Below, one piece after another: positions 1 to 64,000 of a stretch of DNA of 64,000 nucleotides. The notes beneath the pieces are model-generated. The model was not told the origin of the DNA. It was given only the letters and a program-made list of their open reading frames with translations, and ran no database searches. Positions within the stretch are counted from its first letter, which is position 1. The number at the start of each line of letters is the position of its first letter. The stretch lies in NCBI GenBank assembly GCA_002392645.1, contig DGHL01000040.1, positions 17,906-81,905 of the forward strand. Direction: 5' to 3'. The position numbers and the translations under genes are program-made. The stretch is from Prevotellaceae bacterium UBA3849 (lineage in GTDB: Bacteria; Bacteroidota; Bacteroidia; Bacteroidales; Bacteroidaceae).

Positions 1-195
1 AGAGAACAGCTGCCAGAGGAGGTCTTGGTCAGGGTGTGACAGTATGCTCATGAGCCTGTTTACGTTGTTCTCGTAAAACTGATACTCATTTTCCTTCACC
101 ATTGGGTTGAGCCAATGAAGGAAGTTGTGCATGAATATGCCTATGATGGCAAAGCCCCTCAGGGCAGAACATTCGGTCTTGCTTAGTAATGTCAT
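1..195 (-). CDS. Acyltransferase family 3 (OafA-like) membrane protein, 5' part only; runs off the window edge
   Basis: Hand translation from ATG at 195 gives MTLLSKTECSALRGFAIIGIFMHNFLHWL..., and LRG.AI..I..HN is the typical acyltransferase_3 N-terminus. It is absent from the ORF track because it is truncated. Confidence 0.75.
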   Translation of the reverse strand, partial: MTLLSKTECSALRGFAIIGIFMHNFLHWLNPMVKENEYQFYENNVNRLMSILSHPDQDLLWQLFS

Positions 196-240
196 AGTTA
201 CATCTTCGTTTATATGTTGCTGGCGGAGGGCAGCGTGTGC

Positions 241-2091
241 CTACTTCAGCTTGTCGTAGTCCACGGAGTGCTTCAGTAGTCGTGGTCGTTGCTCATTATA
301 CTGCGGCGACAGCAGGTCGTATTCAGGTTTGTAATACGGGCAGTGTATGCCAGCCAGTCCTATGAGCATGTGAGACAAGGCGTCGGTCATGTATCTCTTG
401 TTCCTTGCCTTCCTTATGGCCTTATATACATCGCGGTGCTTCCTGATGTACTTCTGCGTGCAGTACACCCACATAGGGATGCGGAACTCCTCGTCAGCCA
501 GTCGCTTGTTGATGTTGGCGTCGTGCATGCGTCCGAAGAAATGGCGTACGCCAGGTCCGAACACCTCCTCGCCATGGTCAGGCAGGTATATTATCACGGC
601 ATCCTCATTCTTGAAGCGCTTCACAATCTGGTTCACCACGGAATCGTTGTACCATACGGCATTGTCATAGTCAGACATCACCTTACGACGTTTCACCGGC
701 ATGTCCATGTCGTTAGGATAGTCGTTAGCGCCCCACTTCTTCTTAGAGTTAGGGCAGCGTATGCGGTAGTTCACGTGAAGTCCCATGAGATGGAAGATGG
801 TGAGCCTGCCGCGTGCCTTGCGTATGGAGTCGCCGTTCTGCTCCATTATATACTTGTAGTCGTCAAGCAGTCCCTCGTCGAAAATGTGGAGCTTGGCGTT
901 ACGGTGGTCAAACTGCGCCTTTGAGAGCGTAGAGTCGTTGAGGAAGAAGCCGCCGCTGAAGTCCCATACCGGCTCCTTGGCCTGTGGCAGGAACTGGTTG
1001 GTGATGAAGGTGACGTCGTAGCCCGCCTTGCGGAAGAGCTGGCAGAAGAGAGGATAGTCGCACCAGTCGTTCTCGTCGCCAACGCAGTATGTCGTCATGA
1101 GGTGCTTGAAGACATAGCTTGTAAGGTTCCATGGCGACACCACGTCCTGCAGCGGTATCAGGAAACCCTGCTTCTTCATCCTCATCTGGTTAGGCATGTT
1201 CTTCTTGTCGTATCCGTAGAGCTGTGCATGGCGTTTGTTGAAGCTCTCGCCGATTATCAGCACGATGTTGGTGCTCTTGAAGTCGCATGAATCCACGTAA
1301 GCCTTCTCGGTAGTCGCCTTTATGCGGTCCAGCTGCTTTGCTATGAGCTGGTTGCTCCTTATGGAGAAAGCCAGTCGCATGGGAGGCTGGTACATCTCGG
1401 TACGAGGACTTACGGCAAGAGAGTGCTCCACCTCGCCAATGGTGTTGCACGACATGGTCTTGATGTACAGACTCTTGTTCTGCCATCCCATGATGCATAT
1501 CCATACCAGCAGTCCGAACACCACGGCGTCGCATGCGGCGAGTGTAAGCCTTGGCATCCTGAACCTGCGGTTGAACTTCACATATCTCTGTACGATGATA
1601 CATATAATGTGGGCAAGAGGCACGAGCAATACTATGCCAACCTCAGACAACAGAATGTCGGTATTGACGTAGCTTGTAAGGAACTCCCCCGCCTCGTTGC
1701 TGTTGGTCTCACCCAGCAGCAAAAGCATGGAAGGGTTGATGGTGCTGCCGAACTTGACGAAGCAGAAGGTGTCGATGACATACAGAGGATATATTATGAG
1801 ATATATCAGCACCTTGACGATGAGACGCAGTGGCATGCTCCACCTGCCTATGCGTAATGACTTGGGCACAAGCCACACTAATGCGCATACGAGATATACG
1901 TCGAGAAACAGTTCCAAAGGAGCATTCTCATACATGTGTGCTCCCTTGAAATCAGGTACTGTCACTATGCTGCTCACTATACCTAAGAGGTACAGGAAGA
2001 AGAACATTCTTGTGAATATGGGTTTGAGTAGTATTGGCACGGCAATTATCTTTTTGCTTGCAAAGTTACATACTTTTTCCCTAAATTCCAA
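241..2091 (-). CDS. Phosphoethanolamine transferase (EptA/sulfatase-like); true start probably GTG 2040 or ATG 2007
   Basis: N-terminal TM helices with the ET..EA.EF motif, then IVLIIGES, the T nucleophile region (SPWNLTS), HLMGLH, YDN and PDHGE. A TAACTTTG promoter element lies at about 2061-2068 inside the longest ORF, so the annotated start is too far upstream. Confidence 0.88.
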   Translation of the reverse strand: MEFREKVCNFASKKIIAVPILLKPIFTRMFFFLYLLGIVSSIVTVPDFKGAHMYENAPLELFLDVYLVCALVWLVPKSLRIGRWSMPLRLIVKVLIYLIIYPLYVIDTFCFVKFGSTINPSMLLLLGETNSNEAGEFLTSYVNTDILLSEVGIVLLVPLAHIICIIVQRYVKFNRRFRMPRLTLAACDAVVFGLLVWICIMGWQNKSLYIKTMSCNTIGEVEHSLAVSPRTEMYQPPMRLAFSIRSNQLIAKQLDRIKATTEKAYVDSCDFKSTNIVLIIGESFNKRHAQLYGYDKKNMPNQMRMKKQGFLIPLQDVVSPWNLTSYVFKHLMTTYCVGDENDWCDYPLFCQLFRKAGYDVTFITNQFLPQAKEPVWDFSGGFFLNDSTLSKAQFDHRNAKLHIFDEGLLDDYKYIMEQNGDSIRKARGRLTIFHLMGLHVNYRIRCPNSKKKWGANDYPNDMDMPVKRRKVMSDYDNAVWYNDSVVNQIVKRFKNEDAVIIYLPDHGEEVFGPGVRHFFGRMHDANINKRLADEEFRIPMWVYCTQKYIRKHRDVYKAIRKARNKRYMTDALSHMLIGLAGIHCPYYKPEYDLLSPQYNEQRPRLLKHSVDYDKLK

Positions 2092-2185
2092 ATAATGAAT
2101 CTCGTTTGTCCTTAAAAATCCGCTTTTCGTCTATTTGTAAATCAAAAAAAATTAAAAACAGCCACTTCATTTCCCCTTTTTTGTA

Positions 2186-2193
2186 TAACTTTG
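2186..2193 (+). promoter_or_regulatory. Bacteroidota housekeeping promoter -7 element (TAACTTTG) for the 2282 gene
   Basis: Matches the TAnnTTTG consensus, about 90 bp upstream of the ATG. Confidence 0.6.
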
Positions 2194-2281
2194 CCCTCCG
2201 AAAACTAACTGGCTGCCGCTTGAAAGGCAATATTTCCAAGTGAGGTATATATAGATAAAAAGTTTATCATTTACTATAATA

Positions 2282-5200
2282 ATGCGAAAAATCATATCAT
2301 TTATCATTACTGCAATGTGTGCATTGACGCTGCATGCTGAAGATACCGCAAACAGCGTAGATGCCTTGTTGTTCACCCTAAACGACAGTAGCGTGGTGGC
2401 GATAGACATCAATGCTACGGATTCAATTACATTCTCAGAAGACAGGACGAACTTCATGTTCCATTATGGTGAAAGTGTCACCACACTGCCATTGAGCAAT
2501 GTGCTCGACATGACCTATGGCTACATGCCTACTGCCCTCACCGTGACCTATAACGGTGCAAAGGCAAAGGTGGTGAATCCTTATTACCTTGACGGCGTCA
2601 CTGCCGAGGTTGACGGAGCGTATGTCACAATCAATAATAACGACAGCCTTACAGAGCGCACCGTGAACCTGACTGGCACTACCACCGATGGCAACCTTAC
2701 GTATAACGGTAAGTATAAGGCTACCATAGTACTTGACGGCGTGAGCATAACGAGCACCAAGGGAGCCGCCATAGACATAGAGTGCGGCAAGCGCATAGCA
2801 CTGGAGGTGAAGAAGGAGACTGTAAACACCCTCGTGGACTGTGCCAATGGCAAGCAGAAGGCTGCACTCTACTGTAAGGGACATCTCGAGATAGACAAGG
2901 CTGGTACGCTCAACGTGACGGGAAACACCAAGCACGCCATAGCTGCCAAGGAGTATATACAGCTGAAGAAGGCTGCCGGCATAATAAACATACTCGGCGC
3001 AAAGAGCGACGGCATACACTGCGGACAGTATTTCGTGGGCAACGGATATACGGTGAATGTCAGCAATGTGGCTGGCGACGGCATACAGGCAGAGGCAGAG
3101 ACGCTGGATGCCGGTGAGCAGTGGGAGGAGGACTATCTCAATGGCTCAATGCTCATACAGGGCGGCACATACAACGTAAGCATTACCGGCGATGACAGCG
3201 ATGCCCTGAAGGCTGACACCACCATCACGGTGAACAGTGCAAAGCAGGCTACCGTACTGACACTCAACACCACTGGCGCTGCATGTAAGGCAATAAAGTC
3301 AGACGGTGCGGTGAACATCGGCGACTGTAATATCACCATCACACAGTCGGGTGACAAGATCGTTGCCGACGGCGATGCAAGCTATACCACAGCCATCAAG
3401 GCTGCACTTGACGTCAACATCACTGCAGGTAACATCACCGTAGAAAACACTGCCGACGGAGGCAAGGGCATATCTGCCGACGGCAATGTGAATATTTCTG
3501 GCGATGCCACAGTGCTCAACATAACAGCTAACGGCAACGGCGGCGTTTATGACACTGAAGGCACTACGCAGGAAACACAGGAGACCACCGTGTCATACAA
3601 GATGTATTTCGCCAAGCCTGCAAGTACAGGGCAGAACCAGGGCTTCGGTCCTAACCAAGGCAGTCAGGCATGGGGCAACATCTACCTTTATAAGGGTGCC
3701 AGCCAGAGCAGCGGCACACTCGTTGCCACACTCACCTCGACAGAAACGGTAAACGGCGTTACCTATTATACATACGACTTTACGTCAGACCCATCAAGCA
3801 CATACTATCTGAAGTCTGACAACGTAACATCGCGCGGAACCACCTACCAAGTAGCATCTGCCACCTTCACCGTAGCAAATGGGGGCTATTACCTTACGAT
3901 TTCAGACAGCTATAACACCACTACCATCTCAGGCTATCGCATATACTCTTACAGCACGTCGTCGTATGCCGGAGGCAGTCAGACTGATACGGAGGAGAGT
4001 GGCGAGACCTACAATGCTGTCTGCATAAAGGCAGACAATACACTTACCGTTGACGGTGGTACGCTGACACTCATCAATAACGGCAACATGTCGAAGTCGC
4101 TGAAGGCAGACCGCGTGGTTATCAACGGTGGCGACATCACATCCACGGTAAAGGGTTCGCTATATGTTAATGGTTCCGATGCCTCATATTGCTCAAGCGT
4201 CAAGTGTAACTACTACGTAGGCAATGGCGGCAAGGTCACCTTCAATGCCTCTACAGGCAGTGCCTGCCGCGGTATATCTGCCGATGATGACATCACCATT
4301 AACGGTGGTACATACGATATTACCAACTCTTGCAACGGCTATGTGTCTTCCGTTGACCACTACACGGCTAAGGCCCTCAAGTGTGACAACACCATTAATC
4401 TCATAGGTGGCAACATCACCATCAAGATGACAGGCACTGGAGGCAAGGGCATCAAGGCTGGCACCACTGCTGTAGGAACGTCTTTCGTCATGGGTAACAG
4501 CAGTACCAACGAGGGACCTGTGCTCAGCGTCACCACTACAGGTTCTGCTCTCTCTACAGGTACGTCATCCAGCAGTCAGGGAGGCTTCGGCGGCATGCAG
4601 CAGGCTTCAGGTGCAGACTCTAAGGCTATCAAGTCAATGGGTGCAGCAAACATCTATGGCGGTAACCTGATAGTAAGCACTTCCACCGACGGGGCAGAAG
4701 GCCTGGAGTCAAAGACTGGCGTCACAATATATGGCGGCAACCATTTCTTCAAATGCTACGACGACTGCATCAACTCTGCAGGTATAGTCAACTTTGCAGG
4801 TGGTAATACGGTTTGCTATGCCTACGGCAACGATGCCGTAGACTCTAACTATGGCAGGACGGGAGCTATTACTATATCAGGCGGCAATGTGTTCACATAT
4901 ACCACCAAGGGCTCACCAGAGGAAGGCTTTGACTGCGACAATAACTCTTACATCACCATCACTGGCGGCATAGCAGTATCAGCAGGTGGCGCACAGGGTA
5001 ACAGCAGTGGCACGCAGAGCGTAGGCTCTTCTTCACAGGGCTATTACCTCGGTTCTTCGCCGTCAAGCTACAGTGCCAACACATACTATACGCTCTGTAA
5101 CACGTCGGGCACTCCGATATGCACTTACGTATTCGATGCAGCATGCTCTAATACCCTGTCACTGCTCACCGCATCAAACCTTGGCAAGGGAACTATCACG

Positions 5201-5329
5201 GTGAAGAGTGGTTCGTCAAAGCCTACGGCATACGATACCAGCGTTTCAAACCTTGACGGCAAAGAGGTGTTCTTTATTAATCCTACGGTGACTACCTCCT
5301 CAACTACGGCTACGCTGACAAGTAAGTAA
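2282..5329 (+). CDS. Secreted carbohydrate-binding beta-helix protein (Cthe_2159/DUF4353-like)
   Basis: Signal peptide; repeated DGI/KAIK/GKGI/AEGLESK/DDCIN/DAVDSN/EEGFDCD beta-helix motifs characteristic of the Cthe_2159 family. Confidence 0.8.
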   Translation: MRKIISFIITAMCALTLHAEDTANSVDALLFTLNDSSVVAIDINATDSITFSEDRTNFMFHYGESVTTLPLSNVLDMTYGYMPTALTVTYNGAKAKVVNPYYLDGVTAEVDGAYVTINNNDSLTERTVNLTGTTTDGNLTYNGKYKATIVLDGVSITSTKGAAIDIECGKRIALEVKKETVNTLVDCANGKQKAALYCKGHLEIDKAGTLNVTGNTKHAIAAKEYIQLKKAAGIINILGAKSDGIHCGQYFVGNGYTVNVSNVAGDGIQAEAETLDAGEQWEEDYLNGSMLIQGGTYNVSITGDDSDALKADTTITVNSAKQATVLTLNTTGAACKAIKSDGAVNIGDCNITITQSGDKIVADGDASYTTAIKAALDVNITAGNITVENTADGGKGISADGNVNISGDATVLNITANGNGGVYDTEGTTQETQETTVSYKMYFAKPASTGQNQGFGPNQGSQAWGNIYLYKGASQSSGTLVATLTSTETVNGVTYYTYDFTSDPSSTYYLKSDNVTSRGTTYQVASATFTVANGGYYLTISDSYNTTTISGYRIYSYSTSSYAGGSQTDTEESGETYNAVCIKADNTLTVDGGTLTLINNGNMSKSLKADRVVINGGDITSTVKGSLYVNGSDASYCSSVKCNYYVGNGGKVTFNASTGSACRGISADDDITINGGTYDITNSCNGYVSSVDHYTAKALKCDNTINLIGGNITIKMTGTGGKGIKAGTTAVGTSFVMGNSSTNEGPVLSVTTTGSALSTGTSSSSQGGFGGMQQASGADSKAIKSMGAANIYGGNLIVSTSTDGAEGLESKTGVTIYGGNHFFKCYDDCINSAGIVNFAGGNTVCYAYGNDAVDSNYGRTGAITISGGNVFTYTTKGSPEEGFDCDNNSYITITGGIAVSAGGAQGNSSGTQSVGSSSQGYYLGSSPSSYSANTYYTLCNTSGTPICTYVFDAACSNTLSLLTASNLGKGTITVKSGSSKPTAYDTSVSNLDGKEVFFINPTVTTSSTTATLTSK

Positions 5330-5437
5330 TTGTTTGTTGACATCAGGAACGTAAATAGACAGATTGAATTTGAATGTTAGTAAGTTAAAATTCTTTTACA
5401 ATACATTTTTCATATTAGTTATAGGTTAATTTTTTCC

Positions 5438-5476
5438 AATCCCCCAGCTGTCGTGAGACATCCGGGGGATTTTTTT
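5438..5476 (+). terminator. Rho-independent terminator
   Basis: AATCCCCC...GGGGGATT stem followed by a T-run, downstream of the 2282-5329 gene. Confidence 0.75.
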
Positions 5477-5524
5477 ATTGCTTCTTGCCTCTACGATACC
5501 AATACTAAGACTGCCACCGATTCA

Positions 5525-5650
5525 TTTTTACTACCACAGTTTTTTACTACCACGGATTTTTTACGACCACAGATTACATGGATTACAAGGATTTTAGCTT
5601 CGCCCCACACAGCTATTGCACAGATTATAAACGGATTGCATAGAGATTAT
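5525..5650. repeat. Degenerate short tandem repeats (ACCAC(A/G)G(A)TT / GGATTACA units)
   Basis: tttttactaccacagtt / tttttactaccacggatt / ttttacgaccacagatt followed by acatggattacaaggatt. Confidence 0.55.
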
Positions 5651-5839
5651 GCGCATTTTAGTCCTTCCACCTCTGCAGGGAGAAAGACTAAACTCTTATA
5701 TTCTAAACAGACAAGTAAAAAAATGTTAAAAATGAGCAAAAAGTTTGGTGGATTAAAATAAACGTTGTAATTTTACCCCCAACTTTTGTTCGCTAACTAA
5801 TATTTTTTCTTATTTACTAACTTTTTATATTTCAATCTT

Positions 5840-8083
5840 ATGAACAGCAAAGTACATGGCGTTATCGTTAGGGCCATTAAAAATGTAATTGACCCTACAG
5901 TACTTGAAATTCTTTACTCAAGCATAGATCAAGATGCTTGGAAAAAGGTAAGGGATGATTTACAACTGGACAATAACAATGAAACTCCAGAAGTTTACGA
6001 CAGAGCCAAGAGCTATTTTGACATTTTATGTCTTGGCGCAGTCGATGAAGACAACACGAAGCTATTGTCTGATGTAGAAGATCCTAATGCAAAAGCATGC
6101 GCAATGGGACAGATTCTTGTGTCACAGTCTGGTGAGCACCAGCATTGGCTTGAACATTTCTGGAATGACTCCCTTAGTGATGACAGAAATGGAGGCAGTA
6201 AACAAGGTTTCTCTATTAATCACAAATACATCGCTGATGTCGTCAGCGAAATAACTGGAGTCAACTATTTACAGACATTCGGAAACTTAGGCGGTCTTAA
6301 GTTAGGCAGTATGTCTAATGAAGCTGTCACAGCACTTGTAGAAGCCGCTATAGCGTTGTGGTACGGAGACAACTTATATGACAGTTATTATTCTGCTCCT
6401 AACAGAGCCAATAGATACTGGAAAAAGGCCCTCGAACAATATCAGAAAGAAGAATACGAAAGAGCATTTTATAATTTAGGAAAAGTCTGCCACTTATTAG
6501 CGGATGTAGGTACGCCTGCTCACGTACACAACGATGGACACATGGGAGTTAACTGGCTGGAAACCTTTCTAAAAAAGATTGGCATTGACACCGATTGTCC
6601 GGATTTCTTTAAAGTAGATGATGACAAATATGAAGTAACAACTGGAAAAGCCATTGAAGAAAAGTTGGAATCACTACCAAAAGAATTCGACAGATATGAC
6701 GAGGCTCTGCCACATAATTGGAGACTAACAGACAAAGGCTACGTTTACTATGATCCATCATGGAATTTATACGATTATTTCAAGAGCCTTGGCCAATTAA
6801 CTAGAAAATACGATAGTGACGACGCTGATGGCGTCAGTAGAAATAAGCCTTTCCATTGGGAACATTTCGATTTGCTTAACTTTGATTCATTCACCCATGC
6901 ACTGGAACGTTGTGCAAACGATGATCTCACAGAGTATGCATGTAATGCAATAGCTCAGGATCTGATACCTCTGTCTATAGCACATACTGCGGGTATTCTT
7001 TACTTATTCTTTAATTCGGTAAAAGCCGTCGTAACATGTCCACAGACATATAAGGTGGCTGCTAAAAAAATACATATACACAATGACGAGGATGATTGTC
7101 AGGCAGGAGAGATCTACTTCACATTGAATGCTAATGAACACTATCGATATCTCCCTAAGATTTCAGCAAACTCAGGAGACGTCAAGAACCTGACAGGTAC
7201 ATTGTCTTGTGAAGTAACAACCCCTGCAACTTCAAAAGGCCAAATCGAGATACACACAGAAGCCGAAGACAATGATGACTGGACTGTATTGGGAATCACT
7301 TTCCATAAAGCGAAAGACAGTCTTGGAGAAACAAACGATATAATTGAAGTTTCCGAAGTTGACAAATCCAAACAACCTGTAGAGTTTAGCAAAAGGTCAT
7401 CTAATAAAGACTATACTATCTACATATCCGTCAGAAAGGGTGAGAAAGAAAAGAAGACACATGACATTAAAAAAATCCTGAAGAAAATCGATGCAAAGAA
7501 ATTAGAAAAATTATTAGCATCAAAATATAAGGAAGGCTCAACATTTGCAATGCAACCTCTGTTGATGAATTTGGACTCTCATCATTTCCATTGTAATACT
7601 TTGGCAAACAAAGACTGCATGACATGGAGAAATGTCTCCGGTCGTAAAATAAAGGCATATGTTTACGATTCTGAAATATCTAAGTTCAGGAAGATTTCCC
7701 CTAAAAACAGTATGAAAGTATTACAGGGGTTGATGAAACATGTCAACAATATATTGGCACAAGGAGCAAATAAGCAGAAATTCATCAATCAATTAAACTC
7801 ACGACTTTCTTCTTCTACGAAAATTACAGAACAAGACATCAAGGATTATACCAAGGAAGTATTAAAAACGATTGATACTCCTAAATTCAAGGAATGTATT
7901 GATATAGAAGAACAGAAAAAGAATATTCTAAGCTGCCTGCCTGGATTATCAGACGAAAACAAAGAATACCTCTCAGAAGTTACTTCTAAAAACTTCTATG
8001 ATAAATTTAAGACTTCATGTTCTTGCTGTCAAGATAAGAAGACGCAGAAATATCTACAGCTTAGAAAATCAATGATCAAATAA
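5840..8083 (+). CDS. Orphan protein with Zn-dependent phospholipase C/P1-nuclease-like N-terminal domain, putative C2-like domain and Cys/His-rich C-terminus
   Basis: Motifs VH (N-terminus), LGAVDED, EHFWND, AFYNLGKVCHLLADVGTPAH and DKYE fall in the order of the tri-zinc PLC ligands. The gene is visibly more AT-rich than its neighbours and has no signal peptide. Confidence 0.6.
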   Translation: MNSKVHGVIVRAIKNVIDPTVLEILYSSIDQDAWKKVRDDLQLDNNNETPEVYDRAKSYFDILCLGAVDEDNTKLLSDVEDPNAKACAMGQILVSQSGEHQHWLEHFWNDSLSDDRNGGSKQGFSINHKYIADVVSEITGVNYLQTFGNLGGLKLGSMSNEAVTALVEAAIALWYGDNLYDSYYSAPNRANRYWKKALEQYQKEEYERAFYNLGKVCHLLADVGTPAHVHNDGHMGVNWLETFLKKIGIDTDCPDFFKVDDDKYEVTTGKAIEEKLESLPKEFDRYDEALPHNWRLTDKGYVYYDPSWNLYDYFKSLGQLTRKYDSDDADGVSRNKPFHWEHFDLLNFDSFTHALERCANDDLTEYACNAIAQDLIPLSIAHTAGILYLFFNSVKAVVTCPQTYKVAAKKIHIHNDEDDCQAGEIYFTLNANEHYRYLPKISANSGDVKNLTGTLSCEVTTPATSKGQIEIHTEAEDNDDWTVLGITFHKAKDSLGETNDIIEVSEVDKSKQPVEFSKRSSNKDYTIYISVRKGEKEKKTHDIKKILKKIDAKKLEKLLASKYKEGSTFAMQPLLMNLDSHHFHCNTLANKDCMTWRNVSGRKIKAYVYDSEISKFRKISPKNSMKVLQGLMKHVNNILAQGANKQKFINQLNSRLSSSTKITEQDIKDYTKEVLKTIDTPKFKECIDIEEQKKNILSCLPGLSDENKEYLSEVTSKNFYDKFKTSCSCCQDKKTQKYLQLRKSMIK

Positions 8084-8127
8084 ATGTATAAAGAAAGGAT
8101 TATTGCATTAATCCTAAACATAAAATA

Positions 8128-8166
8128 AAAAGCGCCCTGCAGGAGTTTTCTCTGCGGGGCGCTTTT
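8128..8166 (+). terminator. Rho-independent (bidirectional-looking) terminator
   Basis: AAAAGCGCCCTGCAG...CTGCGGGGCGCTTTT stem-loop after the 5840-8083 gene. Confidence 0.75.
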
Positions 8167-8485
8167 ACAAAGGCCTAAGGCCGATTTACATGTTTTATCT
8201 GTTTTTCCATTTTTATTCTTTATCCACGCCATCAGTGTGTGGAGACTACTCACTTTTCACTCTAACTGGTGGTGGGGGGAAGATAAAATAGATTTCAAGC
8301 GCCATGAGCCTTAACCATGTATTCACACTAATTTGCTCTAAGTCACGCGCGATTGAAAAGGCGCGGGCACCCGCGTAAATAATATACGGCTTTCTTTGCA
8401 TTAATGCAAGGAAGGCCGCTGTGTTATGAAATAGGCATTACGAAGAAGTAGCGGCGTTCAACTCCTGAACGTCGCTATTTCTTGT

Positions 8486-8515
8486 ATCTCGCCGTTGAAA
8501 AAAGAAAGTGAAAGG
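8486..8515 (+). repeat. 30-bp direct repeat, left copy (ATCTCGCCGTTGAAAAAAGAAAGTGAAAGG)
   Basis: Identical to 10266-10295. Confidence 0.92.
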
Positions 8516-8649
8516 GACAGGAAACTGATCAAGAGAAACGGATTTAATCGTTGTTTTTGCAATTATTATGCAATATTTTTAGCTTTTATCTTTGTATTTA
8601 CAATTTTTATTTGTATCTTTGCAACCGAAATACATAAGACATTGATAAC

Positions 8650-8952
8650 ATGTGGACAGAACTTAGTGATACAGCCATACTGAACAAACTTGGTACGAGG
8701 CTAAAAGATTATCGTATATCAAGTGGCCTAAAACAGCAGGAACTGGCCATGGAGTCTGGCGTTGGTGTAAGCACCATTGCCAAGATAGAAAGCGGGCAGT
8801 CTGTTTCGTTCTCATTATTAATCAGTGTCATGAGAACGCTTGGATTACTTGAAAACCTCGATCTGCTTGTGCCTGAGCAGAAACCCTCTCCCTTGGAACT
8901 ATTGAAAACGCAGGGAAAACAGGTAAAACGAGTAAGGACTAAGAAAGAGTAA
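8650..8952 (+). CDS. XRE-family HTH antitoxin (HipB-like)
   Basis: HTH motif LKQQELAMESGVGVSTIAKIESG; ends 3 bp before a HipA gene; promoter TATCTTTG at about 8614. Confidence 0.85.
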   Translation: MWTELSDTAILNKLGTRLKDYRISSGLKQQELAMESGVGVSTIAKIESGQSVSFSLLISVMRTLGLLENLDLLVPEQKPSPLELLKTQGKQVKRVRTKKE

Positions 8953-8955
8953 GAA

Positions 8956-10260
8956 ATGGAAGAAATACCGGTTATACAGATATATCTGTGGGGCAACCTC
9001 GTAGGAGCCATGTCGTGGGATGATGAAAGAGGATATGCAGATTTCCAGTTTGATGACCGCTTTCGCAGGTCAGGCTTGGACATCGCCCCACTGATGATGC
9101 CATTGGCAAGAACCCGTGGCGTTGTCTCGTTCCCCACAAATGCAAGAACGAAGTGTTTCAGCGGTCTTCCTGGTTTGATAGCTGATGCCCTCCCAGATAA
9201 GTTTGGTAGCCAACTTATCACAGAATGGTTCGCCCAACAAGGTAAAACGGAGAGTATGATTACTCCGCTTGACCGATTGTGCTACGTAGGCAAACGAGCC
9301 ATGGGTGCCCTGGAGTTTGTGCCTGCTGCCAATGTGGAGGGCGTAAACGAATCGACTGAAATCTATATTCGGGAACTGATGGCCTTGTCTGATTCCATCT
9401 TCAAGGAGCGGAGCATGTTTCAAGAACTGATTCGCCAGAACGACAAGTCGATTCTCGACATCCTTAAAGTCGGAACATCTGCTGGCGGTGCAAAGCCCAA
9501 GGCGATTATTGCCTTCAAAGAAGAAACTGGAGAAGTGCGTTCAGGCCAGGTTCCTGCACCAGAAGGATTTTCATATTGGCTATTGAAGTTTGATGGAGGC
9601 ACATATAGCGAACATAATGAGATAACCGATAATCCGCAAGGCATCGGAAACATAGAATATGCCTACTACAGGATGGCTACTGCCTGCGGCATCACCATGT
9701 CGGAGTGTCGACTATTGCCGGAAGGGGACTGCAACCACTTTATGACACGCCGTTTCGACAGAACACCGTCAGGTGAGAAAATCCATATGCAGACAGCTGC
9801 TGGTATTGCTCATCTGGACAGAGACGTGCGCCATTCATATGAAGAACTTTTTGGCGTATTACGCCGATTAGGACTGAACTACAAAGACTTCGAGCAGTTG
9901 TATCGTCGCATGGTGTTCAATGTTATCGCACGCAACCACGATGACCATACTAAGAACTTTTCATTTCTCATGGACAAGACTGGTAAATGGTCGTTTGCCC
10001 CGGCTTATGACTTATGCTACTCCTACAATCCTGCAGGACGATGGACAAGTCGTCACCAGCTTTCACTCAACAGCAAGACCGACGACTTCACTCGGGAGGA
10101 CTTCTTGGCTGTAGCAAAGAACATCGGCATACGTGATGCCAACCACATCATTGAGGAGGTTCGTTCATCTGTAGCATCTTGGCCTGATACAGCTAAAGAC
10201 TGCGGTGTAAGACCGGAGCATATAGAGTCTGTCAGCAAGACACTCCTGCTGAATATCTAA
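8956..10260 (+). CDS. hipA: HipA-family Ser/Thr kinase toxin
   Basis: N-terminal HipA_N (DALPDKFG), P-loop GTSAGGAKPK, WLLKFD, RRFDR, catalytic N.DDH.KNFSF and PAYD. Confidence 0.93.
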   Translation: MEEIPVIQIYLWGNLVGAMSWDDERGYADFQFDDRFRRSGLDIAPLMMPLARTRGVVSFPTNARTKCFSGLPGLIADALPDKFGSQLITEWFAQQGKTESMITPLDRLCYVGKRAMGALEFVPAANVEGVNESTEIYIRELMALSDSIFKERSMFQELIRQNDKSILDILKVGTSAGGAKPKAIIAFKEETGEVRSGQVPAPEGFSYWLLKFDGGTYSEHNEITDNPQGIGNIEYAYYRMATACGITMSECRLLPEGDCNHFMTRRFDRTPSGEKIHMQTAAGIAHLDRDVRHSYEELFGVLRRLGLNYKDFEQLYRRMVFNVIARNHDDHTKNFSFLMDKTGKWSFAPAYDLCYSYNPAGRWTSRHQLSLNSKTDDFTREDFLAVAKNIGIRDANHIIEEVRSSVASWPDTAKDCGVRPEHIESVSKTLLLNI

Positions 10261-10265
10261 GAATA

Positions 10266-10295
10266 ATCTCGCCGTTGAAAAAAGAAAGTGAAAGG
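10266..10295 (+). repeat. 30-bp direct repeat, right copy
   Basis: Identical to 8486-8515; begins 5 bp after the hipA stop. Confidence 0.92.
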
Positions 10296-10443
10296 ACTGG
10301 CAGGCTTGAATAGAATATGGCGCAGTTAGTAGAATCCTACCTAATGAAAACGTGGCGTAAAATGGCTTCTGTTTTGGCTTGATGGAAATCATGTCAGTGG
10401 AGATATAGAACAATGTTAAAATCGTGAGTTTTCTTGTTTGACG

Positions 10444-10528
10444 GTAAAAGCTATCATATTACATTGTAAAAGCTATCATATTACCAGGTGATGTGATACG
10501 TTTTACTCGGTAAAAGCTATGCTTTTAC
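10444..10528. repeat. 22-bp-period array of the 19-bp quasi-palindrome GTAAAAGCTATCATATTAC, copy 1 (4 units)
   Basis: Units start at 10444, 10466, 10488 (inverted, degenerate) and 10510, with 3-nt linkers. Confidence 0.85.
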
Positions 10529-10533
10529 AACAT

Positions 10534-10581
10534 AAAAAGGCGTGTTTCAGCATCAAAAAGATGGTGAAACACGCCTTTTTT
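10534..10581. terminator. Bidirectional terminator hairpin between convergent hipA and tyrA
   Basis: AAAAAGGCGTGTTTCA...TGAAACACGCCTTTTTT. Confidence 0.75.
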
Positions 10582-10756
10582 GCGTATCTTCAAAAAACTG
10601 GAGAAATGCCGACCTCTCAAAACTCGTTTCAAGGTGTCTCTGTCGCATTGTGACCCCATTGTGGGGTGCCAGTCCACCGATATTGAAATAGTTGCTTAGA
10701 ATGAGTTTTCTGAAAAGTGGAGAAATACGACAATTTCCCGATGTCAGTTTCAGGTG

Positions 10757-11551
10757 TTATTTCAGTGCCTCGACGTCGCGTTTTACGTTGGAGCGAATCT
10801 TGGTGAGATACTGCTTCATCTTTTTCGCATCCTTGTTGTCGATGATTTCGAGTAGTTCCTTGAGCTCGGCACGTATCTGGTCAACCTGGTCATGGGTGTA
10901 TGGGTTGAACAGTACCTCCTGCAGCAGGTAGTCGTCCTCGTTGAGCACACCCTTGGCAATGCGCAGGTGGCGCTTGAAGGTGGTGCCCGGTGCATCCTGG
11001 TGCTTCATCACGGCAGAGAAGACGAAGGTTGACACGAACGGGATAGACAGTGAGTATGCCACAGTCTTGTCGTGCTCCTCGAAGGTGTACTCGTAGATGT
11101 TGAGGTCGAGACGGCTGTAGAGATCCTTGAAGAAGCAGCGCCCCATGTAGTCGCCTTCGCTGATGATGATGGCATTCTCCTCAGACAGTTGGTTGAGGTT
11201 GGCAAAGGTAGGACCGAACATAGGGTGGGTGCTGACATAGCGCTTGCCTGTCTGCTCATAGAACTCCTTCAGTCCTGTCTTTACCGATGCGATGTCGCTC
11301 AGTATTACGTTGTCTGTCAGGTAAGGCAATACCTCGTTGAATGCCGGTATGGTATATTTCACCGTTGCAGCGTTGATGACCAATTCGGGCTGGAAGTTGC
11401 GTACCTCCTCAAGGTCGGTAAAGCGCTGACAGTTGTATGTGAAACGCATGCGACGTGGGTCTTTCTCATACACGCCGACTTCGTGGTCGAAACTCAGCAG
11501 GTCAATGAAGAAGGACCCCATCTTGCCTGCTCCAAGAATTAATATTTTCAC
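10757..11551 (-). CDS. tyrA: Prephenate dehydrogenase
   Basis: Rossmann GAGKMG, DIASVK and HPMFGP motifs; lies in the Phe/Tyr operon. Confidence 0.92.
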   Translation of the reverse strand: MKILILGAGKMGSFFIDLLSFDHEVGVYEKDPRRMRFTYNCQRFTDLEEVRNFQPELVINAATVKYTIPAFNEVLPYLTDNVILSDIASVKTGLKEFYEQTGKRYVSTHPMFGPTFANLNQLSEENAIIISEGDYMGRCFFKDLYSRLDLNIYEYTFEEHDKTVAYSLSIPFVSTFVFSAVMKHQDAPGTTFKRHLRIAKGVLNEDDYLLQEVLFNPYTHDQVDQIRAELKELLEIIDNKDAKKMKQYLTKIRSNVKRDVEALK

Positions 11552-11569
11552 TTCGCTAATGTTTTAAAA

Positions 11570-11668
11570 AAATTGAAGAATTGAAAAATTGAAGCATCGA
11601 AAAATTGAAGTTCTAATCGAAAAGACTTCTTCACTTCTTCACTTCTTCAACTCTTCAATTTTTCAATC
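11570..11668. repeat. Intergenic 8-mer tandem repeats arranged as inverted arms (TTGAAGAA-like, then TTCTTCAC/TTCTTCAA)
   Basis: Directly visible between tyrA and the DAHP synthase gene; the two arms are complementary. Confidence 0.7.
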
Positions 11669-11673
11669 CTTAT

Positions 11674-12738
11674 TTACTGGTTTACTATCTCTACCTGCTG
11701 GCGCACTGACTCTTCGTGAATGTGCTCAAATACTTGCTTCACGAATTCTGGACTCATGCCAGTGAGTGAACCCTGTACGCCGCGCTTGTCAAGAATCTCG
11801 TTGTAGCGTCCGGTCTGCAGCACCTGCATGTTATGCTCCTTCTTGTACTGGCCAATCTCGCGGCATACGCGCATGCGCTTTGCAAGAAGGTCCATCAGTT
11901 CGTTGTCAATCTTGTCGATCTGCTGGCGCAACAGCTTTATGCCCTCAGTGGTATAAGTGTTGTCACGAGCTACGAGCATGCCGACGATGTAGTCGGCAAC
12001 CTCAGGCGTAACCTGCTGCTTGGCATCGCTCCATGCCTTGTCAGGGTCGCAGTGTGACTCAATCATCAGTCCGTCGAAACCGAGGTCGAGTGCCTGCTGT
12101 GACAGAGGTGCGATGAGTTCGCGCTTACCACCCATGTGTGAAGGGTCGCAGACGATAGGCAGTTCTGGAATGCGGCGACGCAGTTCGATAGGAATCTGCC
12201 ACATTGGTGCGTTGCGGTACATGGTCTTGTCGAAAGAAGAGAAACCACGGTGTATGGCAGCCAGCTTCTTGACACCGGCCTGGTTGATGCGCTCCAATGC
12301 GCCAATCCACAGCTCGAGGTCAGGGTTCACAGGGTTCTTGACGAAGACAGGTATGTCGAGGCCCTTCATAGAGTCGGCTAGTTGCTGCATGGCGAAAGGG
12401 TTAGCTGATGTGCGTGCACCGATCCACAGTATGTCGAGTCCGTATTTCATGCAGAGCTCCACGTGTTCAGGTGTAGCCACCTCGGTGCCGATGAGCATGC
12501 CGGTTTCTTTCTTCACTTCCGCCATCCACTCGAGGGCAGGTTCTCCGTGACCTTCGAAGCCTCCTGGCTTGGTACGTGGCTTCCATACTCCGGCACGGAA
12601 CATGTGGCAACCCTTTATGGCGAGTTGCTTCGCAGTTGTCATTACTTGCTCTTCTGTCTCGGCAGAGCATGGGCCGGCGATAACGAATGGTCGTTTGCTG
12701 TCACTTGGCAGATTGAGTGCCTCTAATTCTAATTCCAT
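11674..12738 (-). CDS. Bifunctional DAHP synthase / chorismate mutase
   Basis: IAGPCSAE, KPRTKP, WIGAR and DPSH motifs; C-terminal AroQ-like LRQQIDKID...LAKR domain. Confidence 0.92.
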   Translation of the reverse strand: MELELEALNLPSDSKRPFVIAGPCSAETEEQVMTTAKQLAIKGCHMFRAGVWKPRTKPGGFEGHGEPALEWMAEVKKETGMLIGTEVATPEHVELCMKYGLDILWIGARTSANPFAMQQLADSMKGLDIPVFVKNPVNPDLELWIGALERINQAGVKKLAAIHRGFSSFDKTMYRNAPMWQIPIELRRRIPELPIVCDPSHMGGKRELIAPLSQQALDLGFDGLMIESHCDPDKAWSDAKQQVTPEVADYIVGMLVARDNTYTTEGIKLLRQQIDKIDNELMDLLAKRMRVCREIGQYKKEHNMQVLQTGRYNEILDKRGVQGSLTGMSPEFVKQVFEHIHEESVRQQVEIVNQ

Positions 12739-12829
12739 AATTGCGTTATATGTGTTTGATGCTTTTTATAGCTGATTAATATATTCTTATGTTGTTCTCT
12801 AAAATACGAATTGCATGAATTGTTGATTT

Positions 12830-13999
12830 TCAATTTTTCAATCCTTCAATCCTCCTAAGCGCTTCGCGTATCTTGTCGTCCTTGGCGCATAGTGATATGC
12901 GGATGTAGCGCTCGCCGTTAGAACCGAAGATGAAGCCAGGCGTGATGAATACGCGAGCCTCGTGAAGAATCTTTTCTGTAAGTTCCTCGCATGTCTTGTA
13001 ATGATCGGGAATGCGTCCCCACAGGAACATGCCCACAGACTTCTTGTCGTATTTACATTCCAGCACGTCCATTATCTTTTCTGCAATCTCGCGGCGGCGA
13101 CGGTAGTTCTCAAAGTTGTTTTCGCGATGCCACTCGTCATCGTTGTCGTATGCGGCAGCGGCAGCAAGCTGTATGCCTCGGAACGTGCCGGAGTCGATGT
13201 TTGACTTTATCTTTAATATCCACTGAATGAACTGGCTGTTTGTTGCCACCATGCCTACGCGCCAGCCTGGCATGTTATGACTCTTCGACATTGAGTTGAA
13301 CTCGATACAGCACTCTTTGGCTCCTTCTACCTGCAGAATGGACTGAGGGTTGTCGTTGAGGATGAGCGAGTAAGGGTTGTCGTTAACTATCACGATGTTA
13401 TGTTCGCGTGCAAACTTTACCAGCTTCTCGTATGTCTCGCGACGTGCATTGCCACCAGTCGGCATGTTAGGGTAGTTGGTCCACATCAGTTTCACACGGC
13501 TGAGGTCCATCTTCTCCAGGGCTTCAAAGTCGGGTTGCCAGTCATTGCTCTCCAACAGGTCGTAATTCACAATCTTCTGTCCGAGTATCTTTGACAGTGA
13601 AGTGTAGGTAGGATAACCGGGATTAGGAACGAGGACTTCGTCTCCTGGGTTACAGAGTGCAAGTGTGACGTGAAGAATAGCCTCCTTAGAACCTATCATT
13701 GGTTGAATCTCGGTAGCAGGGTCAAGTTCTACGTTGTACCAACGCTTGTAGAAACCTGCCATGGCCTTGCGCAGTTCAGGTGTACCCACCGTAGGCTGGT
13801 AACCGTGTGCGTTAGGGTCGTATGCTACCTTGCAAAGTTTTTCGACAGTGGCGCTTGACGGCGGCATGTCAGGTGAACCGATGGCGAGTGAGATGATGTC
13901 CTTGCCCTCAGCATTGAGTTTTGCTACCTCTTTCAGTTTGCGACTGAAGTAATATTCTTGTACCGTAGAAAGACGGTCGGCTGGCTGTATGTTGTACAT
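12830..13999 (-). CDS. PLP-dependent class I/II aminotransferase (probably for aromatic amino acids, from operon context)
   Basis: NYPNMPTG, DNPY and SMSKSHNMPGWRVG motifs. Confidence 0.88.
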   Translation of the reverse strand: MYNIQPADRLSTVQEYYFSRKLKEVAKLNAEGKDIISLAIGSPDMPPSSATVEKLCKVAYDPNAHGYQPTVGTPELRKAMAGFYKRWYNVELDPATEIQPMIGSKEAILHVTLALCNPGDEVLVPNPGYPTYTSLSKILGQKIVNYDLLESNDWQPDFEALEKMDLSRVKLMWTNYPNMPTGGNARRETYEKLVKFAREHNIVIVNDNPYSLILNDNPQSILQVEGAKECCIEFNSMSKSHNMPGWRVGMVATNSQFIQWILKIKSNIDSGTFRGIQLAAAAAYDNDDEWHRENNFENYRRRREIAEKIMDVLECKYDKKSVGMFLWGRIPDHYKTCEELTEKILHEARVFITPGFIFGSNGERYIRISLCAKDDKIREALRRIEGLKN

Positions 14000-14014
14000 G
14001 TAAGTTATGAGTTT

Positions 14015-14047
14015 AGACCCACCCTAGCCCTCCCTGTGAGGGAGGGA
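14015..14047. repeat. REP-like palindrome AGACCCACC..CCCTCCCTGT(G/A)AGGGAGGG, copy 1
   Basis: Related copies at 25424-25460 and 41655-41674; embedded in heptamer repeats. Confidence 0.75.
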
Positions 14048-14106
14048 ACCGTAGGCGAAGGGCAGTTTTAGTAAGTTATGAGTTCTGAATTATTATGCAT
14101 TATCGA

Positions 14107-14937
14107 CTACGCCGAGCGATATTCTCCTAATATAATAAGGTCGCGTGTAAGTGGCGTGATGGCATCGATGCTCTGGCGGTAACGTGTGAGGTCATCGTAG
14201 GTGACGTCAACGTAGAAGAGGTATTCCCATTCCTTGCCGATGATTGGCAGTGACTGAATCTTTGTGAGGTTTATCTTGTAGAAAGACAGAATTGATAGAA
14301 CCTGTGACAGAGAGCCTTCTTCGTGTGGCAGTGAAAAGACAATGCTTGCCTTGTCGGCTTCGTTCTGTGCGCGGAGGAAATCAGCCTTCCTCGGGTCGCT
14401 CATGATGAGGAAACGGGTGTAGTTGTGCGGATTGTCCTCAATGTGATTCTCCAATACTTCCAGTCCATACATTGCAGCTGCGTCAGCATGACAGATTGCT
14501 GCTACTCCGGTAAGGCCTTTCTCTGCAATCTCCTTGGCAGAACCTGCGGTGTCTTCAGCCTCGACCATCTTGAGGTTCTGATGGCGGCTGAGATAATGCT
14601 GGCACTGCATGAGGGCTACGGGATGTGTGTGAACCTCGCTGAGCTCGTCGAGTGACTGGCCTGGCAATGCGCAGATGCAGTGGCTGATGTGTGTCTTGTA
14701 TTCGCCCACTACGGTCATGCCTGACTCGCGCAACAGTTCATAGTTGTGAAGCAGTGAACCTGCAATGGTGTTCTCTATTGCCATGATACCGATGACGGTA
14801 GGGTCTTGCTTCATGTTCTGAATCACGTCCTCGAACGTAGAGCAGCAGATGATTTGCAACTGGTCACCTTCGAAGCTATGACGTGCTGTGATGTCGTGGA
14901 AACTTCCGAGCTCTCCTTGTATTGCTATTCTCTTCAT
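14107..14937 (-). CDS. pheA: Prephenate dehydratase
   Basis: IAIQG..GSFH, IENTIAGS and NYTRF motifs; ACT domain with INLTKIQSLP. Confidence 0.93.
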   Translation of the reverse strand: MKRIAIQGELGSFHDITARHSFEGDQLQIICCSTFEDVIQNMKQDPTVIGIMAIENTIAGSLLHNYELLRESGMTVVGEYKTHISHCICALPGQSLDELSEVHTHPVALMQCQHYLSRHQNLKMVEAEDTAGSAKEIAEKGLTGVAAICHADAAAMYGLEVLENHIEDNPHNYTRFLIMSDPRKADFLRAQNEADKASIVFSLPHEEGSLSQVLSILSFYKINLTKIQSLPIIGKEWEYLFYVDVTYDDLTRYRQSIDAITPLTRDLIILGEYRSA

Positions 14938-14960
14938 ATCTTATTGTTTGATTGCCATCT

Positions 14961-15000
14961 AAAAGAAAATCCCGCGTAGTATTTTATTACTATGCGGGAC
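14961..15000 (-). terminator. Attenuator terminator upstream of pheA
   Basis: Minus strand reads GTCCCGCATAGTA-ATAAAA-TACTACGCGGGA-TTTTCTTTT. Confidence 0.8.
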
Positions 15001-15043
15001 CTTGCAATTTATCTTTTCTTGCCTTAATCTTTTAAGTTGAACT

Positions 15044-15115
15044 TTACACGCAACTTCCCGCTTCACAGTGCCCTGCAAAGTAAAAGTAGAAGTAATATGC
15101 GTAGAAATTGTTCAT
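15044..15115 (-). CDS. Phe/Tyr-rich leader peptide MNNFYAYYFYFYFAGHCEAGSCV (transcription attenuator)
   Basis: Hand translation; 9 of 10 consecutive codons are Phe or Tyr. It lies between a TACCTTTG promoter (about 15147-15154) and a terminator upstream of pheA. Confidence 0.88.
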   Translation of the reverse strand: MNNFYAYYFYFYFAGHCEAGSCV

Positions 15116-15206
15116 CGTTATTTACGTTTTGTCATAAAATCGAGTGCAAAGGTAGCAATTTATCTTGAAACTGCCAAAAAAATCTGACGTTTTTTTATTT
15201 TACTCG

Positions 15207-16814
15207 TTAATTTTTTACATTTTTCTCATAAAAAGCCTTTAAAGCAGCTTTTATGGCATTGTCGTCGCGATTAAGATATTTAATCCACTCCTGTTCATTC
15301 ATTATATTATAAATGATGCGTGAATTGATATGTGTCTCAAGCAGATGGTGAGACTTTTGTATCATCAGGTTGCGGCGTTTCAGTCCATGCTTGTCAGCAT
15401 ATTCGGCAAATTGCTCTACGGTGTTTTGCTTCACCAGATGGTCTGCCAGTGACTGCATTTCCTTGAAGCTGTTAAGCTTTGGCCTGTTGTCGTCGGTGTA
15501 TGTGAAGGCAAACTGTAGTATGAGTCCTGTCATGCTTGCTTCGCGGTAGTATGATGTTACGTTGGTGGTGTCTTCTGGTATGAAGATGTCAGGCGTTATG
15601 CCGCCGCCGCCATATACTATACGTCCGCTTACCGTATGATACTGAGGACCATTGTGCTTTATGCTGTCCTCGTTGAAGAACTCACCATGCTCATAGCGTG
15701 TTATGAGGTCTTTCTGGTAGTCTTCGTCGTCACCCTTGCTGTAAGGCTTTTGTATGCAACGGCCCGAAGGAGTGTAGTAGCGTGCTACCGTAAGACGTAT
15801 CATGGAACCGTCAGGGAAGCCTATCTGCTGCTGAACGAGACCCTTGCCGAAAGAGCGACGACCGATGATGGTACCACGGTCATTGTCCTGCATTGCTCCG
15901 GCGAATATCTCGCTGGCTGATGCAGAACCCTCGTTGATGAGTACCACAAGCGGCATCTTCTGGTAGGTGCCTCTGCCGTCAGACTTATAGTCCTGACGCT
16001 GTGACTTCCTTCCTTCGGTATATACTATAAGACTGTTCTTTGGCAGGAACTCATTAGCCATCTGCACGGCAGCCTCAAGGTATCCGCCGGTATTGTCGCG
16101 AAGGTCGATGATGATGTTCTTGCAGTTGTGCGACGACAGTTCTGCGAGTGATATGAGCATATCCTCGTAGGTGTTCTCGCCAAAGTTCTTTATACGTATG
16201 TAGCCGGTATTGTCGTCTATCATGTATGATGCGGTGATACTCTTAGTCTTGACTTCACCACGTGTGATCTCAAATACCTGTTGCTTGTCAGAGCCATAAC
16301 GCAGTATGCCGACCTTGACCTTTGATTTGTCTGGACCCTTCAGGCGATGCACTGCTTCCTCGTTGGTTACGCTCTTACCTACAAATGCTTGTCCGTCAAC
16401 GCTTACTATCTTATCGCCGGCTATCAGACCAGCCTTCTGCGCAGGACCGCCCTCTATCACGTTCTGCACGTGGATAGTGTCCTCACGTATGACGAACTCT
16501 ATGCCGATGCCGAAGAAAGAACCTTTCAGGTCATCGCTGGCAGTCTGTGCGTCCTTGGCCGATATATATACGGAGTGCGGATCAAGCTCAGAGAGAATAA
16601 GCGGCATAGCCTTCTCCACAAGATCGTCGATGTTGACGGTGTCAACATACTGATCGTTGATGATGTGCAGTAGGTTGTTGAGGCGATTGGTGCCAGAGTT
16701 TATGACGTTGAGACGATTACCGGAGAAATGGTTGGCATAGAATGTGCCTATCAGTATTCCGATAACTACGCATAGCGCCATTATGAGCGGCATATATCGT
16801 GACTTTTCTTTCAT
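15207..16814 (-). CDS. S41 family C-terminal processing peptidase (CtpA/Prc-like)
   Basis: LDPHS, PDZ domain, DLRDNTGG, SASASEI and GKGLVQ motifs. Confidence 0.92.
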   Translation of the reverse strand: MKEKSRYMPLIMALCVVIGILIGTFYANHFSGNRLNVINSGTNRLNNLLHIINDQYVDTVNIDDLVEKAMPLILSELDPHSVYISAKDAQTASDDLKGSFFGIGIEFVIREDTIHVQNVIEGGPAQKAGLIAGDKIVSVDGQAFVGKSVTNEEAVHRLKGPDKSKVKVGILRYGSDKQQVFEITRGEVKTKSITASYMIDDNTGYIRIKNFGENTYEDMLISLAELSSHNCKNIIIDLRDNTGGYLEAAVQMANEFLPKNSLIVYTEGRKSQRQDYKSDGRGTYQKMPLVVLINEGSASASEIFAGAMQDNDRGTIIGRRSFGKGLVQQQIGFPDGSMIRLTVARYYTPSGRCIQKPYSKGDDEDYQKDLITRYEHGEFFNEDSIKHNGPQYHTVSGRIVYGGGGITPDIFIPEDTTNVTSYYREASMTGLILQFAFTYTDDNRPKLNSFKEMQSLADHLVKQNTVEQFAEYADKHGLKRRNLMIQKSHHLLETHINSRIIYNIMNEQEWIKYLNRDDNAIKAALKAFYEKNVKN

Positions 16815-16922
16815 AGTCTGTATTTGATGTGATGTATAGGTGGAGCCTGTTTGTTTCCACCGTAATGGATTAATTATTTATGGACCTGACGTCTTGACAT
16901 CTAAAATTAACAGAATGTACCT

Positions 16923-17348
16923 TTAATCCTCGTCAAGATTGAGCAGCACGGTTTCTATATTTGCTCTTTTTAGCAGTTGCAGTCCGTCATCAAGGCGGTA
17001 TGCCTCACCATAGACTACACGCTGTATGCCAGACTGTATTATAAGTTTTGCGCACTCTATGCATGGAGATGCCGTAACGTAGAGAGTGGCACCGTCGCTG
17101 TTGTTGTGGCTACGTGCCAACTTTGTGATGGCATTGGCCTCGGCATGCAGTACGTAAGGGAATGATACGTTGTTTTCCTCACAGATATTGTCGAATCCAC
17201 TTGGCGTGCCATTGTAGCCATCGCTTATTATCATGTGGTCCTTAACGACCAATGCTCCCACCTGGCGACGCTTGCAGTAGCTGTTTTCTGCCCAAATGCG
17301 TGCCATGCGCAAGTATTTCTTGTCTAATGCCTTTTGCTTAGAATCCAT
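16923..17348 (-). CDS. dCMP deaminase family protein
   Basis: GYNGTP, HAEANAI and SPCIEC zinc motifs. Confidence 0.92.
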   Translation of the reverse strand: MDSKQKALDKKYLRMARIWAENSYCKRRQVGALVVKDHMIISDGYNGTPSGFDNICEENNVSFPYVLHAEANAITKLARSHNNSDGATLYVTASPCIECAKLIIQSGIQRVVYGEAYRLDDGLQLLKRANIETVLLNLDED

Positions 17349-17433
17349 ACTTTCAACCGTTGTGCTTTTATAATCTTCCGTTTTGTTCAGGCGAACAGAA
17401 CTCGGAATTTCATTTCTTCAATCGTTCAATACT

Positions 17434-19488
17434 TCAGTTTCTCTTGATACCATTGCGTTCCAACAGTGCGTCGATGGTAGGTTCTGCGCCTTTGAAACGC
17501 TTGTAGAGAGTCATAGGATGCTCCGTACCACCCTTTGAGAGTATGCAGTCGCGGAATCGCTGTGCGGTGTCTTTGTTGAATATACCTTCCTTCTTGAATA
17601 CTGCGAATGCATCAGCATCGAGCACCTCAGCCCATTTATAACTGTAGTATCCGGCAGAGTAGCCGCCAGCCATAATGTGTGAGAACTGCACCGTCATGCA
17701 GGTGTCAGGTAGCTGTTTGTCTATGATGGCATCCTTCCATGCCTCCTTCTCGAATGGTATGATGTCGGCTGTAAACTCATCCTTCGTGGTATAGTATGCC
17801 ATGTCGAGCAATCCGAAACTTACCTGGCGCAGACACATGGATGCCACGTTGTAGTTACGTGCAGCAATCAGACGGTCTATCATTTCCTCTGGCATAGGCT
17901 CACCTGTTTGGTAGTGGAATGCGAACGTACGCAGGAAGTCCTTCTGAAGCACGAAGTTCTCCATAAACTGCGAAGGCAATTCTACGAAGTCCCACCATAC
18001 GTTTGTACCTGACAGTGACTCAAAGCGGGTGTTGGCGAACATGCCATGAAGCGAATGGCCGAACTCATGCAGGAATGTCTCCACCTCTCCTAAGGTAAGC
18101 AGGGCAGGTTTATCATCGGTAGGCTTTGTGAGATTCATCACTACACTGACGTGTGGTCGTATGTTCTCGCCTTTCTGGTTGATATACTGTCCTTGATATT
18201 CTGTCATCCAAGCTCCTCCCTGTTTGCCTTTGCGAGGGTGGAAGTCGGCATAGAACACGGCGAGGAATGAGCCGTCCTTGTCGTACACCTCGTAAGCTTT
18301 TACGTCGGGATGATATACAGGAATGTCCTTGTTTTCCTTGAAAGTGATGCCGTATAGTCTGTTAGCAAGACCGAACACACCGTCAATGACCTTTGATAAT
18401 TCCAGATAAGGGCGCAGCATCTCTGAGTCAACGTTGTACTTCTCAAGCTGTAGCTTATGTGAGTAGTATGCAGCATCCCATGGCATCAGCTTGAAGTCTT
18501 CGCCCTCCATCTTCAGTGCCATCTTCTTGAGTTCCTCTCGCTCCTCTATTGCAGTAGGCTTGTAAGCAGCTATGAGGTCGTTGAGCAGTTTATATACGTT
18601 GGCGGTGTTGGATGCCATGCGTTTCTTCAGTACATAGTCGGCATAGGTTTCGTGACCTAATAGTTGTGCTATCTCACGACGAATGTTAACGAGGCGCTTA
18701 CATATCCCGAGGTTGTTAGAGTCGTTGTCATGCGTACACTCTGTGTTGCGTGCCATGTATAGCTGCTTACGCAGTTCACGGTTCTTGGCATACTGCATGA
18801 AAGGACCGTATGAAGGAGCGTCAAGGGTAAATACCCATCCATCCATACCACGCTCTTTTGCTGCCATGGCAGCTGCGGTGCGCTGTGTCTCAGGCAGTCC
18901 GTCAAGATCTTTTTCTTCAGTCAGGTGCAGTGTATAAGCCTTGTTTTCCTTAAGTAGATTCTGTGAAAACTGCAGTGACAGCAGGCTACCTTCCTCTGTA
19001 AGTGCACGCAGTTTGTCCTTTCCAGCCTTGTCGAGCAGTGCACCAGAGCGCACGAAACCGTCGTAGGTCTTGTTGAGCAGCATCTCTTCCTCAGCAGTCA
19101 GTTCACGGTGGTTCTCATATACGGCCTTAATGCGTTGGAAGAGTTTCTCGTTCAGCGACACATCGTTCTGATGTTTCGTGAGTATTGGCTGTATTTTCTG
19201 TGCCAGTGCCTCAAGTTCATCATTTGTCTCAGCCGACATAAGGTTGAAGAATACGTTAGACACGTTGCCAAGCAACTCATAGTATTCCTCGTGTTCAGGG
19301 TCTGTATATATTATGGTGTTGTCAAACGTCGGTGGTTCGGGATTGTTGACTATCGTCTCAATCTGCTCGTCATCACGACGTATGCCCTCCATGAATGCAG
19401 GTTCGAAGTGCTCCAACTTGATTTTGTCAAACGGAACGGTCTTGTGTGGTGTTGTATATTCCTCGTAGAAAGGATTGTTTGTAGCCAT
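17434..19488 (-). CDS. dcp: M3 family peptidase (peptidyl-dipeptidase Dcp)
   Basis: HEFGH zincin motif, DFVELPSQ and GYSAGYYSYKWAEVLDAD. Confidence 0.9.
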   Translation of the reverse strand: MATNNPFYEEYTTPHKTVPFDKIKLEHFEPAFMEGIRRDDEQIETIVNNPEPPTFDNTIIYTDPEHEEYYELLGNVSNVFFNLMSAETNDELEALAQKIQPILTKHQNDVSLNEKLFQRIKAVYENHRELTAEEEMLLNKTYDGFVRSGALLDKAGKDKLRALTEEGSLLSLQFSQNLLKENKAYTLHLTEEKDLDGLPETQRTAAAMAAKERGMDGWVFTLDAPSYGPFMQYAKNRELRKQLYMARNTECTHDNDSNNLGICKRLVNIRREIAQLLGHETYADYVLKKRMASNTANVYKLLNDLIAAYKPTAIEEREELKKMALKMEGEDFKLMPWDAAYYSHKLQLEKYNVDSEMLRPYLELSKVIDGVFGLANRLYGITFKENKDIPVYHPDVKAYEVYDKDGSFLAVFYADFHPRKGKQGGAWMTEYQGQYINQKGENIRPHVSVVMNLTKPTDDKPALLTLGEVETFLHEFGHSLHGMFANTRFESLSGTNVWWDFVELPSQFMENFVLQKDFLRTFAFHYQTGEPMPEEMIDRLIAARNYNVASMCLRQVSFGLLDMAYYTTKDEFTADIIPFEKEAWKDAIIDKQLPDTCMTVQFSHIMAGGYSAGYYSYKWAEVLDADAFAVFKKEGIFNKDTAQRFRDCILSKGGTEHPMTLYKRFKGAEPTIDALLERNGIKRN

Positions 19489-19548
19489 CTTGTATTATGT
19501 GTTTTTTTATTTCTCGTTTTGTTATATTCCGTCAATAGGGTGGGGGCG

Positions 19549-20208
19549 CTACAGCAGTTGCAACATGGGCACCTCTATGATACCCCTCTTCAGTATTATT
19601 TTCTCCTCCTTCTCCATGGCATTGAGTGCCTGTGATATCTCCAGGCGCGTGTAGTTCGTCTCCTCTGCCAGCTGTACCATTTTTATATACAGCGTTTTCT
19701 TACCTGTCGGAGTATGGCTGTGATGCTGTATGAACATCTTTATGCGTTCTCTTGCGTCAGAGCCTCGTCTCTGCCAAGGCTGGCTTTCGAGCAACTGTGT
19801 CTTCCTGCATATAATGTTAAGGAGGTTCATCCTCACTATGACGTATTGCTCAAGTAGCTTCAGCAGCTGTGCCTTAGGAATGCTTATTATGGTGCAGGCG
19901 GTGTATGCAGTGTAGTTCGCCCTGTAGTGCTGCGTCATGCCAAACAGTTTCTCGGGTTCCACCACCAGCGGGCCTTGTGCCAGTTCCTTTATGTGGTATG
20001 AGCGACTGTCGGAATAAGTATCTGTTTCCACCCATCCGCGAGTAATGAATAGTAGAGACTCGCATTTCTCGTATTCGCTCACTATGACGCTGCCTTTCTT
20101 ATAGTGTCGCATGTCAAAGTGGGCTTCCGTGGCAATCTTGTCGAGGTCGGCGTTAGTCAGACCGATAAAGATTGGCACTGATGATATTTGGGTGGCGTTT
20201 AATATCAT
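19549..20208 (-). CDS. Crp/Fnr family transcriptional regulator
   Basis: cNMP-binding-like N-terminus; C-terminal HTH (LAEETNYTRLEISQAL). Confidence 0.8.
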   Translation of the reverse strand: MILNATQISSVPIFIGLTNADLDKIATEAHFDMRHYKKGSVIVSEYEKCESLLFITRGWVETDTYSDSRSYHIKELAQGPLVVEPEKLFGMTQHYRANYTAYTACTIISIPKAQLLKLLEQYVIVRMNLLNIICRKTQLLESQPWQRRGSDARERIKMFIQHHSHTPTGKKTLYIKMVQLAEETNYTRLEISQALNAMEKEEKIILKRGIIEVPMLQLL

Positions 20209-21233
20209 TCCTTTATGATGTTTTTCTCCAGTTCAGGCGAAAACCATACAGAGTAGTCTCCCTTGTCGTCATTATATATAAGGTAGGCCTTCATCTCCTT
20301 ATGGCGGCTTAGTATCTGCTTAGCCTTATCTATGCCGAGCACCATGAATGCCGTAGCGTATGCATCAGCCTGTGCGCAGGTAGGTGCGAGCACAGTAGCC
20401 GACAAAATGTTGTGCTGTATCGGATAGCCGGTCTTCGGGTCTATGGTGTGTGCATATTTCTTACCATCCTTGTAGTAATAGTTGCGATAGTTGCCTGATG
20501 TAGCCATGGCTACGTCTTTCAGTGCCAGGCGAGTCTGCAGTTCGTTGTTCACATACAGTGAATCATCCACGGGCTTCACCACTCCGATGTGCCACGGTTC
20601 CTTGTTAGGGTTGACACCTTTCGTTACGATTTCGCCACCAATCTCCACCATGTAGTTCTTCACGCCCTTGCTGTCAAGCATTCGTGCCACCTGGTCCACG
20701 GCATATCCCTTGGCAATAGCTCCGCAGTCGAGCATTATGCGTGGATCTTGTTTCGTTATCCGAGAGCCCTTAAGGGATACTTTGCTGAATCCAATGAACT
20801 GGCGTATGCTGTCCACCTGTGCCTGCGTCGGCATCTGTCCGTTCTTGAATCCGAATCCCCATGCGTTCACCAGCGGTGCTACGGTGATATCAAATGCCCC
20901 CTCAGTGTCGGCATATACCTCTGCGGCTTTGTTGAAGACGTCGATGAATAGAGAGTTGAGCTCCGTATCCTTATTCTGGTTTACGGCGGTTATGATTGAT
21001 TGCTTGTTGAATGGCGACAGTGCGCTGTCAACGGCAAGCAATGTCGTATTGATATCCTGCTTCAGGTCTTCATCGCTTTCGTAAGTCACGTTGTAAGCCG
21101 TGCCGAATATGAAGTCAGAGTCCTTATGGTATGTCGTGCCCTTGTCGCTATGCCTGTTGTAAGCCAACAATGCCGCAAGCGCGGCGATTGCTATCAGTGG
21201 AAGGGCGTAGGCTGCTATTTTCTGTCTAGTCAT
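20205..21233 (-). CDS. apbE: FAD:protein FMN transferase
   Basis: GAFDIT, GAIAKGYAVD, ATSGNYR, HTIDP and ADAYATA motifs. Confidence 0.92.
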   Translation of the reverse strand: MTRQKIAAYALPLIAIAALAALLAYNRHSDKGTTYHKDSDFIFGTAYNVTYESDEDLKQDINTTLLAVDSALSPFNKQSIITAVNQNKDTELNSLFIDVFNKAAEVYADTEGAFDITVAPLVNAWGFGFKNGQMPTQAQVDSIRQFIGFSKVSLKGSRITKQDPRIMLDCGAIAKGYAVDQVARMLDSKGVKNYMVEIGGEIVTKGVNPNKEPWHIGVVKPVDDSLYVNNELQTRLALKDVAMATSGNYRNYYYKDGKKYAHTIDPKTGYPIQHNILSATVLAPTCAQADAYATAFMVLGIDKAKQILSRHKEMKAYLIYNDDKGDYSVWFSPELEKNIIKE

Positions 21234-21934
21234 ATCTTCTTGTTCTTGCGTCCCAGTTCAAACGTTATGTTGAAAGTGCCACCGAGTCTGTTGCCGTTTT
21301 TACCATAGCCAGGTATATACCATAGATCACCGATGCCATCGTCGCTGCTGCTCAGCTTTGCCTTGTACCTGAAGCTCCATCCCATTCTTACGGGTCCCCA
21401 TATCTGTGCATCGACTGAGAATAGGAATTCAGCCCAGTGGTAAGTGCATTTCGATTCATAGGAATAAGGCACCCTGCCACCCCAGTAAGGGTCTGTTATG
21501 TCTCCGTGTGCCTTGGTCTTGAAAGATGTCAGTGCATAGCGTGCACCTAACATTATGCGGTATTTGTCGTGCTTGTCTTTTGCCATGTTGAGGTCGCAGC
21601 CTATCCTGCCGTATGGTGCACGCACGGTGCTCTCTATATGCGTTACTACATCCTCCGTATGCTTAGCATCACCCAGTCCTAACTCTATGATAGGGAAATA
21701 GCGGTCTTTAAGGTTCACTCGCAGCGCACCCTCAAATTGTCCGTAGTCGCTTACAAGGCGCATCACGGTGCCGGCGAGGTCGTATGACAATGATATGCCA
21801 CGGAAAAGTTCTGTGCTGTCAACCTCTGCCATGTCTTTCTTGTCCCTGCCTTGCGCATTGACATCCTGGCAGAAGGCAAACAGGCTAATTGCTGCCGTTA
21901 AGACGAATAAATATGTTCTTAGCTGATGCGTCAT
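21230..21934 (-). CDS. Conserved Bacteroidota outer-membrane beta-strand protein (DUF6048-like)
   Basis: Signal peptide, alternating beta-strands and WYIPGYG near the C-terminus; conserved position next to the DUF6452-like gene. Confidence 0.6.
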   Translation of the reverse strand: MTHQLRTYLFVLTAAISLFAFCQDVNAQGRDKKDMAEVDSTELFRGISLSYDLAGTVMRLVSDYGQFEGALRVNLKDRYFPIIELGLGDAKHTEDVVTHIESTVRAPYGRIGCDLNMAKDKHDKYRIMLGARYALTSFKTKAHGDITDPYWGGRVPYSYESKCTYHWAEFLFSVDAQIWGPVRMGWSFRYKAKLSSSDDGIGDLWYIPGYGKNGNRLGGTFNITFELGRKNKKI

Positions 21935-22391
21935 TACTTACCTTGGTGTCGTTTATTATGATGGTGTCAATGAAGTTTTTCGTGTATGTCACGTCCTGTA
22001 GCGTATGCCTGTAGCGTGCAGGGCATTCTACTGACTCAAAGCTTGCCTGGTTGGTCTTTGTTATAGTGACCTTGTCGCTTATTGTCGTTTCTTCGTTTAT
22101 GTGCAGCGTAAGGGTGAAGGCATCGCTTTCGGCAATGTGGCTCATAGGTAGCTCAAACGAACTTACGTTCTCCTGTTGGTTGATATAAACCGTATCTTCG
22201 TCTGCCAGTGGTCGGCTGAACGTCACGCTGAGAGGGTATTCCAGCACGCTGTCTTCTCCTTCAGAGGTCTGTATATAGTACTTACACAAAACCTTGCCTG
22301 TCAGACTGCAGTCTATGGATGAACATGCCGCCAAGCCTGCAATGACAACAAACATAGTGATGGCTCGTAATAACATTACGCTTTTATCCAT
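21885..22391 (-). CDS. Conserved lipoprotein (DUF6452-like)
   Basis: Lipobox LAAC; CSSIDC and FESVEC motifs. Confidence 0.6.
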   Translation of the reverse strand: MDKSVMLLRAITMFVVIAGLAACSSIDCSLTGKVLCKYYIQTSEGEDSVLEYPLSVTFSRPLADEDTVYINQQENVSSFELPMSHIAESDAFTLTLHINEETTISDKVTITKTNQASFESVECPARYRHTLQDVTYTKNFIDTIIINDTKVSNDASAKNIFIRLNGSN

Positions 22392-22445
22392 TATTCTTCC
22401 TTGATTTTTTCAGTTAATCTATCGTCCGTCACCCCTTAGGCATTA

Positions 22446-23405
22446 CTATACAAACTTCTCTATCTGATATTCATTCCTGCCTTGTGACGAGCGACTTACG
22501 AGGTCTGCCACGAAACCGGCGAGGAATAACTGTGTGCCTATTATCATCATTGTCAGTGAGATGTAGAAGTATGGAGAGTCGGTGACAAGGCGCTGTGGTA
22601 TGTTGTGTGCCAATGCCCACAACTTGCCGGCACCGATGATTCCTGCTGCTATGAAACCGATAAAGAACATCAGTGTGCCGAGGAAACCGAAGATGTGCAT
22701 AGGTTTCTTGCCGAATGTAGAAAGGAACCACAGCGTGATGAGGTCGAGGTATCCGTTTACGAATCTGTTCCATCCCATGAACTTCGACTTGCCGAACTTT
22801 CTTGCCTGATGATGTACGGGCTTCTCTGCAATCTTTGAGAAACCGGCGTTCTTTGCAAGGTAAGGCATGTAGCGGTGCATCTCGCCATACACCTCGATGT
22901 TCTTCACCACCTCCTTGCGATATGCTTTCAGACCGCAGTTGAAGTCGTGCAGGTTGTGTATGCCGCTGACCTTTCTTGCCGTAGCGTTAAAGAGCTTTGT
23001 CGGTATGGTCTTCGACAGAGGGTCGCCCTGCTTGCGGTTCTGCTTGTAACCGCTAACGAGGTCGTAGCCGTCTTCCTTTATCATGCGGTAAAGCTCCGGA
23101 ATCTCGTCGGGTGAGTCCTGCAGGTCGGCGTCCATAGTAATCACCACGTCACCGTTGACCTTTTCGAAACCACAGTAAAGGGCAGGCGACTTGCCATAGT
23201 TCCTGCGGAACTTTATTCCGTGCACGTGCTCGTCTTTCGCTGCGAGGCCTTCTATTATCTCCCACGAGTGGTCTGTAGAGCCATCGTTTACGAATATGAC
23301 CTCATAGCTGAAGCCATGCTCTTTCATTACTCGCTCTATCCATGCGTAGAGTTCTGGTATAGACTCTTCCTCGTTGTAAAGTGGTACTACTACTGATATA
23401 TCCAT
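22446..23405 (-). CDS. Glycosyltransferase family 2 (polyprenol-phosphate sugar transferase-like)
   Basis: VVPLYNEE, VNDGSTD and MDADLQD motifs, plus two C-terminal TM helices. Confidence 0.9.
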   Translation of the reverse strand: MDISVVVPLYNEEESIPELYAWIERVMKEHGFSYEVIFVNDGSTDHSWEIIEGLAAKDEHVHGIKFRRNYGKSPALYCGFEKVNGDVVITMDADLQDSPDEIPELYRMIKEDGYDLVSGYKQNRKQGDPLSKTIPTKLFNATARKVSGIHNLHDFNCGLKAYRKEVVKNIEVYGEMHRYMPYLAKNAGFSKIAEKPVHHQARKFGKSKFMGWNRFVNGYLDLITLWFLSTFGKKPMHIFGFLGTLMFFIGFIAAGIIGAGKLWALAHNIPQRLVTDSPYFYISLTMMIIGTQLFLAGFVADLVSRSSQGRNEYQIEKFV

Positions 23406-23469
23406 TTCCTCTGTATGTTTTCGTTTGTCACTCTCTCTCCCACATCGTGTAGGGTGGGGTGGGGCGTTT

Positions 23470-24027
23470 TTATCTTAAGCCTTCTGATGTCTTCGGCTGA
23501 GTCTTCTTGCCAATGAGGGCAATGACGGCTGCAGCGATGAAACCTGTAAAGGTGCTGTTGCAGAAAAGGCTGAAAGCCATATCTACGGGGCGCGACTGCG
23601 ATAACAGCCCCAACTGCTCGTCAAGCATCTTGACGTCCATTCCGGCGTTAGTGAATGAATTCCTTATCTGGGGTATTGCCATCTGCTGCTGCATGTGCGA
23701 CATGAAGGCGCCATCGTCGAAGAAGTAGAAGTATATGAAAGTGGCTGCCGCCAGTATTATGGCTGCATACACCACCATCAGTGCAACGAAGCAGAAGGCG
23801 CGCTTGAAACTTATGTTGCCGCCTATTATGCGGTCGCGATAGCGCTTCAGCAGTCGATACATCATTATAGGGGTCGTTATGACTCCTGCTATGAATCCTA
23901 TTTGCAGGGGTGAATCAGACATGCTGCCGATAAAACAGCCTAAGGTGAAAATCCACAGACAGCCCAGGAAGAATCCGTCCTGACGGGCGAATGCCTTTAA
24001 TTGTATGTATTCAGAAGGGGAAATCAT
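23470..24027 (-). CDS. DUF4199-like membrane protein
   Basis: Four TM helices and a G.ISF..AF motif; usual upstream neighbour of this GT2. Confidence 0.7.
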   Translation of the reverse strand: MISPSEYIQLKAFARQDGFFLGCLWIFTLGCFIGSMSDSPLQIGFIAGVITTPIMMYRLLKRYRDRIIGGNISFKRAFCFVALMVVYAAIILAAATFIYFYFFDDGAFMSHMQQQMAIPQIRNSFTNAGMDVKMLDEQLGLLSQSRPVDMAFSLFCNSTFTGFIAAAVIALIGKKTQPKTSEGLR

Positions 24028-24187
24028 GCTACAAAGTTACGCATTTTATTTCACTTTAAGGCACTTTGGATGTCCTTTTGTCTTAATAAACCTTAAATAT
24101 CACCCCTTTTTAAAGTCTTTTTGCTAAATATATGCGGGAAAATGCGTACCTTTGCACCCGCTTACGAAAGAAAAGCGTAGAAATACA

Positions 24188-24285
24188 TGGGCAAGTCTTG
24201 CACGACCAGCTCCCTCGGAATCCTCCAGGACGGGAACGTAGCAAAGGTACTTGGTTGTAGCGGTGCGATGTAAGTAGCTTGCCCA
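24188..24285 (+). ncRNA. ffs: Signal recognition particle RNA (4.5S)
   Basis: Terminal helix TGGGCAAG/CTTGCCCA and a helix-8-like CCAGGACGGGAACGTAGCA; TACCTTTG promoter at about 24147. Confidence 0.85.
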
Positions 24286-24288
24286 CCC

Positions 24289-24362
24289 GCCTCTTTAGCT
24301 CAGTTGGCCAGAGCACGTGATTTGTAATCTCGGGGTCGTTGGTTCGAATCCGACAAGAGGCT
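24289..24362 (+). tRNA. tRNA-Thr(TGT)
   Basis: GCCTCTT/AAGAGGC acceptor stem, D-arm TAGCTCAGTTGG, anticodon loop TTTGTAA and T-arm GGTTCGAATCC; no encoded CCA. Confidence 0.95.
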
Positions 24363-24376
24363 CAAGAAAAACGAAT

Positions 24377-24414
24377 AATGCCGGAAAATTCCATTAAGGA
24401 TTTTCCGGCATTTT
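24377..24414. terminator. Terminator after ffs-tRNA-Thr, shared with the convergent DUF805 gene
   Basis: AATGCCGGAAAAT...ATTTTCCGGCATTTT. Confidence 0.78.
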
Positions 24415-24433
24415 GTTTTGTGATTATATTTTC

Positions 24434-24949
24434 TTAAATCTGAGATGCAGCGTTTTCTTCCTGTGTGATGTATTTTGGAGACTCGCCATATTTGTTAGCC
24501 TGTGGCTCGCTGTCTTTGAGAGTCCAGAATATCAGGATGAGGTTCACGATAGGAATGATACCTATGAGCATAGCCCATCCGCTCTTGCCGATATCGTGCA
24601 GACGACGTGCGCACACTGCAAGTGCAGGGATAAGCAATGCGAGCATGATTATACACAAAATCACTGCGCATGGGAAGAAGGTATCGTCACATGCCTGTGC
24701 TTTGTCAAGGAGTGCCTGCTGCTTCTCTGCATCAAATAAAGTCTCGCCTATTTGTGACTCTAACTCAGCCTTTACAGCTAACTTCCAGCTGAATAATTGC
24801 TGCATCAGTATTCCAGGGATGCTGTTGAGCAGACAGAACCACCAATACTCAGAACGACGTGCGCGTCCACTAAATGTAGCATACTTCTTAAAACATGTCT
24901 TTATGGCCTCGCCGAAAGACAATTTAGGGAGAGCAATTGTATTTGCCAT
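24434..24949 (-). CDS. DUF805 family inner-membrane protein
   Basis: FSGRARRSEYWWF, RRLHDIGKSG and NKYG motifs. Confidence 0.9.
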   Translation of the reverse strand: MANTIALPKLSFGEAIKTCFKKYATFSGRARRSEYWWFCLLNSIPGILMQQLFSWKLAVKAELESQIGETLFDAEKQQALLDKAQACDDTFFPCAVILCIIMLALLIPALAVCARRLHDIGKSGWAMLIGIIPIVNLILIFWTLKDSEPQANKYGESPKYITQEENAASQI

Positions 24950-25262
24950 GTTAGTAAAATGTTTGGTTAATTATTTAGTTAAAAATGTTTGGTTTGCTTT
25001 TGTTTGGTTGGTTTCGATAAATTGTTTGGTTGGTTTCGATAAATTGTTAGTTTCTTTTATCAATACTTGTTGCAAAGGTAAGCAAATTAATCTTATTTTG
25101 CCTAATTATAAAAACAGATTAAGTGTTTTTTAAAATACTTTAACAAACATTTTGTTTTCGGACTCATGTATGGCAATAATGCGAAAACTGTAATATGTAT
25201 CGTAAGACAATAAAAAACTCCATTCGTAACCAATTCTTTCTTAGTGTGTTACGAAGGGAGTT

Positions 25263-25347
25263 GTAAAAGCTATGCTTTTACGTTGTAATATGATAGCTTT
25301 TACCGTGTAATTTGATACCTTTTACAAGGTAATATGATAGCTTTTAC
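25263..25347. repeat. 22-bp-period quasi-palindrome array, copy 2 (4 units)
   Basis: Units at 25263, 25285, 25307 and 25329 (GTAATATGATAGCTTTTAC variants); mostly opposite orientation to copy 1. Confidence 0.85.
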
Positions 25348-25368
25348 AGCGCAATGTTATGCAACTGT

Positions 25369-25410
25369 AAAAAAGGAGCGGTGGCTTCCAATCGGAAACC
25401 ACCGCTTTTT
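25369..25410 (-). terminator. Terminator downstream of glmM
   Basis: AAAAAAGGAGCGGTGG...CCACCGCTTTTT hairpin. Confidence 0.65.
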
Positions 25411-25423
25411 AGTTCTGAGTTAC

Positions 25424-25520
25424 AGACCCACCACAACCCTCCCTGTAAGGGAGGGGAAGTTAAGTGAGTTAAGAATTATGCATTATGAATTATGAATTAT
25501 GCATTATGAATTCTGCATTA
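25424..25520. repeat. REP-like palindrome copy 2 plus (GAATTAT/GCATTAT)n heptamers
   Basis: AGACCCACCACAACCCTCCCTGTAAGGGAGGGG followed by tandem 7-mers up to the glmM stop. Confidence 0.75.
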
Positions 25521-26909
25521 TTACTGCATGTCGTAAACCACCTGCATGATTTTCTTTCCGAGTTCGTCGGCTTCGTCCATGCTGTGTGCCTCGCTATATA
25601 CGCGGATGATAGGCTCGGTGTTTGACTTGCGGAGGTGTACCCACTTGTCAGGGAAGTCTATCTTTACACCGTCAATGTCGTTTACCTGTGCGTCAGGCTG
25701 TGCGCTGTACATCTCCTTTACCTTTGCAAGGATTGCATCAACGTCAGTGTCGGCTGTCAGGTCAATGCGGTTCTTGGCAATGAAATACTCAGGGAAGGTC
25801 TTGCGCAGTTCGCTGACCTTACATCCCTTCTGTGCCAATGAGCTGAGGAACAATGCTATACCTACGAGCGCGTCACGACCGTAGTGGCTCTCTGGGTATA
25901 TCACACCGCCGTTGCCCTCACCGCCTATCACGGCGCCAACCTCGCGCATCTTGGTGGTTACGTTCACCTCGCCAACGGCTGCGGCACTGTATTTTCCACC
26001 ATGCTTCTCAGTTACGTCGCGCAGTGCACGGGTGCTTGACAGGTTGCTGACGGTAGCTCCGGGTGTATGGCTGAGTACGTAGTCGGCTACGCTTACCAGT
26101 GTATATTCCTCACCGAACATCTTGCCGTCCTCGCAGATGAAGGCAAGGCGGTCAACGTCAGGGTCAACCACGATACCGAGATCGTAGCCGCCACCTTTCA
26201 GTGCGTCCATGATGCCGCCGAGGTTCTTCTCAAGTGGTTCAGGGTTGTGTGCGAAGTCGCCATTGGCTTCGCCGTTAAGGAATGTATATCTTACGCCGAG
26301 CTCGTCAAGCAATGATGGGAGTATGATGCCTCCCACGCTGTTGATAGAGTCAACCACTACGTTGAAGTTTGCTTTCTTGATGGCATCCTTGTCCACCAGC
26401 TTCAGGTTCATTACGGCGTCGATATGTTTCTTGTCGAAATTCTCCTCTGTATATTTACCGATATTGTCAACGTCGGCATATTCGAAAGCCTCAGACTCTG
26501 CGATAGCAAGTACCTCGGCACCGTCCTGTGCGGTAAGGAACTCACCACGGTTGTTAAGGAGCTTCAGCGCGTTCCAGTGGCGTGGGTTGTGTGATGCGGT
26601 GATGATGATGCCGCCGTCAGCGCCAGCCATTGTCACTGCGAGTTCTGTGGTAGGTGTTGATGCCAAGCCGATGTTTACTACATCGTAGCCCATACCGAGC
26701 AGAGTGCCGCAAACTACGTTCTTTACCATCTCGCCGGATATGCGTGCATCGCGTCCTACAACGATTTTGCCGCTACCGTTAGGCATTGACTTGCGTATAA
26801 AGGTAGCGTATGCAGATGTGAACTTTACTATATCTAAAGGATTCAGAGTGTCACCCGTTTTACCTCCGATGGTGCCGCGGATGCCCGATATTGATTTGAT
26901 TAATGACAT
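25521..26909 (-). CDS. glmM: Phosphoglucosamine mutase
   Basis: SISGIRG, TASHNP, DPDVDR and GGEGNGG motifs. Confidence 0.88.
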   Translation of the reverse strand: MSLIKSISGIRGTIGGKTGDTLNPLDIVKFTSAYATFIRKSMPNGSGKIVVGRDARISGEMVKNVVCGTLLGMGYDVVNIGLASTPTTELAVTMAGADGGIIITASHNPRHWNALKLLNNRGEFLTAQDGAEVLAIAESEAFEYADVDNIGKYTEENFDKKHIDAVMNLKLVDKDAIKKANFNVVVDSINSVGGIILPSLLDELGVRYTFLNGEANGDFAHNPEPLEKNLGGIMDALKGGGYDLGIVVDPDVDRLAFICEDGKMFGEEYTLVSVADYVLSHTPGATVSNLSSTRALRDVTEKHGGKYSAAAVGEVNVTTKMREVGAVIGGEGNGGVIYPESHYGRDALVGIALFLSSLAQKGCKVSELRKTFPEYFIAKNRIDLTADTDVDAILAKVKEMYSAQPDAQVNDIDGVKIDFPDKWVHLRKSNTEPIIRVYSEAHSMDEADELGKKIMQVVYDMQ

Positions 26910-26917
26910 GGGGGAAT

Positions 26918-27034
26918 AGTTATGAGTTATGAGTTATGAGTTATGAGTTCTTTTAGTCGGCTTGCAGCCTTTGTAAAAGCGTCGCAAAGCGCCGAGCGAT
27001 GAATTATGAATTCTGCATTATGAATTATGAATTA
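26918..27034. repeat. Composite intergenic element (GAGTTAT)n - core - (GAATTAT/GCATTAT)n
   Basis: Heptamer runs flank a core containing CTTGC...AAGCGTC...GCCGAGCGA; the same layout occurs at 29930-30070. Confidence 0.7.
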
Positions 27035-27694
27035 TTACAGTCCTTTCTGGAATGTTATGTCGTAGAAACAAGCGTACACCTTACTTGTAGCGTATGCGTG
27101 TCCCTTATCGTGTGGCACCACAATCTTCACGTGTGCAACGCTCTCGTCTGCGTTGGATGGGCGTCCCAGTTTTACGTAGCTGAGAGGTGTAAGCCAACCT
27201 GTTGGCACAGCTGTGCTGCCAGTGGCTTGCGCAAGCAGTCCGCTGGTGTCGAATGAAGCGCTTATGGTACCGCTGGTGCGTCGCACCATCATCTTGTCGT
27301 ATGTAGCGGCATATACGAAGCGTCCCTCGTTAGAAAGAGTTAGCGAGTCACCATTGATGTTGTATTCCGTGAAACGGCATAGCACGTCGCAGCTTTCGCC
27401 ATTCTTAAGAATCTCGCCGCATCCCTTGTTGACGATCTGCATATAGATTCCGGTAGAGGCAAACAGCACGTACTCGTTGGTGGATGTGTCTGTTACCTCG
27501 CCCTTGGCCTTGAACTCTGCCTCGCTGATAACCTTTACAGGTCGTTTGTTTATTTTGCAGTTTCCGTTAATGAAATTGTTTATGCAACCTCTTTCATATT
27601 CCTTTTGCTCAGCGTATGTCTGTGTGTCATTGCACGAAGTCGTTGCTGAAATGGCAACGACGGCAAAAAGGATGGCGTATATTACTTTCTTCAT
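27035..27694 (-). CDS. DUF4827-like lipoprotein (FKBP-like fold)
   Basis: Lipobox TTSC; TYAEQKE.E, VP.GW..PL.Y and IVVPH..G motifs. Confidence 0.7.
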   Translation of the reverse strand: MKKVIYAILFAVVAISATTSCNDTQTYAEQKEYERGCINNFINGNCKINKRPVKVISEAEFKAKGEVTDTSTNEYVLFASTGIYMQIVNKGCGEILKNGESCDVLCRFTEYNINGDSLTLSNEGRFVYAATYDKMMVRRTSGTISASFDTSGLLAQATGSTAVPTGWLTPLSYVKLGRPSNADESVAHVKIVVPHDKGHAYATSKVYACFYDITFQKGL

Positions 27695-27843
27695 TTTTTT
27701 TGTTTGTTGCGTAGTTTTACGTAGTTGTTTAGCGTAATTCCGTGCAAAGTTACAAATAATTTCGCAAATATATGTGGGTTGTTAGCCTAAATAAACTTAA
27801 AACCAGTGTTATTAACTTTTCTAAACATCATGAGGGTATGGTA

Positions 27844-28878
27844 CTACAGTCTGTCGCTGAATGCCTTTATGGCGTTCCTGACTATCTTCTCTGCCTCGCT
27901 AAGTGAGCAGTATAGCCTGCCTCCGGATGCATTCTTGTGTCCTCCGCCGTTAAAGAATTGCTCTGCCATCTCGTTGCACGGGAAATCATCAACGGATCTC
28001 AGGCTTACCCATACGACGTTAGGTTTCTCGCTGTCCTCACGTAGAGATATAGACAGTCTGTGTCCCTTGATCTGCAGTGGCATGTTCACCAGTCCTTCAG
28101 CGTCTCCCTTTATAAAATGGAAACGGCGCAGTTCTTCCTTTGAAAGCGTATAGTATGATGCTTTCAGCGGGGTCAGTACCTTCAGCTTCTGGTACATTAC
28201 GTACCCGGTGAGCCTCAGTCTGTCGACGCTGAACACGTGGTATATGTTTCTGTATATCTTGTCCTTGTCAATGTCTTTCGCCAACAACTGTGAAATGATG
28301 AAGTATATTTCGGGTGCATTGCTGTTATAGGTAAAGCCACCGGTGTCCGTCATCATGCCGCAGTATATGTTCGTAGCCATGTTCTTTGTCATGCTTTCAT
28401 ATCCGCCGAGCTGCCATATCAGTCTGAATACTATCTCTGACGTGCTCGACATTGTAGGGAATGATATTTGTGGCTGGCTCTCTATCACGGGGTCGAGGTG
28501 GTGGTCTATGAGCAGGAACTTGGCGGTTGACTGCTCTGTCACCTGTTGCAGTTCTGCACCGGTACGCGACAGGTTGTTGAGGTCCATGCAGCATATTAGG
28601 TCGGCTTCGCTGATTACCTTCTTTGCCTCATCCTTCTTCTTGTCGAAACGTATGGACTGCTGTGCGCCAGGGAGCCATTGTAGGTAGTCAGGGTACATGT
28701 CAGGTACGATCACGGTGGCGTTCTTTCCTGACATGTTGAGGTATTCTGCCCATGCAAGGGTAGAGCCGAGTGCATCGCCGTCTGCGTTCATGTGGCAGAC
28801 TATTGCAATGTTTTTTGAAAGTGAAATGAGGTCGCGCAGTTGTGCGACCTCATTATCTGTAAGTAATTCTATGTTCAT
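27844..28878 (-). CDS. nrnA: DHH family bifunctional oligoribonuclease/PAP phosphatase
   Basis: H..ADGDALGS, IDHH, TDTGGF and GGGH.NASG motifs. Confidence 0.88.
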   Translation of the reverse strand: MNIELLTDNEVAQLRDLISLSKNIAIVCHMNADGDALGSTLAWAEYLNMSGKNATVIVPDMYPDYLQWLPGAQQSIRFDKKKDEAKKVISEADLICCMDLNNLSRTGAELQQVTEQSTAKFLLIDHHLDPVIESQPQISFPTMSSTSEIVFRLIWQLGGYESMTKNMATNIYCGMMTDTGGFTYNSNAPEIYFIISQLLAKDIDKDKIYRNIYHVFSVDRLRLTGYVMYQKLKVLTPLKASYYTLSKEELRRFHFIKGDAEGLVNMPLQIKGHRLSISLREDSEKPNVVWVSLRSVDDFPCNEMAEQFFNGGGHKNASGGRLYCSLSEAEKIVRNAIKAFSDRL

Positions 28879-28958
28879 TGGAACGTAGTGTTTCTGTGTA
28901 TTATCATTATGGTTAGGATTAATATAACCCCATCTGCAGTTTCTGTGGTTGCCGTCTG

Positions 28959-29879
28959 TTAAAACAGTTTGCTTGGATATACACCTTCTTCTACCAACTT
29001 GGCAATGCGTGCCACGGTGTCAGGACGGTCCTCAGAGTATGTTACGCCAAACCACTTGCTTGTAGTGTCGAGTACCTTGCATGTAGCAGTACCCTCGTTG
29101 ATGAGCTTGTTTACCATCAGTGGGATGAAGAACTCAGACTTGAGGTTCTTCATGTTCTCAGGATCACTGAGGAACTCCTTGAAGTACTCCTCGCTGTACT
29201 GGAAATAGTCTGGTGTGAAGCCCCACATATTCATAGATACAGGTGCGTTGTCGTCGATATATACCCACTCGCCGTCTTCCTTGTTGTCGGCGCGATAAGC
29301 TACCTTTCCGTCAACGCGTGCTATCTTTGTACGCTCCACGCAGGTGGTGAGACATCCAGCCTCGTCCTTAGAGCAGATACCACGACTTACGGTTCCGTTC
29401 TCTGACAGGGTGTTGCCTACGCGGAAACCTACCATGGCATACTGACCCTTGGCGCCCTCTGGCAGTTCGCTGAGGAATTTACCGATAACCATGAATGCGT
29501 CGCGATTGTAGAAATCGTCACAGTTGATTACGCAGAAAGGCTCCTTGATGACATCCTTACCCATCAGTACGGCGTGGTTAGTACCCCATGGCTTCTCGCG
29601 ACCTTCTGGAACGCTGAAGCCTTCTGGCAGTGCGTCGATAGCCTGGAAACAGAGTTCGCACTGTACCTTGCCTTCGTATTTAGCGAGAATCTGAGTACGG
29701 AACTGCTCTTCGAAATCCTTACGGATCACCCATACAATTTTACCGAATCCAGCCTGGATTGCATCGTAAATACTGTAGTCCATGATGGTCTCTCCGTTTG
29801 GTCCCAGACCATCGAGCTGCTTCAAACCGCCGTAGCGGCTACCCATGCCAGCAGCAAGCAAAAAAAGTGTTGGTTTCAT
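28959..29879 (-). CDS. Sugar-phosphate nucleotidyltransferase family protein
   Basis: LAAGMGSRYGGLKQ, KPWGT and INCDDFY motifs. Confidence 0.85.
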   Translation of the reverse strand: MKPTLFLLAAGMGSRYGGLKQLDGLGPNGETIMDYSIYDAIQAGFGKIVWVIRKDFEEQFRTQILAKYEGKVQCELCFQAIDALPEGFSVPEGREKPWGTNHAVLMGKDVIKEPFCVINCDDFYNRDAFMVIGKFLSELPEGAKGQYAMVGFRVGNTLSENGTVSRGICSKDEAGCLTTCVERTKIARVDGKVAYRADNKEDGEWVYIDDNAPVSMNMWGFTPDYFQYSEEYFKEFLSDPENMKNLKSEFFIPLMVNKLINEGTATCKVLDTTSKWFGVTYSEDRPDTVARIAKLVEEGVYPSKLF

Positions 29880-29929
29880 TATAGTTTTTTGTTTTGAAGT
29901 AATTGCTAACTTTAAACCTTTAAATTTTA

Positions 29930-30069
29930 AATTAAGAGTTAAGAATTAAGAGTTCTTGCCCTGGCAAGCGTCACTGCGTGCCGAGCGAAGAATTAAGAAT
30001 TAAGAGTTAAGAATTCTGCATTATGAATTATGAATTCTGCATTATTCATTATTCATTATTCATTATTCA
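29930..30069. repeat. Composite heptamer element (TTAAGAG/A)n - core - (TTATGAA)n(TTATTCA)n
   Basis: Directly visible; shares the AAGCGTC...GCCGAGCGA core with 26918-27034. Confidence 0.7.
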
Positions 30070-31167
30070 TTATGAATTCCCCATGTGGTTCCATCCCTGC
30101 GCCAGCATATCGAACTCGTTGCCGTCTCTTGAAACAAGTTTAAGTCCGAGTTCTGGCTTTGTGATATGTCCGATGACCTTTACGCCCTCCATGGCTTGAA
30201 GCTTGTCGTTGTCACCGATAGGACAGGTAAACAGCAGTTCGTAATCCTCGCCGCCGTTCAGTGCGCAGGTGGTGACGTTCATGTTAAGTTCCTCTGCCAT
30301 TATAGCCGTCTGGTAATCTATTGGCAGGAATTTCTCGAAAATCCTGCAGCCTTTGTCAGACTGCTTGCAGATATGGTGCATCTCCGATGACAGGCCATCA
30401 GAAATGTCAATCATAGAGGTTGGGTTTATTCCTGCCTCGCGTAGCTTAATCAGGATGTCGCCGCGTGCCTCAGTCTGCAACTGCCTTTGTATCAGGTATT
30501 CTTTTCCTGCGAAGTCAGGCTGCCATGCCTCGTTGAGACGTTGTTTGAGAGCCTCCAGCTGTTTTGCATCCGTGGTCTTCTTGATCTTCTCTTGGATGTC
30601 TTTTACCTGATTGTAATATACCATTTTCTCACGTTCCAGCAACTGTAGTCCCATGTATGCTGCACCGAGGTCGCCGGATACACATACCAAGTCGGTTTCT
30701 TTTGCACCGTTACGATATATGATATCTTCCTTCTTTGCCTCGCCTATACACGTGATGCTGATGGCAAGGCCAGTCATTGATGATGTGGTGTCGCCACCGA
30801 TGATGTCAACTCCCCATTTGTCGCATGCCATGCGCAATCCCTCGTAGAAATCTTCGAGGTCTTCAACTTGGAAACGCTTTGACAATGCGATGCTTACGGT
30901 TATCTGTCGTGGTGTGCCACCCATGGCGAAAACATCGCTGAGGTTCACCATGGCGGATTTGTAGCCCAAGTGTTTCAGGTCAACGTATGTAAGGTCGAAG
31001 TGTACGCCTTCCATAAGCATGTCGGTGGTCACCAAGGTCTCTGTACCGTCATAGCGTATTACGGCACAGTCATCGCCAACGCTCTTCTTTGTTGACTCGT
31101 TGTTTATTTTGATGTCTTTCGTAAGATGGTCTATCAGACCGAATTCTCCAAGTTTTGATATGTCCAT
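30070..31167 (-). CDS. thiL: Thiamine-monophosphate kinase
   Basis: GEFGLI, GDDCA, NLSD..AMG, GGDT, DISDGL and GGEDYEL motifs. Confidence 0.93.
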   Translation of the reverse strand: MDISKLGEFGLIDHLTKDIKINNESTKKSVGDDCAVIRYDGTETLVTTDMLMEGVHFDLTYVDLKHLGYKSAMVNLSDVFAMGGTPRQITVSIALSKRFQVEDLEDFYEGLRMACDKWGVDIIGGDTTSSMTGLAISITCIGEAKKEDIIYRNGAKETDLVCVSGDLGAAYMGLQLLEREKMVYYNQVKDIQEKIKKTTDAKQLEALKQRLNEAWQPDFAGKEYLIQRQLQTEARGDILIKLREAGINPTSMIDISDGLSSEMHHICKQSDKGCRIFEKFLPIDYQTAIMAEELNMNVTTCALNGGEDYELLFTCPIGDNDKLQAMEGVKVIGHITKPELGLKLVSRDGNEFDMLAQGWNHMGNS

Positions 31168-31259
31168 TATCCTATGTTTTTACCTCTCTCCCTTCTCTCA
31201 CGATTTGTTCTTGCCTCAGGTGCTTTCTGTTGCCTGGCGATGTTATCGTCGCAGCTTCA

Positions 31260-32090
31260 TCAGCTTATCATTCCTTTGAATATCTCTGTCATCAGTGGCT
31301 GTGCCTTGTTTGCTGCCTCCTGCACTTCCTCGTGCGTTGCAGTTTCAGGCGTATCGCTTATTCCCATGTTCGTTATTATGCTGATTCCGAAGACCTTGAT
31401 GCCGCAATGTCTTGCCACGATAACCTCAGGCACGGTGCTCATGCCAACGGCGTCAGCTCCCAGGGTATGATAGGCCTTGTATTCTGCTGGAGTCTCATAG
31501 CTTGGTCCCTGCACTCCGATGTAGGTGCCATGCACGAGTCTTATATTCTTTTCCTTTGCTATCTTCTCAGCCTTTGCTATGAGCTCATGGTCGTATGGCT
31601 CGTGCATGTCGGGGAAACGAGGGCCAGTAGGGATGTTCTTGCCTCTCAGCGGATGCTCAGGGAAGAAGTTGATATGATCGGTTATTACCATAAGGTCACC
31701 GATGCGGAAATCCTTGTTGGCACCACCGGCGGCATTGCTTACGAACAAAGTCTTTATGCCGAGTTCATACATCACGCGAATAGGGAACGTCACCTCCTGC
31801 ATGGAGTAGCCTTCATAGTAGTGGAAGCGTCCCTTCATGGCCATCACCATCTTGTCACCAAGAATGCCTATTATCAACCTTCCGTCGTGGCCCTCTACAG
31901 TAGATACAGGAAAGTCAGGGATGTCCTTGTATGGCATTTGCCATAGGATGTCTATCTCAGAAGCTAATTGTCCGAGGCCTGTACCCAGTATTATCGCTGT
32001 CGTCGGCAGGCATGTTTGCTTGTCTTGTGGCAGGCTGTTGGTAATTTGCTTTTTCAGCCATTCCGCTGTCTTTTGTATTCTTTCGTACAT
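31260..32090 (-). CDS. punA: Purine-nucleoside phosphorylase
   Basis: ILGTGLG, STVEGH, GRFHYYEG, GPSYET.AE and GMSTVPE motifs. Confidence 0.92.
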   Translation of the reverse strand: MYERIQKTAEWLKKQITNSLPQDKQTCLPTTAIILGTGLGQLASEIDILWQMPYKDIPDFPVSTVEGHDGRLIIGILGDKMVMAMKGRFHYYEGYSMQEVTFPIRVMYELGIKTLFVSNAAGGANKDFRIGDLMVITDHINFFPEHPLRGKNIPTGPRFPDMHEPYDHELIAKAEKIAKEKNIRLVHGTYIGVQGPSYETPAEYKAYHTLGADAVGMSTVPEVIVARHCGIKVFGISIITNMGISDTPETATHEEVQEAANKAQPLMTEIFKGMIS

Positions 32091-33144
32091 AGCTTATTAT
32101 TCTGTTGTTAAACCTCTCTTCGTCGTCTTGCATGAATGTAACCTTGATAGGTTGCACATACATTGCGGCTCTCACCTCGTCAGACAGGTTCTTTAGATGT
32201 TCCAGCCTCGTGGCGTCTTTTTCTGTCGTGACTATTATCGCCGGTTTCTTCATCATGCGGAACTGTGTGTTTATAGCCTCCGCGTCAGATTTAGTGAACA
32301 AGTGGTGGTCGGCAAATCGCATCGGCTTAATGCTCATACATTTGCCTTTCATATCCTCTATGATATGTTCTGGCGATGCTATACCGCTTAGCAGCAGTAC
32401 GTTTGGCAACAGTCCGTCCTCCTCCAGTGGCTTACCTTCAGCAAACAGTGGCTTCAGTGGTAGCTGCGTTATCGTAGTGAAATACAGGTCTTGGTATGGG
32501 TATAGATTCAATGTGCGTTGCAATACCCTGAATCCCATAGGCTTGGTATCTTTCGGGCACTTCGTCACTATCACTATGTCAGCTCTGTCTTTTCCTTTCT
32601 TAGACTCTCTTAGTCTGCCTGCTGGCAGCAACTCGTCGTATGTTATCAGACGGTGGTAGTCCATTAGCAGAATGTTTATGCCTGGCTTCACGTATCTGTG
32701 TTGGAAGGCATCGTCAAGTAATACCACCTGAGTGTCTTTCGTCTCCTCCTTGGTTGTCAGCATCTCTATTCCGTGGCATCTGTTAGCATCCACCGCTACG
32801 TATGCGTCAGGGAATTTCTTGTGCATCTGATAAGGCTCGTCACCTATTTGCGGCATTGTGGTGTCCTGCTTGGCAAGTCTGAAACCGTGTGTCTTTCTTT
32901 TATATCCTCTGCTGAGCACTGCTACCTTGAATTTATCGTGTAGCAGGTCTATGAGGTATTCCGTATGTGGCGTTTTGCCAGAACCACCCACGGTAATGTT
33001 ACCAACGGATATTACCGGAATGTCAAACTCACGCGATTTCAGCACACCGTTGTCAAACAGTGCGTTCCTTATTCCTACCACGGCTCCGTATATCCATGAC
33101 AGGGGCATTAACCATTTGTTTATTTTAATGAAATCGCCTTCCAT
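31957..33144 (-). CDS. lpxK: Tetraacyldisaccharide 4'-kinase
   Basis: VGNITVGGSGKTP, SRGY, GDEP, LDDAFQH, LPAGRLRE and TTEKD motifs; its 3' end overlaps punA by 134 nt. Confidence 0.93.
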   Translation of the reverse strand: MEGDFIKINKWLMPLSWIYGAVVGIRNALFDNGVLKSREFDIPVISVGNITVGGSGKTPHTEYLIDLLHDKFKVAVLSRGYKRKTHGFRLAKQDTTMPQIGDEPYQMHKKFPDAYVAVDANRCHGIEMLTTKEETKDTQVVLLDDAFQHRYVKPGINILLMDYHRLITYDELLPAGRLRESKKGKDRADIVIVTKCPKDTKPMGFRVLQRTLNLYPYQDLYFTTITQLPLKPLFAEGKPLEEDGLLPNVLLLSGIASPEHIIEDMKGKCMSIKPMRFADHHLFTKSDAEAINTQFRMMKKPAIIVTTEKDATRLEHLKNLSDEVRAAMYVQPIKVTFMQDDEERFNNRIISYVRKNTKDSGMAEKANYQQPATRQANMPADDSDNTGYRPRTISF

Positions 33145-33159
33145 TTCTTTTTTCTGATT

Positions 33160-33229
33160 GCTCGGAATTTTCTGAGTATTCCGAGTACTCGGATTATTCT
33201 GAGTATTCTGATTTCTCTGATTATTCAGA
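33160..33229. repeat. Intergenic 9-mer tandem repeats (TTCTGAGTA/CTCGGAATT-like)
   Basis: Directly visible between lpxK and sppA. Confidence 0.6.
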
Positions 33230-35086
33230 TTATTTCAATACCATTACTATCGGGCACCGTGCCTGTATAGGGCTTTGCTTTTCTATCCCTCTAACCATGC
33301 AGAATGGTTCATAGAACACCCCGAGTGTAGTCCGGAGTTGTTCATCAAGGTTGTTGCCGTGTCCCGATACTGTTTCAAAGAATTGGTCCAAAGCACTTGC
33401 AGGGGTGGGGTAGGATTCTATGGTATAATCCTTTATCTTAGCCAGCTGTGCAGCCTTCATTATAGCTTCGGGCATGCCGCCGAGCTGATCAACCAGTCCT
33501 ATTTGCTTTGCATCAGCACCAGTCCATACCCGGCCTTGCGCTATGTTCTTCACCTTGTCAACAGATAGTCGTCTGCCGTCTGCCACGCGCTTGCAGAATA
33601 ATTCGTAGCCTCTGTTTATGTATCTCTGCAGCATACGTTGTTCATCCGCATCGAAAGGACGTGCTGTCTGAGAGAAATCCATGTCGGCATGCTTGTTAGT
33701 CTTTACATTGTCAAACTTTATTCCCAGCTTATCCTGTACCAGTCCGCTCATATCGGGGAATACGCCGAATATGCCTATCGAACCGGTCAGTGTCGTCGGC
33801 TGTGCTATGATCCATGATGCTCCGGCGCTCATGTAGTAGGCACCCGATGCTGCCATTCCGCTCATTGAGACCACAACAGGTTTCTTTGTCTTCAGATGTG
33901 TCACGGCATGCCAGATGTCCTCAGAGGCAAAGGCATCGCCGCCACCGGAGTTGATGCGTATCACGACAGCCTTCACGTTGTCGTCATCTGCCAAGGCGTC
34001 AAGGTCGTCTATAACCTTTTTGCTTACTATCCCTGCATCGCCCATCAAGGCACCTGATGCTTCGTTCTGCACTATGCTGCCTTCGCAGTAATATACGGCA
34101 ATCCTGTCGCTGGCATTGTTACTGCCTATATATGCAGATGCAGTTCCTTTCGCAGGGTTTACGGGGTAGTTGCACATTTCCTTGCAGCATACCTGTTGTA
34201 TTATGTCACTGTCATCTATCTTCAGCAACTTTTTCATGTATGTCTTTACTTCGTTTGCATACATGGTGCGGTTCACCAGTCCTGCGGCAACCAGAGCCTT
34301 GGTGTCTTCCAGCATTAATATGCTGTCTGCCATGGCGTTCAGTTTCGTAACGTCTATGGTGGTGCTATGACTGATGTCATTTGATACGACACCCCAGATG
34401 TTGTTGATGTAGCGTGATACTTGTTCACGGTTAGCATCGCTCATCTTGTCTTCCGTATATTGCTCGGTAGCGCTCTTGTATTTGCCAACCTTGACAACAG
34501 TCATCTTTATCCCTACTTTTGCCAACAGGTCCTTTAGGTACATTGGCTGTGCACTTAACCCGTGCAGGTCAATCATTCCCTGCGGGTTAATCCATATCTC
34601 GTCAGCAGCAGAGCAGACATAGTATGCGCCTTGTGTGTATTCATCGCCATACGCTACCACCGTCTTGCCGTTCTTGCCTTTTACGCCATTACCTTTGTTA
34701 GAGCTGCCCTTGAAGCGTTCTATTGCTTTTCTTATCTCCTGCAGTGATGCGTAGTCCGCATTCATCACGCCGGCTTCCAGGTACAGACACTTGATATTGT
34801 CACATTGTGCCGCCTTGTCTATGGCGGTGACGATCTCGTCCACACCCTGCTGTACGGTATTGCTGCCGCCAAGGATGTCGTTGAAGATATTGTCGTTTAC
34901 GTGCTCTACTATATCGCCTGAAAGATTCACCACGAGCACGCTGTTGTCCTTGATAGTGACTGTATTGTCGCTACTTCCCGATATAGCGAAACAGAGTATT
35001 GCCAATATACAAAAAAACACCGTCACCGTGCCGACTATGACGACACCTGTAATGGTGGCAAGCGTATATTTTAGAAAATCCTTCAT
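33230..35086 (-). CDS. sppA: Signal peptide peptidase SppA (protease IV, S49)
   Basis: Tandem S49 domains with GKYKSA, RINSGGG, AASGAY, TGSIG and GRVWTG motifs. Confidence 0.93.
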   Translation of the reverse strand: MKDFLKYTLATITGVVIVGTVTVFFCILAILCFAISGSSDNTVTIKDNSVLVVNLSGDIVEHVNDNIFNDILGGSNTVQQGVDEIVTAIDKAAQCDNIKCLYLEAGVMNADYASLQEIRKAIERFKGSSNKGNGVKGKNGKTVVAYGDEYTQGAYYVCSAADEIWINPQGMIDLHGLSAQPMYLKDLLAKVGIKMTVVKVGKYKSATEQYTEDKMSDANREQVSRYINNIWGVVSNDISHSTTIDVTKLNAMADSILMLEDTKALVAAGLVNRTMYANEVKTYMKKLLKIDDSDIIQQVCCKEMCNYPVNPAKGTASAYIGSNNASDRIAVYYCEGSIVQNEASGALMGDAGIVSKKVIDDLDALADDDNVKAVVIRINSGGGDAFASEDIWHAVTHLKTKKPVVVSMSGMAASGAYYMSAGASWIIAQPTTLTGSIGIFGVFPDMSGLVQDKLGIKFDNVKTNKHADMDFSQTARPFDADEQRMLQRYINRGYELFCKRVADGRRLSVDKVKNIAQGRVWTGADAKQIGLVDQLGGMPEAIMKAAQLAKIKDYTIESYPTPASALDQFFETVSGHGNNLDEQLRTTLGVFYEPFCMVRGIEKQSPIQARCPIVMVLK

Positions 35087-35305
35087 TGAATTTCAGCGTG
35101 TTTAGACGTAAAGCGTAAAATCGAGTGCAAAAATACAAAAAATATTTCATTGGGCAAAGTTTTTCTTGTCTTATTTTATAATAAGGTGTAAAAAAATATC
35201 ATAAATGTTCGTGTGTAGAAAAAAAAAACTACCTTTGCATGAGCAAATACTGTAAGTAGGTGTGAAAATCAATCGCTATATAATTGAAACAAACCAAAAC
35301 AAACT

Positions 35306-36589
35306 ATGAAGAAAAAACTTACTTCAATCATGATGACGGCTCTGCTTTCCGTTGCCGTTATAAACTGTTATGCGGAAAAGTTTACCTACGACTTGTCTAA
35401 GTCACAGCCAGTCTATTCTGACAAAGGGGGATATGGCTACGATCTTACCAATGCGCCTGATGTAAAGAGTATTACTTCGGCAAAGCTGCCTTCTGGCGGT
35501 TCTGTGCCTCCTTTCTATTTCTCAGTAAAGGTGCCAGATGGTAACTATCGCGTGACGGTTGTCTTGGGTAGTAAGAAGCGTGGCGCTGATACCTATGTGC
35601 GTGCAGAGAACCGACGCCTTATGGTGGAGAACTGCAAGACTAAAAAAGGTGAGTTGCGCACGGTGTCGTTCCTTGTCAATAAGCGCAGTGTCGTTATCAA
35701 TGACAAGCAGAATGTGAAGATTAAGCCCGGCGAAGTGGGCTCGCTCACATGGGACGACAAACTGACACTTGAATTTAATGGTACTGCGCCATGTGTGCAG
35801 AGTATCACGATAGAACCTGACACCACAGCCGTTACCCTGTATCTCTGTGGCAATAGTACGGTGGTTGATCAAGGCAAGGAACCATGGGCGTCATGGGGAC
35901 AGATGTTCCCTCGCTGGTTTAACGACAAGGTCTGCGTGGCAAACTACGGCGAGAGCGGACTGACGGCGGCATCTTTCCTTGCACAGCTACGCCTCGACAA
36001 GATTCTCAGTGAGATAAAGCCGGGCGACTACGTGTTCTGCGAGTTCGGTCATAATGATGAAAAGGAGAAAGGCCCGGGTCGTGGTGCGTGGTATCACTAT
36101 TCCGTAGGTCTGAAGACCTTCATTGACCGTGTTCGTGAGAAGGGTGGCAACATCATCTTCTGCACGCCTACCCAGCGTCGTTTCTTCGAGAAAGACGGCA
36201 CCATACGCAACACTCATGGTGATTTCCCTGCAGCCATGAAGGCAGTGGCAGAGCGTGAGAACGTCCCATGTATTGATCTGAATGCCTCTACCAAGGTGCT
36301 CTTTGAGACGATGGGAGAGGAGGGTAGCAAGCAGTTGCTCGTACACTACAAGAAAGGTACCTTCGCTTGGCAGGATAGGGAGTTCGCTGACAATACCCAT
36401 TTCAATCCTTTTGGTGCTTATGAGGTTTCCAAACTCATCGTCATGGGACTCAAGCAACTCAACAGTCCGCTTGTTCAGTATCTCACGAAAGACTGGCAGG
36501 ATTTCTCTCCGTCATCACCTGATAGCCCTGCTGCTTTCCTGTGGCCTCAGTCTATCTTCCATGATGCCACGAAACCGGATGGCAACTGA
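35306..36589 (+). CDS. Rhamnogalacturonan acetylesterase (CE12, SGNH hydrolase)
   Basis: Signal peptide; GNSTV, SWGQ, EFGHND and DNTHF motifs; TACCTTTG promoter at about 35230. Confidence 0.88.
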   Translation: MKKKLTSIMMTALLSVAVINCYAEKFTYDLSKSQPVYSDKGGYGYDLTNAPDVKSITSAKLPSGGSVPPFYFSVKVPDGNYRVTVVLGSKKRGADTYVRAENRRLMVENCKTKKGELRTVSFLVNKRSVVINDKQNVKIKPGEVGSLTWDDKLTLEFNGTAPCVQSITIEPDTTAVTLYLCGNSTVVDQGKEPWASWGQMFPRWFNDKVCVANYGESGLTAASFLAQLRLDKILSEIKPGDYVFCEFGHNDEKEKGPGRGAWYHYSVGLKTFIDRVREKGGNIIFCTPTQRRFFEKDGTIRNTHGDFPAAMKAVAERENVPCIDLNASTKVLFETMGEEGSKQLLVHYKKGTFAWQDREFADNTHFNPFGAYEVSKLIVMGLKQLNSPLVQYLTKDWQDFSPSSPDSPAAFLWPQSIFHDATKPDGN

Positions 36590-36686
36590 TTAGGCCCCAA
36601 AGAAAACAGGCGTATCAGAAAAGCTTTCTTGTAGGCGATGATACCATCATCGCCCCTTAGATGAAATAAACTAACTAAAAAAGAAT

Positions 36687-39600
36687 ATGACAAAATCAAA
36701 ACAAATCTTCATGCTGCTGCTACTGCTGCTACTCTCGGTGACGGTATCAGCGCAGCGTGTCATTGACAACCTCGACCGTGGCATCGTTGCTGTCAAGACC
36801 ACTGGTGGCGTATTCATCAGCTGGCGTATTCAGTCTGATGAGTACTATGATGTCACCTACAACCTTTACCGCGACGGTTCGCTTGTAGCGGAGAACCTCA
36901 AGACATCTAACTATACTGATGCCTCAGGCTCGACCTCAAGCAAATATACTGTTGCTGCAGTCGTCAACGGTGTAGTTCTGGATCAGAGCCAGCCTGTCGC
37001 TGTTTGGGCACAGGATTACATGGAAATCACTCCTCAGCATCCTTCTGAGTTGAAGGCAACATACGTTCCTAACGATGCCTGTGCAGCTGACGTTGACGGC
37101 GACGGCGAGGTGGAACTGCTCATGAAGTACAACAACTCTCAGGAGATGTCAAACTCTTTTCCTGTTAATGGTTGGTACAACGAGCATACTCTGTTTGAGG
37201 TGACGAAGCTTGATGGCTCTGTGCTTTGGTGGGTCAACTGCGGACCAAACATGGGTGACTTCCAGAATAATGAACAGAATATCGTAGGCTATGACTGGGA
37301 TCAGGATGGCAGTGCAGAGGTACTCATGCGTCTTGAGGAAGGCTCAAGCATACACATGTCTGACGGCACTGTCTATACTATCGGTGCAGATGGTAAGAAC
37401 GGAACATCGTGGACAAACTATCGTAGTCAGGGCTGGGTTTCTCCAGCAGGTGCTACTGTTGCAGTTGAGACAGGCGTTTCTTCTACGGCAACGGTAAGTT
37501 GTTCTGCTGATTGGGTGACCTTGAGTAATGTTAATGGCGTGGTTTACGCTACCGCATCACAGAATGGAGATCCGACAGTAAATGGTTCCGGACGTAGTAC
37601 TACAATCACAATCGTTGACAATGGCGTGCCTAAGAAATTAGGTTTCGGTCAGAATTATTACAGGGACGGAAAGGAAATCTCAAGTCAGTACTTTACCCAC
37701 TATGGTAAGGAATTCCTCGTGTATTGTAACGGTAAGACAGGACAGGTATATGATATCATAGACTTTCCATGTGCACGTTTTGAATCAGGTGAGTCTGACC
37801 TCAATGCTGCATGGGGTGACGGCTATGGTCACCGTTCAAGCAAGTTCTTCTACGGCGCACCATACCTTGACGGGCGTAATCCAAGCATCTTCGTAGGACG
37901 TGGTATCTACACTCGTCATAAGTTCGTGGCTTTGGATGTTGACAAGAACACCCACAAGCTCTCTGAGCGTTGGCGTTGGATGAACAATCAGAAAGGCTCT
38001 CCATGGTACGGACAGGGCTACCATAACTATGGCATTGCCGATGTAGACTGGGACGGTCGTGACGAAATCGTGTTCGGTGGCCTCGTAATCGATGATAATG
38101 GTATGGGTCTCTCTACCGCAGGCTTCGGTCATGGTGATGCCCAGCATCACGGTGACTTCAACCCTTATATCCACGGACATGAGGGATGGTTCTGTAACGA
38201 GGAGGCACCAAACAACCACTATCGTGACCTTACTACGGCTAAGTTGTATTATCGTCTTGAAGGAGGTAGTGACGATGGACGTGCTATCGCTGGTAACTTC
38301 TGTAATACTGTGCCTGGTGCATTTGCATCATCTGCCAGAGATTCTGATAATCCAATCAGTCTCGTGACCAATGAACATGTAGCTGGTTACAGTACCAATG
38401 GCATGGCGCAGAACTTCAACTGTTACTGGGATGGTGACCTCTGCGAGGAAACATATAATGCTGACGGAACCAACTATGATGATAAGCCAGGCGCTATCTA
38501 TAAATATAATCAAGGTAAGATAAAGACGTTCGAGGGTTCGTTGGCAAACAACTGGACTAAGGCTACTCCTTGCTTCATGGGCGACATCCTCGGTGACTGG
38601 CGTCATGAGTTCGTTATGCGCACAGCTGACAATAAGATACGCATCTACACCACGACCATCGAAACACCTTGGCGCATTTATTCTATGTGGTATGACCACC
38701 AGCAGCGCAACGCCATGGTATGGCAGATGTGTGGATACAACCAGCCACCTCATACCTCTTACTTCCTCGGCGAGATGGAAGGCATCACTGCCGCTCCGCC
38801 TGCACTTACGATGAAAGGTCGTACGGAGATTGCCAATGGAGGAACCATCAGCAACGACGGTGCTTCTGTCATCACTTGCGAGACTAACGATATGACCGTA
38901 AGCGTTGCCGACGGTGCTACACCTTATATATATATAGACAACACTCCGTCATTGGTGTCTGGTTCTGCTCCGTCAGAAGCTACTGCCAAGGAGTATCCTA
39001 TCACATACACTTACTATACCCACACTCTTACAGGTGGAGCCTTCGCAGGTGACATGCGCCTCGTGAAGCAGGGTGACGGTGCGCTGACTCTCCCTGATGT
39101 AGTGCAGACATATACTGGTCAGACCGATGTGTGGGCTGGTACGCTTAACTTCAACGGTACCTTGCAGAACTCACGCCTATGGCTCAACCGCTTTGCAGAG
39201 CTCAACTCTGACAATGGTACTTTCGCTAAGGGCATACAGGCAGAATATGCTGCCATTATCCGCCCTGGTGGTAAGGAGGCTAAGGCTTCTACCATAACCA
39301 CTGACTCGCTTATCCTTGATTTCGGTTCTGTCGTTGAACTCGATATCTACAGCAACGGATTAAAGGCAGACTCTATCAAGGCAAACGTGCTGAAGATAGA
39401 GAAAAAGGACTGGACCAATGGCCCTCAGTACCTTACACCTGTATTCCGCATCAATGCACATCCGGCGGCAGGAGCGGCTGCTATCGCCGACGGCATTTAT
39501 TGCCTTGGTACAATAGGTGAAGTCAAGGGTAACCTTGGTGATATCATTATCGAGAATCTTCCAAATCAGAAGGCTGTCCTCTCACTTGAGGAAGGTAAGC

Positions 39601-41591
39601 TCATGCTCGCTGTGACCAATTATGTCGGTGAGCCAATTACATGGAAGGGCGACAAGGGAACAGCCTGGGACCTTGATGAGACGGCAAACTTCGTAAAGAC
39701 AGAGACTGGCGAGGAAGCTGTATTCTATACAGGTTCAGATGTGACGTTCAATGATAATGCCACAAACTACAATGTTGAGATAAAAGGCAACGTGTCACCT
39801 GCGTCTGTCACATTCCTTAACAAAAAGCAGTACACTGTTTCTGGCGATAAGATTATAGGAACACCGGATTTGTTGAAAGACAGCGTCGGCGTGGTTTATC
39901 TTAATAATGTCAACGACATGGGTAACACTACCATCAGCGGTGGTACCCTCTGTGTAGCAAGTCTTGCAAACTCTACAGGTACGGAGATGGGTTCACTTGG
40001 CACTATCGACAAGACCATCACGCTTACAGGTGGTGGCGCTCTTTCTCCAACAGCCTCATTCACGAGTGAGCAGAAAATCATCTGCTATAAAGACAATGGT
40101 GTGATTGATGTTCCGACAGGTGTGACCTTCACACAGGCGGCAAATATAGCAACCTCACAGAACGGTGCCCTCACTAAGGCTGGTGCTGGTACGTTGAATA
40201 TGACGGGTAATCTTACTGCCAATGGAATAACAGTAAAAGCCGGTACATACGACTATACAGGTAATGCCAATAGCAAGACTATAACTTTGCAGGGTAATTC
40301 TAAACTCTCAGGTCAAGGTGTCCGCACAAGTCCTATCGTCGTAGATGCAGGCGCTAACGTAACATGGGATTTGCCGGGAAGTAACTATACGGATATTGCT
40401 TGTGCGGTGTCTGGTTCTGGTACAATTACCGTAAATACCACCAATGCCTATAATCGTACTCGTATTACTGGTAACTGGAGCGGTTTTACAGGAACAGTGA
40501 AATACACCAATACCTCACAAGTGATGCCTATAAAGACTAACTGGAATCTTGCAAAAGGCACACTTGACATAGGAGAAAAAGCGTATGTAGCTGCGGTAGG
40601 TAATACTTGTACCATAGGTAAACTTACTGGTAAGGGTGTGTTAGAGCAGCCGGTGGCTGACTTTAACAGCCAGGCAGCTCCATCGGGAATTAATACATGG
40701 CGTGTGGGTAACAGCTCTGATGCACTTGGTGACTTCCAATTTAACGGCTATCTTTATGATGCAGGCGGTACAACTAAATCAAACTTTGAGAAGATAGGTA
40801 CATGCACCATGACGGTCTCAACCGCATGGCAGAACTCAGGAACGGTTAAGATATCAGAAGGAACACTGCGCTTCAAGTCTAAAGTCACGTTGGGTACAGG
40901 TGCCTTGACTGTGGCAGAGGGAGCAGTTCTCGCAGGTTTGTCTAACACGGCGAGCGGTACGTCAAAGAATTCTCCTATCACCAATAGCAGCATAACTGTA
41001 AACGGAACCTTGTGGCCGTCAAGTCAGGAAACCTCTGTTTCTTCCAGTTATTTATGTATAGGCGATAAGACTGTTGACTTCTCATCTACGGGCAGGCTTA
41101 AAGTTGGATTGAAGAAATGTTCTACGGGTTCTGTTGTGTATAACACATGTCTTATCGGTGATGGTAGTAAGGCAACGATAAACTTTGCCGATGGTGTCAC
41201 TATCGAAGCCTATGCTCCGGACTATACACCGACATTCGTCAATGAAGAGGTAACAGACTCATTCAAGGTACTGGTTGACATTCCTAACGTCAATGTCGCA
41301 GGCAAGCTGAACTACGAACTGCCTACGCTTCCTATGCATTACTATTGGAAGAACCGTTGGGACAGCACGCTTTTTGCAAAGACAGGATGCCTCTATGTAG
41401 GATATATAGAGCTGATTGGCGACGCTAACAGGGATGACCAGGTCACCATGGCAGATGCGAACATGGTAGTAAACTACTTCCTCGGTGGTACGACTGAAGG
41501 CATCAGCCTGCCGCATGCTGATGTCAATGGCGACGGACAGATTACCATGGCAGATGCCAATGCCATAGTGAATATATTCCTGGGACAGTAG
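36687..41591 (+). CDS. Multimodular rhamnogalacturonan lyase: PL11 (YesW-like) domain, autotransporter-associated beta-strand repeats and C-terminal type-I dockerin
   Basis: LDRG.VA...SWR, RGIYTR, GQGYH...ADVDWDGRDEI, GHGDAQH, GDILGDWRHE and GYNQPPH (PL11); LVKQGDGALTL / LTKAGAGTL repeats; duplicated GDxNxDxxVTMADAN at 41418-41591. Confidence 0.88.
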   Translation: MTKSKQIFMLLLLLLLSVTVSAQRVIDNLDRGIVAVKTTGGVFISWRIQSDEYYDVTYNLYRDGSLVAENLKTSNYTDASGSTSSKYTVAAVVNGVVLDQSQPVAVWAQDYMEITPQHPSELKATYVPNDACAADVDGDGEVELLMKYNNSQEMSNSFPVNGWYNEHTLFEVTKLDGSVLWWVNCGPNMGDFQNNEQNIVGYDWDQDGSAEVLMRLEEGSSIHMSDGTVYTIGADGKNGTSWTNYRSQGWVSPAGATVAVETGVSSTATVSCSADWVTLSNVNGVVYATASQNGDPTVNGSGRSTTITIVDNGVPKKLGFGQNYYRDGKEISSQYFTHYGKEFLVYCNGKTGQVYDIIDFPCARFESGESDLNAAWGDGYGHRSSKFFYGAPYLDGRNPSIFVGRGIYTRHKFVALDVDKNTHKLSERWRWMNNQKGSPWYGQGYHNYGIADVDWDGRDEIVFGGLVIDDNGMGLSTAGFGHGDAQHHGDFNPYIHGHEGWFCNEEAPNNHYRDLTTAKLYYRLEGGSDDGRAIAGNFCNTVPGAFASSARDSDNPISLVTNEHVAGYSTNGMAQNFNCYWDGDLCEETYNADGTNYDDKPGAIYKYNQGKIKTFEGSLANNWTKATPCFMGDILGDWRHEFVMRTADNKIRIYTTTIETPWRIYSMWYDHQQRNAMVWQMCGYNQPPHTSYFLGEMEGITAAPPALTMKGRTEIANGGTISNDGASVITCETNDMTVSVADGATPYIYIDNTPSLVSGSAPSEATAKEYPITYTYYTHTLTGGAFAGDMRLVKQGDGALTLPDVVQTYTGQTDVWAGTLNFNGTLQNSRLWLNRFAELNSDNGTFAKGIQAEYAAIIRPGGKEAKASTITTDSLILDFGSVVELDIYSNGLKADSIKANVLKIEKKDWTNGPQYLTPVFRINAHPAAGAAAIADGIYCLGTIGEVKGNLGDIIIENLPNQKAVLSLEEGKLMLAVTNYVGEPITWKGDKGTAWDLDETANFVKTETGEEAVFYTGSDVTFNDNATNYNVEIKGNVSPASVTFLNKKQYTVSGDKIIGTPDLLKDSVGVVYLNNVNDMGNTTISGGTLCVASLANSTGTEMGSLGTIDKTITLTGGGALSPTASFTSEQKIICYKDNGVIDVPTGVTFTQAANIATSQNGALTKAGAGTLNMTGNLTANGITVKAGTYDYTGNANSKTITLQGNSKLSGQGVRTSPIVVDAGANVTWDLPGSNYTDIACAVSGSGTITVNTTNAYNRTRITGNWSGFTGTVKYTNTSQVMPIKTNWNLAKGTLDIGEKAYVAAVGNTCTIGKLTGKGVLEQPVADFNSQAAPSGINTWRVGNSSDALGDFQFNGYLYDAGGTTKSNFEKIGTCTMTVSTAWQNSGTVKISEGTLRFKSKVTLGTGALTVAEGAVLAGLSNTASGTSKNSPITNSSITVNGTLWPSSQETSVSSSYLCIGDKTVDFSSTGRLKVGLKKCSTGSVVYNTCLIGDGSKATINFADGVTIEAYAPDYTPTFVNEEVTDSFKVLVDIPNVNVAGKLNYELPTLPMHYYWKNRWDSTLFAKTGCLYVGYIELIGDANRDDQVTMADANMVVNYFLGGTTEGISLPHADVNGDGQITMADANAIVNIFLGQ

Positions 41592-41717
41592 CTTCGCTTC
41601 GCTCAGAGTGAAAAGTGAAAAGTGAAAAATACCATGCGGAAGGCCTCACATCCAGCCTCACCTGTGAGGGAGGGGGAAGTGAGTGAAAAGTGAATAATTC
41701 CCATGTGGAGGATAGAC

Positions 41718-41754
41718 ATCCCCTCCCTGCATATAATGTGTAGGGAGGGGATTT
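41718..41754 (+). terminator. Hairpin terminator / REP-like palindrome after the PL11 gene
   Basis: ATCCCCTCCCTGCATAT...GTGTAGGGAGGGGATTT; preceded by GAAAAGT heptamers and a REP-like copy at 41655-41674. Confidence 0.65.
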
Positions 41755-42043
41755 GATTTCTGCTTGACCTGGCGAAGGTTCCTCCCATTATGCCCATAAA
41801 ACCCATAAAACCCATAAACCAAAAAATAATTGTCTGAAATAGTTATCTATAATTCGACCATTCGGGACAAAAACATCAGACTTTTAAGTAGTAATTATAA
41901 TTCGTTTTCATATCTCGATATAGGACATTTTTGATATTTCATGCTCAGAAAAAAGTTCACCGAAAAACGCAAAATAGAGAGAGCAAGGGTAGGGCGAATC
42001 GTTAAAAACGCCCCCTTTTAACGCCTATTTTACGGGTCGAGAT

Positions 42044-42150
42044 GTAAAAGCATACCTTTTACATTGTAATATGATAGCTTTTACGCTGTAATTGGATAGC
42101 TTTTGCAGCGCAATATGATAGCTATTACAACCCAAAAGCTATCATATTAC
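42044..42150. repeat. 22-bp-period quasi-palindrome array, copy 3 (5 units)
   Basis: Units at 42044, 42066, 42088, 42110 and 42132 (last one inverted). Confidence 0.85.
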
Positions 42151-42562
42151 GATACAGTTTTAAACCCCTCTATTGAAAATCAATAAGTTACAACTCACTG
42201 AGAATGTCGATGAAACCGACTGACCATAAACTTTTTCAAAAAACAGCCCTTCATTTCGACTTAACGAAGGCATCAGAATAGGACAAAAACAACATTCTCG
42301 TATTCATGGACATGATTCCAAGTTTATTCTCATCGTGTGTTTTCGTCGATAAAGCAGACAAGACCTTGTAGAAATTGAAAATCTTGAAATTTTTATCGAA
42401 AATATTATTATTTTTCTCAAAACATTTGGTAGATTCAAAAAAAACATTTAACTTTGCAGAAAAATAAAAGGAGAGATATACATAATATAATAAACACAAT
42501 ATACAAAATCAACGAACATAGACAAATCACTTAAATTATAATTAACTAACACCAAAACAATT

Positions 42563-45412
42563 ATGAAGAAACATTTACTTCTATTATTTACGGCTGCAAT
42601 GACGTCATTGTCAAGCTTTGCGCTTGGTCTCAATGATTTCATATACACGCAGCATGGACGTTTCCAGATTATGGATGCGACGAATAACTTTACGGGTAGC
42701 ATCCAGGGATTTAGTGGCTTCAGTGCTATTTATAACGATGGTAGTACAAAAGTTGATTCTTTGTTCGTTACGGGACAGGATGCTACTGTGGGAGACTATT
42801 TCCAGTCTAATATAAATGTACCTTATACAGAGGGTCTTATAAGCAAACTCGATTTGCCAGCTGGTAATTATATCGTTAGCTTCAAACTTAAGTCTGGTGC
42901 TATTACATCTGCAATACCTTCTGGCGGAACATTCGCTGGTATGAACCGTATTCGTCTCGTTAGCGTAGCAAAAGATGCTACGGTTACTTCTGCTAATGTT
43001 GATGAGATAGTAGCAAGCTATGAGTCAGGACTTACCATAGGTACAGAGTGGGCTACCTATGGCTTTGATGTAGAAGTAGATCCTTCAAATGACTATTATC
43101 TGGAGTTCCTTGGTATGCAGAGTCAAGTGGCTGTAGCTGATATTCAGATCCAGGAGGCAATGCAAGTTGCTGATTTACGTAAGAGGGATTATATGATCAA
43201 CTTTATCAATGCGTATAAATCAGTAAAGCAAATAACAGAAGAACAGGATAAGGAATTTGGACTCACGGAGAATTTAGAGGTACTCGAGGGTATTAATGAG
43301 ACATCAAGTCAGGAGGAATTAGATGAGGTAATCGTTTCCTTGGATGAAGCCATTTTAGGAATGCGTGGTTTAATGGATTCTTGGCTGTCAGATAAAGATA
43401 ATAGTACCTTCCCTGCAGGCTTTACTTGTAATAACAAATCAACGGATTGTGGCATCTGGACTACGAATCCTTCTGGTCGTTTGCATAAGGATACATGGAA
43501 TGGTAAGACATATCCGGAGTTCCCACATTTCCAGCATAGCAATGGCTGGGATAGAACTGGTGTGATGGAGACAAAGGAACTACAAGAGTTCCCCGCAGGT
43601 TCTTATGTATTCTCAGTTGACGTAAGGGCGTTAGTTCGTCTTCGTGAAGGTAAGCAGAACTGGACTCCTGATTTGGGAATGGATTGTTTCCAGACGACCC
43701 TCTATGTTGTAAATGAGGATGGTGATACTGTTGCTGTAACAGGGCCTTATGCTATTCGTGCAAGTGAGTTTACTCCTAATTACCTTGTATTTAAGTTGGA
43801 TCAGCCTTTAAACTGTAAGGTTGGTATAAAGACTGAGGGTATTAAGGAAGGAGGAACTAATATCTATCCTGGAAGTTACGGTGGTACCATAATGTTTAAG
43901 GATGCAGCACTCTACTATGTGTCAGCTTTGCCATATACTAAGAAGCAGCTTGACTACATTAAGGCTGTTCAGAAACAGATAACGACTGGACGTGATTATA
44001 TTACAAGCAATACAGAGGGCATTAATAATGCAGAGAAGTATTGGGGTAAGGCTGAGCTTCAGGCATGTCTTGATACTGCAGTAGCTAAAGTTGAGGCTTA
44101 TGAAGCTATTAAGACAGATACAGCTTACATTATTAATACTTATAATGAATATGTAGGTGAAGGAGGTGAATGGGCTTCTTCAACTTCTTCGGAATCTGGT
44201 ATTCTCGAGTATGATATCTATCAGAATGTTGTAAAGGACCTTATCGCTGCTAATAGGAAATTCAATGATTTGAACGATACCTTGAACAGTTTGGCTGAGG
44301 CTATCGTAGCAGCTAAGGAATTTAGAAATCTTCGTGTATATGCAGAATCTACTACAAATGAAGGTTTGGATAACGAGATTACTAAAGCTGAAAACTTGTT
44401 GACACAATTGCAGAATGATGCATACAGTGAGGAAAATGTTGATTTGTTGCTTGCTGAAATAGATGCTCTCACTGCTAAAAAGAGCGAGTTTGCTGCTGGT
44501 ATCCCAACAGAAAAGATAGAGGTTATTGCTGATATCGACTTTGAACAGCCAGCCGTTGGTCTGGAAGGCGAAGCTACTTCTGGTGCTGTAACTATTGCCG
44601 GTGCTGTCGGTCAGATGGAGATTGATAACTTTAGTACTGTTGCTGCTGATGGTGTATTCCAGAAAGGATATGACAAGAATTTTGAAACTTTCCATGAGGG
44701 TATGCTTCGCGTAGGTAATGGTGCAGGTATTGTTAATATTGATGAGGATAAGCGTGTAACAGGTTCAAATATCCTCCGTGCTTCATTTGATATGCACTTC
44801 GGTAAGTTGAACAATCGTAATTCAGGTTTCGATTTCCTCGACGAGAATAATGAGCGTGTGGCAGAGGTTTATTTCGATTTCTATAATGGCAATATGAAAA
44901 ATGGTGGTCGTGATGACTTCGGATTGAACTTCTCTTACATTCCTTCATACGGTGCACAGGGTGTTGACAATGATTCTATCATAGGTTCTGATGATTATAA
45001 GACTCACTTTGAGATAATCATTGATTATGGCACATCTAAGATGTACTGTTCTACAACATCTAAGAGCGGTTCTCAGAAAACAGTAGAGGTAGCTCTTCCT
45101 AACAAGGAGCCAATAGCTATGTTCCGAGTTAAGTCTAACTATAGTTCAAACCCAGAGCGTCGCTCTTGGTTCGATAACCTGAAGATTGAGAAGATTACTG
45201 CTGCTGAGGTCGTTTCTGTAACGGGTGATACTAACGGTGACGGTGTGGTTACTATGGCTGATGCTAACGCTATCGTTAACTACTTCCTCGCAGAGGATAA
45301 GACAACCATCACAAACTTCGATGTTACTGCCGCTGACGTAAATGGTGACGGCGATATCACAATGGCTGATGCCAACGCTGTAGTTAATATCTTCCTCGGA
45401 AGTGCTGAATAA
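42563..45412 (+). CDS. Secreted multidomain protein (beta-sandwich/CBM-like modules with helical linkers) with C-terminal type-I dockerin
   Basis: Signal peptide; TAACTTTG promoter at about 42449; C-terminus GDTNGDGVVTMADANAIVNYFL...ADVNGDGDITMADANAVVNIFLG (45224-45412); no catalytic motif recognised. Confidence 0.75.
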   Translation: MKKHLLLLFTAAMTSLSSFALGLNDFIYTQHGRFQIMDATNNFTGSIQGFSGFSAIYNDGSTKVDSLFVTGQDATVGDYFQSNINVPYTEGLISKLDLPAGNYIVSFKLKSGAITSAIPSGGTFAGMNRIRLVSVAKDATVTSANVDEIVASYESGLTIGTEWATYGFDVEVDPSNDYYLEFLGMQSQVAVADIQIQEAMQVADLRKRDYMINFINAYKSVKQITEEQDKEFGLTENLEVLEGINETSSQEELDEVIVSLDEAILGMRGLMDSWLSDKDNSTFPAGFTCNNKSTDCGIWTTNPSGRLHKDTWNGKTYPEFPHFQHSNGWDRTGVMETKELQEFPAGSYVFSVDVRALVRLREGKQNWTPDLGMDCFQTTLYVVNEDGDTVAVTGPYAIRASEFTPNYLVFKLDQPLNCKVGIKTEGIKEGGTNIYPGSYGGTIMFKDAALYYVSALPYTKKQLDYIKAVQKQITTGRDYITSNTEGINNAEKYWGKAELQACLDTAVAKVEAYEAIKTDTAYIINTYNEYVGEGGEWASSTSSESGILEYDIYQNVVKDLIAANRKFNDLNDTLNSLAEAIVAAKEFRNLRVYAESTTNEGLDNEITKAENLLTQLQNDAYSEENVDLLLAEIDALTAKKSEFAAGIPTEKIEVIADIDFEQPAVGLEGEATSGAVTIAGAVGQMEIDNFSTVAADGVFQKGYDKNFETFHEGMLRVGNGAGIVNIDEDKRVTGSNILRASFDMHFGKLNNRNSGFDFLDENNERVAEVYFDFYNGNMKNGGRDDFGLNFSYIPSYGAQGVDNDSIIGSDDYKTHFEIIIDYGTSKMYCSTTSKSGSQKTVEVALPNKEPIAMFRVKSNYSSNPERRSWFDNLKIEKITAAEVVSVTGDTNGDGVVTMADANAIVNYFLAEDKTTITNFDVTAADVNGDGDITMADANAVVNIFLGSAE

Positions 45413-45424
45413 ATTGAATACATA

Positions 45425-45468
45425 CTTTGTGACAACTAAGTTCCTTAATGAACTTGGTTGCCACAAGG
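45425..45468 (+). other. Intergenic stem-loop without a T-tract
   Basis: CTTTGTGACAACTAAGTTC-cttaat-GAACTTGGTTGCCACAAGG. Confidence 0.6.
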
Positions 45469-45523
45469 TTAAATAAGAAAGAAAACTCAAATTAATATTA
45501 ATTTAAAACAAAATCTTAAGATT

Positions 45524-46330
45524 ATGAAAAAATTATTTACACTTATCGCTTGTTGCTTTAGTGCAGTATGTATTTCTGCTGCTCCGAAGTCAGATATCTC
45601 AAGCTACAAAAATTATTTGTATATTCCTGATGACACTAAGTTCGTTGCAGGTACAGAAACTACAGTAGAGATAAAACTTAGACAGACAGGATGGATACAG
45701 GGTGCTCATTGTGAGATAGTATTCCCAGAGGGATGGACAGTTAAAGCTCCTACTCTTGTAAAGAAGTCTTTGTTCCAGGTATTGACTGATCCTGAGGATG
45801 AAGAATCAACTATGGAATTGTGTGCAGCTTCAGGTCTTGCAGCTAAAGGTACTGTTGCCACTGCAGCTACAACTGGTCTTGGAACTGCTGGTGGTTATGA
45901 TGTAAATGATCCTACGAAGTATTACAATTTTGGAAAAGAAGATGCTTCTCATTCTTACTATAACTATAAAGAAGGTGAGGATATAGTACTTTTCAAGGTT
46001 AAAGTTACTCCTGCTGCTGCGTCAGGTACTCCTGCAACAATCACGTTTACTGATTGCGAACTGTGTTTTAATGATCCAAACTATAAGACAAATCCTGATT
46101 TGAGTGACTATGCTTGGAATAACTATTGTAATCCAGCTATAACTGCTAAGGAAACAGGTGTTGAAAGATCTTTAGTTTTTGAGTTTGATGTAGAGGGTGC
46201 AACTGGCGTTGATGGCGTTTCTGAGGATGGCGCAGAGGCTGCTGCTCCTGCAAAGAAGATTGTTGATGGTCAGCTCGTAATCGAGACTGCTAACGGTACT
46301 TTCAACGCTGCTGGCGCACAGGTAAAGTAA
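45524..46330 (+). CDS. Putative single-cohesin protein with T9SS-like C-terminal sorting signal
   Basis: Signal peptide; cohesin-like strand pattern AGTETTVEIKL / IQGAHCEIVFPEG / GEDIVLFKVKV / AASGTPATITF; tail TGVDGV...KKIVDGQLVIETANGTFNAAGAQVK; follows two dockerin genes. Confidence 0.62.
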   Translation: MKKLFTLIACCFSAVCISAAPKSDISSYKNYLYIPDDTKFVAGTETTVEIKLRQTGWIQGAHCEIVFPEGWTVKAPTLVKKSLFQVLTDPEDEESTMELCAASGLAAKGTVATAATTGLGTAGGYDVNDPTKYYNFGKEDASHSYYNYKEGEDIVLFKVKVTPAAASGTPATITFTDCELCFNDPNYKTNPDLSDYAWNNYCNPAITAKETGVERSLVFEFDVEGATGVDGVSEDGAEAAAPAKKIVDGQLVIETANGTFNAAGAQVK

Positions 46331-46349
46331 GATATCATATCATACTAAT

Positions 46350-46396
46350 AAAAAAAACTTCGCTTGAACATTCAAGCGAAGTTTTTTCGTTTTTTC
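46350..46396 (+). terminator. Rho-independent terminator after the cohesin-like gene
   Basis: AAAAAACTTCGCTTGAA-ca-TTCAAGCGAAGTTTTTT. Confidence 0.8.
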
Positions 46397-46459
46397 TTGC
46401 ATATACCAAATCTTCTTATTAATTTTGCATGTGTAAATTTTAATGTAATATATTTTATT

Positions 46460-46720
46460 ATGGCAAGAAATATGAATACTATATCATTATCCCCCGAATT
46501 CTTCAGTGATTTGGGAGTGATAGCTCAGGACGAAACTCTGTTTGTTAAATTACAGAAGTATGTAAAAAAACTTATTTCCACAAAGGCAAAAGATGACAGT
46601 CTAATGACAAAAGACGAATTCTTTGCCAAACTTGAACGCTCAAGAAAGCAGATAGAAGAGGGAAATTATGTGAAGTTTTCCAATATACAGGAGTTTAATG
46701 AGTATTTTGGTGTTAAATGA
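46460..46720 (+). CDS. Putative antitoxin of a YoeB/Txe module (about 86 aa; start re-assigned to ATG 46460)
   Basis: Overlaps the toxin start (ATGA); C-terminus EFFAKLERSRKQIEEG is typical of RelE-superfamily antitoxins. The upstream extension to 46364 runs through a terminator and a promoter (TAATTTTG). Confidence 0.7.
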   Translation: MARNMNTISLSPEFFSDLGVIAQDETLFVKLQKYVKKLISTKAKDDSLMTKDEFFAKLERSRKQIEEGNYVKFSNIQEFNEYFGVK

Positions 46721-46983
46721 AGTACGAAGTGTTGTTTACCAAAGAGGCAGAAAAGGATATAAACCGATTGAGAGAGTCTGAACCTGCTGCTTTTAAAAAA
46801 CTTGTAAAACTGGTAGCAGAACTATATGACCATCCTATGACAGGAACTGGTAAGCCAGAGATGCTGAAAGGTAATCGTATTGGGCAGTGGAGTCGCAGGA
46901 TAACTAAGAAGCATCGGCTGGTATACGAGATAAATGGTGATAAGATCTATGTCTATGTACTTTCAGCCTATGGGCATTATTAG
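46717..46983 (+). CDS. yoeB: Txe/YoeB family ribosome-dependent mRNase toxin
   Basis: GTGKPE.LK, WSRRIT.KHRLVY and C-terminal GHY motifs. Confidence 0.93.
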   Translation: MKYEVLFTKEAEKDINRLRESEPAAFKKLVKLVAELYDHPMTGTGKPEMLKGNRIGQWSRRITKKHRLVYEINGDKIYVYVLSAYGHY

Positions 46984-47004
46984 GCAGCAGATATATTCTA
47001 TAGT

Positions 47005-47037
47005 AAACACACCTCATTAGGGGTGTGTTTGTTTTTT
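47005..47037 (+). terminator. Terminator after yoeB
   Basis: AAACACACC...GGTGTGTTT followed by a T-run. Confidence 0.75.
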
Positions 47038-47215
47038 GTAACTTGTATTTTTTTTCAAGTTTTTATGTTAAAAATTTGTATAATTCAGAAATTTTTATTT
47101 ATTTTGCATAACCAAATATAGTGCAGGGGTGTATTGTGTTCGTACGTAACCCGCAGCATCATATACTAACTCTTTGAAATTAAATAAATTAAAAATAAAC
47201 TAACTATCAATCTTT

Positions 47216-50095
47216 ATGAAAAAACTCATTTTGTATGCATCTCTTGTTTGCATTGGAATGGCATCTTGCTCAAAAGACTATGTAGTCGATGAGGAGAACC
47301 TGCCATCATGGCTTGGTGAGAGCATTTACGGAGAGTTGAAGAGTCCGAAGACGCTTTCAGGTTCGTTTAATACGTATCTGAGGCTTATTGACGACATGGG
47401 GTATGGTGAAGTCCTTGGTCATACCGGTAGTAAGACCATCTTCCCTGCGAACGATGCGGCGTTTGAAGCCTATTTCAAAGATGGCAACAACCGCTATGGA
47501 GCAAGGAGCTATGAAGACCTTACCTACAGTCAGAAGGCTCAGCTGCTCTATTCGTCAATGATTGACAATGCCATTCTTATTGGTAACATCTCTTCTGAGC
47601 AGAACTCAAGTGGTGAACTGTTGCAGGGTAAGGCTGTGAAGCACTCTACCAACCTGCAGCTGACTAATACCATTGAACCACTGTATTCTCAGAATTTCCC
47701 TAAGAACAATGCTTCGTTCACACGTTTCATTGACAAGGGAGCTATCCTGACCGTCAACGATAACAGCGTGGCACCGATGGTACACTTCACCGGTGAGTAT
47801 ATGCTTAATAATGGCATGACGGTCGTAGGAGACAATAACGACTTCTCTGTACTTACTGGAAATGAGTACACTGACGGAGATGCTTACATCTTCAATCATA
47901 AGGTGATAACAAGCAATGTAACCTGTCAGAATGGTTACATACACCAGCTTGACGGCGTTCTTGAGCCACCGGGCAATATGGCACAGGTGCTGAGAGAGGG
48001 TACGGAGTCAGGTTCTGGTACCAGTCTTTTCTCACGCATGTTGGATTATTATTGCGCACCATTCAATGATGTTACCACAAAGAACAACTATAATGCGTGG
48101 GCTATTGAGAATGGTGAGGCAACAATCGAGAATGTATATGCCATACGTTACTATAGCCAGATGTCAAATGGTGCAAAGAAATTGGATCGCTATACTGACG
48201 AGGATGGCAAGATAAGCGACGTGCATACAGAGTCACAGTTGCTTAACTTCGATCCAGGATGGAACCAGTATAAGCCAAATGCTACAAGTTCGGCTAATGC
48301 AGAGATTGCTGCAGTCCTTGCACCAACAGACGATGCCCTGTGGGATTATTTCAAGGAGAACGGTGGCGGTGGTGCATACATCATCAAGAACCTCGGTAAC
48401 CCAGAGTTGGAGAATACGCGCGAGAACCTCGGTGAGCATTTCGACGCTATTTATAACAGCGACCCTTCTGTGTTTACCAACATGCTGAACAACCTGCTGA
48501 AGTCTAACTTCTCAAAGACCGTTCCAAGCAAGTTCTCTACGGTGCAGAACGATGCATTCGAGTTCATGGGCGTGAAACTCGACGACGTTCACATGAAGGA
48601 TGACGGCAAGTATGATGTCAAGATTGCCAACAACGGCGTTATATACAAGATGGACAAGTTCTTTGCTCCACAGCTCTATAACTCAGTACTCGGTCCGGCT
48701 TCCGTATATCAGAACATGCGCAGCATGGGACAGATGCTCAATGACCATGCCGTTACTGCCGGTGAGGTGCCTGCACTTGGCGTGAACATGTACTACTACC
48801 TCATGTCTATGAAGTCAAAGTATGCAGTGTTCGTACCAGAAGATAACAGTACATTCGTGTATATCGACCCAACGTCAATATATGACGCCGACAACTATGG
48901 CACAAAGGCGCTGCGCTTCCGTTTCAACACCGCAGCAACTGATTCAAAGTTCAATGTAATGGTGCAGAAGGGCCTGTTCGAGAACGGCGTGTTCACCGAA
49001 CTTGGAGAATACACTGAGGAGAATATCGAGAAAGGTACATACTCTACCCAGATACAGGACATGCTGAACTATCATGTAGTAGTGCTCAACAGCAACGAGG
49101 ACGGACTCAGCGGAAATCACTACTACAAGACGAAGCATGGTGGTGCAATCTACGTTCCAGACGGTTTCGCACGTAATGGAAAGACAGTTCAGGGTGGTGC
49201 CCAGATTGAAGGCAAGGCTCCTGCTGCCAAGGTGCTTACACAGTATAGTAGGACTGGACGCACCGATGCAGATCCAGAGGCAAATATCGAGAATGGTACT
49301 TGCTACCTCATCAGCACTCCTATACAGCCTACTACTACAAGTACATATAAGGTACTCTCATCTAAGTTTGAGAAGTTCTATGACTTCATGAGCGGTTTTG
49401 AAGGAAATACCGATATCCTGAAGTTTGCAGGACTCAGTGATGAGGAAAACGAGAAGACTCACAAGTCAGAGCAGACAAACTATATGATGTTTGCTGCTAC
49501 AAACTTAAATCCTATACGTGAAGACCTGTACGATGCACGTATGCGCATGCTCGGTGCATATAACTATACGGTATATGCTCCTACAGACGATGCAATGGAC
49601 AAGGCTTATGCAGCTGGTCTGCCTACATGGGATGAGCTGGAGGCGTTGTTCAATCAGTGGGATAATCAGGAAACAACGAATCCTTCTGGCTATGCTGCTG
49701 CATCTGCAGAGGCACGTAAGAAGATTGACGTAATGCGTCAGTTCGTGTTCTACCACATTCAGAACAACTCTGTCTTTGCTGACAACACTGTTGCCAGCGG
49801 TTCTTACCAGACATTCTGCACTGATGACCTCGGCATTGCACAGACACTGGGTGTCAGCGGTGGTAACGGCACGCTGAACGTGCGCGACAGGGCTGGTAAT
49901 ACGGTTAGCGTGACGTATGGAAGCGCTAATGCCAATATCTTGGCACGCGACATCGTCAGGACATCTACGGGTGCTATCGACTATTCTTCATTCGTTACCA
50001 TACATGGTATCGACACACCTCTCTGCTTCAGCACGACCGGTAGGTATGACAGCAAATGGAATAATGCCGGTTCTGCGAAAAAAGCAGTGCGCTAA
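47216..50095 (+). CDS. Fasciclin-domain surface lipoprotein (PUL surface glycan-binding-like)
   Basis: Lipobox MASC; repeated T.FP.ND.A / T.YAPTDDA and NG.IH.LD / NGVIY motifs of FAS1. Confidence 0.8.
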   Translation: MKKLILYASLVCIGMASCSKDYVVDEENLPSWLGESIYGELKSPKTLSGSFNTYLRLIDDMGYGEVLGHTGSKTIFPANDAAFEAYFKDGNNRYGARSYEDLTYSQKAQLLYSSMIDNAILIGNISSEQNSSGELLQGKAVKHSTNLQLTNTIEPLYSQNFPKNNASFTRFIDKGAILTVNDNSVAPMVHFTGEYMLNNGMTVVGDNNDFSVLTGNEYTDGDAYIFNHKVITSNVTCQNGYIHQLDGVLEPPGNMAQVLREGTESGSGTSLFSRMLDYYCAPFNDVTTKNNYNAWAIENGEATIENVYAIRYYSQMSNGAKKLDRYTDEDGKISDVHTESQLLNFDPGWNQYKPNATSSANAEIAAVLAPTDDALWDYFKENGGGGAYIIKNLGNPELENTRENLGEHFDAIYNSDPSVFTNMLNNLLKSNFSKTVPSKFSTVQNDAFEFMGVKLDDVHMKDDGKYDVKIANNGVIYKMDKFFAPQLYNSVLGPASVYQNMRSMGQMLNDHAVTAGEVPALGVNMYYYLMSMKSKYAVFVPEDNSTFVYIDPTSIYDADNYGTKALRFRFNTAATDSKFNVMVQKGLFENGVFTELGEYTEENIEKGTYSTQIQDMLNYHVVVLNSNEDGLSGNHYYKTKHGGAIYVPDGFARNGKTVQGGAQIEGKAPAAKVLTQYSRTGRTDADPEANIENGTCYLISTPIQPTTTSTYKVLSSKFEKFYDFMSGFEGNTDILKFAGLSDEENEKTHKSEQTNYMMFAATNLNPIREDLYDARMRMLGAYNYTVYAPTDDAMDKAYAAGLPTWDELEALFNQWDNQETTNPSGYAAASAEARKKIDVMRQFVFYHIQNNSVFADNTVASGSYQTFCTDDLGIAQTLGVSGGNGTLNVRDRAGNTVSVTYGSANANILARDIVRTSTGAIDYSSFVTIHGIDTPLCFSTTGRYDSKWNNAGSAKKAVR

Positions 50096-50128
50096 CACTA
50101 TTTAATTTAAGTTTAATACAAAGAAGTC

Positions 50129-53100
50129 ATGAATATTATGTCAAAACAAAAGGTTCTACTGACATTCATACTCTTCGTCATAACACAGATGGTGATGGCG
50201 CAGGGAGTCGTCATATCAGGAACTGTTGAAGACGCAATGGGACCGGTCATGTTCGCAAACGTCACGGAGCGTGATGCTAATGACCGTATCATTAACGCTA
50301 CGCAGACAGATATGATGGGTAACTTCTCCATGGAAGTTAAGAATACAAAGAATATGCTCGTCGTGTCTTACGTAGGTAGCAAGACGTGGAAAAAGAAAAT
50401 AGGAAACGAAACGACTTTCGCTATAAAACTTGAGGATGAAAAGACAACACTTAATGAGGTGACCGTGCGTGGTCGCCGTGCTAATGCTGGTGGCTTGAAC
50501 ATCCAAAAGAAAGAGATTTCGGTGTCACAGCAGACTTTCAACCTCTCTGAGGTGGAAGGTATGGCGTTCACCTCTGCCGACGAGGCTCTGCAGGGTGAGA
50601 TTGCCGGTCTGGATATCGTAAGTAACTCCGGTAACCTCGGTTCCGGAACTACAATGCGTCTGCGTGGTGTTTCATCATTGTCTGGTAACTCTAACCCTCT
50701 CATCGTAGTTGATGATAAGATATTTGACTATAATGAGGGTGACATTGACTTCGAGAATGCTGATACCGAAGCTTTCTCTTCTCTGCTTGCTGTCAATGTG
50801 GATGATATTGAAAAAATTAACGTGCTCAAAGATGCTGCCGCTACGGCTATCTGGGGTTCACGTGGTGCCAACGGTGTCATAGAAATTACTACAAAGCGTG
50901 GTAAGCGTGGTAAGCCAAGGGTAAACCTCTCATATAAGTTCACAGGTACATGGATGCCTGCTGGATACCAGTTGCTTAACGGTGACCAGTACACCATGAT
51001 GCTTAAGGAAGAGTTCTATAACCCAACACAGAGTGCTGACGCTACCAAGAACATTGCCGAGATTAACTACGACAAGACTTGGCCGGAGTATAACTACTGG
51101 AACCGTAACACTGACTGGGTGGACGAGGTGAAGCAGTTCGGTGAGCAGCATGAGGCAAATGTCAACATTACCGGTGGTGGACAGAAGGCTACCTTCCGTA
51201 TCTCTGCTGGCTACAACCATCAGACTGGTACTATCATCAAGCAGCGTCTTGATCGTCTGACCACTCGTCTCGTACTCGACTATAATGTGTCAGACCGTAT
51301 CAAGTTCTCTACGAACTTCGCCTTGACATATACAGACAACCTGAAGAACTATACACTTGGTTCAAGCAAGAACGGTAACTCTAACAACAATATTCTCGCT
51401 ATGGCGCTCGCTATGGCTCCGAATATGTCTATCTACCGTAACAATGGTGAGTACTACCTGATGAATCCTGCCGGAAATGATGCAAAAGGACAGACACCTT
51501 ACACAGGTAACTACAGTTCTGAGAAAATGGGTTCAGTGTATAAGATTGGTAACCCTGTTGCCTATGCTAACTCTTCATGGCAGAAGGAGCAGACTTACAG
51601 CATCGTACCTGACTTCAACCTGAAGTATGAACTTCTCGGTATAGAGAGCAACCAGAGTCGTCTGACATTCGACGGTCGTGTATATTTCGACATCTATGCA
51701 TACTCACTGCCTACATATATGCCGGGTAGCCTGTCAAACGGAGACTACGATGCAGCGACATATAACTATGCAACCAACACTGAGAAGAACAACTTCAAGC
51801 TCGGTGCACGTGCACAGCTCGTCTTTACACCTTATTTCAAGAATGAGGACTTCAGTCTCACAATGCTTGGTCGTTATGAGTGTAACACAGGACGCTATTC
51901 TTATCAGTATGCTGCAAAGAGCCAGTTGCCAAATGGCTTGGAGACTATTGAGGCTCAGGCTAACAACCGTGATATGAGCAACTCTCTCTCAACAGTGAAG
52001 ACTGCATCTCAGAACTGGGTTTACAATGCACACTTCTCTTACAAGGAGCGTTACAACATCAGCTTCTCACTGCGTGGTGACTGTAGCTCTGGATTCGGTC
52101 CTGATAATCCTTGGTTCTATTCTCCTTCTGTTTCTGTACGTTATAACCTCAGTGACGAGAAGTTCTTCGAACCATTGCGTAAGGTCGTATCTATGTTCGG
52201 TATCCGTGGTTCATGGGGTATTTCTGGTAGTACAAGTGCAGGAGCTGCACAGTTCTACAACACCTATAAGCCATCTGCAGGTACGTATGGTACAGATGCA
52301 TACACTACTCTTGACGGTCTGAAGCTCACGACTCTCAAGCCACAGAAGCGTCAGGGTCTTAACCTCGGTTTCAACCTCGGTTTCCTGAATGATATAATCG
52401 AGATGGACCTTAATATATATAAGGAGAAGACTTCTGACCTTATAGTAAAGAATGCTCCAATACCTTCTACTACTGGTTACACAGTGGTAAGTTTTGCCAA
52501 CATCGGTAAGATTGAGAATAAGGGTTGGGAGCTTTCTATCAATGCAAATAAATTCCTGAAGGTAAAGAAATTCACTCTCTCTGCTTCTTTGAATATGGCA
52601 CAGAATGCCAACGAACTGCTTGAGATGAACAAGGACGTGCTCGCAGGATATAATACGAAGTTTGAGGATGTTTATACAAAGCGTGGCAATGCAGCACGTA
52701 TGAACAAGGTAGAGATAGGTGCTCCTCTGTGTTCTATCTATGGCTACCAGTCAAAGGGCGTATTCCAGTATTCTTATGAATACCTGACCAACTATAATAC
52801 AAAGATGAGACAGCAGAATGCCAACTGGACATCTGTTGACTTTGAGAATTGGATAAACGAGCAGTTGGCTGCCGGCAAGACATTCCCTGTCGCTACCGAT
52901 GCTAACGGTCATGTCATAATGACTAATAACGGAGAGCCACAGCATCTTGTTTACAGATATTACAATGGTACATCAGAGTACCAGTTCCAGGGTGGTGACG
53001 CTCATTATGAGGATATCAACCATGATGGTCAGATTAATGAGCTTGATATCGTTTACCTTGGTAACTCACTGCCAAAGCTTCAGGGTGGTTTCTCACTCAC

Positions 53101-53560
53101 TGCACAGTATGGCAACTGGAAGTTGATAGCACGTTTCACATATCGTTGGGGTAACAAGATCCTCAATGCTGCCCGTATGGGACTTGAGAGCATGTACGGT
53201 ACCGACAACCAGTGTGCTTCCGTGAACTACCGCTGGCGTAAGGATGGTGACGTGACAGAGCTGCCACGTGCGTTGTATAACGCTGGATATAACTATGAGG
53301 TCAGCTCACGTTTCGTAGAGGACGGAGCATTCCTCCGCTTCCAGAACCTGCAGGTTTCTTACAGCTTCCCTAAGAAGATGGTAAGGAAGTGGGGACTTAA
53401 TTCTCTCTCAGCTTATGTCACTATGAACAATCTCTTCTGTTGGACAAAATATACAGGTATTGACCCAGAGATTGCGGCTTCTACGTATGCACCAGCTATT
53501 GATACCTCTAATACGCCAAGAGCTAAGTCAGTAACCGCAAGTCTTAGCTTCGGATTCTGA
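50129..53560 (+). CDS. susC: SusC/RagA TonB-dependent transporter
   Basis: N-terminal carboxypeptidase-regulatory-like domain, plug motif KDAAATAIWGSRGANGVIEITTKRG, G..EN.G.E, and C-terminal Phe. Confidence 0.95.
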   Translation: MNIMSKQKVLLTFILFVITQMVMAQGVVISGTVEDAMGPVMFANVTERDANDRIINATQTDMMGNFSMEVKNTKNMLVVSYVGSKTWKKKIGNETTFAIKLEDEKTTLNEVTVRGRRANAGGLNIQKKEISVSQQTFNLSEVEGMAFTSADEALQGEIAGLDIVSNSGNLGSGTTMRLRGVSSLSGNSNPLIVVDDKIFDYNEGDIDFENADTEAFSSLLAVNVDDIEKINVLKDAAATAIWGSRGANGVIEITTKRGKRGKPRVNLSYKFTGTWMPAGYQLLNGDQYTMMLKEEFYNPTQSADATKNIAEINYDKTWPEYNYWNRNTDWVDEVKQFGEQHEANVNITGGGQKATFRISAGYNHQTGTIIKQRLDRLTTRLVLDYNVSDRIKFSTNFALTYTDNLKNYTLGSSKNGNSNNNILAMALAMAPNMSIYRNNGEYYLMNPAGNDAKGQTPYTGNYSSEKMGSVYKIGNPVAYANSSWQKEQTYSIVPDFNLKYELLGIESNQSRLTFDGRVYFDIYAYSLPTYMPGSLSNGDYDAATYNYATNTEKNNFKLGARAQLVFTPYFKNEDFSLTMLGRYECNTGRYSYQYAAKSQLPNGLETIEAQANNRDMSNSLSTVKTASQNWVYNAHFSYKERYNISFSLRGDCSSGFGPDNPWFYSPSVSVRYNLSDEKFFEPLRKVVSMFGIRGSWGISGSTSAGAAQFYNTYKPSAGTYGTDAYTTLDGLKLTTLKPQKRQGLNLGFNLGFLNDIIEMDLNIYKEKTSDLIVKNAPIPSTTGYTVVSFANIGKIENKGWELSINANKFLKVKKFTLSASLNMAQNANELLEMNKDVLAGYNTKFEDVYTKRGNAARMNKVEIGAPLCSIYGYQSKGVFQYSYEYLTNYNTKMRQQNANWTSVDFENWINEQLAAGKTFPVATDANGHVIMTNNGEPQHLVYRYYNGTSEYQFQGGDAHYEDINHDGQINELDIVYLGNSLPKLQGGFSLTAQYGNWKLIARFTYRWGNKILNAARMGLESMYGTDNQCASVNYRWRKDGDVTELPRALYNAGYNYEVSSRFVEDGAFLRFQNLQVSYSFPKKMVRKWGLNSLSAYVTMNNLFCWTKYTGIDPEIAASTYAPAIDTSNTPRAKSVTASLSFGF

Positions 53561-53608
53561 TAATGTGACACTAAAATACAACATATAATTGTAAAGAGAA
53601 AACATAAT

Positions 53609-55447
53609 ATGAAAAAAATATTATCAATAATAGCAGTCTGTCTCGGTATGGTGTCATGTGTGGATACTGTGATACTTCCTGATGATAAGATTGTGGACGA
53701 AGATTACTGGCAGACAAAATCAGATGTGTCAGGCGTCGTGGCTGCTGCATATAGCCAGTTGAAGTCGGAGGATCTGCAGCGTAATCTCATCGTATGGGGC
53801 GATTTCCGCTCTGATGAGCTGCAGCTTTCAAACTCAGTTTCGCTGACAAATACCACGGCGTATGTACAGGACCTTAATCAGGTATATTCGTTGAACATAC
53901 TTCCAAGCAACGCATTTACCAATTGGAATAACCTATATTCTGCCATCAACTATTGCAATCTCGTGATAGCCAAGGCAGAGGGAGTGGTTTCAATCGACCC
54001 TAATTATACATTAGGTGACTATAAGGCAGACATAGCAAAGGTTAAGGCCCTGCGCGCACTCTGTTATTTCTATCTGGTAAGAGTGTTCCGCGACGTACCA
54101 GTAAGCACAGAGGCTTATATGAATGACGGTCAGGAGCGTGAGATTGAGCAGAAAGCTCCTGCAGAGGTTCTTGAGATGTGTATCAGTGACCTTAAGGAGG
54201 TAGAGCCTGATGCACTGCTTTCTAACACCTATGGTGACTGGAGAGATAAGGGCTACATGACAAAGGATGCTATTCATGCCTTGTTGGCTGATATATATCT
54301 GTGGCGTGCTTCTGTAAATCAGATGGACAATCCTGCACAGGCAAAAGCTGACTACGAGGAGTGCGTGGCTTATTGCGACAAAATCATAGCTGCAAAGAAA
54401 AATGCTCACGTAATGTTGCGTGGCGAGCAGGAGAAAGACTACTATCTTGCTAACAGTGACGACTATTATGATGATGTGTTTGGTTCATCAACTGGTGTTA
54501 ATAGTAACGGTCGTACTATATTTGGTATGAATTCAGAAGAAAGTATATTTGAGATACAGTATCGCTATTATTCTTCTGTTAGTAACATACTTACCATGCA
54601 AGTTAACCCTGGCGTCTTGAAGATGTACTATAAGTTCAATGCTAATAACAATGGTGCTACCTCTTATTTCATGACGACAAGCAACTATGGCGTGTATAGT
54701 AGTAGTACCAGTGGTACGAATTTATTCAAGAATACTGATGACGTACGCCAGAATGAGTTTATCTTCGCAGCAAACAGCGGTCAGGAACAATACGCCGTAC
54801 GTAAGTTCATTGCCACTTCGTCTTGCAATAAGAAGGCTGAGACATCTGGACCGGATGTGAACAATGTACGTCCTAACTGGATATTGTATCGTCTTACTGA
54901 CATTATGCTGATGAAGGCAGAGGCATTGGTACAGCTCAACGAGTTGGCTAATCAGGATGCCGGTGACGGTGCAGAGGGAGACGAAGGCAATGAGGGTGAT
55001 GGTTCAGAGTCTGTAGATTATCTCCAGCAGGCATTCAACCTCGTTTATGCCGTTAATGTTCGTTCATTGCCAGATGGCTCTACGAATGTATTGAAATTTA
55101 ACGTATATAAGGACAGGATGGAGTCATTGGTACTTCAGGAGCGTGCCCGTGAGCTTTGCTTCGAGGGCAAGCGCTGGTTTGACCTTATGCGTTATAACTA
55201 TCGCCATGTATCAGGTGTACAATATGACAAGACTTTCGATCAGCAGGGAGGTAACTATGTAGCTAATTACAGTGAGATGCTTACGCTTGCCATGACGGCT
55301 AAGTATTCTTCTGTTGCGGCAATGGCAAGTAAGATGCCTACGGAGCCTTATCTCTATTGGCCTATTAATACAGGACAGATGGATGTGAACACAAAGTTGA
55401 AGCAGAACCCAGTATGGAAGGCTTCCGCATCATCTTCACGTAATTAA
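53609..55447 (+). CDS. susD: SusD/RagB lipoprotein
   Basis: Lipobox MVSC; Y.AIN.CN, LRALCYFYLVR.F.DVP, YRL.DI.LM.AEA, ERARELCFEGKRWFDL.R and QNP motifs. Confidence 0.95.
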   Translation: MKKILSIIAVCLGMVSCVDTVILPDDKIVDEDYWQTKSDVSGVVAAAYSQLKSEDLQRNLIVWGDFRSDELQLSNSVSLTNTTAYVQDLNQVYSLNILPSNAFTNWNNLYSAINYCNLVIAKAEGVVSIDPNYTLGDYKADIAKVKALRALCYFYLVRVFRDVPVSTEAYMNDGQEREIEQKAPAEVLEMCISDLKEVEPDALLSNTYGDWRDKGYMTKDAIHALLADIYLWRASVNQMDNPAQAKADYEECVAYCDKIIAAKKNAHVMLRGEQEKDYYLANSDDYYDDVFGSSTGVNSNGRTIFGMNSEESIFEIQYRYYSSVSNILTMQVNPGVLKMYYKFNANNNGATSYFMTTSNYGVYSSSTSGTNLFKNTDDVRQNEFIFAANSGQEQYAVRKFIATSSCNKKAETSGPDVNNVRPNWILYRLTDIMLMKAEALVQLNELANQDAGDGAEGDEGNEGDGSESVDYLQQAFNLVYAVNVRSLPDGSTNVLKFNVYKDRMESLVLQERARELCFEGKRWFDLMRYNYRHVSGVQYDKTFDQQGGNYVANYSEMLTLAMTAKYSSVAAMASKMPTEPYLYWPINTGQMDVNTKLKQNPVWKASASSSRN

Positions 55448-55482
55448 TAGATAATGTTTTTATTCTATTTAAACTTAAAATA

Positions 55483-57678
55483 GTGAATATTATGAAGATT
55501 AACATAAAAAGCAAAACTCTCTCTCTGTTTGCAGTAGCCATGCTTGGTACTCCTATGGTGGTGTCATGTGTGGATGAGCCTGATGCGTCGAATCTTTACA
55601 CTGCACTGGATCTTACTATAGAGCAGACTTTGGAGAATGATGAGGATTTGTCTGCCTTCAATGCTATATTGAAGAAGACAATCTATGCAAATACCTTGTC
55701 AACATGGGGCAAATATTCTTGTTTTGCTCCTGTAAACGAGGGCGTGTCTCTGTATCTGGATTCTTTGTATAACGATAAGTCATGTGACGGAATAGTGAAG
55801 CCTTTGCACAACGGCATCAAGGAAGTTCCAAACTTTGAGAGTCTGGATGTGATGGAAAAGGTAGAGCTTATGCCAAAGGAACTTTGCGTGGATTTGGCTA
55901 AATATCACCTTTCAGGCGATGAGTGCTCCATGGCAGATGTTTCTGGTCAGACAACGTGGAACACCATGTTGCTCGGACGATATGTAAACGTACATATTGA
56001 TAATGGTAAGACATGGCTCGGTCCAGATTCCTACATCATTGAGGGTGACGTGTCTTGTTCAAATGGTCTGATACAGAAGCTGTCAGGTATGATTCGCCGT
56101 GAGGATCGTCTTATAGCTGAACAGCTGGCTACTGATGAGAACTTCAGCATCTTCTCAGAGGCACTGAAAGCAACAGGAATAGATCAGGAACTCACGGTAG
56201 AGAAGAAGGATACTGTTTTCTCTCTTGCTGAAAGTAAACCAACAGATCGTGATGGTAATGCATTGTATTGCCCTACCGAGTGTAAGGTGGCATTCACCAT
56301 CTTCGCTGAGAGCGACGACGTGTTTGCGCAGGCAGGAATTACAGACTTCCAGAGCTTGGTAGAGAAGTGTAAGGAATGGTATGGAGGTTCTGCCGCTTGG
56401 TATAACTATCTCAACGAGAAGAATATCCAGGTTTCTACTGGCGATGACTATACTAATGAGTGGAACGTACTCCACATGTTCGTAGCTTATCACATACTTC
56501 GCGCAGGCATGCCTGTTGACCAGATTGTATATGAGAAGACAAACAGCAATCAGTCTGTGTGGAATGTATCATTTGGATATGAGCCTCAGGAGTATTTTGA
56601 GACGATGTTGCCTAACACTCTCTTGAAGGTATGGGCAACCAATCCTAACTCGCAAGGCAAGGAGCCAAAGCTGTGGATTAACCGCTACCGTCAGAACAAT
56701 ACTCTGACAGATGAGTACGGAACGCTGGGTTCTGATGCTACTCACCCGATTATCTTCCCAGGTGTACAGATTGATCGTACATACAACAAGGGTACCCTTA
56801 ATGGATATATCCATAAGATCAACGGAATCTTGAAGTATGATCAGCAGACTGTCGCTTCATTCTATGAGCGTATCCGTCTTGACTCTTCTACATTCTTGTA
56901 TGAGTTGATAAACAACGGTATCAGAAATGCAACAGCATCACAGGTTTCAAATATGAACGGTGGCGGTGATGGAAACCGTGTAGCATTCGATGTTAACTAT
57001 TTTGATAATATTGTATGCTACAATCCTAATACAGTGCTTCGCTTTAATGTGCTTGGTGCATGGCGTGCGCATAACTCAGACCAGTTCCAGGGTTGGGATA
57101 CATACGACATAGCATTCAAGTTGCCTCATGTGCCAACAGGTGAATATGAGCTCCGCATTATCTATCCTCCTATGATTAGAGGTGGTATGATGCAGTTCTA
57201 CCTTGGTGAGTCAAGTGACCAGGCAGAGATGGTGGCACAAGGTACACCATTTGATGCACAGCTGAATCCGTATGAGAATGCTTCTTTCGGTTTCATTGAT
57301 GTGGACCCAGACAATGAGGAGTTTGGTATAGAGAGCGATCAGGTGATGCACGTACGTGGTTATATGCGTGCACCTGCCTCATTCTCTCGTGCAACGTATA
57401 ATACGAATACAAACAAGCTGACGGTGACAGCAGATGATCCTTATGCAGCTTGTAGGCAGATGACAGGTGGCACAAGCTGTCGCACAGAATCAGGCTATGG
57501 CACGATGATGCTGCGCCGTGTAGTATGTACACAGCAGTTCAAGCAGGGTACTGACTACTGGTTGCGAATAAAGAACCTCATCACGAATGCAGCAAACCTT
57601 GGATGGTCGTTCGATTTCGTAGAACTCGTACCTACAGGTATCGTAAACAGTCAGACAATGATGGAGGACTGGTACTAA
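55483..57678 (+). CDS. Fasciclin-domain lipoprotein (start may be ATG 55492)
   Basis: Lipobox VVSC; SCFAPVNE, FTIFAESD and NGYIHKI motifs. Confidence 0.78.
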   Translation: MNIMKINIKSKTLSLFAVAMLGTPMVVSCVDEPDASNLYTALDLTIEQTLENDEDLSAFNAILKKTIYANTLSTWGKYSCFAPVNEGVSLYLDSLYNDKSCDGIVKPLHNGIKEVPNFESLDVMEKVELMPKELCVDLAKYHLSGDECSMADVSGQTTWNTMLLGRYVNVHIDNGKTWLGPDSYIIEGDVSCSNGLIQKLSGMIRREDRLIAEQLATDENFSIFSEALKATGIDQELTVEKKDTVFSLAESKPTDRDGNALYCPTECKVAFTIFAESDDVFAQAGITDFQSLVEKCKEWYGGSAAWYNYLNEKNIQVSTGDDYTNEWNVLHMFVAYHILRAGMPVDQIVYEKTNSNQSVWNVSFGYEPQEYFETMLPNTLLKVWATNPNSQGKEPKLWINRYRQNNTLTDEYGTLGSDATHPIIFPGVQIDRTYNKGTLNGYIHKINGILKYDQQTVASFYERIRLDSSTFLYELINNGIRNATASQVSNMNGGGDGNRVAFDVNYFDNIVCYNPNTVLRFNVLGAWRAHNSDQFQGWDTYDIAFKLPHVPTGEYELRIIYPPMIRGGMMQFYLGESSDQAEMVAQGTPFDAQLNPYENASFGFIDVDPDNEEFGIESDQVMHVRGYMRAPASFSRATYNTNTNKLTVTADDPYAACRQMTGGTSCRTESGYGTMMLRRVVCTQQFKQGTDYWLRIKNLITNAANLGWSFDFVELVPTGIVNSQTMMEDWY

Positions 57679-57745
57679 TTAGTTAAACATATAAGTTGAA
57701 TAATTAGTAGTTCAAGTATATTAACCGTTTAAGAGAACGATTCTT

Positions 57746-59629
57746 ATGAAGTACAATAATAAAATAGGTATGATGATAGTAGCAGGCGGAATGCTTGCTG
57801 CTACCTCATGCTCCGATTTCTCAGACTACAATACTGCTCCAGATGACTTCGGTATGACTGGTGGCAAGACATTGTGGCAGAATATCAGTGAGATCAATAA
57901 TTTGTCAAAGTTCGCAGAGATTGTGGAGAAGGTAGGCTTCAAGTCTAATTTGGATGCTCCTACATTCTACACTTTGTTTGCACCGCAGGATGGTACTTAC
58001 AATGCCGACTCTGTATTACAGATATTGGAGTCAGGCCTGCCAGAGGACACTGCAATCGTGCTGAAGGAGTTCGTAAAACAGCATGTGGTACAGTTCAACC
58101 ATCCTCTCAACGCAGCATTAGAGGAGTCAACACTTTTGTCACTCAATGCTAAGACTCATGCCTTTTCACCATTGCATTATGGCGATGCTACTTTCACCAA
58201 CAATGTCAACATTCCTGCAAGTAACGGTGTGATACATATCACCAATGGTAATGAGGGCTTCTATACCAACATATACGAGTATCTTGACAAGATAGAAGGT
58301 TGCGACTTGTTCCGTGACTATGTCAAGAAGTATGACGAACAGTATATTGATGAGTCAAACTCAGTGATGGGTCCTATCGTAAATGGCGTACAGAGCTATG
58401 AGTACATAGAGTATGCTCACCGCAACTCTGTAATAAATGGCATATTACGTGCGCAGCTTGAGAATGAGGACAGTTTATACACTATGCTGTTCCCAAATGA
58501 CAAGGCATGGACCAACTCATATAACAGGATACACAAAGACTACAAGTATCTGAAGAAGATGAGTTACACAGACCTGACAGCTACGACGGTTGCCGGCGCT
58601 TCAATGAAGGTGACCGATGGTAAGGCTGATATTACGGTAACTTCAGATCCCGCTTACCTTACCGACTCATTGACAAAGAAAATGATGATTTCTGATCTGG
58701 CATTTTCACACGGCTATCCATGTAACGACGTACTGCTCTCTGGAGGTGGTACGAAGGTTGATAGTGTCTTCAGTACTACCAGAGACTTTTTGGTAAGTGC
58801 CAAGGACATAGAGGATCATACCTTGGAGAAATATCGTATGTCAAACGGTTTCGTAAGACTTACGGACTCTATACCATTCCAGCCATGGCAGACTTTTGAG
58901 CCTATTATTACAACCACCAGACGCGTACGTGTGTTGAATGGTGCAGGTGGTACGTTCTCAATTGCAAAGGAAAAATTCAAGAAGGGTGGCGAACGTGATA
59001 CTCTGTTTAAGTATGTCCCTGATTATTTCTATGATCGCATTCTTGGTGAGAAGAGTGGTGACTCAAAGTACTTCACGTTTACGACCACACAAAGTACCAC
59101 ACAGTCCTCAATACCAGAGTTGGATTTCGCTATAGCGAGAGAACAGGGTGATAAGTATATCAGTAACGTTCTTTCAACGACATATCATATATATGTGTTG
59201 ACTATTCCTAACCAGATATTGGATAATGTAGAAGAAGGCATAATCACTAAGCAGAAACCATACTATCTCAGTTTCTACCTTAACTATACCGACTCAACAG
59301 AGAGTGGTGACCCAGTGATAAAGCATCAGCAGCTGTTCCTTAGCGAGAATGCTGACCCATCATGGGGACCAAAGGAGGTAACAGAGAGTAAGGTTCGCCA
59401 CATCGTGACAGAGCCAGGCTATGCCCAGGTGATCGATCTTGGTGAGTTTACTTTCCCGGTATCATACTATGGTACGGAGGCTTGCCCAAGTCTTATGATG
59501 TGTCACACACAGAAGTTTAATACATCTACGAAGCGTAACTCGTATGAGCATGAGCTGCGTGTTGCTGGAGTCTATCTGGTTCCTGTAGAGGCAAACGATT
59601 ACTTCATTACAAAGTCAGATAAGGAATGA
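57746..59629 (+). CDS. Fasciclin-domain lipoprotein
   Basis: Lipobox ATSC; YTLFAP, ASNGVIH and YTMLFPNDKAW motifs. Confidence 0.78.
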   Translation: MKYNNKIGMMIVAGGMLAATSCSDFSDYNTAPDDFGMTGGKTLWQNISEINNLSKFAEIVEKVGFKSNLDAPTFYTLFAPQDGTYNADSVLQILESGLPEDTAIVLKEFVKQHVVQFNHPLNAALEESTLLSLNAKTHAFSPLHYGDATFTNNVNIPASNGVIHITNGNEGFYTNIYEYLDKIEGCDLFRDYVKKYDEQYIDESNSVMGPIVNGVQSYEYIEYAHRNSVINGILRAQLENEDSLYTMLFPNDKAWTNSYNRIHKDYKYLKKMSYTDLTATTVAGASMKVTDGKADITVTSDPAYLTDSLTKKMMISDLAFSHGYPCNDVLLSGGGTKVDSVFSTTRDFLVSAKDIEDHTLEKYRMSNGFVRLTDSIPFQPWQTFEPIITTTRRVRVLNGAGGTFSIAKEKFKKGGERDTLFKYVPDYFYDRILGEKSGDSKYFTFTTTQSTTQSSIPELDFAIAREQGDKYISNVLSTTYHIYVLTIPNQILDNVEEGIITKQKPYYLSFYLNYTDSTESGDPVIKHQQLFLSENADPSWGPKEVTESKVRHIVTEPGYAQVIDLGEFTFPVSYYGTEACPSLMMCHTQKFNTSTKRNSYEHELRVAGVYLVPVEANDYFITKSDKE

Positions 59630-59660
59630 AGATATTAACAAAGAATAACGAAGAATAGTT

Positions 59661-62600
59661 ATGAAGAGCAATATATATGACATTATGCAGCGCTTGGGCC
59701 AGAGGCTTCTGCTCTGCTTTATAGCAACTACATTGTCATGCGCGGTTTATGCTCAGGATGAATCGGATGATTCTTTTGCGGAAGAAGAAGCACCAACCCT
59801 GAAACAGCCGAAGCGTAAGACCGCTGTGGACAATGTTCCTACATGTGAAATAAAAGGTATCGTAGTAGATGAGGCAAACGGACAGCCACTTGCAGGTGTA
59901 CGCGTGCAGGCTACTGATGACAATCGTTTCACTGCTATGACGAATGCAACGGGTGAGTTCACCATAAAGGTGCCAACATATACTACATCTTTATATGTAC
60001 AGGCTCCACGTCACATGTCACAGCATGTAGGTATCAATGCTGCCGACGAAAAACAGACGGTAAAGGTATCAATGTTGTCAGACAACTTCCGTCCAATGTA
60101 TGATGAGAAAACGATTTACACATCTCAGAATACATTTACCGCTATCGGCAACAGACTTTCAATAGATGATGAGATAGGTGCGAAACTCGGTGGTGACATA
60201 CGTACAATCATGCGCAATGGTAACGAGGAGCAGGGTGCCATGATGCTTATACGTGGTATCAATTCCATTAATGCCAACTCACAGCCATTGGTTATTCTTG
60301 ATGGTGTAGAGCTGGACATGCAGCGTAACCGCAACTCACTTCACCTGGGAGACTATTTCAATATCCTGTCAGCCATTTCACCAGAGGATATAGAAAAGGT
60401 GACAGTGGTAAAGAATGCTACGGCATTGTATGGTGCACGTGGTGCCAATGGCGTAATCCTGATTGAGACAAAGCGTGGTCATTCAATGGCTACACGCATT
60501 GACTTCAAGGCTTCTGCCGGCATTACGACAATACCTTCACTGCCTACTGTTATGAATGCAAGTCAGTATCGTAACTATATCGTAGAGCAGCTCGGTACAG
60601 TGCCTGCGGTTCAGGATTATATGACAAATACGGGAAAACTGATGTCTTTCCGTTTCCTCAATGACGACAAGTCTGGTTACTTCTACAACATGTATCATAA
60701 TGATACAAAGTGGACTGATGACGTATATCGTACTGCTGTAACACAGAACTATAGTATAAACGTGCAGGGTGGTGATGATATAGGTATGTATCACCTTTCA
60801 GTTGGTTACAGTTCAATAGACAAGAACATCAAGGAAACTTCCTTTGACCGTATCAACGTACGTTTCAATACAGACATCAGTCTGCTTGAGAACCTCAGCA
60901 CGAAGTTTGACATGTCGTTCTCTCGTACAAACACATATTTGTTTGATGACGGCTTTGCAGAGGATATGTCACTCAGTACAGTGACATCACCTACACAGAT
61001 GGCATTGATAAAGAGCCCATTGCTCAACGCATATCAGTACAATCACTATGTAGGCGGCTTCACATCATTGCTCAGTGAGGCTGATGACCTCTTCACTTCA
61101 CTCGACTCTTACAAGTATTCTTTAGGTAACCCAGTTGCTTTGATAGAGAAAGGTAATGGCGAGCGTAAGAACAAGAATGAGAATACATTCTTCAACGTAG
61201 CTATTGCTCCTACATGGAACATCCTGCCAAACCTCTCTGCAACTACGCACTTCAGTTACTACCTGAACCGTAACGCACAGGCATATTATCGTCCACTTGG
61301 AGGTATGCCATCGTTCTATGTGGAGAACCTGGGCCGAGTATATAGCAAAGTTGCGTCTGTCTTCTCTAAGGAGACAAACATCATAAGCAATACTCACATA
61401 GACTGGAATAAGAAGTATGGTGCAAATGACCTGGCTGTAATGGGAGGTTTCCGCTATACATATTTCTCTTACGATGACAGTGAGTTGAGCACTCAGTATG
61501 TTACAAGTACCGGTAATGACAAGAACCCTACGATGAATGTAGCTCATCGCTCAGACATCACAGGTCATAGTGACGTATGGAAGAACATGCAGTGGTATGC
61601 AAGTGCAGACTATAGCTATGCAAATCGTTTCTATGCAACACTGTCACTCTTGTTGGAGGCAAACAGCCGTTTCGGTGACAATGTGAGCAGCAAGGCAAGT
61701 ATAGGTCTTGCAGGTGTGCGCTGGGCTATCTTCCCAAGTGCCCAGATTGGATGGGTTATGTCTAATGAGAAGTGGTTCCCAAAGAACTTCTTCGTTAACT
61801 ACCTGAAGGTATTTGGTGGCTTTGATGTAAGCGGAAATGATGATATTTCTAACTATGCTGCACGTTCATCTTATTCTACCGTTCGTTATAATAATGACCA
61901 GATAGGTGTTAAGATCAGCAACGTAGGTAATGACCTCATCAAGTGGGAGACCACTCTGAAGTACAATGCAGGCTTCAAGGCTAATATGTTTAACAACCGT
62001 CTGAGTCTCGGCGTAGATGCTTATTATCATAGAACAAAAGACTTGTTGTCACTAAAGAGCTTCGACAATCCAATCGGTGGTATCAACAACTATTGGATTA
62101 ATGACGGAAGCCTTGACAACTACGGTGTAGAGTTAGCTTTCAGCGGCAAGCCTATTGAGAAGAAGAATCTTCACCTGGAGATAGGTGCAACAATGGGTTC
62201 ATACAAAAACAGGGTAGGCAAGCTTACCGATGGTGAGTTCACTACATCTGTATATGGCGACAACAATATCCTGACAAAAGAAGGCTATTCTGCAGGAGTA
62301 TTCTATGGCTACCAGACAGCAGACCATGTGTTCAGCACAGAGGCAGAGGCTGCTACGGCTTATAATGGCACAGACTATCTGAAGTATAAGGATGCTACTG
62401 GTGCAGACTATACCTTCAATGCAGGTGACGTGCATTTCATAGATCAGAATGGCGATGGCTATATCGATGAGCAGGACAAGGTCGTAATAGGTAATCCGAA
62501 CCCTGACATCTATGGTAACATCTTCGCAACCCTGACATGGAAGAGATTTACCTTCAACATGTCATTCAACTACAGTGTAGGAAATGACGTATATAACTAC

Positions 62601-62999
62601 CAGCGTTACATCCTGAACTCAGGAGCTTCTCTTTACAACCAGCAGGTTGCAGAGATAGGACACTGGCGTTATGAGGGTCAGATAACAGATATCCCACGTT
62701 TGGCATTTAATGATCCAAAGTTAAACAACCGCTTCTCTGACCGTTGGATAGAGGATGGATCATATCTGCGTATGAAGACACTGAGCGTAGCTTACCAGAT
62801 TCCGGTTCCTGAGTCATGGCAGTCATGGTTGCAGGGAGTATCAGTATGGGGTGAAGCACGTAACCTCTTTACATTGACTAAATATACAGGCAATGATCCT
62901 GAGTTCAGTGTGGGTAACAGTGTACTCTATCAGGGAGTTGACTGCGGCAATATAGCACAGAGTCGCTCATTTATACTTGGTGTGAAGATTAACTTATAA
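59661..62999 (+). CDS. susC: Second SusC/RagA TonB-dependent transporter
   Basis: KNATALYGARGANGVILIETKRG plug, KWETT and EDGSYLR motifs, and a C-terminal beta-strand. Confidence 0.95.
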   Translation: MKSNIYDIMQRLGQRLLLCFIATTLSCAVYAQDESDDSFAEEEAPTLKQPKRKTAVDNVPTCEIKGIVVDEANGQPLAGVRVQATDDNRFTAMTNATGEFTIKVPTYTTSLYVQAPRHMSQHVGINAADEKQTVKVSMLSDNFRPMYDEKTIYTSQNTFTAIGNRLSIDDEIGAKLGGDIRTIMRNGNEEQGAMMLIRGINSINANSQPLVILDGVELDMQRNRNSLHLGDYFNILSAISPEDIEKVTVVKNATALYGARGANGVILIETKRGHSMATRIDFKASAGITTIPSLPTVMNASQYRNYIVEQLGTVPAVQDYMTNTGKLMSFRFLNDDKSGYFYNMYHNDTKWTDDVYRTAVTQNYSINVQGGDDIGMYHLSVGYSSIDKNIKETSFDRINVRFNTDISLLENLSTKFDMSFSRTNTYLFDDGFAEDMSLSTVTSPTQMALIKSPLLNAYQYNHYVGGFTSLLSEADDLFTSLDSYKYSLGNPVALIEKGNGERKNKNENTFFNVAIAPTWNILPNLSATTHFSYYLNRNAQAYYRPLGGMPSFYVENLGRVYSKVASVFSKETNIISNTHIDWNKKYGANDLAVMGGFRYTYFSYDDSELSTQYVTSTGNDKNPTMNVAHRSDITGHSDVWKNMQWYASADYSYANRFYATLSLLLEANSRFGDNVSSKASIGLAGVRWAIFPSAQIGWVMSNEKWFPKNFFVNYLKVFGGFDVSGNDDISNYAARSSYSTVRYNNDQIGVKISNVGNDLIKWETTLKYNAGFKANMFNNRLSLGVDAYYHRTKDLLSLKSFDNPIGGINNYWINDGSLDNYGVELAFSGKPIEKKNLHLEIGATMGSYKNRVGKLTDGEFTTSVYGDNNILTKEGYSAGVFYGYQTADHVFSTEAEAATAYNGTDYLKYKDATGADYTFNAGDVHFIDQNGDGYIDEQDKVVIGNPNPDIYGNIFATLTWKRFTFNMSFNYSVGNDVYNYQRYILNSGASLYNQQVAEIGHWRYEGQITDIPRLAFNDPKLNNRFSDRWIEDGSYLRMKTLSVAYQIPVPESWQSWLQGVSVWGEARNLFTLTKYTGNDPEFSVGNSVLYQGVDCGNIAQSRSFILGVKINL

Positions 63000-63015
63000 A
63001 CCAAAGATTTGCACA

Positions 63016-64000
63016 ATGAAAAAAATATTATATACATTATTTGCAGCCGTTGGGCTAATGAGCGCGGTCTCTTGTTCTGACATGCTTGAGACCGAAAGTA
63101 ACAGTCAGTTGTATGATCCTTCGCTGTCACAGAAGACTGACTCCGTATTCTATGCATACGGCATACTTCAGGCAATGCAGCAGCTTGCTGACCAGTATTA
63201 TTTCCAGAACGAACTTCGTGGTGATCTGGTCAAGACAACAGTATATGCTACGACAGACTTGCGTGCCATGTCAAACTTTGAGGCAGATGCAAGCAATAAA
63301 TATGACAGTGTTTATCAGTACTATCAGGTCATAAACAACTGTAACTATTATCTGAAGCATCGTAAGACTGACCTTGTGACAGGTTCGCAGTATGTAGCAA
63401 TGAACGAATATATTGCCGTAGCGGCAATACGTGCATGGACTTACCTGCAATTAGTTCGTCAGTATGGTGACGTGCCATACGTTACAGAGCCAGTGATGAC
63501 GATTTCTGATATTAACTCTCAGCAGCAGACCACTTCTGCAAGTGTTATTCTTGCAGAGGAGGCAGCATATCTTGAGAAGTTAAAATCAGAGTGGGGACCA
63601 GAATACCAGTCTGTTCCTACATTTGGCAAGACAAGTGTGGAAATAGGTGGTAATGGTTCAAGGAGTAAGAAGATTCGTCCATCAAAGTGCTTCCTGCCTA
63701 TAAACCTTGTCTTGGGTGATTTGTATCTTGAAAACGGAAATTACAGTAAGTCTGTAGAGTCATACTATGATTACCTTAAATACAATGCATCTGAGACAGA
63801 AGTGAAAACGATGGTATGCCTCAATCCGTTAGGGACATATGATGATAGGAAAGAAATAGTGGCGCCGAGTGATTATTATAGGTCCCTTCCTACATCATTC
63901 ACGTCTATATTAATGTGGAATAATATATTTAGGTCAAATGAGGCTCCGGAAGATGTCATAAGCTACATACCAATGGCAACTAGTATGTTGCAGGGTCAGA
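63016..64000 (+). CDS. susD: Second SusD/RagB lipoprotein, truncated by the window end
   Basis: Hand translation MKKILYTLFAAVGLMSAVSC-SDML...YYQVINNCNYY...IRAWTYLQLVRQYGDVP; missing from the ORF track because it has no stop in the window. Confidence 0.9.
   Translation, partial: MKKILYTLFAAVGLMSAVSCSDMLETESNSQLYDPSLSQKTDSVFYAYGILQAMQQLADQYYFQNELRGDLVKTTVYATTDLRAMSNFEADASNKYDSVYQYYQVINNCNYYLKHRKTDLVTGSQYVAMNEYIAVAAIRAWTYLQLVRQYGDVPYVTEPVMTISDINSQQQTTSASVILAEEAAYLEKLKSEWGPEYQSVPTFGKTSVEIGGNGSRSKKIRPSKCFLPINLVLGDLYLENGNYSKSVESYYDYLKYNASETEVKTMVCLNPLGTYDDRKEIVAPSDYYRSLPTSFTSILMWNNIFRSNEAPEDVISYIPMATSMLQGQ

Follow-up and report, generated by a model that had tools for sequence, protein, structure and literature searches.

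A divergent cohesin-fold protein with an export-type tail as candidate partner of dockerin-ended proteins in a Prevotellaceae genome

Background

In Ruminococcus flavefaciens, ScaC (PDB 5LXV) and ScaE (PDB 2ZF9) are small secreted proteins with one cohesin each, which adapt or anchor dockerin proteins in a system that uses Gram-positive, sortase-type attachment to the cell wall. The closest printed precedent for the locus described below is Ca. Stygibacter (Cloacimonadota), for which signal-peptide enzymes with C-terminal dockerins, along with a cohesin protein ending in a CTD, have been predicted (PMC8542988). In Chlorobium chlorochromatii, the adjacent dockerin and cohesin genes Cag_2037 and Cag_2038 are proposed to tether an enzyme to the Gram-negative surface (bioRxiv 10.64898/2026.03.19.712371). 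Type I dockerins on rumen Prevotella and Bacteroidetes proteins, and within PULs, have already been published, as have metagenome bins with 11 dockerins and no cohesin detected; the available parts of these reports leave both partner and role undefined (PMC6487960, PMC6071333, PMC7480376).

As to secretion, Prevotella intermedia has short type A T9SS CTDs, 40-55 residues long, with preferred PT/GI cleavage, three predicted strands and a described motif order B, D, E; the report, as far as available, lists 48 CTDs, includes DUF285/LRR and pectin-lyase folds among the cargo, and mentions neither dockerin nor cohesin in its main text (PMC11969387). Type B T9SS cargo depends for export or anchoring on a PorP/SprF partner, often encoded next door (PMC10202324).

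Here we describe a locus of Prevotellaceae bacterium UBA3849, analysed within a window of 64,000 nucleotides, in which a small protein with one predicted cohesin stands beside dockerin-ended cargo. ScaC and ScaE are its best matches in both structure and profile, at about 13% identity; they are, however, part of a Gram-positive cell-wall system, with no outer membrane to cross, whereas the cargo here consists mostly of non-CAZymes. The source genome, which is 56% complete, yielded no primary scaffoldin with several cohesins, nor is its dockerin set dominated, in the manner of cellulosomes, by plant-wall enzymes including cellulases. The Ca. Stygibacter scaffoldin is a multi-cohesin/CBM protein of 3,755 aa from another phylum, and the available account of it covers neither the replacement of an export tail by a dockerin nor the export of tail-less cargo (PMC8542988). 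The C. chlorochromatii proteins differ in being giant, in their proposed type I secretion and in carrying the cohesin on the enzyme (10.64898/2026.03.19.712371), while type B T9SS cargo brings a CTD of its own and pairs with a beta-barrel protein, as against the tail-less cargo and soluble cohesin found here (PMC10202324).

Results and Discussion

The initial annotation had read the locus as a pectin PUL with a surface-anchored, single-cohesin adaptor, capturing two dockerin-tagged, rhamnogalacturonan-processing proteins next to the SusC/SusD importers. The three genes involved were recovered exactly as annotated, all on the forward strand: a PL11 rhamnogalacturonan lyase of 1634 aa (36687..41591; PF18370, PF21348, PF12951, PF00404), with a signal peptide and a C-terminal dockerin; a secreted protein of 949 aa, also dockerin-ended (42563..45412; only PF00404 above cut-off); and a protein of 268 aa (45524..46330). 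Both dockerins were confirmed by PF00404, whose curated cut-off is 22.9 bits: the match covers residues 1578-1629 of the lyase (E 3.2e-13, 50.1 bits) and residues 888-943 of the 949-aa protein (E 1.6e-11, 44.7 bits). Dockerin 1 (41418..41588, forward), delimited by PF00404 and alignment, consists of two near-symmetric Ca-binding repeats with a TMADAN signature, which recurs in dockerin 2 (45224..45391, forward), placed by PF00404 and junction comparison. Both repeats are conserved in the dockerin alignment, as in type I dockerins. An explanation of these two as EF-hand false positives was rejected by score and duplication; weak PF00404 matches in the genus-wide survey may be of that kind.

The 949-aa protein, predicted from its sequence to be secreted, is conserved at the locus but variable in its residues, and features no recognisable enzyme domain. 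A PDB sequence search gave no match, and an Atlas search returned no family, the leads, several of them carbohydrate-binding, all being under 0.9 (best 0.88). The idea that both dockerin proteins process rhamnogalacturonan found no support, enzyme evidence for the 949-aa one being absent.

The 268-aa protein matches no Pfam or NCBIfam family; in particular, it is missed by PF00963, the cohesin family against which the annotation wanted it checked, and a PF00963 search of the whole source genome gave 0 matches. One full-length homologue does match PF00963 (E 0.0012), as do many distant domain homologues above cut-off. The AlphaFold2 model (mean pLDDT 70, pTM 0.66) comprises an all-beta domain and a three-strand tail, and the annotated likeness to cohesins held in structure comparison: a Foldseek search against the PDB gave 9 matches at E<=0.001, each of them to a cohesin or cohesin-like entry, and no other kind of entry stands in the listed rows through rank 17; fold similarity is moderate (TM by target 0.35-0.70). 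Profiles of the adaptor family recover cohesins of scaffoldins, with E 0.017 and 5.9e-7. The protein is predicted to begin with a signal peptide, followed by a single, divergent domain of cohesin fold (residues 25-221, approximately), a linker and a short tail of the export type. Signal peptide, whole domain and a near-invariant tail are kept in 18 aligned adaptor sequences.

With a custom cohesin profile, 3 ORFs, one cohesin each, were found in the source genome (56% complete) and 7 matches in the related genome G003, and some relatives encode proteins with 2-6 matches; given the 3 and 7 cohesins, this adaptor need not serve all cargo. Cohesin homologues are only 30-48% identical, the domain being highly variable between strains, and such a divergent cohesin facing a constant dockerin signature is unusual for a cognate pair. 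When the cohesin domain was modelled together with the dockerin of the 949-aa protein and two Ca, the predicted complex scored 0.17 against a mark of 0.32, no controls having been folded, and this score carries no weight in either direction. Cohesins such as these, escaping PF00963, may explain the published bins with dockerins and no cohesin.

The adaptor tail (46205..46327, forward) spans 41 residues after a Thr227/Gly228-Val site, is strictly C-terminal and forms three strands in the model. Its description as T9SS-like stood as to length, Thr/Gly site and three strands, in which it fits the validated short CTDs described in P. intermedia, but not as to family, neither TIGR04183 nor PF18962 matching it, nor as to motif order, in which it differs from them (PMC11969387, as far as available): the order B-D-E is absent, a hairpin coming first and a motif-B-like stretch last. 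The adaptor-tail profile aligns to the canonical short type over the linker only, and in full length only after its pieces are re-ordered; it does not align to the long CTD type. Canonical short tails and the permuted type share one junction. Among the tails of the homologue families, the commonest do show the B, D, E pattern of the P. intermedia CTDs (PMC11969387, available part). The 949-aa homologues tested match neither TIGR04183 nor PF18962, while PF18962 occurs, below cut-off, at the C-terminus of 5 of the 12 PL11 homologues tested. In the source genome 40 of 42 tail-profile matches are terminal; SprA is present, PorU and PorV were not found in this 56% complete assembly, and PorU occurs in 5 of 5 dockerin-rich relatives.

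The ends of homologous proteins suggest what the dockerin stands for. The 949-aa family comprises 125 homologue clusters, which were sorted with tail profiles built from the same families: a tail closes 117 of them and a dockerin 4 (including a 98% near-copy of the query), while 3 are dockerin-cohesin-tail fusions and 1 has neither end; the adaptor's own tail type closes 14 clusters, 9 of which were found by the body alone. The best 120 homologues of the PL11 lyase, classified in the same way, comprise 99 with a tail, 20 with a dockerin and 1 with neither. Paralogues within the source genome are tail-ended as well, namely a PL11 with 61% identity and a pectate-lyase paralogue with 46%. Dockerin 2 starts at the junction where 949-aa homologues begin their tail. 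In a quick tree, from which duplicates, rows without the junction motif and P0272 were left out, dockerin-ended rows lie in six separate places among tail-ended sisters, as counted by eye, the printed group statistics ignoring unlabelled rows. Judged by alignment, the dockerin is in the position of the cargo's own putative export tail. We found no published account of such a swap.

Of 400 genus genomes, 48 encode a member of the 949-aa family. Where this or the upstream gene bears a dockerin, 4 of 5 relatives have a cohesin gene 3' of the 949-aa gene; where neither does, the figure is 0 of 41 scorable loci. Three of the four positive cases share one dockerin type, so they are not independent. 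The single relative with a dockerin and no adjacent cohesin has cohesins elsewhere. The gene adjacency on which the annotation relied is thus conserved, in a dockerin-dependent manner. In G191 the same arrangement recurs outside this gene context, with a different dockerin signature and a different tail type, and in a wider locus set, covering several signatures, 12 of 17 dockerin-free cohesin genes lie directly 3' of a dockerin-ended gene. Genus genomes with >=10 dockerins (32 of the 300 sampled, about one in ten) all have a cohesin-profile match (32/32), as against 3/121 of those with none, a co-occurrence to be expected in part, since many of the two modules stand in one fused protein. Homologue ends (tail, dockerin or fusion) and dockerin-dependent adjacency, taken together, indicate that the dockerin/cohesin pair splits the cargo from its predicted tail; likely, a dockerin-cohesin cassette was inserted before the tail and the gene was subsequently split. 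What the pair substitutes for can be read from the naturally occurring stages: a tail, then a cassette still fused, then the cassette split.

The genome-wide count suggested by the annotation yielded 19 dockerin proteins and the 3 cohesin ORFs, and did not bear out a role restricted to the PUL. Eighteen of the 19, on 17 contigs, share one signature, and only 3 are CAZymes by Pfam (PL11, pectate lyase and GH11), none being a cellulase; the dockerin/cohesin system is therefore genome-wide and not PUL-specific. Seventeen are encoded away from the locus, mostly non-CAZymes, and cargo types include DUF285/LRR and pectin-lyase folds. The dockerin is C-terminal in 18 of the 19; it is internal, with no tail following, in one protein (C107), as in several of G003, read by eye. 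By a heuristic, 18 of the 19 ORFs have a signal-peptide-like start without a lipobox, and none of the 19 is tail-ended, compared with 40 tail-ended ORFs in the genome. G003 has 37 dockerin matches in total; the 23 dockerins inspected there, from 22 loci, all bear one signature. The sole odd-signature dockerin of the source genome lies directly 5' of its own cohesin-tail gene. Contamination by a Firmicute was considered and rejected: the genes are syntenic with the SusC/SusD block in Prevotella/Prevotellaceae records, and the contamination estimate is 0.09%.

With somewhat better than even confidence, we read the 268-aa protein as an adaptor that dockerin-tagged proteins share for export and anchoring. 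Export depending on a partner protein is known from Tat hitchhiking. Cargo and adaptor would reach the periplasm via Sec signal peptides, where the Ca-loaded dockerin would bind the cohesin; the adaptor tail, acting as a short T9SS signal, would pull the complex through the SprA translocon, the tail-less cargo hitchhiking, and PorU would cleave near Thr227, linking the cohesin to surface polysaccharide. With the cohesin glycan-linked and the cargo docked on it, display would therefore be non-covalent and exchangeable. With a dockerin in the position of the cargo's export tail, both export and capture probably require the adaptor, and the pectin locus would be one client of the adaptor, not its purpose. 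A broader proposal, to which we give slightly less than even credence, is that in many Prevotella the dockerin-cohesin pair is a detachable T9SS signal, with hitchhiking cargo, an exchangeable surface coat, several orthogonal pairs per genome and the permuted short tail as signal. We found no published report of hitchhiking export through the T9SS.

Linkage and swap data would be explained equally well if the adaptor were an anchor only, exported and fixed by the T9SS, with dockerin cargo leaving the periplasm by itself, whether by vesicles, by lysis or with the dockerin read as another kind of signal, before docking from outside as in Gram-positive cellulosomes, possibly on neighbouring cells. 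The cohesin-dockerin systems in the available parts of PMC6487960 and PMC8542988 do assemble outside the cell, and the terminal position of nearly all dockerins resembles that of a C-terminal signal. No second export route is evident, however, for cargo with neither tail nor lipobox, and internal dockerins with no tail after them are more readily understood as binding tags than as terminal signals; we consider this alternative unlikely. Still less likely is the absence of any functional display, the dockerin proteins staying periplasmic or binding another partner, and the neighbouring cohesin gene having arisen as a side effect when the cassette was inserted and the gene split. The tail's unproven status as a T9SS signal, the high variability of the cohesin domain between strains and the one relative that lacks the adjacent cohesin would all agree with it; the features kept in the 18 aligned adaptors, a signature uniform over 18 unlinked proteins here and 23 in G003, and cargo types matching the T9SS cargo listed in PMC11969387 (available part) argue against it. 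The annotated role as a device of this pectin PUL, gathering the two local dockerin proteins beside SusC/SusD for rhamnogalacturonan breakdown, is the least probable and quite improbable: it would fit the adjacent PL11 and esterase genes and the position between PL11 and the fasciclin-SusC-SusD block, kept in G003, G264, G087, L056 and L060, but a single cohesin cannot cluster two enzymes as a scaffoldin would, 17 further dockerin proteins, mostly non-CAZymes, lie elsewhere, the 41 scorable dockerin-free loci have neither module, the G191 cassette sits in another context, and terminator-like and promoter-like sites part PL11 from the adaptor's unit.

Under the export-and-anchor reading, the locus gives the dockerins of rumen Bacteroidota, reported for years without partner or role, a candidate partner, which escapes standard cohesin profiles, and it represents a three-protein test system. 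If cargo does hitchhike, the T9SS exports non-covalent complexes, its substrate lists leave out an entire class of proteins lacking a tail, and a modular surface-display tool for Bacteroidota becomes conceivable.

As for the surroundings, all on the forward strand, a 427-aa GDSL-family esterase (35306..36589; PF13472, E 2e-15), with a PaeY match below cut-off (NF041897), is probably a pectin/rhamnogalacturonan acetylesterase, which we take to belong to CE12. On the other side, a fasciclin-domain gene, SusC, SusD, two further fasciclin-domain genes and a second TonB receptor (47216..62999) form an adjoining PUL core, whose gene order is repeated in related loci; SusC (TIGR04056) and SusD, whose families are also matched, do lie near the adaptor, both 3' of it, after the fasciclin-domain gene and a toxin pair. 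With a susC/susD pair and linked CAZymes (PL11, esterase), the locus qualifies as a PUL; its target, read from PL11, would be pectin.

The PL11, 949-aa and 268-aa genes are probably not one transcript, because a terminator-like hairpin (41718..41760; 16-pair stem and T-rich tail, a consensus match only) follows PL11 and a -33/-7 site resembling a Bacteroidetes-type promoter precedes the 949-aa gene (42425..42456). The latter is one of 8 window matches, with 2.3 expected by chance; the number of terminator-like hairpins is at chance level (10 versus 8.5), and a sigma-70 promoter scan gave 36 matches, near the 25.6 expected (sd 5.3). RNA-library contigs of runs X1, X2, X4 and X8 start at 42460-42489, just 3' of the promoter-like site, a weak hint, while contigs of runs X15 and X19, of a kind not on record, span it. 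RNA-contig cover is thin over 41632-42295, an observation which carries no evidential weight. Between the 949-aa and cohesin genes lies a hairpin without a U-run (45424..45469), found by folding the spacer (-25.7 kcal/mol, z -5.4; 0 of 200 shuffles equally good), and a terminator-like hairpin (46352..46395; z -6.9) ends their unit. The toxin pair (46460..46983), a YoeB-like toxin gene (PF06769, E 2.3e-19) and a small partner gene matching no family above cut-off, is probably a type II toxin-antitoxin insertion, outside the dockerin/cohesin system.

Cohesin-like domain of the 268-aa protein

On the + strand of the window we recovered the three genes of the initial annotation: a PL11 lyase, identified as such by Pfam search (36687-41591, 1634 aa), a 949-aa protein (42563-45412) and a 268-aa protein, here called the adaptor (45524-46330). 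Both large proteins end, as had been proposed, in a type I dockerin above the Pfam cut-off. Pfam and NCBIfam profile searches gave no family match for the adaptor. Its structure, modelled on a 35-sequence alignment (pLDDT 70, pTM 0.66), comprises an all-beta domain joined by a low-confidence linker to three strands at the end of the chain. Every one of the nine Foldseek matches at E<=0.001 is to a cohesin or cohesin-like entry, with moderate TM-scores and with R. flavefaciens ScaC and ScaE at the top, which bears out the cohesin-like nature initially suspected. A profile of 18 close homologues matched ScaC alone in the PDB (E 0.017), and one of 18 related Prevotella domains matched scaffoldin cohesins (best E 5.9e-7). 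Distant homologues of the domain pass PF00963, and cohesin clusters are among the protein's Atlas neighbours. The host is a Prevotella-type bacterium; near-identical pieces of the window are contained in sheep and bovine gut runs.

Dockerins in place of tails

Sequence comparison indicates that the dockerin replaces, on the cargo proteins, a short C-terminal export-type segment (tail). Proteins homologous to the 949-aa body have a junction motif in common and diverge beyond it. Among 125 clusters of this family (119 new identifiers among the best 120 of 140 and a further 6 from another search), 117 end in a tail, four in a dockerin and three in dockerin-cohesin-tail, one being a fragment, and among the best 120 of 2690 PL11 homologues 99 are tail-ended, 20 dockerin-ended and one neither, the class "tail" depending on the classified sets from which its profiles were derived and on the reading of the ends. 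The adaptor's own tail type is borne by 14 of the 125 clusters, five of them found only through that tail. The exchange is also seen within the genome carrying the window (G000), between PL11 paralogues and between pectate-lyase paralogues; 40 of its ORFs are tail-ended, including none of its 19 dockerin ORFs. A quick, unrooted tree built from 51 body ends puts the dockerin-ended rows, as counted by eye, at six separate places amid tail-ended sisters.

Linkage of cohesin and dockerin genes

The 949-aa family occurs in 48 of 400 genus genomes, and the locus was examined in all 48. A dockerin is present on the 949-aa gene or its upstream gene in five loci, and a cohesin-tail gene comes next in four of these (G003, G264, G087 and G191), versus none of the 41 loci with a visible next gene among the 43 without dockerin, although an upstream dockerin could go unnoticed in the 29 loci viewed with 1.5 kb flanks only; the gene adjacency of the initial annotation is thus found again in relatives. 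In the fifth genome, G394, no cohesin adjoins the dockerin locus, and four cohesin matches lie elsewhere. Two further loci, selected through their tail, also have dockerin and cohesin gene; a third is unscorable, its sequence ending too early. The dockerin carrier varies, being the PL11 lyase, the 949-aa protein or both, and G191 differs in dockerin signature, tail type and gene context.

In 42 further loci, chosen as cohesin matches, the upstream gene is visible for 17 cohesin genes that lack a dockerin; 12 of these come immediately after a dockerin-ended gene, three follow an internal-dockerin gene, one comes second after a dockerin gene and one has no dockerin. Among the matches listed for one common set of 300 genomes, cohesins are found in all 32 genomes with at least 10 dockerins, in 34 of the 35 that have 3-9 and in 3 of the 121 that have none; as a test of co-occurrence this is limited by dockerin-cohesin fusions.

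Proposed export and anchoring

From these domains, exchanges, fusion intermediates and linkages, all read in sequence, we infer a model that we hold to be somewhat favoured: the dockerin on the cargo would bind the adaptor's cohesin, cargo and adaptor would be exported together, drawn by the adaptor tail, and the complex would be anchored at the surface through the adaptor. The non-covalent link would then stand in for the peptide bond joining cargo to tail, the simplest reading for tail-less, non-lipoprotein cargo that has no evident route across the outer membrane and whose orthologues are tailed. The same missing route argues against an adaptor that anchors dockerin cargo without exporting it, an unlikely reading, though second of the four considered; that the pair serves no functional display at all seems rather improbable. 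The adaptor would work, by analogy, like a Gram-positive single-cohesin anchoring scaffoldin.

The tail (46205-46327) consists of 41 residues past Thr227/Gly228-Val, modelled as three strands. It matches in length, cleavage preference and fold the short P. intermedia CTDs whose cleavage was shown by experiment (PMC11969387); the PorU site is also given in PMC10202324. This tail type alternates at one junction with tails bearing the described B, D and E motifs, and weak PF18962 matches occur in 5 of 12 PL11 homologues with long tails. SprA was found in G000 and PorU in five of five relatives; neither PorU nor PorV was found in G000 (1.97 Mb, 56% complete). Profile searches gave no TIGR04183 or PF18962 match for the adaptor tail, its motif order is permuted versus described short T9SS CTDs, and it is not classed as a type A CTD. 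The type, seen on other G000 tails too, looks circularly permuted; it is common on secreted Prevotella proteins and missed by both profiles.

Prevotella dockerins are already published (PMC6487960, PMC6071333), and their role in PULs is called undefined (PMC7480376). Predictions exist of a cohesin scaffoldin with CTD for Ca. Stygibacter (PMC8542988) and of neighbouring cohesin and dockerin genes for Chlorobium (bioRxiv 2026.03.19.712371); passages of PMC10266427, PMC9763041, PMC9177762 and PMC12484212 contain nothing on the subject. Full-text searches, whose coverage mostly excludes subscription journals, showed no paper on a dockerin-for-tail swap or T9SS hitchhiking. The locus would be a new form of cohesin-dockerin surface display, coupled to an export-type tail.

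Dockerins and cohesins across the genome

The dockerin system is genome-wide in G000, its 19 dockerin ORFs being spread over 17 contigs. The TMADAN signature is present in one or both repeats of 18, the odd one lying on contig C40; the dockerin is terminal in 18 (two reach assembly gaps just beyond) and internal in one; and 18 have, by a hydrophobicity heuristic, a signal-peptide-like start and no lipobox, the remaining one being cut by a contig end. By Pfam, three are CAZymes (PL11, pectate lyase, GH11), five DUF285/LRR proteins, and one each an LRR fragment, a PKD/LRR protein, an M6 peptidase and a weak Lcl-like protein; seven have no further domain above cut-off. No SusC-sized receptor was seen by eye at 4 kb or less from any of the 17 ORFs outside this locus, several contigs ending nearby. 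In G003 there are 37 dockerin matches, and all 23 dockerins across the 22 loci examined are of the same signature type. With one signature on 18 of 19 dockerin ORFs, spread over 17 contigs, and only three of the 19 being CAZymes, a device dedicated to the adjoining pectin PUL, as initially proposed, is very unlikely. The original observation was real and its scope too narrow: the genome count yielded many dockerins and three cohesin ORFs, and spoke against a restriction to the pectin locus. By its cargo, the system is not a cellulosome.

The three cohesin ORFs, detected with a custom profile, are the adaptor, the immediate downstream neighbour of the odd C40 dockerin gene, and a dockerin-ended ORF. 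At the C40 locus (3025-18418), the gene of a tail-ended pectate lyase/pectinesterase protein of 4215 aa is followed by a second pair of dockerin and cohesin-tail genes, its dockerin signature differing from that of the first; the same pair is present also in G093 and G087. On contig C77 (2001-5990), a 1327-aa PKD/LRR protein with internal cohesin and terminal dockerin could form a second tier chained onto the adaptor; G003 holds a cohesin ORF of similar size. Among 134 cohesin-bearing representatives, cohesin-dockerin-cohesin-tail is the most frequent layout (46), and 13 have neither tail nor dockerin. Two 139-aa secreted proteins, on contigs C13 (15838-16278) and C51 (5305-5751), are little more than signal peptide, short segment and dockerin, and are possibly cohesin blockers or carriers.

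Transcription, variation and surroundings

Terminator-like hairpins follow the PL11 and cohesin genes, and a promoter-like site of Bacteroidetes type lies at 42425-42456. A strong hairpin without U-run (45424-45469), between the 949-aa and cohesin genes, could stabilise or process a two-gene transcript and set the cargo-to-adaptor ratio, an idea borrowed from clostridial cellulosome operons. In RNA-library assemblies of two studies a single contig spans both genes, and contigs of four runs start 4-33 bases past the promoter-like site, which two runs of unrecorded kind cross; being contigs, showing neither single transcript nor level, they hint weakly at a transcription unit.

The 949-aa body and the cohesin domain (within 42563-46330) are highly variable between constant flanks in runs X4, X8, X9 and X18, and contigs matching as far as 45550 run on into other cohesin-gene starts. 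Homologues inferred to share one contig stand at 89% for PL11, 39% for the 949-aa body and 33% for the cohesin. This variability suggests allelic exchange of surface-exposed parts.

A YoeB-type toxin gene with a small upstream partner (46460-46983) lies between adaptor and fasciclin gene; the pair was not seen at the corresponding position in G003, and relatives have other small insertions around the 949-aa gene. The PUL core (47216-62999; three fasciclin-domain genes, two TonB receptors) is kept in relatives with or without the cohesin cassette. The intergenic stretch 41592-42300, with short repeats and partial matches to many unrelated contigs, is probably a dispersed repeat element. The window also contains a HipA-family gene (8956-10260) and, at 2282-5329, the gene of a protein of 1015 aa in which three carbohydrate-binding stretches of the Cthe_2159 family occur.

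Follow-up and report, generated by a model that had tools for sequence, protein, structure and literature searches.

The window, a stretch of 64,000 nucleotides, lies in a 1.97-Mb assembly (56% complete) of a Prevotella-like bacterium of the ruminant gut. Relatives recovered by sequence bear the titles Prevotella or Prevotellaceae, and the stretch recurs in gut metagenomes and metatranscriptomes, sheep and bovine ones among them (19 runs from 10 studies; sequencing runs with a share of 0.00, n = 4, are left out). The gene order is GDSL esterase, PL11 lyase with a dockerin, 949-aa dockerin protein, 268-aa candidate, YoeB-type toxin–antitoxin pair, and fasciclin–SusC/SusD cluster (Table 1). The YoeB-type toxin, with an antitoxin-like ORF upstream, sits between the cohesin and fasciclin genes (46463–46983), in a region that differs in relatives. 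The cluster that follows (47216–63999) combines two SusC/SusD pairs with three genes of the fasciclin lipoprotein-like kind. Genome G017 has three homologous clusters and genome G024 has one, with no adjoining dockerin or cohesin gene, and the cluster is rejected as a part of the system described here.

Table 1. Features at the cohesin locus (positions counted from the first letter of the window)
Feature	Positions	Strand	Basis or remark
PL11 rhamnogalacturonan lyase with PATR repeats, dockerin at its end, 1634 aa	36687–41591	+	Pfam
Dockerin of the PL11 enzyme	41409–41588	+	PF00404
Terminator-like hairpin 3′ of the PL11 gene	41718–41752	+	
Secreted-type protein of no known family, dockerin at its end, 949 aa	42563–45412	+	PF00404
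Symmetric type I-like dockerin of the 949-aa protein, TMADAN motif twice	45215–45409	+	PF00404
Candidate single-cohesin protein with reordered short T9SS-type tail, 268 aa	45524–46330	+	Main finding
Predicted SpI signal peptide, about aa 1–19, no lipobox	45524–45580	+	Pattern search and inspection by eye
Exchangeable allele block, very divergent cohesin bodies in near-identical strains	45551–46225	+	Strain and contig comparison
Predicted cohesin-fold β-sandwich, aa 20–227	45581–46204	+	AF2, Foldseek, VIA
Tail of 41 aa after a T/GV sortase-like site	46205–46327	+	Profile and AF2
Terminator-like hairpin immediately 3′ of the cohesin gene	46352–46387	+	

No terminator-like hairpin separates the 949-aa gene from the cohesin gene, and the two together are bracketed by such hairpins. 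Both are covered by single contigs from the RNA libraries of two studies (42480–46197 and 42489–46179), which fits a predicted two-gene operon. A promoter scan stays at chance level (17 vs. 19.1). The 949-aa passenger is covered by RNA-library contigs from four studies. Just 3′ of the PL11 gene (41600–41700), short repeats (AGTGAAAA) and hairpins are present, and two RNA contigs fold back there.

The 1634-aa and 949-aa proteins both terminate in PF00404 dockerins (50.1 and 44.7 bits against a curated cut-off of 22.9), with 0–2 residues beyond. Judged by pattern search and by eye, both begin with what resembles an SpI signal peptide and lack a lipobox, and neither a model of the T9SS C-terminal domain (CTD) nor one of an autotransporter barrel matched them. 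The preliminary description had both proteins ending right after the dockerin, behind a signal peptide without lipobox and with neither CTD nor barrel, and only the cohesin-like protein bearing a secretion tail; all of this stands. The stop after the dockerin is repeated in independent assemblies (L124, L125, L126, L130, L134, and L135). The calcium loop and helix are duplicated, with symmetric repeats in 14 aligned copies, and the dockerins appear type I-like. Among close strains the passenger part of the 949-aa protein is very variable (in L125 it is at 34%, against 99% for the next fasciclin gene).

For the 268-aa protein we observed no match in Pfam (PF00963 included) or in NCBIfam, and a PF00963 search of the genome at E ≤ 1 returned nothing. 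In the Atlas, a cluster with 13% PF00963 comes up as a lead (0.87), and neither protein searched has a match at 0.9 or above. An AF2 model of the body, built from 18 homologs (mean pLDDT 61), has a jelly-roll β-sandwich of cohesin topology. With that model, rows 1–13 are all cohesins in Foldseek (best E 5.5e-5) as in VIA (48,161 chains; best Z 11.1, rmsd 3.1 over 129 aa), where the first non-cohesin match comes at Z 9.1. Identity to the solved cohesins is 8–19%. The body is thus predicted to have a cohesin fold and is assigned to no cohesin type; what had been called cohesin-like from the letters is not visible by sequence and reappears at the level of the predicted fold. Longer fused forms of the same cohesin subfamily number 0 among 3713 candidates of 470–2000 aa, which is weak evidence.

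The protein ends in ...EGAT/GVDGVSEDGAEAAAPAKKIVDGQLVIETANGTFNAAGAQVK, that is, with 41 residues from the T/GV site at T227/G228. The tail carries the motifs KKIV-DG, QLVI, and then FNAAG-AQVK, an order that we read as E-like, D-like, and B-like. According to the available text of PMC11969387, short CTDs of Prevotella intermedia have 40–55 residues, are cut at PT/GI, and form one three-stranded sheet with motifs B, D, and E; cleavage by PorU and linkage to surface polysaccharide are shown there. An AF2 model of the candidate tail (44 aa, pLDDT 85) is a three-strand meander (strands 19–23, 26–31, and 34–37), in which the reordered motifs would keep their spatial positions. Fold searches with this model return generic β-meander matches, none at E ≤ 0.001 (best Z 3.1). 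A profile made from seven other tails of the genome finds the candidate tail at E 6e-16 among 2362 C-termini; the classic-tail profile reaches only E 0.16. TIGR04183 (type A T9SS CTD, threshold 23 bits) matches neither the candidate tail nor seven other reordered tails. The reported likeness to Bacteroidales T9SS-type tails therefore holds by profile, as a reordered short CTD, and drew no score from the TIGR04183 HMM.

Among the 43 CTD-ending frames of the genome, 34 have the classic order and nine the reordered one (46205–46327 in the window and frames on contigs C14, C30, C41, C71, C78, C87, C92, and C107). The tail profile matches 212 of the 7993 clusters scored, pectate lyases, CBM77 proteins, and pectin esterases among them. 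In the 125 stored tail proteins, the tail is always at the extreme C-terminus, a cleavage-type motif lies 38–44 aa from the end in 105, a signal-like start is present in 108, and a dockerin in none. One ortholog family bears either a classic short CTD or the reordered tail (62–69% identity over about 305 aa). The tail is probably a reordered variant of the short Prevotella CTD: it shares the length, the T/GV site, the terminal position, and the predicted three-stranded sheet, and not the B-D-E order.

Dockerins are present in 19 of the 15,328 six-frame segments of the genome, and a CTD in none of these 19. Sixteen of the frames end at most three residues after the dockerin, two reach assembly gaps, and one has the dockerin internally. 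No lipobox was seen in the dockerin ORFs (0/18) or in the candidate, the signal peptides being judged by eye. The symmetric TMADAN motif occurs in 18 of the 19 frames. Sixteen passengers were scanned, five of them with DUF285/BspA LRR and others with PL1, GH11, M6, and PKD/InlB domains, to which PL11 is added. Judged from these domains, the dockerin cargo looks like typical T9SS cargo; in P. intermedia the common T9SS cargo comprises LRR, DUF285, pectin lyases, and proteases (PMC11969387, available text). A Pfam scan of 18 dockerin proteins found no cellulase. Three cohesin frames of one domain each occur in the assembly, namely the candidate, a second cohesin-CTD gene, and an internal domain; no multi-cohesin scaffoldin was found in this incomplete assembly. 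The second cohesin-CTD gene lies directly 3′ of the gene on contig C40 that bears the sole dockerin of a different type, and this arrangement suggests a second specificity in the same cell. The pair (C40:3025–5254; L035, L193) has counterparts in L151, L188, L221, and L233, where a dockerin-stop gene and a cohesin-X-CTD gene are likewise paired and the dockerin is of a different type. Tiny dockerin ORFs (frames of about 100–150 aa) are seen at L022, L034, L036, L042, L045, L046, and L057; the C98 frame, which lacks a start codon ahead of its dockerin, is possibly a fragment. At L039, L041, L048, L053, L060, and L068, and on C107 of this genome (20255–22054), a TMADAN-like dockerin is followed by a 200–235-aa Lcl-like domain without CTD.

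In related genomes, the PF00404 matches number 37, 28, and 51. The genome with 51 (G045) has two adaptor loci; at L234, L237, L241, and L243 of that genome, two cohesin gene copies occur, and the contig ends cut both within the body. The three-gene module implied at first thus gives way to a genome-wide system, with 19 dockerin proteins here and, in a relative, as many as 51 PF00404 matches. In G003, 28 of the 30 dockerins checked are TMADAN-like, none of these being followed by a CTD, and the single chain with dockerin, cohesin, and CTD bears a different dockerin. Fused chains of cargo, dockerin, cohesin, and CTD are found in G003, G005, G015, G017, G043, G048, and G109. A survey of 250 genomes of the genus (no more than 24 or 11 candidates per genome were scored) gives at least six genomes with TMADAN-like dockerins, at least six with a cohesin-profile match, and at least three with both. 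As for the other three TMADAN genomes, G128 and G109 have a cohesin-CTD gene and in G259 the cohesin gene is cut by the locus end. In the other three genomes with a cohesin-profile match, that match comes after a dockerin-stop gene. In G042, with 21 PF00404 matches, five of six dockerins checked are terminal without CTD, a cohesin–dockerin gene lies at a contig edge, and no cohesin-CTD gene was found. In G010, G020, and G031, CTD-less dockerin proteins occur, with no cohesin match. The narrow profiles A1 and A2 failed on the cohesins of G017, which a broader profile recovered, so absences from narrow profiles are not trusted. In the Bacteroides thetaiotaomicron control, cohesin and dockerin matches are present, with neither SprA nor GldM. 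Small cohesin–dockerin proteins (200–260 aa; L183, L185, L177, L226, L231, L232, and L240), which resemble adaptor scaffoldins, often have a dockerin gene on one side and a cohesin-CTD gene on the other. At L189, L195, L206, L223, and L224, large genes stand in tandem arrays in which a dockerin-(cohesin)-CTD chain precedes a cohesin-first gene, and these could chain end to end.

Fifteen distinct loci display both cargos, PL11 and 949-aa. Where a cohesin gene is present, the cargo ends are dockerin/dockerin at four loci, CTD/dockerin at three, and dockerin/CTD at five. The sole CTD/CTD locus (L116) has no cohesin gene, and two dockerin/CTD loci stop before any cohesin gene appears. Cohesin presence at these loci is partly selected, since they were fetched with tail patterns. 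In PL11 orthologs (76–79% identity across about 1300 residues), the C-terminus is a long CTD-like tail (15.7, 16.9, and 25.5 bits with TIGR04183), and the 949-aa orthologs with a CTD have a tail nearly identical to that of the cohesin. There are at least three dockerin/CTD label changes in the tree of the 949-aa protein (15 rows, quick tree) and two in that of PL11 (11 rows); L024 and L142/L143 show a further swap (45% over the full length). In run X2, a relative's contig connects 45190 with 46244 (short matches), the cargo being fused straight to the tail; the block of dockerin, stop, signal, and cohesin therefore sits between a cargo and its tail. Recombination of the passengers could yield the same swap pattern, and would still show a passenger functional with either end. 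The orthologs thus support the view that the dockerin may stand in for the CTD.

Gene adjacency points the same way. Genes that pair an N-terminal cohesin with a CTD number 53 across all fetched loci and fall into 27 clusters at 90% identity. A CTD-less dockerin gene is directly upstream in 21 of the 27; among the remaining six, one is at an edge, one follows a CTD gene (with the dockerin two genes up), one follows a chain with both dockerin and CTD, and three follow other genes. Outside the family of the candidate, a dockerin-stop gene is upstream in 12 of 16 clusters, and when the four from dockerin-centred loci are taken away (cohesin searches alone) in eight of 12, or about four of eight families. 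The background is below 2% of genes ending in a dockerin (this rate and the family grouping are our own estimates). Dockerin-stop genes adjoin cohesin-CTD genes far more often than by chance. The preliminary description had put forward the dockerin as an indirect export or anchoring tag. The absence of a CTD from all 19 dockerin frames, the repeated switching on orthologous cargos, and the 21/27 adjacency argue for such a replacement of the export and anchor tag.

SprA, GldM, and PorP are present in the genome, with K/L/N-like genes flanking by position only. In this assembly (56% complete) we found neither PorU nor PorV; both are present and adjoining in 10 of the 10 relatives checked, and we therefore read the gap as missing assembly. 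The presence of a T9SS, on which the proposal depended, is in this way confirmed. PorP is single-copy in 5/5 genomes, so no expanded carrier of the type B kind is seen. For PorV, each of 10 genomes gives one full-score and one weak PorV-like match, whatever the dockerin count. In the available text of PMC10994853, SprA and PorV engage only the CTD, through a plastic pocket, with no specific binding of the passenger, and the PorV–substrate complex is pulled out by energy input. A partner tightly bound to such a passenger could therefore follow.

The system is probably one of cohesin–dockerin surface anchoring coupled to the T9SS, and no cellulosome, with an export step that we infer. The cohesin is likely the surface anchor of the dockerin cargo. 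Cargo and cohesin would reach the periplasm by Sec, as their signal peptides suggest. The calcium-loaded dockerin would bind the cohesin there, which the fold, the gene adjacency, and the fused forms make plausible. PorV would then grip the reordered short CTD of the cohesin in SprA and extract the non-covalent complex, and PorU, by analogy with P. intermedia, would cleave the cohesin at T227/G228 and couple it to surface polysaccharide. A single adaptor gene could in this manner carry many pectin enzymes out of the cell, along with a xylanase, a protease, and LRR proteins, and display them. We give a probability of about 0.5 to this reading, in which a predicted one-socket cohesin binds CTD-less dockerin proteins, piggy-backs them through SprA and the T9SS, and anchors them at the surface. 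In its general form, a hitch-hiker route of rumen Prevotella in which dozens of CTD-less dockerin proteins pass the T9SS in tow of a small cohesin, with exchangeable alleles and a rewired short CTD, that then displays them, it is held tentatively, at a little under even odds. The load is considerable, with one adaptor gene for 18 TMADAN-type cargos here and more in relatives. We count against piggy-back export the divergence of the alleles, the non-canonical motif order, the TIGR04183 miss, the genomes G042, G010, G020, and G031, and the B. thetaiotaomicron control.

The adjacency and swap data fit equally well a reading in which the tail exports and anchors the cohesin only, and the dockerin proteins cross the outer membrane alone and are captured outside, either because PorV or some other carrier recognises the dockerin as a new class of CTD, or by release in vesicles. 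One adaptor per export event would then no longer be needed, the CTD pocket is plastic and hydrophobic (PMC10994853, available text), and the four genomes in which no cohesin-CTD gene was found would be accommodated. Against this stand the constant equipment, with no extra carrier (one PorP in 5/5 genomes and an even PorV count in 10), and the predicted co-transcription of cohesin and cargo, which would meet first in the periplasm. The dockerin fold is helical, unlike the β-sheet CTDs. We consider separate crossing rather unlikely.

The body of the cohesin is exchanged as a block between strains. Downstream of the cohesin body, the DNA of L126, L134, and L135 matches the window at 94–99%, and that of L134 does so upstream as well, at 96% over 9.8 kb; none of the three aligns across the body itself. 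The bodies among such strains have 23–42% identity (L134 and L135 share one allele), with tails at 78–95%, dockerins at 81–87%, and a fixed dockerin motif. In contigs from three DNA runs (two studies), 45551–46225 is swapped for 561 other letters, which link 45550 to 46226, and contigs from two RNA runs branch at 45550. The block is swapped in L125, L126, L130, L134, and L135, and a single sample can hold different alleles. Such exchange fits a surface-exposed protein under selection. Divergent bodies facing a fixed dockerin are odd, in these strains with flanking DNA at 96–99% identity, for a tight cognate pair, and one may ask how binding outlasts strong diversifying selection.

The cohesin-fold protein could accordingly be a variable surface protein, with the TMADAN dockerins binding another partner (the product of a gene missing from the assembly, or other species' cohesins) or acting as calcium-stabilised end caps. 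The extreme exchange of bodies against a fixed dockerin speaks for this, as do the low identity to solved cohesins, the incompleteness of the genome, and the dockerin and cohesin modules in the Bacteroides control without T9SS genes. It is improbable in view of the dockerin-stop genes that precede cohesin-CTD genes outside the family of the candidate and in cohesin searches alone, and of the fused dockerin–cohesin–CTD chains. The upstream 949-aa gene is itself highly variable, and variability therefore fits surface exposure. An unrelated partner would also leave the export of CTD-less cargo without explanation. That the complex forms and stays in the periplasm, as the preliminary description allowed, is very improbable: the missing TIGR04183 match and a motif order unlike the B-D-E of proven short CTDs (PMC11969387, available text) would agree with a tail that is no working T9SS signal, but orthologs use the tail and classic short CTDs interchangeably, and it has the cleavage-type motif at the expected distance in most proteins, is predicted as the same three-stranded sheet, ends pectate lyases, CBM77 proteins, and pectin esterases, and is conserved (66–95%) where the body diverges (23–36%).

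Dockerins in rumen Prevotella have been reported, with a role not identified in the available texts (PMC6487960, PMC6071333, and PMC7480376); they gain here a candidate receptor and a candidate export route. If piggy-back export is true, the T9SS moves non-covalent complexes, and counts of T9SS secretomes are too low, since current models overlook both the dockerin cargo and the reordered tails. A 60-aa tag and one adaptor would then make a modular surface-display tool for Bacteroidota. The hitch-hiker route would, if true, be the first T9SS piggy-back system, and the reordered tails a third Prevotella CTD class missed by standard models. In the open literature searched, we found no report of T9SS piggy-back export, of dockerin–CTD interchange, or of the reordered tail.

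Among known systems, the anchoring cohesins of Firmicutes are close in architecture. The structures 2zf9, 2bm3, and 3ul4 are, as we take it from their titles, the cohesins of Ruminococcus flavefaciens ScaE and of Clostridium thermocellum SdbA and OlpA. ScaE, SdbA, and OlpA are single-cohesin anchoring proteins of Firmicutes cellulosomes. In common with the candidate, they have one cohesin (in the candidate, a predicted fold) with a surface anchoring signal, and partners with a duplicated C-terminal dockerin. The Firmicutes anchors use LPXTG or SLH, whereas the candidate uses a T9SS-type tail; and its host is diderm, so that the dockerin partners, unlike those of Firmicutes, must cross an outer membrane. 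Neither a multi-cohesin scaffoldin nor a dockerin-bearing cellulase of the cellulosome kind was found here, and the identity to solved cohesins is low. A standalone R. flavefaciens cohesin (PDB title 4n2o) has reportedly been proposed as a shuttle.

In Ca. Stygibacter (Cloacimonadota), enzymes with C-terminal dockerins and a CTD-bearing cohesin protein occur together and surface attachment is proposed, by prediction only, in the available text of PMC8542988. The scaffoldin there has 3,755 aa and many cohesins, in contrast to the 268 aa and single cohesin of the candidate, and that text gives neither an export route for the dockerin enzymes nor dockerin–CTD swaps. In Chlorobium chlorochromatii, a dockerin-ending gene likewise lies upstream of a gene with an N-terminal cohesin (Cag_2037/Cag_2038), and a surface tether is proposed; according to the available part of the preprint (bioRxiv 10.64898/2026.03.19.712371), this is a single pair of giant proteins with a T1SS substrate. 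P. intermedia's short CTDs share with the candidate the length (40–55 aa vs. 41), the T/G-I/V motif, the predicted three-stranded sheet, and the cargo types, and differ in their motifs B, D, and E, the E-like, D-like, B-like order being without description in the available text of PMC11969387. The type B T9SS CTD with PorP/SprF carriers is also an alternative C-terminal tag with a dedicated partner; that partner is an outer-membrane barrel (PMC10994853, available text), whereas here it would be a soluble T9SS cargo, with no PorP expansion. A likeness in mechanism is offered by Tat hydrogenases and peroxisomal import, in which, in the available text of PMC9251779, a signal-less protein bound to a signal-bearing partner crosses the membrane through a folded-protein translocase, whereas the route proposed here would have a modular tag and a single generic adaptor for many unrelated cargos.
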